IMG/VR virus record: IMGVR_UViG_3300049455_000014
Span: 1 to 33,031 of that record
Strand: one strand, 5' to 3'
Length of the DNA stretch: 33,031 nt
Origin: a virus
Taxonomy: Duplodnaviria; Caudoviricetes
In this document: piece after piece, positions 1-33,031 of the stretch
Position numbering within the stretch: position 1 is the first letter of the stretch
Layout of the letters: the number at the start of each line of letters is the position of its first letter
Position numbers and translations under genes: made by a program
The notes under the pieces: generated by a model
What the model saw: the letters and a program-made list of their open reading frames with translations, nothing else
Told to the model about the DNA's origin: nothing
Databases searched by the model: none

Positions 1-183
1 GAAACCACTAATAAAATAAGCATAAAAAGAAAACTTGATCCCTGGATAAAAACAAATGAAAAAGGACTTCCTGAGTTTTGTTCTACTGCCAGATGTCGCA
101 ATAGAGCGATAGCATGGAAGTCTAATACTGTTATAATGGAAGCTTATTGTGAGAAACATAAACCAGAAAAGTTTGGATGGTGA
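1..183 (+). CDS. Partial hypothetical protein with C-terminal Cys/His (Zn-finger-like) motif
   Basis: Frame 1 is open from the window edge to TGA 181-183: ...EFCSTARCRNRA...AYCEKHKPEKFGW. Not in the ORF track. Confidence 0.55.
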   Translation, partial: ETTNKISIKRKLDPWIKTNEKGLPEFCSTARCRNRAIAWKSNTVIMEAYCEKHKPEKFGW

Positions 184-187
184 CAAA

Positions 188-400
188 ATGAAAGTGCAAA
201 AAGAAATCTTCATCCTGAACGCAACAAGAGAAAAGCCAGATGGAACTGTAGAACAGTTGAGCAATGAAGAGGCTCAAGTGTTGTTTTCTCCAGATGGGTA
301 CAAGAATCAAATGCCAGATGGAACCGTAACAATCACCTGGATTGAGGGACAACCTGAAGACATTTTGAACATTTTGTTAGGATACCCCTGCTTTGAATAG
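188..400 (+). CDS. Hypothetical protein
   Basis: ORF 149..400; ATG 188 lies 4 nt after the previous stop and is the likelier start. Confidence 0.6.
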   Translation: MKVQKEIFILNATREKPDGTVEQLSNEEAQVLFSPDGYKNQMPDGTVTITWIEGQPEDILNILLGYPCFE

Positions 401-541
401 GTAGTAATACCCTGTTACTTTCTTTCCTTCCCATTGGTTATATGTGTATGAAACTAGTTGAAACTGTGTCATAATGCTTAACAATGTGTTATACTTATGA
501 CAAGTAGAACCAACAAGGACAAACGAGAAAGGAATTTTTAT

Positions 542-754
542 ATGGAAATCAATGGAGAGGAGTATTTGAGTGCTGGGGAGAGTGCTCAGTATTTGGGTGT
601 CAGTTCACAAACATTCACCAAATTCCAGAAAGATTTCAAGCTCCAATCAATAAGCAGACCTGGCATGGGACGAACCAAGTTTTTTAAGAAGAAAGACTTG
701 GAACCGTTAAAAGAATTCCGACCAACGACGAATTCAGAAGCTAACACCAATTAA
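542..754 (+). CDS. Excisionase-like (HTH_17/MerR-type) DNA-binding protein
   Basis: YLSAGESAQYLGVSSQTF...GRTKFFKKKDLE pattern. ATG 542 has a GAAAGGAA SD; an extended -10 TGTTATACT lies near 487-495. Confidence 0.8.
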   Translation: MEINGEEYLSAGESAQYLGVSSQTFTKFQKDFKLQSISRPGMGRTKFFKKKDLEPLKEFRPTTNSEANTN

Positions 755-787
755 TTATTAATAGTTTCTATCTCTGTTTTCCCCAAT

Positions 788-821
788 AAAATACCACCTG
801 TTAACAGCCAGGTGGTATTTT
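788..821. terminator. Bidirectional intrinsic terminator
   Basis: AAAATACCACCTG / CAGGTGGTATTTT 13-bp inverted repeat between convergent genes. Confidence 0.8.
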
Positions 822-836
822 CGTATTGTGTTGATG

Positions 837-1157
837 CTAGTGGTAGTCCTGCTCCAAATAGAGCGCCAATTCCGGCCTATTCAACAATGCTCGCAGCATA
901 CGCGCTTCCTGATACGAAATCGTCACTTCTTCATGTATCGTTGTCGGCTCCCCATGCTCCATGTTGAAAACTGTAATCGTTACTTCATGGTGATTGTTAA
1001 AGTGGGATACGCCCATATTCAACTCATCGCCATTGCGACGAGTAGAGACGAGCGTATGCTCAATTGGCGTGTTGTGATATCGAATGGCACTCACGGAATG
1101 TTCCGTGTGCTGTTTGTGCAAATCTCCTGTTATCGGATCTAGTCTAAATTGTCTCAT
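837..1157 (-). CDS. Hypothetical protein
   Basis: 106-aa ORF with AGGGGG SD, last gene of the leftward run. Confidence 0.7.
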   Translation of the reverse strand: MRQFRLDPITGDLHKQHTEHSVSAIRYHNTPIEHTLVSTRRNGDELNMGVSHFNNHHEVTITVFNMEHGEPTTIHEEVTISYQEARMLRALLNRPELALYLEQDYH

Positions 1158-1285
1158 ATCCCCCTATCCCTTTCCTTATATATTACTTTGCACCATTACA
1201 ACGTACAACTTTATAGTACAATAACACACTTTAGATGCTATCAGAAGATTGTCATTTTCAAGGTACCTTGATGACTGTTTAGTCA

Positions 1286-1543
1286 TCAAATCGTGGCACC
1301 TTGCATCACCTGACTAGCCTCTTCTGTAGTGAGAAGTCCCATTTTGATAAGATTAACCAGGAGACTGAGATTGTCAACATCTTCACGGCAGGAGCATGTG
1401 GGATCTGAGCAAAAGGGATGTCCCTCCGTATGGATAATTTCATCGCACTCAATAACGATAGGTTCTTGCGTTGCTTTCTCCGCTTCATGCTTCATAATAA
1501 ATTCCATGACCTCTGGATGCTGTACGAACCAATTGTTGCTCAT
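1286..1543 (-). CDS. Hypothetical protein with His/Cys cluster
   Basis: HTEGHPFCSDPTCSC motif; AAAGGAA SD. Confidence 0.75.
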   Translation of the reverse strand: MSNNWFVQHPEVMEFIMKHEAEKATQEPIVIECDEIIHTEGHPFCSDPTCSCREDVDNLSLLVNLIKMGLLTTEEASQVMQGATI

Positions 1544-1557
1544 TTCAAAATTCCTTT

Positions 1558-1782
1558 CTAACCTGCTGGAGAGGGCGGCAACAATTCCAATTGCTCAACT
1601 TTGTACCAGTGGCTTTCTTGTGCATCGAGCTTCACACGAACGTAGAGGACTAATTTTCCAAAACTGTCTTTGTTCCCGTACTCTTCGCGTATCTTGACAA
1701 TCGTTCCAAACCCTTTGCCATCTACGTGGCATCGCTGTCCCAGTCGTGGCTGTTGTTCGTTGGATTGCTGTTTTTCGTTCAT
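1558..1782 (-). CDS. Small SH3-like beta protein
   Basis: LGQRCHV..GFGTIVKI...VRVKLD...WYKVEQLELL pattern; AAAGGAA SD. Confidence 0.7.
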   Translation of the reverse strand: MNEKQQSNEQQPRLGQRCHVDGKGFGTIVKIREEYGNKDSFGKLVLYVRVKLDAQESHWYKVEQLELLPPSPAG

Positions 1783-1865
1783 TGAAAATTCCTTTCTCTA
1801 AACTATTCCCCTGTTAAGTAAGGGGCATCAATTCCACCGTTGCCAATGGAACTGAAGTCCATCAC

Positions 1866-2330
1866 CTATGCCACTGCCTGAGCAATTTCAGCCTTGCGTT
1901 CTGCAAGCCAGGCTTTACGAGATGCAATAAGAGCTTGTCCCTCTTGCTCTTCTTGGATGTACGCTTCTACAGCCAAACCATGCTTGCACTTTTTGATAGA
2001 CCACTTGCCATACTTGAACCACTTGCACGAGCAATAGTTTGCCTGTCCCTGCTCGTCAACGGTGACGATATGGCTCTGCTCTTCCGTTTCTGACGGAGCA
2101 GTAAAAACGCTATCGCCAAGTTGCTTGACACCCATTTGTACCAACTGAACTTTTGCCAGGTCATTGGCAGCTTTCTCAGCTTCTTTTGCCTGTTTGTCTG
2201 CACATACTGGGCAAAGAACTTGACTCATCCAACGTTTTGTTTGAGCGGCCTCTCTTGGCCTTGCTTCAAGTGTCCTGGAACAACCACAACTGTGGGTAAC
2301 TGTGAACTGACTGGCTAGTGCTTGTGTCAT
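1866..2330 (-). CDS. SWIM zinc-finger protein
   Basis: CSC-x12-CKH SWIM signature preceded by 'PSETEEQSHIVTV'; extra N-terminal HSCGC...CPVC. Confidence 0.8.
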   Translation of the reverse strand: MTQALASQFTVTHSCGCSRTLEARPREAAQTKRWMSQVLCPVCADKQAKEAEKAANDLAKVQLVQMGVKQLGDSVFTAPSETEEQSHIVTVDEQGQANYCSCKWFKYGKWSIKKCKHGLAVEAYIQEEQEGQALIASRKAWLAERKAEIAQAVA

Positions 2331-2370
2331 CTATTTGGTACTCACTTTCTTGTTTTTATTTGATAGAGTA

Positions 2371-2399
2371 AGTATACATTCATCTTCATTGGTTGTCAA
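2371..2399 (-). promoter_or_regulatory. Sigma70-type leftward promoter
   Basis: TTGACA-17 nt-TATACT on the minus strand. Confidence 0.8.
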
Positions 2400-2429
2400 T
2401 AGTTTTCAGTACCAATAATACGTATTTTG

Positions 2430-2458
2430 TTGCTATTGATAAAATTCGATGATATACT
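2430..2458 (+). promoter_or_regulatory. Sigma70-type rightward promoter (divergent pair)
   Basis: TTGCTA-17 nt-TATACT with an extended TG. Confidence 0.65.
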
Positions 2459-2498
2459 ATGAACAGGATTTCTAATACAAACAAAGGAGGTCAAAACA

Positions 2499-2705
2499 GT
2501 GCCTGAAAAGCTGCTTAATATCAAGGAAGTTCAGGAAGCACTAGGTATCAGTGAGAGCACTATATTCCGACTCATGAAAAGTCGAAAGCTCCAAGGGTTT
2601 AAGGTTGGAAGAGAATGGCGATTTCAAGAAAAGGATATAGATGCATTCATTGCACGTCAACGCCAACAAGCAGAGAGGGAAGCACCGGAAGAGGCGATAG
2701 CATAG
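2499..2705 (+). CDS. Excisionase-family HTH_17 DNA-binding protein
   Basis: LLNIKEVQEALGISESTIFRLMKSRKLQGFKVGREWRF is a classic match; AAGGAGG SD. Confidence 0.9.
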   Translation: MPEKLLNIKEVQEALGISESTIFRLMKSRKLQGFKVGREWRFQEKDIDAFIARQRQQAEREAPEEAIA

Positions 2706-2863
2706 CACCTGGCTGTAGCTAACATTCCGCAAAGACTGACAGCTACAGCCACGTATAGCCTGTTGTAATTATATAAGATGTCATAGCCAAAAGCTATATA
2801 GGCAAGATGTAAAGAGGAAAGGAGGGAAGTTTAAGCACACAAAAATATGATTGAACGCAAAAA

Positions 2864-2887
2864 GAAAACGCTCAATTGAGCGTTTTC
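2864..2887. repeat. Perfect 24-bp palindrome
   Basis: GAAAACGCTCAATTGAGCGTTTTC. Confidence 0.85.
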
Positions 2888-2900
2888 AGTCTACCTAAGA

Positions 2901-2947
2901 AAGTGCCGAAAACTTGTTATCACTGACATTTCGACACATCGACACAT
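2901..2947. repeat. Cluster A of the GTGYCR motif family
   Basis: AAGTGCCGAAAAC (identical to 12975-12987) and TGACATTTCGACAC (identical to 12874-12887), directly upstream of the Rha gene. Confidence 0.8.
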
Positions 2948-2973
2948 ATCACAAAGAAAGAGTACAACATTTT

Positions 2974-3660
2974 ATGGAAAACAACAAACTCGTAACAGTG
3001 TACGAAAACAACGAACCTCTTGCGGATAGCCGTGAAATAGCGGATAAGCTCGGAATTGAACATCAAAATTTCTTTGAGATGATAAAAGACTATCAAGAGG
3101 AAGTGTCAAGAGACTTTGGATTAATCCGTTTTCAAACCGATAAAACAACGAAAGATCAACAGGGCAGGGGTAGACCGCAAAGTTACGCATTGCTTACTGA
3201 AGATCAATCATATGTCTATCTGGCATACAGCAAGAACACTGAACAAGCCAGAACGTGTAAACGTCTTCTCGTCAAGGCTTTTGCGGAGGCACGCGCTAGA
3301 CTTGTAAAACCAATCTATGCCTTGCCACTGGATTCGTTTATTGATCAACTGCGTATGGAAATCTATCAAAAGCAAGAAGCTGTTAGTCATCTTGAACAAG
3401 CTTCACTGTTACTTACTGGCGAAGTGCCGAAACGACTTGTTGGCGTCAACAAGCCACTAAAAACCCCTCAATCAGAGATTATCAGGCTTATCAACAAATT
3501 TGAAGAGCAGGGAAAACCAGCCCCAACTATCAGAGAACTTATGAGATACCTCAAGAAATATAACCCTAACACCATAAAATCTACTGTTGCCAGTATGATG
3601 GAAGATAGCGTATTGAAAAAAGAGAAGATAGGCAAAGCAGTACGCTACAGCCTGGCATAA
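2974..3660 (+). CDS. rha: Rha-family phage regulatory protein with C-terminal winged-HTH-like domain
   Basis: DSREIADKLGIEH...GRP..YALLTEDQ...KRLLVKAF; C-terminal PTIRELMRY...GKAVRYSL. ATG 2974 is preferred to TTG 2914. Confidence 0.85.
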   Translation: MENNKLVTVYENNEPLADSREIADKLGIEHQNFFEMIKDYQEEVSRDFGLIRFQTDKTTKDQQGRGRPQSYALLTEDQSYVYLAYSKNTEQARTCKRLLVKAFAEARARLVKPIYALPLDSFIDQLRMEIYQKQEAVSHLEQASLLLTGEVPKRLVGVNKPLKTPQSEIIRLINKFEEQGKPAPTIRELMRYLKKYNPNTIKSTVASMMEDSVLKKEKIGKAVRYSLA

Positions 3661-3666
3661 GCTAAT

Positions 3667-3717
3667 AAAGAAAAAGAACCTGATACAAGTATTGTTTGTA
3701 TCAGGTTCTTTTTCTTT
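3667..3717. terminator. Bidirectional terminator
   Basis: Perfect 22-bp arms (3667-3688 / 3696-3717) between convergent genes. Confidence 0.85.
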
Positions 3718-4313
3718 TACTTCAATTCCTGGACTTGGATAGTCCAACTTCCCTCACTATTGACATCGAGATAGATTTGACCTCCCTGGTGCTCGTCGGT
3801 GAAGTCACCAGTATTGCCAGTTTTGCAGATGGTATTAACCGCCGCTGGGTCAATAGGAGTACCATCGGAGCCAGTAACGCCAATAATCACATTGTATGAA
3901 CCAAAGTAATCAGAACTAGGATTACATTTCCATACCAATTTCCAGTCATTTGGTACGGTGAAGAATCCTGTTTTCTTTGTGCCATTGCCACTAAACGTAT
4001 GGGTTATTGTCCACTTTGGTGCGAGTGTTGGCTTTGGAGTTGGCGGAATAGCTGTAGGGGTAGACTGTGCTTGCGTTGGTTGCTGTGCTGCCTGTGTCAC
4101 TGAAGACTGTTGAGAAGCTTTCTGACCAGCCTGAGATGCTAATACTGAAGCTCCAATGCAGCCAACGAAAACGAATGCTGCAATCAAACCAATCACGATA
4201 AAAAGTGTCTTACGTGATTTCTTCTTAGGTAGCATTGGCGGCGGTGGGTACTGTGGTGGTTGCTGATAGGGATAATAGGGCTGTTGCCCTGGTTCCGTTG
4301 GATATTGAGACAT
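3717..4313 (-). CDS. Membrane-anchored surface protein (moron-like)
   Basis: Pro/Gln/Tyr-rich N-terminus, KKK plus one TM helix, P/T/Q linker, C-terminal beta domain; AAGGAG SD. Confidence 0.85.
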   Translation of the reverse strand: MSQYPTEPGQQPYYPYQQPPQYPPPPMLPKKKSRKTLFIVIGLIAAFVFVGCIGASVLASQAGQKASQQSSVTQAAQQPTQAQSTPTAIPPTPKPTLAPKWTITHTFSGNGTKKTGFFTVPNDWKLVWKCNPSSDYFGSYNVIIGVTGSDGTPIDPAAVNTICKTGNTGDFTDEHQGGQIYLDVNSEGSWTIQVQELK

Positions 4314-4375
4314 AAAAATATTCTCCTTTCACTCTTACACAACGAACCACCTATGACATCTTAACTACAAGGAAA

Positions 4376-4418
4376 GAAAAACCCTGGCCAGTTTGGGGGA
4401 GAGGAGGAACCGACCAGG
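4376..4418 (-). terminator. Intrinsic terminator with C/U-rich loop
   Basis: Minus strand CCCTGGTCGGTT-loop-AACTGGCCAGGG (12 bp with G.U pairs) followed by a T-tract. Confidence 0.7.
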
Positions 4419-4440
4419 GCACAAAAAGAGGGATAAGTCC

Positions 4441-4510
4441 TGCAACAGGTACTTTCTGAAAACTCCAATTCAACCTCATATTAAACAAGAAACAGAAAGT
4501 ACCTGTTGCA
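4441..4510. repeat. Perfect 18-bp inverted repeat with 34-nt loop
   Basis: TGCAACAGGTACTTTCTG / CAGAAAGTACCTGTTGCA. Confidence 0.85.
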
Positions 4511-4563
4511 CATTCATTATCTCACACTAATCGTAGTGTGACATGAGAGGCTCCTTTCTCGGC

Positions 4564-4656
4564 CTAATGGCGGTTAATAACATCAACCGCCATGAGAAAC
4601 GCGCCTACAAATGATGCTACATACAAGACGATGGTACGCAAACGATAGAGTTTCAT
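4564..4656 (-). CDS. 30-aa hydrophobic single-TM peptide
   Basis: MKLYRLRTIVLYVASFVGAFLMAVDVINRH with a GAAAGGAA SD; below the ORF-track cutoff. Confidence 0.6.
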   Translation of the reverse strand: MKLYRLRTIVLYVASFVGAFLMAVDVINRH

Positions 4657-4761
4657 GAGAGTTTCCTTTCTTTGTATCCAACAACAAAAATCGGCTAATT
4701 ACCAGTATGTAATATCAAACGCGCTCAGAGAACGGCAAACATACCTCAGTTCTAGGATGTA

Positions 4762-4831
4762 TGCACCCTCGGAGAATCGAACTCCTCCATCATCGGCATA
4801 GGATGATATGCAACCGTACACCAGAGGGTAC
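4762..4831 (-). tRNA. Atypical tRNA-like cloverleaf, anticodon ATG (His), 8/4 fold; possibly a pseudo-tRNA
   Basis: GTACCCTC TG GTGT-ACGGTT-GCAT A TCATC-CTATGCC-GATGA TGGA GGAG-TTCGATT-CTCC GAGGGTGC A; no encoded CCA. Confidence 0.65.
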
Positions 4832-4840
4832 AAGATAGTT

Positions 4841-5158
4841 CTACTGAGAGCTTTCGTATTGCTCGTTCCACTTTGCCATAAGATACTTGGCATGATGGAG
4901 AGTATACTCACCACCGTGTTTAGCACCTGTTTGCAAATCAAGCACATACCAGCCTGAAACACCAATCTGCCTGCGGTATCTGCGTAACCGTCTACGCTCT
5001 ATCCCCTGCTTGCTATACATATGCTGTATGGTGTTACGTACTGTGTAGATGCTGATACCTAACAGAGACGCTATGAATGCGGGCCGTTTGCCTTGTTCAA
5101 GCAAGTGCTTAATCTGTGCCTCACGTGGTGTCAGTCCATCAATCCGTGTTCGTGGCAT
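4841..5158 (-). CDS. LuxR/GerE-type HTH transcriptional regulator
   Basis: LTPREAQIKHLLEQGK...IASLLGISIYTVRNTIQHMYSK. Confidence 0.85.
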   Translation of the reverse strand: MPRTRIDGLTPREAQIKHLLEQGKRPAFIASLLGISIYTVRNTIQHMYSKQGIERRRLRRYRRQIGVSGWYVLDLQTGAKHGGEYTLHHAKYLMAKWNEQYESSQ

Positions 5159-5446
5159 ACAACAACTCTTTCTCCCGAGTGAGAAAGTGCCTGGATTGCC
5201 GGTAAAGAGAAGTGGTCATAGAAACGCTTCTAGCACAATCAATCAGGCACTTTTCCCAATCAGATTAACCTTACAGTCCAAAATTCGTCAAAAAACGCTG
5301 TAATATTCTTTTTTGTGCTTCTCATGTAGTGGCTTTTACTAGCTCATAAGAAGCTATGTAGTTGTCCCTCCTTTCTTTCCGATGGAGAACGCAATTGTTC
5401 CCACTGCTAACCAGCACAAACAACAAAAGCAAGAAGTTTTTTTTAA

Positions 5447-5659
5447 TTATGTTCGACGAGAAAGGTCTTGTTCATACCACAAAAACCCCCATTCGACACG
5501 GTTGTAAATAGGAACCTCACGGCCGTCTACCAGAGCAACGCCGCGTCGATTACCCTCCTCACCTACAAGCTGGATATCCTTCACTGGTACAATGCGCTCC
5601 GAGCCATCGATAAAATGCACTCGCACAGTATATTTTTCTTTCATCAGACTTCCTTTCAT
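5447..5659 (-). CDS. Hypothetical protein
   Basis: ORF coupled to the upstream gene by an ATGA overlap; start may be the second Met. Confidence 0.7.
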   Translation of the reverse strand: MKGSLMKEKYTVRVHFIDGSERIVPVKDIQLVGEEGNRRGVALVDGREVPIYNRVEWGFLWYEQDLSRRT

Positions 5660-5904
5660 TGACTCTCTAAGACGCTCAGAGCCTCATAGGACTGTGTTGA
5701 GCGATTATAGCGCACACGATACCCCAGGCTGTAGAGTTCGCTGTAGAGCGCAATGTAGCGGTCACCTATGGCATTGTGTTCATTTCTGAGATCCCACCAT
5801 GCCAGTCCTGTTGTTATTCGCATTTTTGATTCCAATTCATCCATCGCGCTACTAAAACGTTTCATACGTTCCAGTTTTTCTTTCAAGTCTTCTTCTGTCA
5901 ACAT
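5656..5904 (-). CDS. Hypothetical protein
   Basis: ORF 5656..5937; likelier start MLTEEDL. Confidence 0.7.
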   Translation of the reverse strand: MLTEEDLKEKLERMKRFSSAMDELESKMRITTGLAWWDLRNEHNAIGDRYIALYSELYSLGYRVRYNRSTQSYEALSVLESQ

Positions 5905-5966
5905 TGTTACTTTTCTTCTTCTTCCCACACACCCCAAACTATTTCAATACCCCACATTTTCAACAT

Positions 5967-6359
5967 TCAAAGTATTTGCATTGGTGGCAGATCTCCAGTA
6001 TGAAATGTAGGTAACACATCCGTTGGAGTTGAATCTGTTTTCTCTGCTTCCTGCTTTTTGCGATAGCTTTTATTAAGACTACCAGTTGGCATACGTTTCA
6101 TAGGAATTGCCATCATAGATTCGAGTTGCCTGATACGCACATTGGCTTTCGCTAAATCAGATTGCAGCCATCCTAATTCTTGTTCCAATCCATCAGCGCG
6201 TGCGATAGATGCTCCATGTTCAACGCCCATCTGATTGTATTCCTCCTGGACTTCAGTACGAGCTTGCAGCAGATCATTTTTGTGTTGGAACATCATGCCA
6301 GTGTAAAAACCTGCAGCTATTCCAAGAACAGTCAATGCAATTATCAAAAAAGCTATCAT
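5967..6359 (-). CDS. N-terminal TM plus coiled-coil protein
   Basis: MIAFLIIALTVLGIAAGFYTG followed by a heptad-rich segment; starts directly after the previous stop. Confidence 0.8.
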   Translation of the reverse strand: MIAFLIIALTVLGIAAGFYTGMMFQHKNDLLQARTEVQEEYNQMGVEHGASIARADGLEQELGWLQSDLAKANVRIRQLESMMAIPMKRMPTGSLNKSYRKKQEAEKTDSTPTDVLPTFHTGDLPPMQIL

Positions 6360-6563
6360 TTACATGGGCTCCTTGATGCTAATACCCTCTTCACGCGCAC
6401 GATCTCGGAGCATTTTCGGCTTCTTAAAAGATCTGTATGCATTCGGATTCATCTCATTCAGGTATGCATCATAGTCCTGGACAAGTTTCTTCAAAGCTTT
6501 AATTTGCTCTCGCTGGTCTGCAAGCACTAGAGAAGACTCGACTAATTCATGTTCTAAACTCAT
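6360..6563 (-). CDS. Hypothetical protein
   Basis: 67-aa ORF with GAGG SD, tightly packed in the operon. Confidence 0.75.
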   Translation of the reverse strand: MSLEHELVESSLVLADQREQIKALKKLVQDYDAYLNEMNPNAYRSFKKPKMLRDRAREEGISIKEPM

Positions 6564-6731
6564 TCAATTCCTCTTTCTTCTTTTATGTGACAACAGTGGG
6601 AAGATTGATTTACCTGGAACAGGATAGTGAATCACTATCCTCCCGCACTTTTCAGCACGCGCTTTGCACATCGTTTGATGGCAACACTGACAGATAGTAC
6701 AGACTGAAATTCCGCAAGCTAGACAGCGCAT
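6564..6731 (-). CDS. 55-aa Cys-rich protein
   Basis: MRCLACGISVCTICQCCHQTMCKARAEKCGR...; fills the gap between its neighbours with no spacer on either side. Confidence 0.6.
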   Translation of the reverse strand: MRCLACGISVCTICQCCHQTMCKARAEKCGRIVIHYPVPGKSIFPLLSHKRRKRN

Positions 6732-7457
6732 CTAAGCTTCCTTTGCTAAACTACTTTTATAGTTCTGTGCTGTACTAGGTGATACCCCTGCTTGCTGTGC
6801 AAGTTTACGTACTGATATCGTTGGATCTGTGTTGAGAATGGTACGCATTTTGCGGATCTGCGCAGGGGGTAGCGTACGCTTATTTTGTGCGCTTTGCTGT
6901 GCATGTACAATGTGCAATTGCTGTTCAACTTCTTGTTCGATCTGTACATCTTCCGGCAAAGCAGGGGCATCGAACTGTACCAGGCATGCGTACATTGGTT
7001 GTGTGTCCTGATGCACTGCTGATGCAAGCTTAGACCCCTCACGAGCTAACAAGAGGACTACCACAAATACACGTAGCATGACTACAATTCCAACTGTCCA
7101 CTGTACATATATATTGTTCCAATCAAAGCCAATTGATTGCTGCAAACCTTCGATTAACAGAGCTGCACCGGCTACAATAGCAAGTACAATTCCAAGTACA
7201 AACGCGCCTTTGTCGTTATCTAATTTCGCTTCAAAAAACAGGCGTACAATGTTCACCTCGATGGCCGCTGCGAATACAATTGCCCACACAAATTCAAGCC
7301 ATGACCACGTTGCTAATTGCCCTCGAACAAATACATTAGAGATTGAGATGATGGTTACGATAGTCAATACGGGTATGCTGTACAATCCCAACCATTTATA
7401 CAGTTTAGCAATCCCTCGTGCCTGTTTGGTAATACCTGGAAAATCTACAGATGACAT
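6732..7457 (-). CDS. Four-TM membrane protein with C-terminal HTH (Spd-like architecture)
   Basis: Four hydrophobic helices, then ISVRKLAQQAGVSPSTAQNY HTH; start MSSVDF after an AAAGG SD. Confidence 0.8.
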   Translation of the reverse strand: MSSVDFPGITKQARGIAKLYKWLGLYSIPVLTIVTIISISNVFVRGQLATWSWLEFVWAIVFAAAIEVNIVRLFFEAKLDNDKGAFVLGIVLAIVAGAALLIEGLQQSIGFDWNNIYVQWTVGIVVMLRVFVVVLLLAREGSKLASAVHQDTQPMYACLVQFDAPALPEDVQIEQEVEQQLHIVHAQQSAQNKRTLPPAQIRKMRTILNTDPTISVRKLAQQAGVSPSTAQNYKSSLAKEA

Positions 7458-7461
7458 ACTA

Positions 7462-7629
7462 CTAGCCTTTCTTGTTGATATACTTATCTTTGCGTTTCTG
7501 ATAGTTCGCATGTGCGCTCTCTACATCATCGTGATGCATCCGGTAGAGGACGATTCGACCGCCAATCCAGGAACCAATCAGAAAGCCTATGAGCACGCCA
7601 AAGATGAACACAAATTCAATGCCTGTCAT
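7462..7629 (-). CDS. 55-aa single-TM protein
   Basis: MTGIEFVFIFGVLIGFLIGSWIGGRIVLYR...; ATGA overlap with the ATPase stop. Confidence 0.7.
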   Translation of the reverse strand: MTGIEFVFIFGVLIGFLIGSWIGGRIVLYRMHHDDVESAHANYQKRKDKYINKKG

Positions 7630-9086
7630 AATCCCTCCTCATCTAAAACCTGTTTGATGATCCTGAATTGCTCTCCGCTAAAATGCATTTCATCTCGAAT
7701 TTCGGTACGCTTTAAGCCACGTTTACGGAGTTGGATTATCTGATTTCTGATTTCTGGCAAAACCTCTATTTTGTGCTCAACGGAGTCAACAATAGAAATT
7801 TCAGAAATTTCTGGCATATCGTTGTAAGCTGGCATTTCATCTGGTTTCACGTCACTTCTGAAATCGCCAGAAATATTTCTGATTTCTTCCTGATTTCTGA
7901 AATTTCCAGAAACATTTCTGGAAAGCAATAACCGTATATCATCAGTAGTTGTATCAGCAATTGCGACGATCTCAGGTTTACGGTTAGAGGTTGCAAGCAC
8001 TGCTTTTCCTGGCCCTGCTTCCTCTAAAATTGCCATCATGGATTTGGCTATCTCGTTTTCAAGTCCGGCCATGCGTGCCTGAGCAGGGGAGGTACAAAAG
8101 ACATATCTTGACGCCATAGCATCACGAACAAGTGTCCCTCCGAGTATGGAAGCTGGCACTCCTTGCCCACTAATCAAAGCAAACATACCAACTTTACGTC
8201 CCTCTAAAACTATGCGGCGGATAGCAGGGAGTGCTTCCATCGCCATAGATGCTATGATTGGCATTTCATCGACTAATAAAAGGACAGGCTTAAACTGTGT
8301 ACGTCCGGCGCGACGTGCTTGCAAGCGTTTCGTGAGATATGAATCCAAACTTCTTGAGTAGTCGATGATGTCACGAGGGCTTTCAGCACATTCAAAACTA
8401 CTGCCAAGATCATCCAGAATAGAACCATGAGGATCAAAGATAATCGGCTTGCCTCCGATTAATAAGACATGACCACATACATTTCTCAACAATGTTGACT
8501 TGCCTGTTCCTGGCCGGCCTACGTCAAGCGTTGATAAAAGATCGGTGATATCCCCCCAAATAGGGCCATTAGTAGCTTGTCCTAGAAATAAATGCCCTGG
8601 ATGTATTTGAGAGACAATACTACTAAACGGAGGGGCTACAGGCAGTGGCGCAGGGAGTTGTTCTTGTTCAGTTCCCCAATTCAGTTCTTTAATGGTAACA
8701 GGTGCATTAGGGATAGTGAGCGGGGAGACGCTTCTAAATTCGTGTATGCCTCCGAGGTGATCCGTATGTTTCAATTCAACACTATGGCCCATTGCTAAGG
8801 CGCGTTCTGCTAATAGCCTCTGTGTTTGAGCATGCTTGTGCGTTTGTGTAACTGTCAAATGATGCAAGCTATGAAGATGCACAGCCTTAAATACTCTCCA
8901 GCCTACCGGAATACCAATCAGAATTGTTCCTACAATAGCCAGAGGCTTTCCCCAGGTGTTCCAATTCATAAGTAAGAGAGTAACCACTATAACCAGAACA
9001 AGAAAAACACTTGCACCAATGCCTAGCATTTCTTGCAAGCCAAATGCTGACTGCCGTTCAGATGAAACAACTCTATTTTCATTCAT
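7626..9086 (-). CDS. Membrane-anchored FtsK/HerA/TraB-like P-loop ATPase with C-terminal HTH
   Basis: Two N-terminal TMs, Walker A GRPGTGKS, IFDPH, Walker B LLLVDE, EGRKVG arginine-finger region, ISGQ; likely start MNENRVV. Confidence 0.85.
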   Translation of the reverse strand: MNENRVVSSERQSAFGLQEMLGIGASVFLVLVIVVTLLLMNWNTWGKPLAIVGTILIGIPVGWRVFKAVHLHSLHHLTVTQTHKHAQTQRLLAERALAMGHSVELKHTDHLGGIHEFRSVSPLTIPNAPVTIKELNWGTEQEQLPAPLPVAPPFSSIVSQIHPGHLFLGQATNGPIWGDITDLLSTLDVGRPGTGKSTLLRNVCGHVLLIGGKPIIFDPHGSILDDLGSSFECAESPRDIIDYSRSLDSYLTKRLQARRAGRTQFKPVLLLVDEMPIIASMAMEALPAIRRIVLEGRKVGMFALISGQGVPASILGGTLVRDAMASRYVFCTSPAQARMAGLENEIAKSMMAILEEAGPGKAVLATSNRKPEIVAIADTTTDDIRLLLSRNVSGNFRNQEEIRNISGDFRSDVKPDEMPAYNDMPEISEISIVDSVEHKIEVLPEIRNQIIQLRKRGLKRTEIRDEMHFSGEQFRIIKQVLDEEGL

Positions 9087-9205
9087 AATTACCGCCCCGT
9101 TCCCAGTTCGTTCTACACTTTGATATCCTGGAAGTACAACTACAGGGTATTTGTGCCTGGATGAGTTGCCAAGCTCGTCCAGTCTTTTACTACAACGACA
9201 CTTTA

Positions 9206-9325
9206 CTAATGCCCTGGTCTGCCACAAGAGCATGGGCCTGCATGAAATTCTCCAAATGCACACACGCTGCCACATGAGCACCTACCGCTGCACCAAGCAA
9301 ACACTATTTTGATAATCTTCTTCAT
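9206..9325 (-). CDS. 39-aa Cys/His-rich peptide
   Basis: MKKIIKIVFAWCSGRCSCGSVCAFGEFHAGPCSCGRPGH; starts 4 nt after the previous stop. Confidence 0.5.
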   Translation of the reverse strand: MKKIIKIVFAWCSGRCSCGSVCAFGEFHAGPCSCGRPGH

Positions 9326-9329
9326 TTAC

Positions 9330-9527
9330 TTAGCACTCTCTTCGACAAGATGAACAAAAACGTGCGCCATCAAGTACGTACATCGGCGCATTGTGACAGC
9401 CTGATAGGAAAGTTGCGCCCGGATTGCTTACCGTTCTCCCAAATGTTCTGAATGCAGGTTTACTTCGCCCATCATTTTCTTCTGATTGCTTGTCTTGTTT
9501 GTTGTTCTTTTTACTGAACAGTCCCAT
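9330..9527 (-). CDS. Small zinc-ribbon-like protein
   Basis: SGCHNAPM...FCSSCRREC; GAAAGGA SD. Confidence 0.75.
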   Translation of the reverse strand: MGLFSKKNNKQDKQSEENDGRSKPAFRTFGRTVSNPGATFLSGCHNAPMYVLDGARFCSSCRREC

Positions 9528-9627
9528 TGTTTTGTCCTTTCTGTTACACTTACTTTTGTGCGATACATTCGCACTGTGCTTGTTGCTTGATTGTCCTTTG
9601 CAACAAGCACGCTACTACACAAACGCG

Positions 9628-9813
9628 CTACAATTGCGATAGAGCCTCTTCTACATGCAACACCCATACTGATGCAGGTTCCTGCTTTGCCTGTACTGGC
9701 TCTTGTTTCAAAGCAGTACGAACAGCAACAATCAAGAGCGTGACACCTGCTGCAAAATAGAGCGTCGAACCAATAGAAATCGCTGTCAATATGACTGCTT
9801 TTCTTTGCATCAC
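9628..9813 (-). CDS. Small TM protein
   Basis: Hydrophobic N-terminal half; GTGA overlap with the previous ORF. Confidence 0.65.
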   Translation of the reverse strand: MMQRKAVILTAISIGSTLYFAAGVTLLIVAVRTALKQEPVQAKQEPASVWVLHVEEALSQL

Positions 9814-9977
9814 ACTACCTTAGCAGGGGCTGGAGCAACTGGTAACTGTTGCGTAACGATAGTTCTACGAGATGGCAGTAAACGACGATCTAGCCAGGGC
9901 TTTGCTAATATAAGCCAGGTCGATGTTGTACCAAGACTCCAACCTACAACAACAGAGATAATAATTTCTTCAAACAT
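9810..9977 (-). CDS. 55-aa TM protein
   Basis: MFEEIIISVVVGWSLGTTSTWLILAKPWLDRR...; coupled to both neighbours; not in the ORF track. Confidence 0.65.
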   Translation of the reverse strand: MFEEIIISVVVGWSLGTTSTWLILAKPWLDRRLLPSRRTIVTQQLPVAPAPAKVV

Positions 9978-10240
9978 CACTTACCAACTTTCTTTGCCAC
10001 TGGCATTCTGATAGTTCCACCCAACTCCGATGGCTCTAACACATCCTCACGTAGTAGGGCATCTTGCGCCTGCAATAAAAACTGCATCCTAGAGGCAAAC
10101 CAGAATTCAATCAGCTTGCACGCTATGCCGCTCACTGTTTGCAATCCCCAAATCAACAGGAAGAAATAGAAGAGCGCATGAAAGACTTCTCCCAATGCTA
10201 CCAACAACCCAGGTACGAAAAACTCACTCCAAAAATTCAT
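9977..10240 (-). CDS. Small membrane protein
   Basis: MNFWSEFFVPGLLVALG...FYFFLLIWGL; AAGGTGG SD. Confidence 0.7.
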   Translation of the reverse strand: MNFWSEFFVPGLLVALGEVFHALFYFFLLIWGLQTVSGIACKLIEFWFASRMQFLLQAQDALLREDVLEPSELGGTIRMPVAKKVGK

Positions 10241-10290
10241 GATACACACCACCTTTTTCAAAAGAAATACACTACAAAAACAAATGCTGG

Positions 10291-10548
10291 TTAGCCTGGT
10301 TGTTCTAAACCAAATCCAGCTTCAAACACATTGAAAACGTCGCTTTGCTCTTTCTGAATAAGTTCAATCTCACTTTCACCAAACCACGATGGACGTGATA
10401 CTCCATCCCACTTCACAGCAAGCTGATATTCTCTATAATTCATTTTCTGATTCACCTCTAATACTTCTGCTACTTGACCCTCAAACTTTCCCTCTGCCAG
10501 AACTCGAACGATATCACCCTTAACAATCATTTCTGTTATCCTTTCCAT
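10291..10548 (-). CDS. KOW/SH3-like small protein
   Basis: KGDIVRVLAEGKFEGQVAEV...WFGESEIELI. Confidence 0.7.
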   Translation of the reverse strand: MERITEMIVKGDIVRVLAEGKFEGQVAEVLEVNQKMNYREYQLAVKWDGVSRPSWFGESEIELIQKEQSDVFNVFEAGFGLEQPG

Positions 10549-10555
10549 CTGCCGA

Positions 10556-10744
10556 TTAACTTGATTGCTCTTTCCCGATTTGCTTACTGAATCGAGTAAT
10601 CCACTTTCGGATAGTTGTTTGATGCTCTTTAATAGCTTTCACCTCGTCCATGTCATGTGATTGCTGAATTGCAGCACCAGCATCATAAAGAGCAATATTG
10701 AGAATAGTAAGCAACTCCTGAATATCCTTATCACTTAATTCCAT
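10556..10744 (-). CDS. Hypothetical helical-hairpin protein, first gene of the leftward operon
   Basis: 62-aa ORF with AAGGA SD, immediately after repeat cluster B. Confidence 0.7.
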   Translation of the reverse strand: MELSDKDIQELLTILNIALYDAGAAIQQSHDMDEVKAIKEHQTTIRKWITRFSKQIGKEQSS

Positions 10745-10759
10745 TCCCTTATCCTTTCC

Positions 10760-10876
10760 GAAGTGTCACAAGTGTCACAAAGTGCCGAAAAATTTTGTGA
10801 CACTTCATTCATGCTTAAATGAACGACTACTTGACATAATTCAAGCTCACTACTTCCAAGTGTCGAAATGTCAACA
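10760..10876 (-). repeat. Left arm (cluster B) of a long imperfect inverted repeat
   Basis: AAGTGTCAC x2, AAGTGCCGAAAA, TGTGACACTT, and the core AAGTGTCGAAATGTCAACA at 10858-10876. Confidence 0.85.
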
Positions 10877-10914
10877 CGTTTTCAGAGTTGTTGACGATTT
10901 CAGCAGTTCATGCA

Positions 10915-11874
10915 TCATTCAAATAAAGAATTCACTGGACTGATTGCCCCTCGTCGAGCATCCGATTGTGTAAAAGATTTGAGATAGTTCTCAGTTATCG
11001 AGATGCTGTGATGTCCCATGAGCTTACTCAATCGGTAAATATCGTTTGTTTCCCTCATGTAGACTGTTGCAAAAGTATGCCGGAATGTATGAGGAGAACA
11101 CTGTACGCCACTGATACCAGCTTGCCTACCAAGTTGATGGATAATTCTGAACAGCGTTGATTCAGTCAGTGCATCGCCATGCCTGGTAAGAAATACTGGA
11201 TTGGTTATTGATAACAAGTCACGTCGATGCCGATTGACGAAACGCCGTAACTCTTTTCGACATCGCTCACCTAAACCAACCTCACGCCACTTGTCGCCCT
11301 TACCAAATACTTTGATATGTGCATCGGTTGGAGTCAGGAAGATATGGTTTAGTTGCAAGTGACAGAGTTCAGCGGCTCGTATGCCGGTATCAAGCAAAAG
11401 TAAGATGATAGCGCGGTTCCTGTCTCTCAAGTATGCATTCTCTTTTTCAGATCCCACATTGACATGATTACAAGCCAGTAAAAGAGCATCAATCTGTTCT
11501 TTCGTGAAGATATCTCGCACAAGCACATCACGCTTAGGAGTGCTGATTTTCAGCACTGTTCTAACATCTACATATTCCCCAAATTCTTCACTCTGGCTAC
11601 ACCAGTTCAAGAAAGCTTTGATGACTGCAGCTTGGAGAAACATCGTATGAGAAGAAACTGTACCCCCTGCTTTGCTATGATGTGTTGCCTGGAATGCATC
11701 TAAATAGCTATCAACCGTTCTTGGCTTGATTGTTTCAAGCTGAAGAGATTGTGCTTCACAAAAAGAGCAGAACAAGCCGAGGATACGAGCGGCTTCTGAT
11801 AATGTTTTATTTTTCACTCGACTTTTCCTTTCTGCTTGATACTCTGCTAGTGCTTCACGTACATCCAAGATCAC
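10915..11874 (-). CDS. Tyrosine recombinase (XerC/D-like integrase)
   Basis: DTGIRAAE, GKGDK, HTFRH, LMGH, TENY: all catalytic residues present. At 319 aa it has no obvious arm-binding N-terminal domain. Confidence 0.95.
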   Translation of the reverse strand: MILDVREALAEYQAERKSRVKNKTLSEAARILGLFCSFCEAQSLQLETIKPRTVDSYLDAFQATHHSKAGGTVSSHTMFLQAAVIKAFLNWCSQSEEFGEYVDVRTVLKISTPKRDVLVRDIFTKEQIDALLLACNHVNVGSEKENAYLRDRNRAIILLLLDTGIRAAELCHLQLNHIFLTPTDAHIKVFGKGDKWREVGLGERCRKELRRFVNRHRRDLLSITNPVFLTRHGDALTESTLFRIIHQLGRQAGISGVQCSPHTFRHTFATVYMRETNDIYRLSKLMGHHSISITENYLKSFTQSDARRGAISPVNSLFE

Positions 11875-12251
11875 CTATTCCCCCACAATTCTACGATACA
11901 AACGATACCAATTGGCTTTACAAGCTAGTTTAGCAACTTCTCTCTTATGCCATCATATGGACGTTATGATATTGTTGGCGAGTTGACAAAAATGCTGCTA
12001 TCCTTGCTTCACGATGGTTCATAATGCTCCATTTCCCCTTGAAAACCCTGTTATATGATGTCATAGGGGAATAGTACCTAAAGAAGCATAAAAAAGCAAG
12101 CAAACAGCCAGCATAAACACCTACTCGCTACGCACCATGCTGCGCGCCGCTGATAGCAGTTCTTACACCAGTTTCAACCACTATAAAAAACTATGTGAAA
12201 CTTCTCCACATTTGAAGATAGTTTTCCACAGTAGTTGTGTACAAGTCCTGA

Positions 12252-12287
12252 GAAGTGTCACATGCCGAAATGCCGAAAGGTGTCACA
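12252..12287 (+). repeat. Cluster C of the same motif family
   Basis: GAAGTGTCACA TGCCGAAA TGCCGAAA GGTGTCACA. Confidence 0.8.
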
Positions 12288-12870
12288 AGAATATTTTTTG
12301 TTGGCAGATGATTGTAGAGAAGTTTTTCTAAGCAGGGGGTGAGTAGGGGATATTTCTTATAGACATATGACTATTGTTCAGTTAATAGATATACTTTTAG
12401 TTTATATATTATATATTGATATACAAGATATAGATTTGGACCCTTAACCCTTATCTTAATAAGGATAATAACATATCTAAAAGTACTATGTCAAGAGTTA
12501 AAAGTACTAATTGCTCTTACTCCCTGCTTAGTGAGAATAAATAATTATTAAAAACTGAACAATAACAGAAGAGGGAAAATCTACACATAGCCCCTGCTTT
12601 GCAGATATTCAAATTTAAGCCTCAGATCAAAAATTTGAAGTCTCATAGCTTCCAGGTGAGTGGTAGGACATTTGTTTGAATTTTTTCATCTGAGCGCGTT
12701 ACAGAGGGTTATTTCAGGTGAGTGCATTTTTTGAATGATGGCAAGATATTTTTCTGATAGCTTGCATCTGGCTTGTAAAGCTATGGCACATGAAGCTGTA
12801 ACGTATCAAATTCAAAAAGTGGCATGAGGGCGATTTCTTGATGTATAAATCATCACTGACCTTAAAAAGC

Positions 12871-13000
12871 TGTTGACATTTCGACACTTCATTTTATTTG
12901 AGCTTGATATCTCATCCATTTGAGCACAACGAAGTGTCATTTTGGGTTTCGGCACTTGTGACACTTGAGCACGGAAGTGCCGAAAACACGTGTGACACTT
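12871..13000 (+). repeat. Right arm (cluster D) of the long inverted repeat
   Basis: TGTTGACATTTCGACACTT at 12871-12889, then TGAGCTTGA, GAAGTGTCA, TTTCGGCACTT, TGTGACACTT x2 and AAGTGCCGAAAAC. Confidence 0.85.
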
Positions 13001-13085
13001 GGAGTAAGCACAAACATATTTGCTTTTCATCTCTCTAAACTGTATAGTAAAAGCAGAGTCCTTCATATCGAGAGTAACTATGCAC

Positions 13086-13144
13086 AACAAGAAAGCTTTT
13101 GTCAGGATGTTATCCTTTCCGTTTCTGACAAAAGCTTTCTTGTT
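13086..13144. repeat. Perfect 20-bp inverted repeat upstream of the terminase genes
   Basis: AACAAGAAAGCTTTTGTCAG / CTGACAAAAGCTTTCTTGTT with a 19-nt loop. Confidence 0.85.
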
Positions 13145-13294
13145 TTTATGTCAACAATCCTGTAAGATACTAACTAAGCCGTTTGTTTGGAGTGTGGGGT
13201 AGGCTACTGTCAATAGAGGTGTGGCAAGCAAACGGCGAAACCAAACTTCCACACAATAACCTCAAAAAGCAAGAGCAGTGAATCTAGAAACCTT

Positions 13295-13915
13295 ATGGAA
13301 CCTAATGGTACTCTTTCCAGAAATCAAGAGCGGTTCTTACAAGCACTGCTACTTGGCAAATCTATAGCTGATTCTTATAAACACGCTGGTATCAGTAAGT
13401 CAACTGCATTCCGTTGGATTGAAGAGCCTGTATTTGTTGCAGAGCGCAAACGACGTGAATCAGAACTAGCCAGGTTAGAGCAGGAAGAGATCACACGTGT
13501 TCTGACATCTGGCTATGCTTTGATGCATAGGCGTGTAGAGGCTCTTGATAAGCTCTCCAAGAAGCTTGAAGCATACATGGAAGATGAACACAACATCTGG
13601 CTTCCTGATGTGAAGAGTATTGGAACAGGGCCAACTGCTGAACGTGTTGATTTAGTTCAGTTCAACGATAGGCTCATAAGTGAATACAGAGCAACCTTTG
13701 CCGATCTTGCATCAGAGCTTGGCCAGCGTGTCAAGAAGCAAGAGATAGAACACTCTGGTTTGATTGAACTCTTAAATGCTGAACATGCATCCCTCGTAGC
13801 AGATCTGGAAGCAATACCTGATGGCAGTCCTGTTGAAATCGAAACAGAGAATACAGATACCGGAGCCGATTCCGGTACACCTGGCTCGGAAGATAGCGAA
13901 CCTTTCGCCAACTGA
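13295..13915 (+). CDS. terS: Terminase small subunit (putative)
   Basis: N-terminal HTH (LSRNQERFLQALL...AGISKSTAFRW); overlaps the TerL start. Confidence 0.75.
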   Translation: MEPNGTLSRNQERFLQALLLGKSIADSYKHAGISKSTAFRWIEEPVFVAERKRRESELARLEQEEITRVLTSGYALMHRRVEALDKLSKKLEAYMEDEHNIWLPDVKSIGTGPTAERVDLVQFNDRLISEYRATFADLASELGQRVKKQEIEHSGLIELLNAEHASLVADLEAIPDGSPVEIETENTDTGADSGTPGSEDSEPFAN

Positions 13916-15275
13916 CAGACGGGCTTTTATCCTGCGTCAATCCGTAGCGAAAGCCTTAACAATCAAATACACCTGGGCTGCATGGGCGCGTGATAAACAA
14001 CTCTGGCAAATTGAAGCGCCGGAAGAGTGGGAAACGTGGCTTCATCTAGCAGGGAGAGGCTACGGTAAAACTCGCACAGGCTCAGAGCAGACTATTGAAT
14101 GGGCATTAGATGATCCAGAGGGTCACATAGCCTTAGTAGGTAGAACAGTAGCGGATGTCAGAGATGTCATGATAGGCGGGAAATCTGGCATACTCAAATG
14201 TTCCCCTCCCTGGTTTCGTCCTGAGTACATTCCTAGTAAGCGCCATCTCACCTGGCCAAACGGCTGTACAGCTACAACCTACTCAGCAGATCAACCAAAC
14301 CAACTGAGAGGGCCACAACATACAAAAGCGTGGGGAGATGAACGCGCTAGTTGGCAGTATGACGATGCATATGACCAATTACAATTTGGCTTGCGTCTAG
14401 GTAGAAACCCACAGCTCATACTCACTACAACACCCAGGGCTACAGAAGCAATCAAGGAATTAATCAAGGAACCTGGCACGCATACAACCTATGGCACAAC
14501 CTATGAGAATACTGCCAATCTCACACGTAAGTTTTTCACGACGATTGAACGCAAGTATGGCGGCACTAGACTAGGCTTACAGGAACTACTAGGTCGGATA
14601 CTAGACGATAATCCAGGCGCGCTCTGGAAACGCTCAAACATTGATAAGTTGCGAGTGCGCTATGGAGAAGTACCAGAGTTAAAGCGTGTAGTCGTAGCAG
14701 TTGATCCAGCAGTGAAATCACCTGATGCTGTCAAAGCCGCTCGAGGGGAACTTGACGAAAGCGTAGCTGAAACTGGCATTGTTGTTTGTGGCTTAGGCGT
14801 CAACAATGAGGGTTATGTCATTGCTGACTACAGTATGCAAGGAACACCACTCGAATGGGCGCAACAGGTAGCAATGGCTTATGAGATACATCAAGCTGAT
14901 GCTGTCATAGGTGAAGTGAACAACGGAGGGGATTTAGTTGAGTCAAACATCAGAACAGTCAACAAAAACATTTCTTACATTGCTGTCAGAGCTACAAGAG
15001 GTAAACAAGTACGAGCTGAACCTGTCAGCTCCCTTTATCAACAAGGTCGTGTGCACCATGTTGGAACATTGCCTGACCTTGAAGATCAATGCTGCAACTG
15101 GATTCCAGGAGACAAAAGTCCTGACAGATTAGATGCGCTTGTGTGGGGATTTACTCGTTTGATGGTTGGTCAGGAGTTAGTTGGCGGTATGATGTTAGAT
15201 ACCGATGTGAGAGAGCAAGAAGAGGTAGAAGAGGATGAGCAGGAAGAGCAATCGGCATACGCGCTATTCCGGTAG
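13821..15275 (+). CDS. terL: Terminase large subunit
   Basis: AGRGYGKT Walker A, LRGPQ, WGDE, TTTP, VAVDP nuclease motif, GEVNNGG, SPDRLDA. Confidence 0.95.
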   Translation: MAVLLKSKQRIQIPEPIPVHLARKIANLSPTDRRAFILRQSVAKALTIKYTWAAWARDKQLWQIEAPEEWETWLHLAGRGYGKTRTGSEQTIEWALDDPEGHIALVGRTVADVRDVMIGGKSGILKCSPPWFRPEYIPSKRHLTWPNGCTATTYSADQPNQLRGPQHTKAWGDERASWQYDDAYDQLQFGLRLGRNPQLILTTTPRATEAIKELIKEPGTHTTYGTTYENTANLTRKFFTTIERKYGGTRLGLQELLGRILDDNPGALWKRSNIDKLRVRYGEVPELKRVVVAVDPAVKSPDAVKAARGELDESVAETGIVVCGLGVNNEGYVIADYSMQGTPLEWAQQVAMAYEIHQADAVIGEVNNGGDLVESNIRTVNKNISYIAVRATRGKQVRAEPVSSLYQQGRVHHVGTLPDLEDQCCNWIPGDKSPDRLDALVWGFTRLMVGQELVGGMMLDTDVREQEEVEEDEQEEQSAYALFR

Positions 15276-17463
15276 TAGCGGGAACAATAATCAAAACAAA
15301 CCGCAAATAGTCATACATCCATCGCAAGAAGAAAATGAACAAATCTTCATACAGCATGGCAATCTTGCGCTTGTAAGAGAAGCTCGTCCGCGAAAAACAC
15401 CTGCTCCAACTTCTACAGCCAATCTCAGAAACAAAGCTCAATCTCTTTCACTTGACTGGGATGATAATGAAGCTCTCCAAATACAGAACCAACGACCTCT
15501 TACAGAAGCTGAACGCAAAGAAACGCTGTACAGTGTCTATGTTGGCAATACCTGGGTAAGTTCGTGTGTTGACGTCATCTCCAAGCGTTTCACCTCTGGT
15601 GGATGGCACATGGAAGAAGTAGAGCAGGATAAAGGCGATCTGAAGAATAAAGACACGCTGAAAAACTTCTTGCTCAACATCAATGACGATGAAGACTTTC
15701 TCCAGTTCTTGCGTGGCGCAGCTGACGACCTGGATATCTACGGTGAATCTTACGCTGAAATCATCCCTGGCCCAGATGGACTACCCGTACAACTCGTTTC
15801 CATCGATTGCGTCACTATGACCTATGAACTGGACGAACATGGTAATATCACCAAATACGTGCAAACACTGGTCAAGAGCAATAGAACCGTTGAATTTAAG
15901 CCGGAACAGATTATCAGATGGTGGCTCCCCTCCAAACGCGCTCGTAAAGTCGCATTCTCTCCAATTGAAAAAATGGTCAATCCAACCTATGCTGACAAGA
16001 ATATGGTGGACTGGGTACACATGTTCTTTAAGAAAGGCACGAGGCCCAGCACCTGGATTAAACTTGGCGATGATAGCGATATCGATGATGCTAGGCAGTA
16101 CCTCAAGTTCTACAAGGAAAACTATACAGGCGCACAAAACGCACATACTCCACAAATCGCTTATGGCGGAGCAACGATTAACGAGTATGGCAAAGGTTCA
16201 ATTGACGTCGACTTTGGTAAAGGCCGTTTGTTCACCCGAGAAGAAGTATTAGCAGGCTATGGTGTACCTCCGGCAACCATCGGTATTATCGAAAGTGGCA
16301 ACATTGGCTCAGGAACAGGTGAAGATCAAGATAAAGCACTGAGGAATAATACCGTTGACCCTATCAAACAGTTGATCTTAGAAAAGTTCAATAGGCGTGT
16401 AGTGGTGGGAGGATTTGGGATCACTGACTGGGTAGTCACAACCAGATATGCTGACTACCGTTCAGATGTGGAAATATCAGAGGTACAAAACAAACGTATC
16501 TTCTCAGGTGTCTCTACTCCAAACCAGGAAAGAATAGACGCTGGCAAAGCGCCATATCCAGATACAGGCGACACACCAATAGTTGTCGCAGGCAAAGAAA
16601 TATTGCCTCTTGAGCGTATAGACGACTTAGCGCAAGAGCAGAGAGACACATCAGATGTCACACTGCAAACACAAAAAGCCGCGCTTGATCTGGCACAAAC
16701 ACAAGCAGACAAAGCCAAACATCCAGACCCTGTGTCCCCTGCGTTGTCAAATGGACAACCTGGACAACAAAAAGCACAGGGAGGTCAACCTGATGCAAAT
16801 CAAAAGCAAGTCAAGCAACAAATGCAACCTCCGCAAGATGAAAATGAACATTTCATACGAGAAGATAAGAATACAGGTATCATGGTTGCGTTTATGCTTG
16901 ATGCTCAAACAGCAAAGAAGCTTGCACTTCCAGGTGGAGAATCACCTAAAGATATGCATATCACATTAGCTTATCTAGGTGATAAGGTTGATTTTACAGG
17001 TGATGTTGCCAAACTGAAAAAAGAACTGACATCATTTGCATCTGAAGCAATACCGCTCAAAGGTACAACGGGTGGATTAGGGCGTTTCACGCCGTCTGAC
17101 AGTTCAGATAACACATCACCGATTGTTGCACTTGTAAATATTCCAGGTATCCAGAAATGGCGTACTCAGTTAGTGAAAAGACTTGAAATTGCAGGGGCTA
17201 CTGTTGCATCAGATTTTGAATTTACTCCACATATCACTCTTGATTATATTGATGCTGATGCACAGTCACCTATCAAGGATGTACCAAATGTTCCACTTGA
17301 CTTTGATACGCTCTGGTTATGTATCGGAGATGAACGTTACTCGTTCAAAGTTGGCGATGAACAATATCCAGATGAACAATATCCAAATGAATCTTTTTTC
17401 GTGAGAGCCTCCGACAATGGAGGCAACCTGCACCTGAACAGCTTAAATGTGAACAAGAACTAG
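15235..17463 (+). CDS. Portal protein with C-terminal 2H phosphoesterase domain
   Basis: Follows TerL. Portal motifs WVSSCVDVIS, DIYGESY, GVPPATIG, TPNQER; Q-rich linker; two HITL motifs at about H575 and H666. Confidence 0.9.
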   Translation: MSRKSNRHTRYSGSSGNNNQNKPQIVIHPSQEENEQIFIQHGNLALVREARPRKTPAPTSTANLRNKAQSLSLDWDDNEALQIQNQRPLTEAERKETLYSVYVGNTWVSSCVDVISKRFTSGGWHMEEVEQDKGDLKNKDTLKNFLLNINDDEDFLQFLRGAADDLDIYGESYAEIIPGPDGLPVQLVSIDCVTMTYELDEHGNITKYVQTLVKSNRTVEFKPEQIIRWWLPSKRARKVAFSPIEKMVNPTYADKNMVDWVHMFFKKGTRPSTWIKLGDDSDIDDARQYLKFYKENYTGAQNAHTPQIAYGGATINEYGKGSIDVDFGKGRLFTREEVLAGYGVPPATIGIIESGNIGSGTGEDQDKALRNNTVDPIKQLILEKFNRRVVVGGFGITDWVVTTRYADYRSDVEISEVQNKRIFSGVSTPNQERIDAGKAPYPDTGDTPIVVAGKEILPLERIDDLAQEQRDTSDVTLQTQKAALDLAQTQADKAKHPDPVSPALSNGQPGQQKAQGGQPDANQKQVKQQMQPPQDENEHFIREDKNTGIMVAFMLDAQTAKKLALPGGESPKDMHITLAYLGDKVDFTGDVAKLKKELTSFASEAIPLKGTTGGLGRFTPSDSSDNTSPIVALVNIPGIQKWRTQLVKRLEIAGATVASDFEFTPHITLDYIDADAQSPIKDVPNVPLDFDTLWLCIGDERYSFKVGDEQYPDEQYPNESFFVRASDNGGNLHLNSLNVNKN
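17394..17424 (+). promoter_or_regulatory. Putative programmed -1 ribosomal frameshift site
   Basis: T TTT TTC heptamer in the portal frame, 6-nt spacer, then the hairpin GCCTCC-GACAAT-GGAGGC. Confidence 0.75.
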
Positions 17464-18035
17464 AAAAGTATCTAGCTTATCTCATTAAAAGCGCTCGTTC
17501 AGGAAAAACGCTTCTTGCTCTTGATCCTGGTGAAAATGTTATCGCACACGTTGCAACCTATTTACAGCAAGCACAGAAGCTAGGCAAGCAGTACGCTACT
17601 CTTTACATAAAGCAAAACAAAGAGTCAGTGATTGGTACTGACTTGGGCGCAAGCTTGTTAGATAGAGCTAAGAACTTAATTCAGAGAGCACTGCAATGGG
17701 CAAAGGATTTATTCACATCGAAAGTAGATGATCTTGGAACTGATGCCAGTGAAGAGGATATTCAAGCGGCATTAGATGATGTAGCTCTCAATGTAGCAGA
17801 AAACTTGGGACTGACTGAAATTCAAGATGTCGTTGAAGAGGCAGTACAGGATGAATTTATAGCATCAGGCATAGGGCAAATTGAATGTGTGAATGAGCCT
17901 GGCGCATGCCCTCCGTGTGTTGAGAATGCAGATGCTGGTCCAATTAATATAGGAGAATCGTTTCCAAGTGGGCATACACGAGCGCCATTTCATAATTGTT
18001 GTCGATGCCATACAGTACCTGCGGGGGAGGGATAA
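17400..18035 (+). CDS. MuF/SPP1 gp7-like minor head morphogenesis domain, probably made as a -1 frameshift extension of the portal
   Basis: C-terminal ACPPC..NA..GPI.IGESFPSG...PFHNCCRC motif. The frame is open from 17391; the track's GTG 17628 lacks a clear SD. Confidence 0.8.
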   Translation, partial: RESLRQWRQPAPEQLKCEQELEKYLAYLIKSARSGKTLLALDPGENVIAHVATYLQQAQKLGKQYATLYIKQNKESVIGTDLGASLLDRAKNLIQRALQWAKDLFTSKVDDLGTDASEEDIQAALDDVALNVAENLGLTEIQDVVEEAVQDEFIASGIGQIECVNEPGACPPCVENADAGPINIGESFPSGHTRAPFHNCCRCHTVPAGEG

Positions 18036-18042
18036 GGAAGAA

Positions 18043-18348
18043 ATGAATGAAGACAAAGCAATACATGAGCTAAAACGCATAGCAGATGCATTAGAGAAGC
18101 AAAATAACACCAATCAGGAATGGTTAGAACTTAATAAAAAATGGCATGAAGAAGCTGAGGTCTTGACTGAAAAGCGATATCAGGAGCATAGAGCACATGC
18201 CGAGCGTGAGTTCAAGTCTGCTCAAGAGTGGCACGATGAGGCAGAGCGGCTGAATGAACTACGCTTTCAAGAGCATAGGGAACGTGAGCAAACGATGCTA
18301 ATGGCGTATCTTGCTACTCTCAGATCAAAGGAGGAAGAGAAGCAATGA
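18043..18348 (+). CDS. Coiled-coil protein with internal 29-aa repeat
   Basis: WHEEAEVLTEKRYQEHR / WHDEAERLNELRFQEHR; AAGGA SD. Confidence 0.75.
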   Translation: MNEDKAIHELKRIADALEKQNNTNQEWLELNKKWHEEAEVLTEKRYQEHRAHAEREFKSAQEWHDEAERLNELRFQEHREREQTMLMAYLATLRSKEEEKQ

Positions 18349-18740
18349 GTAGAGCAACTATACATCTTCCGGCAAACATCGGAGAAAAGATAGCGAATGA
18401 TGTAGCTTCTGGCATGGGATCATGGTATTTTGTCATTGCACAAACAGGTATACTTGTGGCATGGATTATATTAAACTCGGTTGGTTGGTTCATCTTTAAG
18501 TGGGATGCGTATCCTTTTATCGCAATGAACCTGTTATTATCCTGTCAAGCGGCCTATGCAGCTCCACTTATTCTCATGAGTTCTAACAGAGCGGCGGTAC
18601 GTGACAAAAAACGCGATGATCTTGAGTCAGATGAAGTGCAATCTTTATTTGATAATCACTTGCTTTTGCTCAAAATAAATGATCAGCAACTTGAGATTTT
18701 GAAAGAGTTACGAGGGACAAAAACAACAAAGGTAAAATGA
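18345..18740 (+). CDS. DUF1003-like membrane protein
   Basis: GEKIANDVASGMGSW.F...WDAYPFIAMNLLLSCQAAYAAPLILMSSNR...RD. Confidence 0.85.
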   Translation: MSRATIHLPANIGEKIANDVASGMGSWYFVIAQTGILVAWIILNSVGWFIFKWDAYPFIAMNLLLSCQAAYAAPLILMSSNRAAVRDKKRDDLESDEVQSLFDNHLLLLKINDQQLEILKELRGTKTTKVK

Positions 18741-18746
18741 GGATGT

Positions 18747-19136
18747 ATGGAATCTGAACATAGACAGAACGGCATTATTCGTTTCTCATGGCGATTAGCG
18801 CAACAGATTATGCCAGAGATCAAGCTTAATGGTTTATATGTAAATGGTAGGTTGCTTGCACAAGAAGATTTGCGAGTAACTGGCTTCTTTGTTGAGTTAC
18901 ACAAGCGTTTACTTTTGCCAGAATCATATGAGGTTATCGGTATTTTCTTTGAACATCTGCGTAGTTGTTGGGATGTGTTGGTGTATTCACCAGAAATCAA
19001 AGAACCTAAAGAGGGCTTATATTTGCCACATGTAGAGCCAATCTATACTTGTGATATGTATGGGAATAACAAGAAATTGGTACGTATGCATATTGAATAT
19101 GAGAATTCTAATGACAGAGTATTGAGGGTAGACTAA
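18747..19136 (+). CDS. Hypothetical protein
   Basis: 129-aa ORF with GAGG SD. Confidence 0.75.
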   Translation: MESEHRQNGIIRFSWRLAQQIMPEIKLNGLYVNGRLLAQEDLRVTGFFVELHKRLLLPESYEVIGIFFEHLRSCWDVLVYSPEIKEPKEGLYLPHVEPIYTCDMYGNNKKLVRMHIEYENSNDRVLRVD

Positions 19137-19354
19137 TGACTGAATCTGTACGTTATCTATTAGCCAGCGCTAGCATTAACGAGCTATCAGAGGATGATAT
19201 CAAGCTCATTGAAGATCATCCTCATCCTGAAGAAGTGATTCAGTTGCTTGTTCAATACAAACAGGCAACAATGAAGAAAGAGCATTATACCCTGGAACAA
19301 GTTGCTGAAAGTTTCAAACTCGCAATGCAGATAGCAAAAGAATTGAAAACTTGA
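19136..19354 (+). CDS. Hypothetical protein
   Basis: TAATG coupling to the previous gene. Confidence 0.65.
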   Translation: MTESVRYLLASASINELSEDDIKLIEDHPHPEEVIQLLVQYKQATMKKEHYTLEQVAESFKLAMQIAKELKT

Positions 19355-19614
19355 AGAGACTGGAAACAAATTCTCAACAATTGAAAACTTGACGTGAAGT
19401 ACCCTATAGCTTTCGCGTGTCTGTTTAGCAGACTATCAGGCTTACAGAAACGTACCTGTAGGACTCTTCCGGCCCTGTGGTAGCACGATGACTGTTGAAC
19501 GCTAGTATTTTTATCCAAAGAAGCAATTTACTTTGGAACCAGTCAAAACACTATTCAGTTTTAAGAGTGCTATAGATACATTCTAGCACAACATATGAAA
19601 AGCGGAAATAGTTC

Positions 19615-19644
19615 TTGCATAACATTATGTAAATCCTGTATGAT
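19615..19644 (+). promoter_or_regulatory. Possible promoter for the head genes
   Basis: TTGCAT-18 nt-TATGAT in a 326-bp intergenic gap. Confidence 0.4.
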
Positions 19645-19680
19645 AGTACGTGAAGTGGTGAAAGTGTGAGGTAGTGTGGC

Positions 19681-21291
19681 GTGTCTAATCGTAAGCTTAC
19701 AAAGAATCTCTATGAGGCCAAATGGACTAGCGCATTAAAGGCGGCTTATTTTAAGTCACATCCTGAAAATTGCGCTGGCCCAGATGGCTCATACCCTATC
19801 AAAGATGCTTCAGATGTTGGCGATGCCTGGGATTTAGCAGGACATGCAGCATCGCCCGATGCAGTACGAGCGAAAATCAAATCTATTGCTGCAAGAATGG
19901 GCTTCACATCTGGACTCCCTGCCACTGCATCAGCAAAAGAAAACGTCAACGAATCCACTCCATTCACTCCTAAAGCCAGAGTAGCCACATTCAAAACAAA
20001 GTTCTTGACTGATGGCGCTCAATCCAGGAACGGGCGCACCTATCCACAAGAGGCAGTCAACAAGCTCGTCAGCTCAGGTCAGCTACAACTTGAAACCGCC
20101 GGTTCCAATCCGCTCAATTGTTATATTTCACATTCTGAAGCTGACGATGATAATGGTTTGAAAATTGCTGGCAAGATCACAAAGGTATGGAAGTCTGGTA
20201 GTGATGCATGGGCAAACATCGAAATGCCAGATACCACTACAGGACGTGAAGCTGCAACGCTTGCAAAGTTTGGTGTCTTAAAAACTTCACTCAGAGCAAC
20301 GGGCGCTGAACTACGTATGTCTAAATCCGGGGGATTGCCTGAAGTATCAGGTGAGGGTTTACAGCTTCTAGGCATTGATTTCACATCCAAGCCGGGAGTT
20401 GAAACCGTCACAGTGGAGGATGTGATACTGGAAAGTTCTTCAAACCACACTTCACAAGATATCAATGAAATATTTGAGATGCCTGCTGAGTCTTTGTTGC
20501 TTGAAGAAGTTGTAGAGACTGAAGAAACACAAGAAGCTTCTTCAGATGGTCATACACTCATGATAGCTAACAAAAACGACATGCAAGCTATCCATGACCA
20601 CATTGCAATGGCTCAAGGCCGTTCTTGCGCTTCTGGCAGTATGGAAAATCAGGAAGCAGGACGTAAATTCTCAGCATCCACACAATCACAGCTTGACGCC
20701 GCTCACGATAAAACTGCTGAAGTCTTAGGGATTGAATGTGGTGGTTCCAGTAGTAGCGCAATGGGAGATGACGATATGACAGGCGACGACGATCCAAACG
20801 AAAACACCGATCTTGAAAAAGATCATGTTGATAATCAAACTTTAGACAATGTAGAAACACCCGAGGAGGAAACGGACACCATGACACCAGAGGAAATGAT
20901 TCAGGCATTAAAGGAGGCCGGGTTTTCCGTTGAGCCTCCTAAAACCGCAGAAGAGAAGCTTGACGAAGCGCTCAATGCCAAGCTTGCAGCAATGCAAGAA
21001 AGCTTCAATGCCAAACTGGAAGAGGCAAAAAACCAGTTGATTGCAGCTGGACCTAAGCCCCAACGTCAGTCACTTGTAGAGGGAAACACTACTACTACTA
21101 CTACTCAGACTCAGAACAATCCCAAGATTTATCGCAAAGGCTCTTATCTTCAGGAACAGTTGAAAGGCTTGGACTGGGCAGAGCTTGCAGACAAAACCAT
21201 GCCGTTACCTGATGGTATTAATCCAGCGTACTTGCTGCAAGAATTTGGGCATTTGTACCTCATGAAGACTGGCTACTACGACCAGGATTAA
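19681..21291 (+). CDS. Prohead protease-scaffold fusion with extra N-terminal domain
   Basis: SRNGRTYP, ISH, TSLRATG and GIDFTSKPG protease-like motifs; acidic linker; coiled-coil C-terminus; located before the capsid gene. Confidence 0.8.
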   Translation: MSNRKLTKNLYEAKWTSALKAAYFKSHPENCAGPDGSYPIKDASDVGDAWDLAGHAASPDAVRAKIKSIAARMGFTSGLPATASAKENVNESTPFTPKARVATFKTKFLTDGAQSRNGRTYPQEAVNKLVSSGQLQLETAGSNPLNCYISHSEADDDNGLKIAGKITKVWKSGSDAWANIEMPDTTTGREAATLAKFGVLKTSLRATGAELRMSKSGGLPEVSGEGLQLLGIDFTSKPGVETVTVEDVILESSSNHTSQDINEIFEMPAESLLLEEVVETEETQEASSDGHTLMIANKNDMQAIHDHIAMAQGRSCASGSMENQEAGRKFSASTQSQLDAAHDKTAEVLGIECGGSSSSAMGDDDMTGDDDPNENTDLEKDHVDNQTLDNVETPEEETDTMTPEEMIQALKEAGFSVEPPKTAEEKLDEALNAKLAAMQESFNAKLEEAKNQLIAAGPKPQRQSLVEGNTTTTTTQTQNNPKIYRKGSYLQEQLKGLDWAELADKTMPLPDGINPAYLLQEFGHLYLMKTGYYDQD

Positions 21292-21347
21292 TGAGACTTT
21301 ACGAATAGACACATAGGGGATATGTGGAGAGGGAAGAAAGAAATACT

Positions 21348-22802
21348 ATGGCAACTCTTGAAGACTTGAGGGAAGCGTACACCACTGGTACAGCCGGTAC
21401 AGCAGCTCCTCTTATTAATAAGGTCATCGACAAACTCTTGCTGATTGACCAGCGCAAATATGCGCCAATGCGCCGAGCACTCCCACGTCAAACCTGGGAA
21501 ACCGACATCTTTTACTTTAATGCTCAAACCGCTTTGCCACAAGCGCAGATGACCACTGAAAATCCACCGACAACTGGTACAGGCTCAGTGGCAGCTACTA
21601 ACTCAACCTACACACAGGGCAGCTTTCCAATCAAGCACATGCAAGTCAATCTTGACATTCCAGCATTCTCTCAGCAAGTGGCTCAAGCTAACGGCAATTT
21701 GCGAGATTTGGAACTGACGGCTGCTGGCAAGTCCTATTCCTGGCTTGAAGAAATCATTCACTACTTTGGAAGCGCAACCGGTACGCTGAATACCAAGCGC
21801 CCACAGTGGGACGGATTTGATATCCAGGTAGCTGGCGTCAACAAGATCGATGCTGCAACTCAACTCCTTTCGCTTCAGATGATGGACAACGCACTTGATT
21901 CTGTCAAAGGCGTTGCTGCAACTGACCTGGGAGATGATTGGTTCTATCTCATGAGCGGCAAAATGCAATCCAGGTTGAATGGCCTTTTTATCAATCAGCA
22001 ACAGTACCTCAGAGGTGTATCTCGCATCTTCGCTCGCGATGACTTCGGGAATCCAAATAACGCCGTATCGGACAACTATCTTGATGGTGGCGTGGAAGTT
22101 GCAACCTATCGCAATATTCCAATCGTGCTTTCAAACTTCATGGGTAACGTTGGTTCAAGTGCGACCGGCGGTTTGACCAATACTTCCAACAACACTGGTT
22201 CAGCCGGTGGCTTGTTAGCTTCTCATACCTACTACTACATGCTAGAAGCGGTGACACGTTACGGTCTCATGGCTGCTTCTGTTGAGTATTCCAAATCACC
22301 AAATGCTGATGGAAATAGCATCATCTTCTCCTGGACAACTCCAACGCCTACCGATGCCTTTGGCAACACCATCGATATTCTTGGCTATCGCTTGCATCGT
22401 TCTGATAATACAAGTGGCGCTGAAAGCCTCTATGCGCTTATCGCTGGCAAAGATGCATCAGACGCGGCGATCACGTCATTTACTGATACTGGCCTACCAG
22501 TCACTCCGAGCGCGGCAGATACCACTTCAACCTGGTGTACCGTTGCGAAATCTGGCGCTAATGCTGCTTCTGATGGCGTGACATTCCCGCGTGTACAGTC
22601 AGGTACTCAGGTTGTTGAAGACATCTTCCTGGTGCCTCGCACTCCTGAATTCGCAGTGGTTCCAGTGGTCAACGAGATGACCATGAAAGCTTTGGCGCAG
22701 GTCAACGCACGTAGCAATCAGTACGCCATGATTGGCGATCAAACTTTTGCTTTGAGAAGTGGCGCATTTGCTGCAAAAATCAGCCGTGTACGTGCCAACT
22801 AG
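21348..22802 (+). CDS. Major capsid protein with inserted Fn3-like domain
   Basis: Position and size; HK97-fold-like segments (PLINKVID, WDGFDIQ, VATYRNIPIV); insertion YYY..AV..YG...FSWT...GYRLHRS...FTDTG. Confidence 0.85.
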   Translation: MATLEDLREAYTTGTAGTAAPLINKVIDKLLLIDQRKYAPMRRALPRQTWETDIFYFNAQTALPQAQMTTENPPTTGTGSVAATNSTYTQGSFPIKHMQVNLDIPAFSQQVAQANGNLRDLELTAAGKSYSWLEEIIHYFGSATGTLNTKRPQWDGFDIQVAGVNKIDAATQLLSLQMMDNALDSVKGVAATDLGDDWFYLMSGKMQSRLNGLFINQQQYLRGVSRIFARDDFGNPNNAVSDNYLDGGVEVATYRNIPIVLSNFMGNVGSSATGGLTNTSNNTGSAGGLLASHTYYYMLEAVTRYGLMAASVEYSKSPNADGNSIIFSWTTPTPTDAFGNTIDILGYRLHRSDNTSGAESLYALIAGKDASDAAITSFTDTGLPVTPSAADTTSTWCTVAKSGANAASDGVTFPRVQSGTQVVEDIFLVPRTPEFAVVPVVNEMTMKALAQVNARSNQYAMIGDQTFALRSGAFAAKISRVRAN

Positions 22803-22833
22803 CTACTAAAAAAAAGAAAGAGAGAACACGAAC

Positions 22834-23952
22834 ATGGCAGCAGGAACCGCAAACAATGCACAACCTTTGGACGGTAATTATAGGCAAATGGCCGACATGC
22901 TGGTTTCACCTGGAACTGGCGTTGTGCTACCGCAAGGTGGGAAAGATGTACTGACTGATCCGATAACAGGGCAGCAATACGCCCCTGCTATGGCGAACGT
23001 CTCACAGACTATGCCGTCTATTCTACAAAAGGCGGCAGGTGTCTCCACTGGTTCAGTGGCAACGCTCGCCAAAGCGTTTGCAAACAACGTTACGCAAGGT
23101 AATTCAATCGTGGTTGTTGCAGCGTGTGGCAATGGTACAGCTATGACCGTTGCTGACTCACTCAGCAACACCTATACATCAGCAATTAATGCGCCTAACT
23201 CAACAACCTTTGAAACGCAGATATTCTTTGCCGTTAATACCCCCGGCGGAGCTAACACCGTTACCGTTACCAATGCGGGTACTGCCGCTTCAGTGGCAGT
23301 AGAAATCTATGAAGTTAATGGTCTGATTGCTCAGGTACAAGCGCAACCAGATCAAACATCCATTAGCACTGGCACAGGCACAACTGCCTCTACTCCAAAT
23401 ATTGCAGCTTCCTCGCCTAACTCATTGGCCTTTGCCGGTGTAGCAATAGGTACAGGCGTTGTTACAAACTTTGCAGCAGGAGCAGGCTTGACCTACGACT
23501 CAAGCACACAGCAACCTGCTACCCCGTCAGGCTTGTTTCAGTTTGCATCTTTGTCGGGCTATCTTGCAAGTACGAATGCACTTGCACCTGGCGCAACCTG
23601 GACAACTTCACGAGCATGGTCAATGGCAGTGGCGATCTTCAAGCCTGTTGCACTAGGAATGCAAGGTACTGTTCAGATTGGCGGGTATACCTATACTCGT
23701 GTGACTAGTGCTGGTACAACGCTTGTGAAAACTGGCCCTGGTGTTTTGCATGCCGTCGCGTGCAACACTCCGACGAGCACTGCAACCATCGAATTGGACG
23801 ACGCGATTACAAATACCGCGCCTATTATCGGCAAGATCCTCTTCGCGGCGGCTGCAACACCTTCAACGGTTGTATATGATGTGGCGTTCACGACAGGCTT
23901 GAGCGTCACGGTGGCAGTAGCAACAGTTGATGCTACTATCATCTGGAAGTAG
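22834..23952 (+). CDS. Virion structural or decoration protein
   Basis: A/T/G/S-rich beta protein after the capsid gene; C-terminal LVKTGPGVLH...YDVAFTTGL domain. Confidence 0.7.
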   Translation: MAAGTANNAQPLDGNYRQMADMLVSPGTGVVLPQGGKDVLTDPITGQQYAPAMANVSQTMPSILQKAAGVSTGSVATLAKAFANNVTQGNSIVVVAACGNGTAMTVADSLSNTYTSAINAPNSTTFETQIFFAVNTPGGANTVTVTNAGTAASVAVEIYEVNGLIAQVQAQPDQTSISTGTGTTASTPNIAASSPNSLAFAGVAIGTGVVTNFAAGAGLTYDSSTQQPATPSGLFQFASLSGYLASTNALAPGATWTTSRAWSMAVAIFKPVALGMQGTVQIGGYTYTRVTSAGTTLVKTGPGVLHAVACNTPTSTATIELDDAITNTAPIIGKILFAAAATPSTVVYDVAFTTGLSVTVAVATVDATIIWK

Positions 23953-23959
23953 TTTCTGT

Positions 23960-24124
23960 ATGGATGATGTTGTTTTAGTAGTGAGTCAAGAGGGGCAGTT
24001 TCGTGCTGTCTCTCTTGCCGTAGCACTTCTTTTATGTCAACAAGCAGGATTTAGGTTTGCTACCCCTGCCGAGCAAAATCAATACGAGCAAGCGCAACGA
24101 AAAGCAAGTGATTTGAGGGAATGA
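23960..24124 (+). CDS. Small hypothetical protein
   Basis: Fills the gap; GFRFATPAE motif. Confidence 0.6.
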   Translation: MDDVVLVVSQEGQFRAVSLAVALLLCQQAGFRFATPAEQNQYEQAQRKASDLRE

Positions 24125-24127
24125 GAA

Positions 24128-25063
24128 ATGCCAAGATTGTATCTTACGAGCGCAGAGCTTAAAGAGAGCGTTCTTGGCTTTTCAATGGCAGGGCCAATAG
24201 GCGCTCTCACGGCGGCGGCTTTGGATAAATTGCTTTTTAGGGCCAGTGAACGTGTTGATGGCTTTTGCAAGCGCCGTATTCAAACCATAGGTTCAACAAC
24301 CATAAGCGGTGCTTCAACTATCACGGCTGGCTCTACTTCACTTCCTGTTGTTTCAACGCTTACTTTTGACAACAAAGATGAGCAAGCGGTAACGATAGGT
24401 ACAGGTGGAAGCCAGGAAACAGTACTTATTCAGTCAGGCGGGGTATCAATCACAGCCTACACATCACCTTATCCTGGCACGCTTACCTTAGATACTCCAA
24501 CGCAATTTAATCATGCAGTGGGTGAAGCAGTAGTAGGCATCTACAAAGAAGTGACAGAAGCGGGCGGAGTTTCTTCCGGTGATAGCTTTAGCGAATCCAT
24601 TTTGACGCAACAAGCGCAAATAGCGCAAGCGCATCAACCTGCTATTAACCTACGGAATTTAACGAGGGTAGTGTGGTTACGTAACAGTCCAATCATCTCT
24701 ATTTCTGGCATAGAACATGCTTATAGCTTTCTGAACAGCTATCAAGCTGTGACAGGTAACATCATGATACCAAACGCGCATGATGGTTGGTACAGATTTA
24801 GTTCTGGCATTGTGATCACGCCAGAGGGACTTATGAGAACAACCTACCTGGGCGGCTATCTGGTAGCGCCTGATGATGTGAAGCAAGCAACCATGTACTA
24901 CGCAGCAGATTTATTGCAGCAATTCATCAATCCTGGTATGGCTATTGAAACGAGGCAAGGTAAAGTTGCTTTTAAATATGCTACTGGCAACAGGCCAAAA
25001 TCGCCAAATGTAGAAGCGGCTGAGGGCATCTTAAAAGACGGGAAATATAGGAGGATAGTGTAA
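24128..25063 (+). CDS. Head-tail adaptor (gp6/gp15-like) with insertion
   Basis: YLTSAELK...ASERVDGFCKR...TYLGGY..PDDVKQA. Confidence 0.8.
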   Translation: MPRLYLTSAELKESVLGFSMAGPIGALTAAALDKLLFRASERVDGFCKRRIQTIGSTTISGASTITAGSTSLPVVSTLTFDNKDEQAVTIGTGGSQETVLIQSGGVSITAYTSPYPGTLTLDTPTQFNHAVGEAVVGIYKEVTEAGGVSSGDSFSESILTQQAQIAQAHQPAINLRNLTRVVWLRNSPIISISGIEHAYSFLNSYQAVTGNIMIPNAHDGWYRFSSGIVITPEGLMRTTYLGGYLVAPDDVKQATMYYAADLLQQFINPGMAIETRQGKVAFKYATGNRPKSPNVEAAEGILKDGKYRRIV

Positions 25064-25067
25064 GGGT

Positions 25068-25439
25068 ATGAGCGGATTTCAAAGAAATGCTGATGCAGTC
25101 TATTCGTTGCCATCGACTGTCACATCAGGCACAACACAAAATAGCGGTAGTTTGGCAGTAGGGCCATACACTGAAATCTCAATAGATATCAATACAACGG
25201 CTCAGGCTGGCACCAATCCAACTATTCAATATTTTTATGAGCGATTGGCTGCCGATGGGATTTATTATGTCTTGTGGCAAAGTGCAGTACTGACGGCCGC
25301 TACCAATACGCTCTCAACAAGCATAGGCGCTGGCATGGCGTATAACCAATCGCTCGGAGTTACAGGACGTTTACGTTGGGTGGTTGGTGGTTCAGCAACG
25401 CCTACATTTACTCATACAGCAAATTTGCAAGGAAAATGA
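25068..25439 (+). CDS. Virion beta-sandwich protein
   Basis: Composition and context; LRWVVGGS.TPTFT. Confidence 0.7.
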   Translation: MSGFQRNADAVYSLPSTVTSGTTQNSGSLAVGPYTEISIDINTTAQAGTNPTIQYFYERLAADGIYYVLWQSAVLTAATNTLSTSIGAGMAYNQSLGVTGRLRWVVGGSATPTFTHTANLQGK

Positions 25440-25452
25440 GGGAGATGCAACA

Positions 25453-26022
25453 ATGCCTCAACCAAGCACGACAGGAGGCGGATTAATGGGATATCCAACA
25501 ACAGTTGATACCGGGCAAATTGTTCCTATGGCTCTCTATGATGGTGAGGTTGCATCTCAAGCTACAGCTGCGGTACTTGCAGCAAATACAGCTTATCTTA
25601 TTGCAGTGACGCTTTCTGTCAATGCTGTTCTCACAAATATCCGTGTGCGTTGTAATGCTGGCGGGAACGGCCATTATGATGTGGGGATTTACGATGCAAC
25701 AGGAACAAACGGACAAGCGGGTAACTTGCTTGCTCATGCGGCGGCTACTGCTAGTTCGCTTGTTACGTCATCGGCTTTACTCACCCCTGCTCTGATTGGA
25801 GGGAACTTGCCGTTGGCACCTGGACGCTATTGGTTGGCATTGTGGGTAGATAATGCAACGGACACCTGGAATAAGATAGCTTCGCCCAATGCCAATACAT
25901 TCCCTGTACAATCTGGCACAAATAACGGGCCATTGCCAGCGTTAGCATCAAGTCTGTCGAGTCTCGCTAACGCAACGATCAAGCCAACTATTATTGGCTT
26001 ATTGTCAGGAGGATGGTCATAA
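25453..26022 (+). CDS. Virion beta-sandwich protein
   Basis: DVGIYDA...LAPGRYWLAL; ATG 25453 follows a GAGGGAG SD. Confidence 0.75.
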   Translation: MPQPSTTGGGLMGYPTTVDTGQIVPMALYDGEVASQATAAVLAANTAYLIAVTLSVNAVLTNIRVRCNAGGNGHYDVGIYDATGTNGQAGNLLAHAAATASSLVTSSALLTPALIGGNLPLAPGRYWLALWVDNATDTWNKIASPNANTFPVQSGTNNGPLPALASSLSSLANATIKPTIIGLLSGGWS

Positions 26023-26519
26023 TGGCGTATCCAACAACTGTTGATTTCGGTGCAAGTCAGTCAGATATTCTCAACTGGATGCGGAATGGCCAATGTTTCA
26101 CGGCGATGGAAAAGCTGACAGGTTCATCTGTTACTGGTGGACTCGCTATCTTTAACGCTGCCAATAGCAGCAAAACGCTGATCTTGTATCGCATTTACAT
26201 GATTGTTGCTACAGCAGCAACGAGTATTCAGATTTCGACACAAACAACTGATTATGCTTTGGGTGCTGCAACACAAGCAGGGGTAAATAAACTTGTTGGT
26301 GGACCTGCAAAAGTAGCAACGGTATCAGGGGCAGCTTCTGGTTTGTCTCAGGCAGGCACACAACTCATGCAGACATATAACGTTGGGAACACACCGTATG
26401 AAGTGTTGATGCCAAACGCACCATTTGTCTTTCCTGTTGGCGTTGCTCAAGCACTGGAATTCCTGGCGGTTACTGGCACAGGCAATGGGGCAGTTCATTT
26501 TGAGTGGGCTGAAATTTAG
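26022..26519 (+). CDS. Virion protein, paralog 1
   Basis: 165 aa; TAATG coupling; ungapped match to the next gene. Confidence 0.8.
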   Translation: MAYPTTVDFGASQSDILNWMRNGQCFTAMEKLTGSSVTGGLAIFNAANSSKTLILYRIYMIVATAATSIQISTQTTDYALGAATQAGVNKLVGGPAKVATVSGAASGLSQAGTQLMQTYNVGNTPYEVLMPNAPFVFPVGVAQALEFLAVTGTGNGAVHFEWAEI

Positions 26520-26531
26520 CAGGGGGATGAT

Positions 26532-27029
26532 ATGGCATATCCAGGGGCAGTAGATTTCGGCGCAAGCGAAGCAGACATTCTCAACTGGACACGCAACGGG
26601 CAATGTTTTATTGCAATGGAGAAACTGTCAGGCGGAGCTAATACAAGCGGTCTTGCCATCTTTAATGCGGCTAATAGCGGTAAAACACTGATACTCTATC
26701 GCATTTACATAGTGTATGGCGCAAACGGAGTAAGTATCCAGGTTTCTACCAAGACGACTGACTACGCACTTGGTACTGCAACACTAGCAGGCACTAATAA
26801 GCTACTTGGTGGGCCGGCGACTGTAGCAACCGTGTCAGGGGCTGCAACAGGATTAACACAGTCAGGCACGCAAATCATGCAAGCTTACGTAGTGTCAGGC
26901 ACACCGTATGAATTGTTGCGACCTGGTGAGTCGTTTGTGTTTCCTGTTGGAGTGGCTCAAGCACTAGAAATCTTGCAAATCGGGGGAACAGGTAACGGTG
27001 CATTTCATTTTGAATGGGCAGAGATTTAA
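26532..27029 (+). CDS. Virion protein, paralog 2
   Basis: 165 aa; about 73% identical to paralog 1 by hand count. Confidence 0.8.
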   Translation: MAYPGAVDFGASEADILNWTRNGQCFIAMEKLSGGANTSGLAIFNAANSGKTLILYRIYIVYGANGVSIQVSTKTTDYALGTATLAGTNKLLGGPATVATVSGAATGLTQSGTQIMQAYVVSGTPYELLRPGESFVFPVGVAQALEILQIGGTGNGAFHFEWAEI

Positions 27030-27032
27030 AAC

Positions 27033-28715
27033 ATGACACATGTAATAAGCGGAATACAGATATTCCCTGCTAACCATGTCTATAACAGGCCAATCACAAA
27101 CGCGCCAATACATGCCAGTTCAAATGCTTATATCACGGCAATTGGCGGCGTGTCTATTCCGCTTGATATGGATGTAACGACGATAGCCGCCGGCAATCGT
27201 GGCATTCCGTATAACCTTGTGACTAATGCCACGACAACCTACATGCCTACGTTTTCAGCCCCGTTTGCTCCCCCAAGAAGTTACGCAGGGCCATACCCTA
27301 TTCCCGCCAGTCCTTTGATTGAGAACGGGTCTGACTTGCATCTACTCTGTCTGAATACCGATAATGGACTGTACTACGAGTTAGACGGCGCGGTATTCTC
27401 AGGAGGCGCCTGGAGCGCAACGAGCGGAGGGCATTGGGATTTATCCTCTAATGTTATGCCTCTTGCCAGTACTAACCCAGTATGGGCTGATGCTGCTGAT
27501 TTACCTATGCTAGCAGGATTGATCTTATACGATGAGGTGAACAGTGGTGCAATCACGCACGCGCTACGCTGTGCTATCCCGCATGGCTCAGGAACATTCA
27601 TTTGGCCCGCAAGTCATGCTGATGGTTCTACATCGGGCGTGCCACCTCACGGTTCACGGTTCAGGCTCAAAGCCAACTTCGACATCTCTTCATTCTCGGC
27701 TACCAATCAAGTGATACTTACAGCACTTAAAACGTATGGGTGCTTCCTATCAGATCAAAGTACCACAAGTTTTCGGTTGTACGGTATGCCTGACAACCGT
27801 TGGAATAATGTGGATCTGGCTATCTTGCAAGTGACGCTCACAGCAGCAAACTTCGAGGTGATTGACGAGTCAGCGCACATGGTTGTATCAACTTCTATGC
27901 AAGCAATTCCGTTCAACGTGGCAACATTTCCCCCTGCCAGGCGCAGAGGCACTCTTGTTTCAAACTATGCTGCCGCTGCTCTTGCTGTTACCCCTACAGG
28001 TTACTATCGGCTAGATGATGCATCAGGCAGTACCAGTGCAAAAGACTCATCGGGCAATAGCTACAATGGCGCGATACACGGAGGAGTGACACTTGCTCAA
28101 CCTGGATTATTGCCGCTTGAGAGTGATACAGCGATGTCTTTTAATGGCAGTACGGGCTACATCACGCTTCCAAACGGTATTCCCTTATCGGGATTTACTG
28201 CTCTTACTATTTCTTGCCTTATCAAACCCTCGGCAATTGTGAACGGGCAATTCTATACCATTCTTTCCAGTGATCATGCAAGCGTTGCCAATAAAGGGTT
28301 TGAACTCTATGTTGGGGGTACTACCAAAGAAGTGACGCTCAGTGTTGGCAATGGGACAACATTTGCAAGCGTGTTATCCCCTGTTATCGCTACCAACACA
28401 ACCTATCGTGTTGTTGCTGTGTATGATGGCGCGAATCTGTATCTCTATCTGAATGGCATACCATCCCCAGGTGTCGCGTTGACAGGAACAATTGGCACAC
28501 CTGGCTTTGCTGCAACTATTGGTAAAGCTGCATATGCTTCAACAGCCTTTTTTGCAGGTGTCATTGACGAACTGCTTTTTATGGGTACAGCGCTCAACTC
28601 ATCGCAAGTGGCAGCGTTAGATCAAGCCACGCTTTCAGGTACGTCATATGCAATCTTTCCACCAGCAATACGTAGAGCGGGTCTGTTCCCAACAGCAGTA
28701 AGGAGGGGGTCATAA
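27033..28715 (+). CDS. Virion protein with C-terminal LamG/ConA-like domain
   Basis: GYYRLDDASGST.AKDSSGN...FNGSTGYI...VYDG..LYLYLNG...FAGVIDEL; separate N-terminal domain of about 290 aa. Confidence 0.85.
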   Translation: MTHVISGIQIFPANHVYNRPITNAPIHASSNAYITAIGGVSIPLDMDVTTIAAGNRGIPYNLVTNATTTYMPTFSAPFAPPRSYAGPYPIPASPLIENGSDLHLLCLNTDNGLYYELDGAVFSGGAWSATSGGHWDLSSNVMPLASTNPVWADAADLPMLAGLILYDEVNSGAITHALRCAIPHGSGTFIWPASHADGSTSGVPPHGSRFRLKANFDISSFSATNQVILTALKTYGCFLSDQSTTSFRLYGMPDNRWNNVDLAILQVTLTAANFEVIDESAHMVVSTSMQAIPFNVATFPPARRRGTLVSNYAAAALAVTPTGYYRLDDASGSTSAKDSSGNSYNGAIHGGVTLAQPGLLPLESDTAMSFNGSTGYITLPNGIPLSGFTALTISCLIKPSAIVNGQFYTILSSDHASVANKGFELYVGGTTKEVTLSVGNGTTFASVLSPVIATNTTYRVVAVYDGANLYLYLNGIPSPGVALTGTIGTPGFAATIGKAAYASTAFFAGVIDELLFMGTALNSSQVAALDQATLSGTSYAIFPPAIRRAGLFPTAVRRGS

Positions 28716-29053
28716 TGGCAGTCAGTTACCAGCCCTGGTATGTAGGGCAAACTTTTCCATCCTGGGATATCCCACTCACTACTGATGGCGGAGCAGATGA
28801 CCTTACAGGGGTAGATATCACGAAGTTTACGTTGTATTTTCGCAATGCAAACGGCCAGGACACGGCCGGCACTGGCACATTTTCTGTGAAGACGATATCC
28901 CCTGCTGAAGTGTTGTATAAGCCATCGCTTACTGATGTAGCTGCTGTATTTTCTGGTAGTCTTATTATCAAGGCATTCTATCCACCGTCAGGTACATCTG
29001 CTGACGAAGTGGTATTTGACCCTATAACGCCTTTTGTGATTAGTGCTGACTGA
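28715..29053 (+). CDS. Small Ig-like virion protein (BppU N-domain-like)
   Basis: GQTFPSWDIPL...DDLTG...VLYKPSLTDV. Confidence 0.6.
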   Translation: MAVSYQPWYVGQTFPSWDIPLTTDGGADDLTGVDITKFTLYFRNANGQDTAGTGTFSVKTISPAEVLYKPSLTDVAAVFSGSLIIKAFYPPSGTSADEVVFDPITPFVISAD

Positions 29054-29068
29054 CTAAGAGGGGTCCAA

Positions 29069-29386
29069 TTGAGCATTTATATATTCGCAAATGTGACACG
29101 CGCCAGTGTGCCTGTAGGTAGTGATCCTATTTACTGCCAGCTTGACCTTATGAGCATACAGGATGCATTAGCGTATGGTGGTGCATCAGGAGGTGAGGGG
29201 CCGCATTTCAGATACAACGGCTTTACCTGGACTGCTCTCACGTTGCTGCAAGGTGATAAATTGACTGACACTGTAAATACAGATCCAACAACAAGTACCA
29301 ATACAACCTACAGGATTATCGGTGATCCTGAAAAATTCCCTGACTCTCACACGGAGTTCTGTTGCGATAGAGTGATAGGAACGTAG
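29069..29386 (+). CDS. Head closure / head-tail joining protein (putative)
   Basis: QGDKLTD...YRIIGDPE...HTE; position; GAGGGG SD before TTG. Confidence 0.65.
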   Translation: MSIYIFANVTRASVPVGSDPIYCQLDLMSIQDALAYGGASGGEGPHFRYNGFTWTALTLLQGDKLTDTVNTDPTTSTNTTYRIIGDPEKFPDSHTEFCCDRVIGT

Positions 29387-29391
29387 CAAGC

Positions 29392-29805
29392 ATGTTTTCA
29401 ATGGGGTTCGACTCATCTTCATTAGGCAAGATTGCAGAATTAGAGGGCATGGGCGCTCTCTTAGATGTTGAAATTGCCGATACGCTGGTATGGATTGGTG
29501 AGTTAGTTTCAACCACTGCGAAAACAAATACCTGGAGTGCATTTCAGAATCCGACAGGGGAAACAGCTAACAGCATTGGCTATGACATCGTGAGTGCTAA
29601 AGAAGTAGATATCACGGTTGGAGTGCCACAAGGAAGACGCTTGGAGTATGGCTTTTCTGGTATGACTGACAGCTTAGGTAGATATTATCCATACTGGCCT
29701 GCTGAGCCATATCTAGGGCCAGCATTAGATGAGGACAGGGCATTGATAGAAGAGAAGATGATGCTTGCAATTGAAAATGTGATTGCAAAAGTTGAGGGTG
29801 TTTAA
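29392..29805 (+). CDS. HK97 gp10-like neck protein
   Basis: TG..ANSI...RRLEYGF...AEPYLGPAL. Confidence 0.8.
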   Translation: MFSMGFDSSSLGKIAELEGMGALLDVEIADTLVWIGELVSTTAKTNTWSAFQNPTGETANSIGYDIVSAKEVDITVGVPQGRRLEYGFSGMTDSLGRYYPYWPAEPYLGPALDEDRALIEEKMMLAIENVIAKVEGV

Positions 29806-29808
29806 TCT

Positions 29809-30297
29809 ATGCCAGGTACAGCAAATGCTAATACTCTTGCAATAGGTCAACAAATCGTGAGTTATATGAGCGCTCTTGTCTATCCTGGAACAAGTACGGT
29901 TGTCTATACGCTTGCTCAGTTAGAGGCAATTAAAGACGTCATAGATCTTACAGCAAATGGCGGAGTGTGCTGTGAAGTCTATGGAGATACCGACACAAGC
30001 GAAAGAAGAGGCTTTGGAGGGCGCATTTGGGATACTCAGGATTGGTTTATTCTTTCTCTCTGTGCTCTTGATACCCCTGCCCATGCTCAACAAATCTATC
30101 CAGTAAGAGATGCATTAATTCTGCCATTCCAGACTCATGCAACGCTCGGCGGTAGCGTTTTCAATTTATTTCAAGTACAATTAAAACCAAACATGAAGTT
30201 TTTTCGAGTACCCAGGTCAGGGCAATGGTTGAGAGCGCATTTAGCAGTGCTTGAAACCAAACAGGAATGGCAAGTAGTAGGAGGGGTTATATCATAA
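29809..30297 (+). CDS. Tail terminator (putative)
   Basis: Size, position, HATLGGSV motif. Confidence 0.65.
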   Translation: MPGTANANTLAIGQQIVSYMSALVYPGTSTVVYTLAQLEAIKDVIDLTANGGVCCEVYGDTDTSERRGFGGRIWDTQDWFILSLCALDTPAHAQQIYPVRDALILPFQTHATLGGSVFNLFQVQLKPNMKFFRVPRSGQWLRAHLAVLETKQEWQVVGGVIS

Positions 30298-30298
30298 G

Positions 30299-30541
30299 AT
30301 GAATATGAATTTACAATGGCCTTATATTCAACCAAATGGCAATATTACTTATGCTCTTGGAGCTGGATTATCCTATGCTGACCTTGCATCTATACGTCAA
30401 ATCATACGGGATGAAATAAATGATGCACTCCATCCGCAGGAAGTACAGAGTCCATCTGCAACAATTGAATATGTACAGGATGGTAAGCGATGGAAAGGCA
30501 TAGTCTATCTAGTAGAAGATGAGGGAGAACAGGAAGCATGA
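30299..30541 (+). CDS. Hypothetical protein
   Basis: Tightly packed ORF. Confidence 0.65.
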   Translation: MNMNLQWPYIQPNGNITYALGAGLSYADLASIRQIIRDEINDALHPQEVQSPSATIEYVQDGKRWKGIVYLVEDEGEQEA

Positions 30542-30831
30542 GTCAAACCTATATTTTTTATGACCAGGCAGGGACTATTCCAGGCATTCCAGACATGTTT
30601 TCACATTGTATTGTAGAAGTAGGCGATGATGGACAGGTTGCTATTAGGCCACTTCCAGGAGGACAAAACGCTCTGGTTATTGATGGAACTTTAGAACCTG
30701 TAGGATTTGGTGAAATCACATCCGAGGGAATTCAACCGATAGAAACACTTGAGCCTGTAGCAGAGCAAACCCTAGTAGAAGCCCCTGCTACAGAACCAAT
30801 ACAAGAACAAGAGCAACAACAGGAAGTTTAA
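30538..30831 (+). CDS. Hypothetical acidic protein
   Basis: ATGA overlap; GAGGGAG SD. Confidence 0.7.
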   Translation: MSQTYIFYDQAGTIPGIPDMFSHCIVEVGDDGQVAIRPLPGGQNALVIDGTLEPVGFGEITSEGIQPIETLEPVAEQTLVEAPATEPIQEQEQQQEV

Positions 30832-30869
30832 TAAGTAAAACAAGGGGATAAGTAGAGGAGGTAGAGGAA

Positions 30870-32474
30870 GTGCCATTAACACCTACATCGATTAAAGGTA
30901 CAGTCGGAATCATGATAGAGGGGACAAGTGGTGAGGTTACGCTACTTGCACCTGTAACAGCAATCGCAACAAACACAGGTATAACCGCGCCATCAGGCTC
31001 TACAGGCATGAAAATTCATATCATACTCAATGCCTGGTTGACTTCAGGAACGTTTACCATCAATGGTACAGGACTACCAAACAACTCAGAAGTTGTGACG
31101 GTGGCAGCTCCAACCACTCAGCAGACACAATCGCAGACAGGCTATTCGTTTGAGTATGTCTCAACCAACGCCTACACTGCAATCACCAATATCACCACTA
31201 CAGGCGGTGTCACAGGTGCTACACTCACAGTCAAAGGTATTCAGGCAGCGAAATACAACATTCCTGTTACCGCGTTTAAGTCTAACCGCAAACAGCCGCA
31301 ATACTCACCAAATGAATTTTCAGGAGCGATGGCGCGCGACAAGAGACTCATTGCTCAGTATGTCGATACTTCGATAGATAACCTGGATAGCAACTTCTAC
31401 GGTGATCTGTCGATGTACTGGATTTACATGATGCTCGGTGCTCCCTCCTGGTCAACTTTGCCTGCCGCTCCCTTATCGGTTGTAGCGAGTGCTACGATTG
31501 TGGCAAGCATGACTATCGCCAATCAGCCAACTGCGCCAGGCATGAAACTGATTATTCTAGCATCAACGTTTACCGGCAATCCATCCATCACGATTACGGG
31601 TACGCAGTATGGCCTATCGGTCAATGAAGTCATCTCACCAACTGCTAATGGAACCTACTACTCAGCTAATGTCTATAGCGCAATCACCACAATCGGTGGG
31701 ACAACCAACGGGACAACGCTAGTGATAACCGGTGTGTTTGGTTGGAAAGGGACAGTGACCAGTGAAGCAACCAAACAGACAGCAGCGGTTGAACACTTTG
31801 ACGGTTCTGCTTCCTGGACTCATCCCTTTTCTTTTGCCAGTGATGGTGAATTTTCTGTTAATACCAAAGGTGAAGCCAAGTTGACCATGAAAGGCTTTGC
31901 ACAGGATAAACTTGCAATTGGAGATAGGACTACAACTCCTTTGCAAACAAGTCGTGTGACTTCTCTTGGAATCCCTCTTGGTGATATTCCGTTGGCTGGT
32001 TGGCAAGCTCAGGTGTTTGTCGATAATATCAATGGCACTGCGGGTACAACGGCGTATCTTGACCCTGAAGAAGAGATCAAGATTGCCATTAAAACGCCAG
32101 GAGAGCAACACTGGACATTTAATAACACTCAGGCTTTCACCCGTGCGTACTCTCAGAAGTATGAGTGCATGGTTGACCTCACAACTGACATTATCGATCT
32201 GCTACAAAACGAGCAATTCAGGCAAAACTTGAAACAGTATCTTGTAGTCAAAACTGTTGGTGAGTACATTGGTACAACTGCCAGCGTTGCGTACTATAAA
32301 GGATGGACATGGACGCTTCCAGTCAGATACGATGGGGAATATGGTCAGGAAGCACAACCATCAAAAGGCAATGTGTCTGCAAAGCCAAAGCTGAGAACTG
32401 AGTATGACGCTGGCATAGCAGGCAGCTACTCCGTTGCTATTATCACAAGACAGCCACCCAACTACAATTTATAA
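30870..32474 (+). CDS. Major tail tube protein with two inserted repeat domains
   Basis: Located between the tail terminator and the chaperone; GAGGAGG SD; internal duplication GMK.....G...EV.....Y.S.N.Y.AIT.I. Confidence 0.75.
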   Translation: MPLTPTSIKGTVGIMIEGTSGEVTLLAPVTAIATNTGITAPSGSTGMKIHIILNAWLTSGTFTINGTGLPNNSEVVTVAAPTTQQTQSQTGYSFEYVSTNAYTAITNITTTGGVTGATLTVKGIQAAKYNIPVTAFKSNRKQPQYSPNEFSGAMARDKRLIAQYVDTSIDNLDSNFYGDLSMYWIYMMLGAPSWSTLPAAPLSVVASATIVASMTIANQPTAPGMKLIILASTFTGNPSITITGTQYGLSVNEVISPTANGTYYSANVYSAITTIGGTTNGTTLVITGVFGWKGTVTSEATKQTAAVEHFDGSASWTHPFSFASDGEFSVNTKGEAKLTMKGFAQDKLAIGDRTTTPLQTSRVTSLGIPLGDIPLAGWQAQVFVDNINGTAGTTAYLDPEEEIKIAIKTPGEQHWTFNNTQAFTRAYSQKYECMVDLTTDIIDLLQNEQFRQNLKQYLVVKTVGEYIGTTASVAYYKGWTWTLPVRYDGEYGQEAQPSKGNVSAKPKLRTEYDAGIAGSYSVAIITRQPPNYNL

Positions 32475-32486
32475 AAAGGAGATTTC

Positions 32487-32705
32487 ATGGTTATTGATAT
32501 CAAAGCACGAATTGAGAATGATTTTACCTATCATGCGCCGAAAGAGGGACAGCAAGAAAGGTATGTTGCTCTCAGAGAGAAAGCAAAAGAGTTTGCCTTG
32601 CTCATTGTAGAATTGACACCTGTATCAAGAGAACAAAGTCTAGCACTGACAGAACTTGAAAAAGCTTCAATGTTTGCAAATGCTGCAATAGCGAGGAATG
32701 AATAA
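32487..32705 (+). CDS. Acb2/Tad1-like hairpin protein (putative nucleotide-signal sponge)
   Basis: FTYHAP...SREQSLALTELEKASMFANAAIAR pattern, recalled for this family; AAGGAG SD. Confidence 0.7.
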   Translation: MVIDIKARIENDFTYHAPKEGQQERYVALREKAKEFALLIVELTPVSREQSLALTELEKASMFANAAIARNE

Positions 32706-33031
32706 TGGGCGCATTTGATAAATCAAAAGATATCCTAGTCCCTAACGATGAAAAGCCAGAAGAGGCAGCGGCATTTCGTAAAAAGTGGGGCTGGGAACCG
32801 CACGAACAGATTATCATGAGAGGGAGACTCACAGCGGGTATTCAGGAAGAAGTAGCCAATGCCTCTTCCGCTCTTGGTGAGGACAATAAAACTGCTCTCA
32901 TCCTTGCCGGTAGTGGGCGTAACGTCATGCTTGAACAGATGATAGTGAATTGGACACTTACCAGGAATGGCAATGTGGTCGACGTGAACCTGGACACTAT
33001 CAGAGAACTGCCTACTGAATATACTACTCCC
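32705..33031 (+). CDS. Tail assembly chaperone (partial, putative)
   Basis: TAATG-coupled ORF MGAFDKSK...MIVNWTL...LDTIRELP, open to the window end. Confidence 0.65.
   Translation, partial: MGAFDKSKDILVPNDEKPEEAAAFRKKWGWEPHEQIIMRGRLTAGIQEEVANASSALGEDNKTALILAGSGRNVMLEQMIVNWTLTRNGNVVDVNLDTIRELPTEYTTP

Follow-up and report, generated by a model that had tools for sequence, protein, structure and literature searches.

A tyrosine recombinase between inverted repeats in a Caudoviricetes phage: likely protein-binding repeat modules and a likely integration cassette at the host gene yitJ

What does a tyrosine recombinase do when its gene is enclosed by long inverted repeats that face two operons? 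The question is raised by positions 10,760 to 13,000 of a 33,031-nucleotide stretch of DNA from a soil phage of the Caudoviricetes (the window), for which a preliminary description had offered three readings: an invertible switch between two lifestyles, an inversion-driven replication mode, or two duplicated, co-regulated modules that do not recombine. Sequence comparison indicates that the locus is quite probably two separate things, namely arm modules that are likely bound by a winged-helix domain and likely not recombined, and a likely integration cassette in which the integrase is accompanied by two pieces of host yitJ, one copying its 3′ end and the other an inverted copy of further sequence from the gene.

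Repeat arms around the recombinase

The exact inverted repeat reported earlier is confirmed at 19 of 19 positions (10858..10876, plus strand, against the reverse complement of 12871-12889), and the outward similarity said to continue for about 100 bp was recovered as a gap-rich alignment of 118 columns in which 85 of 98 aligned positions agree, giving arms of ~115 bp in which all five of the short motifs named at the time (5/5) occur in mirrored order. The arms align locally with a score of 114, whereas 983 random inverted window pairs gave a median of 29 and at most 72. The left arm is a ~130-bp repeat module (10760..10900, minus strand) with a 12-bp invariant core, a 26-bp palindrome at 10780-10805 and tandem units. 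The right arm is a module of the same kind (12847..13000, plus strand) that carries the second 19-mer and palindromes at 12932 and 12975; the centers of the three 26-bp palindromes (10780, 12932, 12975) differ. An FtsK-like ATPase/membrane operon runs leftward from the left arm, and the right arm faces the terminase operon. The placement of the left arm at the start of the leftward operon stands insofar as a 62-aa open reading frame adjoins the arm, but the ATPase gene begins 1.5 kb further on. Use of the 19-mer as a −35 promoter element was rejected because TTGACA is not conserved in the relatives L002 or G170.

Between the arms lies an intact 319-aa Xer-like tyrosine recombinase (10915..11874, minus strand), likely a phage integrase as judged from its PF00589 match (E 8e-29), its catalytic residues and trees. 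The full R-K-H-R-H-Y set (R166, K192, H262, R265, H288, Y297) is invariant across 20 aligned homologues. PF00589 is the sole domain, no N-terminal arm-binding domain was detected in the protein, and the best models and solved relatives are XerA, XerC and XerD, all below cut-off. The remainder of the interval, previously taken to be non-coding, contains two host-gene pieces that point in opposite directions. No integrase more than 44% identical to that of the window was found among 169 genomes. In trees built with FastTree only, the enzyme groups among att-linked integrases; a 39-row group of one tree was not recovered as a supported clade in a second.

Enclosure of the recombinase by an exact 19-bp repeat makes it tempting to suppose that the enzyme flips 10877-12870, exchanging lifestyles or driving Flp-like amplification. 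L002 has its own exact 18-bp pair around the integrase gene with both arms changed together, and an origin-like region lies nearer one arm, as such a reading would have it. Several lines of evidence nevertheless make the flip extremely improbable. In X1, the sequencing run that holds the phage and that provides evidence in the form of assembled contigs, no joint was found at either arm in contigs spanning 9000-11972 and 12135-15000 (contigs drop rare variants), and comparison at 90% and at 80% likeness showed no joint of the kind that inversion at the 19-mer would leave. One contig at 2x (record 6) carries the right-arm module between different flanks and belongs to another element. L002 is oriented like the window relative to terminase. 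A circular 64-kb relative, G170 (terminal repeats present, yet CheckV completeness 75%), keeps both arms, both flanking operons and an exact 18-bp inverted pair while giving no PF00589 or PF00239 match, which argues that the arms are independent of the recombinase. The enzyme lies outside the FimB/FimE invertase family (NF007370, 50.7 bits against a cut-off of 221; NF007371, 32.7 bits against 222), and its grouping with att-linked integrases points the same way. The contigs that cross the arms, the orientation of L002 and the arms of G170 thus leave the lifestyle switch without support, and inversion-driven replication of the Flp type fares no better given the gapped, imperfect arms and the differing palindrome centers. 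The phase-switch reading can be set aside, and the recombinase-free relative with equal repeats serves as a natural control. The data favor the last of the earlier options, in which co-regulated modules were duplicated and do not recombine; the two halves of the long inverted repeat are diverged modules to which a protein likely binds and between which recombination is unlikely.

The repeat unit is not limited to the two arms as first thought. AAGTGYCR occurs in 18 copies (mean 5.0, maximum 12 in 100 simulations), with additional plus-strand clusters at 2901..2945, where the 12-bp invariant core recurs at the start of the Rha/winged-helix gene, and at 12252..12290, an inner cluster of the arm unit. 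The arms of L002 and G170 match their positional counterparts at 108/121 and 109/128 positions, versus 100/120 and 103/132 for the partner arm. Change in the inner cluster has kept pace with change in the arms, which is what co-evolution with a binding protein would produce and which runs counter to a switch. Motif clusters flank the integrase gene on both sides in L045, L047 and L087 (integrase identity 34-37%), and none were found on both sides in the closer L006, L013, L075 and L007 (45-57%). A role as integrase arm sites was rejected because the motif tracks phage lineage and not the integrase tree.

A candidate binder of the repeats is the Rha-domain protein encoded at 2914..3660 (plus strand), whose C-terminal winged helix is 47% identical to the C-terminus of the G170 DUF3987 helicase and has homologues in L045, L023, L075 and G170. 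The helicase gene is absent from the window, the record being partial; DUF3987 helicases with the homologous winged helix occur only in relatives, and several DUF3987 genes lie directly before repeat-rich, AT-rich regions. The window has a conserved non-coding AT-rich center at 12325..12690 (27% GC at 12340-12530; 81% identity over 99 nt to L003 and 69% over 379 nt to G170), a candidate replication origin or packaging-start region. Near it and the right arm are two DnaA-box-like 9-mers (12202..12230, plus strand), one exact and one with 1 mismatch, which are weak alone against a background of 1.9 per kb, and short direct and inverted repeats cluster around the AT-rich stretch in the manner of an iteron or operator array. 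The arms most likely serve as binding modules for the winged helix that the Rha protein shares with the DUF3987 helicases of relatives. It is also reasonably probable that the arms and inner cluster would be sites for the winged helix of a DUF3987 helicase, of the Rha fusion or of both, acting as origin and operator modules.

A putative attachment site shared with host yitJ

The preliminary description had named recombinase action on sequence shared with a host chromosome as evidence against a switch, and such a sequence adjoins the integrase gene. Positions 11943..11997 (plus strand) copy the 3′ end of host yitJ, which encodes a bifunctional homocysteine S-methyltransferase/MTHFR of the methionine pathway. 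The stretch matches X1 record 2 at 55/55 positions before that record continues into non-phage DNA, and it matches yitJ genes of the candidate host group, Ktedonobacteria (Chloroflexota), at 38-44/55; NF006396 scores above cut-off for two host loci. It is followed at 11998..12024 (plus strand) by a replacement tail in frame with the host gene, comprising 8 codons plus a stop, supplied by the phage and of the same length in 4/4 phages. Duplication of the gene end next to the integrase together with a new in-frame stop is the layout of a gene-restoring attachment site, and 11943-11997 is likely a classical attP with the crossover inside it, at a position that the comparison does not fix. A 6-7-6 symmetric site centered on 11958-11964 is a candidate core. 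L004 has a further 10 bp of host identity upstream of attP that are absent from the attP of the window. No yitJ lysogen junction was found in X1 or the 169 genomes, and the X1 graph is what an unoccupied host site together with free phage would give; one degenerate pattern returned 0 further yitJ phages among viral contigs. A 25-codon open reading frame antisense to the 3′ fragment was discarded, its start codon being the complement of the conserved replacement stop.

The second piece (12132..12182, minus strand) repeats, in inverted orientation, the ~50 bp of the yitJ coding region that in the host end 10 bp before the 11943-11997 stretch. It matches host G100 at 38/51 positions (null median 13) and is neither a promoter nor a tRNA piece; a stop in the host frame means that it is not translated as such. 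X1 record 3 joins the reverse complement of 12132-12164 to 10 other letters and 11943-11972, and record 5 runs on into non-phage DNA. Variable columns among the four yitJ copies fall 4/3/4 by codon position, in a synonymous-bias test of host tracking. The spacer between the pieces (11998..12131, minus strand) has a promoter-like site at 12099-12071 that is aimed at the integrase and conserved in four phages, with a score that alone is not beyond chance (p 0.25-0.34). X1 contigs lack cover over about 11998-12131, a hole that proves nothing; because L002, L003 and L004 carry a homologous spacer, the form seen in the window is not an assembly artefact. The 3′ fragment and inverted copy are common to the window and these three close relatives, in one orientation in 4/4. 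The stretch lost from G170 begins where the inverted copy begins, which indicates that the copy belongs with the integrase.

A mirrored copy also accompanies about 21 related integrases, in these cases with split tRNA halves, and the layout occurs in 16/80 loci with integrase identity of at least 33.9% versus 0/89 below. It spans Arg, Met, Phe, Gly and Leu tRNA targets as well as yitJ, with integrases 34-45% identical to that of the window and a similar distance of 74-226 bp between copy and 3′ fragment. For seven integrated relatives that target tRNA genes both attL and attR are seen, with crossing at the anticodon loop; the copy lies beside attL in 4/7 and is absent in 3/7. The four lysogens read restored gene, spacer, inverted 5′ copy, and at the far end integrase and 3′ fragment; by eye, the tRNA is succeeded by a terminator-like hairpin. 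None of their four copies keeps the anticodon core intact, the core being changed or absent in 4/4. In one, G069, the copy includes the tail of an upstream tRNA and no promoter; taken with the protein-coding target of the window, this identifies the recurring element as ~50 bp of target homology, whatever it encodes. A search for other protein-gene targets in sister clades with the upstream DNA of L028, L049 and L057 (3 of ~12 candidates) against the 169 genomes gave 0, 1 and 2 weak matches. The Ktedonobacter racemifer element has no match to window genes other than the integrase (15 queried) and is for that reason not called a phage.

Possible roles of the inverted copy

In a Ktedonobacteria host, a crossover made by the integrase between a point inside 11943-11997 and the 3′ end of yitJ would restore the gene and carry the inverted copy to attL, the copy itself being no partner in the exchange. 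Integration would separate the integrase from promoters that point across attP, and these could then fire antisense into the restored host gene. The inverted copy may pair with this antisense stretch as a 45-60-bp hairpin present only in the lysogen, muffling the transcript, a role that we put forward tentatively. A lysogen strand does fold into a long hairpin (z −12), an outcome that any such inverted repeat would give and that says nothing of function. Promoter-like sites facing the integrase at p<=0.1 follow the copy at 9 of 25 loci, precede it at 10 of 25 and are antisense at 0 of 25, in a set that includes near kin; taken by themselves, the four yitJ promoters do not reach significance. 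Against the hairpin step stand the many sites that follow the copy, since transcripts from them would miss it, and the terminator-like hairpin behind the tRNA in the lysogens.

The position of the copy just before a promoter-like site, with the −35 box falling in its end in L008 and L012, is what might be expected if it were instead an extra DNA site for an integrase that lacks a detected arm-binding domain, either an accessory to synapsis and directionality or an operator repressing the integrase's own promoter. The distance of 74-226 bp to the 3′ fragment and the loss of copy and integrase together in G170 fit as well. One recombinase half-site is, however, shorter than the 45-60 bp of identity, the interval from the copy end to the duplicated part varies, and tRNA and yitJ copies share no sequence, so that we consider this role unlikely. 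An equally unlikely reading takes the copy for a functionless by-product of fold-back copying at attL when the target changes, kept matched by gene conversion in lysogens. Its absence from three of seven integrated relatives is consistent with this, as is host identity that peaks next to the att end and falls off with distance (33/33, then 2 mismatches in 12); persistence over divergent integrases, five tRNA types and yitJ at similar distance speaks against it.

In every case one strand carries the sense left flank, a spacer and the antisense right flank, and the copy changes with the target, the protein-coding one included. The copy and the reversed 3′ fragment might for these reasons be base-pairing guides for the attB flanks, in one RNA or DNA, with a strand geometry like that of the IS110 bridge RNA, and the promoter-like sites that precede the copy could be cited in its favor. 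We judge guides quite improbable, since gene restoration already explains the 3′ fragment, the enzyme is ordinary and Xer-like with no extra domain, a 10-bp gap separates the two pieces in the window, and some relatives integrate without a copy. The free form of the window shows no excess RNA structure (z −0.64), and 1/65 pairs is compensatory in four close sequences, a comparison of low power. The fuller proposal that Ktedonobacteria integrases find targets by base-pairing, with both flank copies rewritten for each tRNA or yitJ target and self-pairing in the lysogen switching the guide off, is just as doubtful; if true, it would amount to a homology-guided, reprogrammable tyrosine integrase.

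Inversion in silico rebuilds whole tRNAs for many of the relatives, and in some of these the shared core is intact; X1 record 3 (depth 45) is deeper than record 5 (depth 39). Both observations could suggest that the short segment 11943-12131 is itself a switch that flips, or that the copy is an alternative attP through which the phage integrates the other way round. Contig depth is no copy number, however, and the two pieces in the window have 10 unmatched letters and no shared core, copies frequently have a changed or absent core, the four yitJ phages have one orientation, and 50 bp of coding sequence would be unable to rebuild yitJ from its 5′ side, all of which makes either version very improbable. 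A folded single-strand attP, the model for CTX-phi, was rejected because the flanks of the two pieces are not complementary.

Relation to known systems

FimB and FimE are promoter invertases, and Flp/FRT is the recombination system of the 2-micron plasmid. As in these systems, a tyrosine recombinase is encoded in the window close to an inverted repeat, and DNA with promoter-like and origin-like features is enclosed by that repeat. The arms, however, are gapped, ~85% alike and kept without a recombinase, and a second orientation was not seen. The target loop of the IS110 bridge RNA carries sense left-flank and antisense right-flank copies on one strand, as the phage locus does; here the enzyme belongs to PF00589 and not to the IS110 family, the pieces are 50 bp and not short guides, and no structured scaffold was detected. 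P4 alpha acts with ori1 and crr. Phage replicative helicases of the DUF3987 type (SF6, MCM-like) have a C-terminal winged helix (PMC4889955, PMC11724360), and relatives of the window encode DUF3987 proteins while its Rha protein carries the homologous domain. The phage differs in that one module stands before the ATPase operon and one before the Rha gene, and binding to such repeats is not reported in the available portions of those papers (PMC4889955, PMC11724360).

In tRNA-dependent lysogeny (PMC10865867), extra target-related phage sequence likewise travels with a tyrosine integrase. The tRNA is not rebuilt by attP in that case, its loss being made good by a complete phage tRNA, whereas integration here would restore the target gene and the additional piece is a fragment in inverted orientation. 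Islander-type islands likewise bring the 3′ part of their target so that integration restores the gene (PMC4383910); relatives of the window moreover cross at the anticodon loop. Unlike those islands, the phage has a second, inverted copy of the 5′ flank ~135 bp away and a protein gene, yitJ, as target. Islander rejects fragments of opposite orientation as false positives (PMC4383910) and would filter out inverted copies of this kind. Tools that discard inverted target fragments in this way would miss these sites. Among titles and abstract openings of mostly open-access papers, no inverted target-flank copy at attP was described, nor did the same material yield yitJ integration or att sites of Ktedonobacteria phages.

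Brujita-type integrases are reportedly ‘directionless’. The enzyme described here is like these arm-less (‘simple’) integrases in its Xer-like two-domain size, its lack of a detected arm-binding domain and its phage origin (10.1101/542381, PMC8138268), a likeness that does not imply membership of the IntBrujita subgroup. It differs in having a host in the Chloroflexota (Ktedonobacteria) and in the mirrored target flank, which the parts of these reports at hand do not mention (10.1101/542381, PMC8138268). How arm-less integrases gain direction and control is little understood, and a group of them that keeps a mirrored copy of the upstream DNA of its target bears on the question; Ktedonobacter racemifer (G001), a cultured host with such an element, makes the role of that copy testable.

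Repeat arms around the recombinase gene

The exact 19-bp inverted repeat noted in the preliminary description (10858-10876 and 12871-12889) lies within two arms, 10760-10900 and 12847-13000, whose similarity is real: 85 of 98 aligned positions are identical, all five motifs listed there are mirrored, and the alignment score of 114 compares with a median of 29 and a maximum of 72 in 983 random pairs. The suggestion that the tyrosine recombinase gene (int, 10915-11874, minus strand) sits in an invertible switch spanning 10877-12870 is not supported. Contigs from soil run X1 covering 9000-11972 and 12135-15000 are identical to the window with no joint at either arm, contigs being evidence that can lose rare variants; the stretch is present in this one run, which is not independent of the window because it may be its source. 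A pattern scan for the repeat pair also found the arms in a close circular relative, G170 (64 kb, with direct repeats at its ends), which gave no recombinase match. Identity to the window is 84% for portal, 88% for the protein at 21324-22802, 68% for TerS and 66-83% for the ATPase. G170 retains both arms and the AT-rich centre, with three small ORFs, no integrase and no yitJ piece between them, and PF00589 and PF00239 gave no match in the whole record (rated 75% complete by CheckV). The ORFs (locus L301, 2726-3790), all unknown, have their own promoter-like site and replace the whole integration cassette; this relative may be non-integrating.

In phage L002, whose integrase is 77% identical, the segment is oriented to terminase just as in the window. 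An exact 18-bp pair of its own encloses int together with a LuxR-like gene, and both the arms and the inner cluster have changed in concert. Between L002 and G170, positional counterpart arms agree at 108/121 and 109/128 positions and partner arms at a lower 100/120 and 103/132. Loci with distant integrases (L045, L047, L087) have int flanked by motif clusters left and right, and loci with several closer integrases do not, in a survey of 40 loci, part of them with short flanks. Judged from these sequences, the arms are probably not a substrate of the recombinase, and the data favor the third option raised at the outset, duplicated co-regulated modules without recombination.

AAGTGYCR occurs 18 times in the window against 5.0 expected, and repeat-unit clusters extend beyond the arms to 2901-2945 and 12252-12290. 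Three 26-bp palindromes have differing centres. Several relatives (L001, 7153-9234; also L012, L020, L169 and L172) have a recurring palindrome, CCCTTGCAAGGG, to the left and right of their integrase gene. The gene for a Rha protein (2914-3660) starts inside a motif cluster, and its product ends in a C-terminal winged helix with homologues in three loci (L075, L045, L023); over 62 residues this domain is 47% identical to the C-terminal end of the DUF3987 protein of G170, where the domain occurs on the helicase only. According to PMC4889955, DUF3987 proteins are SF6 replicative helicases that carry a winged helix at the C-terminus, and PMC11724360 shows DNA unwinding by one of them. The Rha protein could be a split-off replication regulator. 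L001 has a different repeat unit after a DUF3987 gene, arranged around an AT-rich centre. We infer that the repeat arrays are putative origin and operator modules, with the winged-helix protein probably their binder. A packaging role for the right arm is conceivable.

Genome setting

The window is the whole of a 33,031-bp virus record, which lacks a terminal repeat. Terminase, portal, head and neck protein genes occupy its right part, and small regulators and an FtsK/HerA-like ATPase operon its left. Genomic relatives of the integrase are mainly Chloroflexota, Ktedonobacteria being closest. At 6732-9281, in a phage that has a full set of virion genes, the ATPase (551 aa) adjoins a membrane protein ending in an HTH; homologues occur in L002 (PF01580), L026, L045 and G170. 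The pair is reminiscent of the Tra/Spd spreading modules of mycelial bacteria; no relaxase was seen. The portal protein (15235-17463) carries a C-terminal LigT-like 2H phosphoesterase fusion with a weak Acb1 match (E 0.005), possibly an anti-defence or RNA-repair domain. ARAGORN called a tRNA-His(ATG) at 4761-4832 (minus strand) that has no Rfam match at gathering score and is probably spurious; a 7310-nt X1 contig has one end nearby. Three small paralogous genes lie at 25384-27029, the last two a 510-bp tandem duplication (~74% identity). Perfect hairpins of 22 bp (3667-3717, terminator-like, between converging genes) and 20 bp (13086-13144, immediately before terS) are also present.

A probable attachment site matching a host protein gene

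The X1 assembly graph breaks at 11943-11997 and 12132-12176. Three matching records there have greater depth (39-45 versus 12); two continue into non-phage DNA, and in the third the reverse complement of 12132-12164 is followed by ten other letters and then by 11943-11972. Matches to the break-point sequences occurred in 2 of 5 and then 10 of 169 genomes, three of these ten being unrelated short matches. The probable host target is the 3' end of yitJ, a gene for bifunctional homocysteine S-methyltransferase/MTHFR; the two loci scanned exceed the NF006396 cut-off. At eight host loci, 38-44 of 55 positions agree with the 3' piece (11943-11997) and 14-38 of 51 with the 5' piece (12132-12182), G100 best, against a null median of 13 and 99.9th percentile of 23.

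In the window and three close phages (L002, L003, L004) the 3' piece is prolonged by eight codons and then a stop, all in the reading frame of the host gene. This fits the expectation for an attP that restores its target on integration, a principle given for tRNA targets in PMC4383910. In all four, the 5' piece is inverted, 121-134 bp from the 3' piece; in the window the inverted copy stems from the coding end of a gene longer than 1.5 kb, which does not support a duplicated promoter as the general reason for such copies. In L005 (integrase 59% identical; contig ending 200 bp upstream) both yitJ pieces are fused in frame directly upstream (30-140, minus strand); this would be an attR junction or else an attP whose 5' identity reaches further.

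Layouts in the integrase family and the inverted copy

Int is preceded by a 5' tRNA half in forward orientation and then a 3' half in reverse in 16 of 80 loci with at least 33.9% identity and 0 of 89 below, counting dereplicated loci with sufficient upstream DNA drawn from 238. By HMM the label applies to 17 of 125 rows, four more having both halves just beyond cut-off. In-silico inversion reconstitutes whole tRNAs, and the 5' copy frequently has an altered or absent anticodon core. The family employs several att geometries: nine loci have only the forward 5' half just upstream of the integrase, and L253 has a whole tRNA, then a short inverted 5' piece. Two integrases 46-50% identical to the window's (L006, L013) lie directly behind another ORF with no att-like gap, which suggests a different role or att position. 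L082, a split-tRNA locus from a Patescibacteria-labelled bin yet inside the Ktedonobacteria-type clade, is possibly misbinned.

Both ends were traced in seven integrated relatives; in all, int is adjoined by a 3' fragment and the complete tRNA lies at a distance of 13-62 kb, and therefore the crossover falls at the 3'-fragment site, with the copy carried to attL. Four (G001 from Ktedonobacter racemifer, and G069, G106 and G080) have the inverted copy 112-151 bp past the duplicated part, with scores of 79-112 against a null maximum of 19, and three (G003, G107, G142) lack it. The copy in G069 contains no promoter; it comprises the tail of an upstream tRNA, a spacer and the beginning of the target.

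Promoter-like sites at p<=0.1 follow the copy in 9 of 25 loci, precede it in 10 and are antisense in none, the loci not being independent; the data agree with transcription directed toward int. In the mechanism we propose, the integrase would recombine with host yitJ inside 11943-11997, separating int from its promoter across attP; that promoter would then fire antisense into the restored host gene, and the RNA could pair with the inverted copy as a hairpin existing in the lysogen only. We hold this hairpin tentatively, at roughly one chance in three. A real lysogen strand folds with z -12, a consequence of the repeat itself, and the free form shows no folding excess. Against the mechanism stand the lack of any yitJ lysogen seen, a crossover not pinned to a position within 11943-11997, the three relatives missing the copy and the many promoter-like sites downstream of it. 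An accessory integrase site and a self-renewing relic are other readings of the copy, to each of which we give about one chance in five. A base-pairing guide is an improbable role for it, and a small switch or second attP a very improbable one.

The locus resolves into two separable features, the repeat arms and the probable integration cassette between them; the att anatomy joins an arm-less integrase, a gene-restoring attP and a mirrored target flank, here with a protein-coding target. Literature searches, judged by titles and abstract openings, found no description of a mirrored target flank at such an attP.

Follow-up and report, generated by a model that had tools for sequence, protein, structure and literature searches.

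The portal gene and the frame overlapping its end

The window, by which we mean the whole 33,031-nt stretch of soil phage DNA analysed, carries at 15235..17463 a gene for a 742-aa portal protein with a 2H domain (portal-2H); this and all features below are on the plus strand. It lies between a terminase large subunit gene upstream (13821..15275; PF03237, PF17289) and a head maturation protease-like gene downstream (19681..21291; PHROG 207, E 5e-8). The portal ORF passes the HK97-type portal profile PF04860 (E 4e-29, 102 bits, cut-off 39) and matches PHROG 12 (E 4e-45); its TIGR01537 score of 73 bits is below the cut-off of 112. No close cultured relative of this portal was found among annotated phages, and a locus search using it as a single protein gave no match. 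Positions 16867..17352 encode a 2H phosphoesterase domain (PF13563, E 9e-9) with both HxT motifs (His575 and His666), which are invariant in 25 relatives. Its model has a pLDDT of 93, a LigT-like fold and LigT as the first-ranked structure (TM 0.68). Two HxT/S motifs and a predicted 2H fold place the domain in the 2H phosphoesterase superfamily, and every portal subunit would carry this predicted enzyme. An identity as an Acb1 anti-CBASS nuclease was considered and rejected (PF23474, 17 bits against a cut-off of 27; Acb1 at rank 41, TM 0.48).

Near the end of the gene, the portal codons TCT TTT TTC hold the slippery heptamer T TTT TTC (17394..17400), of the X XXY YYZ form in the portal frame. 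It is closely preceded by a tandem duplication of a 15-nt unit (2.4 copies, 17356..17391), where relatives have a short Cys/His module. After a 6-nt spacer (17401..17406) comes a GC-rich hairpin of 6–7 bp (GCCTCC/GGAGGC, 17407..17424), a predicted 3' stimulator on the strength of folding and relatives, and the portal stop codon TAG (17461..17463) lies 20 codons past the heptamer. A preliminary description, made from the sequence alone, had given the heptamer, a 6-bp hairpin and this stop; it agrees with the sequence base for base and in every coordinate, and folding also bears out the hairpin. The 80-nt hairpin region folds with an MFE of -18.9 kcal/mol (z -2.4), with 3 of 200 shuffles equally good. 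The heptamer and hairpin pattern was seen once in the window against 0.06 expected and occurs in 6 of 100 shuffles, a weak test because the pattern was drawn from the site itself, so that the main weight falls on the homologues. The T6 run is identical, with no differences, in the assembled contigs of run X1 (depth 11.7), which is possibly the source of the window. A transcription terminator was rejected, given that the T run precedes the hairpin and terminator prediction calls none at the site.

The overlapping -1 ORF (17391..18035) offers 211 codons after the shift. As previously described, this frame is closed upstream of the slip site by a TGA (17388..17390) and then stays open to a TAA at 18033..18035. 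Its beginning, said to be without a start for ~79 codons, has its first ATG, GTG or TTG in the GTG at 17628, 78 codons past the site; there is no ATG anywhere in the frame and no near-cognate start in its first 25 codons. The -1 product matches PHROG head morphogenesis and minor head families (E 7e-7 to 3e-4), and the CPPC and HNCCRC motifs attributed to it are both present. Its model (pLDDT 86) has full-length matches to minor capsid proteins, and residues 11–70 form confident helices within the fold. Foldseek against predicted viral structures returned 34 matches at E ≤ 0.001, the named ones mostly minor capsid or head morphogenesis proteins; no match was found among solved structures. Neither PF04233 nor TIGR01641 matched the product, and the in-frame homologues P0069 and P0087 match these profiles below the cut-off. 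Its position after the portal, a helical domain ending in a Cys/His module and a minor-head-like predicted fold assign the putative product to the MuF/SPP1 gp7 superfamily. The ORF ends 7 residues past the Cys/His motif, without the C-terminal toxin domain and immunity gene of the MuF polymorphic toxin architecture. Searching with the -1 product alone yielded no longer relatives, though the portal-query matches included such proteins.

Conservation among relatives of the portal

The homologue set comprised 43 portal clusters (95% identity), representing 70 untruncated loci of 78 portal loci, from 101 loci examined. In eight of these clusters the end of the portal gene is joined by a MuF-type domain outside the portal frame, and in all eight it lies in the -1 frame with T TTT TTC. 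Of the remaining 35, two have a canonical heptamer within their final 90 nt, and both lack a stem; the association of heptamer and -1 MuF has a Fisher p of 3e-7 when kinship among clusters is ignored. In a quick tree of the portals the eight occupy four positions, five of them in one close clade, and three are at 46–51% identity to the window. The T6C run, its register and the -1 offset are kept in the homologues, and none has T7. An SD-like stretch ~8–12 nt upstream of the site is present in the other seven clusters and absent from the window. The tails of P0022 and P0059 (ending GKA and PKA) were considered as other slippery sites and rejected, as both group with L010, which is without MuF. 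P0020, P0023, P0028 and P0054 likewise have PKA tails, which might correspond to C CCA AAR sites.

The hairpin is conserved along with the heptamer. Under a strict rule (at least 5 bp with at least 4 GC pairs, starting 4–9 nt past the heptamer), 7 of 8 sites have a stem, while internal in-frame heptamers have one in 1 of 23 cases and arbitrary positions in 304 of 2731, and the best stem begins 5–7 nt past the heptamer in all eight clusters. The 5' arm is exactly complemented within its own sequence in 6 of 8 clusters; when the arm is matched instead to a sequence bearing a different arm, this holds for only 2 of 42 cross pairs. The arms covary among relatives through compensatory changes. L018 fails the strict rule but folds at -19 kcal/mol, and the L071 region gains no stability over its shuffled versions (z 0.3).

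From the slip site on, selection acts on the -1 frame. Amino acid identity across the overlap in five close relatives is 0.91 in the -1 frame versus 0.69 in the 0 frame. From the portal stop to the first GTG, single differences in the same relatives are distributed 29:29:135 over the -1 codon positions, and this stretch has no stops in the -1 frame versus 3–8 in each other frame. The first start codons of the -1 frame are scattered at codons 19–106 and are not common to the clusters. W9, P12, Q16 and E20 of the -1 product are invariant in eight alignment rows, and alignments to in-frame portal(-2H)-MuF proteins begin at residues 1–8 of the -1 product.

Other arrangements occur in the same family. 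Eight clusters have a full or near-full MuF fused in frame, and in-frame fusions of the same domains are seen in P0016, P0087, L015 and L037, which supports the view that a portal-MuF fusion is a viable protein. Four clusters have a separate MuF gene of a second type farther downstream, and the relative P0102 has its own Met. In L005, a one-base variant of L077 that was seen once, a 0-frame TGA and an ATG overlap shortly ahead of the site, and an SD-like stretch precedes them. An ATC lies 6 nt past a GGAGG in both L083 and L062. The preliminary description had held that simple in-frame fusions or an independent MuF start in homologues would speak against frameshifting; both do exist in other branches as alternative states, but neither is the rule.

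The signal at Mu-type portal/MuF junctions

A protein-blind motif scan of viral contigs gave 15 matches, of which six belong to the window's family and seven lie at the ends of Mu-type portals (PF06074); one of the other two is tail-chaperone-like by reading and one is a chance match. Nine matches to the portal motif among genome contigs were discarded because they are not portals, and a Chloroflexota-centred genome sample gave 1 match in 401, from the unpublished genome G148, on which nothing claimed here depends. The signal is thus broader than the preliminary description stated, extending to Mu-type junctions.

We evaluated the best 80 of 560 Mu-type loci, taken in order of their similarity to a single portal that bears the signal and grouped into 40 clusters at 90%. 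In this best 80 of 560, 36 of 40 clusters have a MuF match, and all 36 show a -1 overlap with a canonical heptamer. Thirty of these 36 were not chosen by the motif; among them, still within the best 80 of 560 loci, the heptamer is T TTT TTC in 27, it lies 9 nt before the stop in 29, and a stem is present in 28. Their stem arms pair with their own partner in 25 of 30 cases versus 39 of 618 cross pairs (same best 80 of 560), flipped arms included. A start codon within 20 codons is found in 11 of the 30 loci (two of them ATG) drawn from the best 80 of 560. L209 has A AAT TTT with a stem, and L208, counted as doubtful, has G GGA AAG, no stem and a TTG 14 nt past the stop. The signal is also present in cultured Bacteroides phages, one of which, BKO1-TP4 (PQ571270), has it together with an annotated ATG. 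Across the best 80 of 560 loci, the signal is the rule at Mu-type junctions of Bacteroidota-type phages. The near starts, the stemless L208 and the BKO1-TP4 ATG suggest that free MuF may also be made there by another route.

A probable programmed frameshift and its alternatives

The conserved heptamer and hairpin, together with a -1 MuF that is start-less for 78 codons, make a programmed -1 frameshift the most likely explanation, and from these sequence comparisons we put the probability that it is real and used at nearly 0.9. Pausing at the hairpin, which lies 6 nt downstream, ribosomes with two Phe tRNAs would re-pair with the message one base further back by tandem slippage. Two proteins would be made: the 742-aa portal-2H and a predicted 933-aa portal-2H-MuF (722+211). 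The homologues, through their signal, offset, covarying hairpin and -1 selection, support this pair as first proposed for the window (742 and ~933 aa).

MuF might instead be a separate protein, with translation beginning at GTG 17628 or re-initiating close to the portal stop, and the heptamer and hairpin might serve otherwise or be left-overs; this is improbable. The TGA/ATG overlap and SD-like stretch of L005 would give a separate coupled MuF gene, and the own Met of P0102, the second-type genes downstream in four clusters, the ATC of L083 and L062, and an ATG near the portal stop in BKO1-TP4 and L207 point the same way. Yet a protein from 17628 would lose two confident helices and the four invariant residues, and codons 0–78 are under -1 frame selection. 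The first 25 codons of the window's -1 frame contain neither ATG, GTG or TTG nor a near-cognate start, the ATC lacks conservation, and the second-type genes have no slippery sites in their overlaps.

Slippage of RNA polymerase on the T6 run, adding a U, would give the same fusion by transcription, and we consider this less likely still. The site is a homopolymer run, and long A runs occur in the overlap of the cultured Mu-type relatives Peternella_1 and fF4. However, polymerase slippage usually needs runs of 8–9 or more, and six T are short for it; the codon phase of the run is also constant, its hairpin stands at the spacer distance of a ribosome, and the A AAT TTT and stem of L209 suit tRNA re-pairing rather than a homopolymer. 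The in-frame fusions of the same domains might also suggest that an assembly error, or a one-base deletion of recent date, has disrupted an in-frame portal-2H-MuF gene in the window. This is very improbable and has largely been refuted by the homologues: T6C and the -1 offset recur in seven other clusters, assembled independently, whose -1 ORF is intact and selected.

Under a programmed frameshift, the longer form would be the minor one and would co-assemble into the 12-subunit portal ring, tethering a few MuF domains at the portal vertex. They would probably lie within the head, as does SPP1 gp7, whose 1–2 copies aid the start of infection; simple arithmetic gives a shift rate of ~8–17% for 1–2 MuF copies per ring. 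Low-copy loading of MuF is probably, though with modest confidence, the purpose of the frameshift. The eight clusters with in-frame MuF apparently tolerate 12 copies per ring, and the argument from stoichiometry is weaker for it; sub-stoichiometric MuF is plausible but, given these fusions, not obligatory.

Among the closest known counterparts is the tail assembly chaperone pair G/GT of lambda and most long-tailed phages, described in PMC5009743 and PMC6316719, which likewise has a heptamer near the end of the first ORF and a start-less -1 second ORF, and yields a short and an extended product in fixed ratio. The same papers give SPP1 gp17.5/17.5* the putative site UUUUUUC, identical to that of the window. 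In the window, by contrast, the pair consists of portal and MuF and belongs to the head module, between terminase and protease rather than just upstream of a tape measure, and its products would be virion parts, not transient chaperones. Frameshift extensions of the Lactobacillus phage A2 major head protein, the MSTV1 MCP-Ig and SPP1 gp17.1* (PMC11375127, PMC5009743 and PMC6316719) likewise put an extra C-terminal domain on a fraction of subunits, with some relatives fused in frame. Those domains decorate the exterior of many-copy shells or tubes, whereas the carrier here would be a single portal ring and the added domain MuF. The signals of dnaX and IS3-family elements (PMC4066793) also combine a heptamer with 3' structure and an optional upstream SD-like stimulator, to which a stretch in 7 of 8 portal clusters, but not in the window, is similar; the genes differ. 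The same paper lists U_UU.U_UU.C among efficient motifs in E. coli.

The muf gene described in PMC5576092 and PMC6316719 directly follows the portal gene, and gp7 binds the portal and has 1–2 copies per capsid. Microbacterium phages are described as having in-frame portal-MuF fusions (PMC7302621), and PMC5512222 describes 2H-portal/2H-MuF fusions. These are a separate gene or full fusions, while the window has a predicted recoded, partial fusion. The word 'frameshift' has no occurrence in the main text of PMC5576092, PMC5512222 or PMC11699363, and no report of a portal-MuF frameshift was found in open-licence PMC and bioRxiv texts; how new it is may depend on the candidate tables that belong to PMC3711429 and PMC4066793.

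To our knowledge, portal rings are regarded as uniform, and MuF is seen as a minor protein of its own, with little to explain its role or its low copy number. With a conserved recoding site, portal rings would be mixed and MuF copy number would be set by a simple mechanism, tunable through point changes at the slip site. We lean only slightly towards a wider reading, in which the portal-MuF -1 frameshift would join the tail-chaperone site as a second recoding site that is widespread in tailed phages, present in distant portal families (HK97-type in soil, Mu-type in Bacteroidota) and dosing into the head a few portal-tethered copies of MuF and of any enzyme on MuF. The portal family itself, with its separate gene, frameshift and in-frame fusion, would provide a natural series for the origin of recoding sites. 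If the wider reading is true, many annotated MuF proteins, MuF-effector fusions included, have wrong N-termini. Gene callers would truncate such proteins, which matches the database entries of the MuF-like domain, whose starts are scattered and whose lengths range over 134–220 aa.

The junction and its two predicted products

The portal ORF of the window (15235-17463, + strand) carries, near its end and in the 0 frame, the codons TCT TTT TTC, which hold the slippery heptamer T TTT TTC at 17394-17400 (+). A GC-rich stem (17407-17424, +; folding z -2.4) lies six bases 3' of it. U UUU UUC permits tandem re-pairing of Phe-tRNAs and is described as efficient in E. coli given a 3' stimulator (PMC4066793). 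The -1 frame is closed upstream of the heptamer by a TGA (17388-17390, +) and runs free of stops past it as far as 18035, with a predicted product of 933 aa after the shift. The preliminary description had proposed a programmed frameshift here, and its coordinates for the ORFs, heptamer, stem, TGA and -1 ORF end were all correct on rechecking. Its start-less -1 frame was also borne out, the earliest common start codon being a GTG at 17628, 78 codons past the slip site. Contigs of one sequencing run, which may be the source of the window DNA, match the window without difference; this is not an independent check. The portal/MuF junction is a real feature, and we put the probability that it is a programmed -1 frameshift joining portal-2H to MuF at about 0.88.

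In the 0-frame protein, an HK97-type portal region (PF04860) precedes a 2H phosphoesterase domain in which both histidine motifs are present; the model of the 2H domain is nearest to LigT, with Acb1 far lower in the ranking. The -1 product has weak matches to PHROG minor-head families and none to Pfam or NCBIfam models. Its predicted structure (pLDDT 86, from an 8-row alignment) resembles minor capsid and head morphogenesis proteins across the full length, and on this basis we read it as a protein that functions like MuF/gp7, though under curated cut-offs. Residues 11-70, before the first GTG, form confident helices in the model.

Conservation among relatives of the window portal

Searches with the portal locus returned 100 loci. 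Adding the window makes 101, of which 78 contain the portal core. In 70 of these the portal reaches its stop untruncated, and grouping them at 95% gave 43 clusters, whose MuF states were assigned by profile search. In 8 clusters a MuF-type domain was found, in the -1 frame, where the portal gene ends (7 with the full domain; one, L020, with just a Cys/His module plus other sequence). The heptamer and -1 offset held in homologues: all 8 have an in-frame T TTT TTC within the overlap, compared with a canonical heptamer in the last 90 nt of 2 of the remaining 35, both without a stem. The alternative that homologues are simple in-frame fusions or have an independent MuF start applies to part of the family only, namely 8 clusters where the whole or nearly the whole MuF is in frame with the portal and 4 where MuF, of a second type, is a gene of its own farther downstream, while the 8 clusters above keep the -1 signal. 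A further 9 have the short Cys/His module alone, in frame, and no MuF was seen in 14 (2 of these with just ~200 nt downstream). The slip site is retained across four upstream architectures: portal only, portal+2H, portal+short module, and portal+2H+short module. In a quick portal tree of 54 rows (L046 and one partial row omitted), the 8 signal clusters occupy four positions (a clade of five that includes the window; L071; L020; L018), so the independent sample amounts to about four lineages rather than eight.

The hairpin arms change in pairs among these relatives (GCCTCC/GGAGGC, GCCGCC/GGCGGC, GCCGTC/GACGGC). A fixed stem rule was satisfied at 7 of 8 sites; among internal heptamers it held for 1 of 23, and among arbitrary positions for 11%. 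Arms were complementary to their own partner in 6 of 8 cases against 2 of 42 cross pairs. The L018 stem is longer and bulged and fails the rule; the L071 hairpin region is no more stable than shuffles.

An internal start for the MuF domain is the main alternative. Among five close relatives, overlap identity is 0.91 as the -1 protein and 0.69 as the 0-frame protein. From the portal stop to the window's first GTG, 135 of their 193 single-base differences fall on -1 third positions, and this stretch has no stops in the -1 frame, with 3-8 in each other frame. First start codons of the -1 ORFs are scattered from codon 19 to 106, and in-frame fusion proteins align with the -1 product from its first residues; one, P0016 (988 aa), has the exact predicted order portal-2H-MuF. 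The selection, scattered starts and alignment together are as a frameshift predicts, unlike an internal start. At locus L005, a 0-frame TGA overlaps a -1-frame ATG directly before the heptamer (1997-2016), with an SD-like stretch upstream; L077, >95% identical, differs by one base, with TTA at the corresponding place (2642-2661). Each variant was observed once in 220 loci, and the TGA/ATG may be an error or a genuine switch to a coupled separate gene.

Several variants were observed around the site. The window's four closest relatives (L001, 5684-5854; L004, L062, L077) have a short in-frame Cys/His module upstream of the slip site besides the full -1 MuF, and so carry the module twice; the upstream copy is missing from the window, where a 15-nt duplication (17356-17391) takes its place. 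At L020 (3995-4816), the same signal precedes a -1 ORF with a short Cys/His module and then an unrelated ~190-aa domain, which looks HAD-like; the slip site may carry different cargoes. The C-termini of portal proteins P0020, P0023, P0028 and P0054 have PKA and then residues encoded elsewhere by the hairpin, which hints that the same hairpin follows a putative C CCA AAR heptamer there. At L061, the portal ORF stops after 293 aa of core, a frame break that near-identical cluster mates do not have and that is probably an assembly error.

Mu-type portals and cultured phages

Scanning viral contigs with the DNA signal alone gave 15 matches: 6 in the window's portal family, 7 where a Mu-type portal (PF06074) ends and a -1 ORF follows, one chance match, and one gene pair that we read as a tail chaperone without a family match (L112, 2113-2738; same heptamer and spacer). 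Five of the 7 Mu-type -1 ORFs match PF04233, under its cut-off.

Mu-type portal searches (the best 80 of 560 viral loci, plus 9 loci from 401 genomes in a Bacteroidota-centred sample) led to a set of 96 loci, of which 90 with sufficient downstream DNA form 40 clusters at 90%. Within this set a MuF match was found in 36 clusters, all 36 as a -1 overlap with a canonical heptamer, and in none of the remaining 4, which are distant. Excluding 6 motif-picked clusters leaves 30 (heptamers: 27 T TTT TTC, 1 T TTT TTT, 1 A AAT TTT, 1 G GGA AAG). The heptamer lies 9 nt upstream of the stop in 29 of them and a stem follows in 28, compared with 3 of 38 internal heptamers. Arms swap between GCCCC-first and GGGGC-first with pairing retained, and are complementary to their own partner in 25/30 cases against 39/618 cross pairs. 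A start codon within 20 codons was found in 11 of the 30, 2 of them ATG. The -1 MuF ORF of one Mu-type locus (L111, 2146-3531) has a weak CdiA_C match at its C-terminus; MuF-effector proteins may also be produced via the shift.

Six of 163 annotated phage records were examined. BKO1-TP4 has the complete signal and an annotated ATG as well. The cultured Winogradskyella and Flavobacterium phages Peternella_1 (L217, 3634-3760) and fF4 (L219, 3592-3637) carry A AAA AAA where portal and MuF overlap in -1, and annotated MuF GTG starts farther downstream, which probably cut off the MuF N-terminus. Phages pippi8-1 and FPSV-S1 have a separate ATG-started gene in +1. Porphyromonas phage008a (BK068090; L215, 2393-4951) has a single in-frame 852-aa portal-MuF gene. 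Its linker resembles the 0-frame tail, with FF and the hairpin-coded residues retained, as if a former frameshift site became fixed, or the shift now truncates the fusion.

Proposed role, precedent and gene neighbourhood

The case for the junction comprises the signal, its conservation, covariation, selection, the missing start and in-frame equivalents. Portals are 12-mers with a C-terminal crown toward the head interior. A minority of portal chains would bear MuF and join the ring, and such a mixed ring would hold a small number of MuF domains tethered to the portal vertex. In accounts of SPP1, 1-2 gp7 are bound to the portal, and particles lacking gp7 still assemble, with ~25% infectious (PMC5576092, PMC6316719). 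The tether proposed here, by fusion to the portal chain, parallels that non-covalent attachment. Low-copy MuF loading is a reasonably probable purpose, of which we are less sure than of the frameshift itself since the existence of in-frame fusions means that a low copy number of MuF is no universal requirement.

Described precedents include -1 frameshifting in tail chaperones (PMC5009743, PMC6316719) and in capsid and tail protein extensions (PMC11375127, PMC5009743, PMC6316719), as well as in-frame portal-MuF (PMC7302621) and 2H-portal (PMC5512222) fusions. We found no report of a portal-MuF frameshift in the main texts of the open-access literature; the word "portal" does not occur in the first 300,000 of 449,034 characters of the Atkins review or in the text of the GeneTack screen. 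New here is the occurrence of the signal known from the Mu-type portals above on an HK97-type portal that belongs to soil phages and bears a 2H domain, in a portal family that unites all three gene states: separate gene, frameshift and in-frame fusion.

The window's virus record is of soil origin and 46% complete, and also encodes an integrase and a Rha-like regulator. Its host might be guessed to be Ktedonobacteria-like because Ktedonobacteraceae and Reticulibacter are the named sources of distant portal homologues (38-39% identity). A 492-aa gene without a Pfam or PHROG match occupies the major capsid position (21324-22802). The small and large terminase genes overlap by 95 nt (13821-13915), and the large terminase and portal genes by 41 nt (15235-15275). 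Four small genes, one of them DUF1003, separate MuF from the protease gene (17968-19354) and break the usual head gene order.
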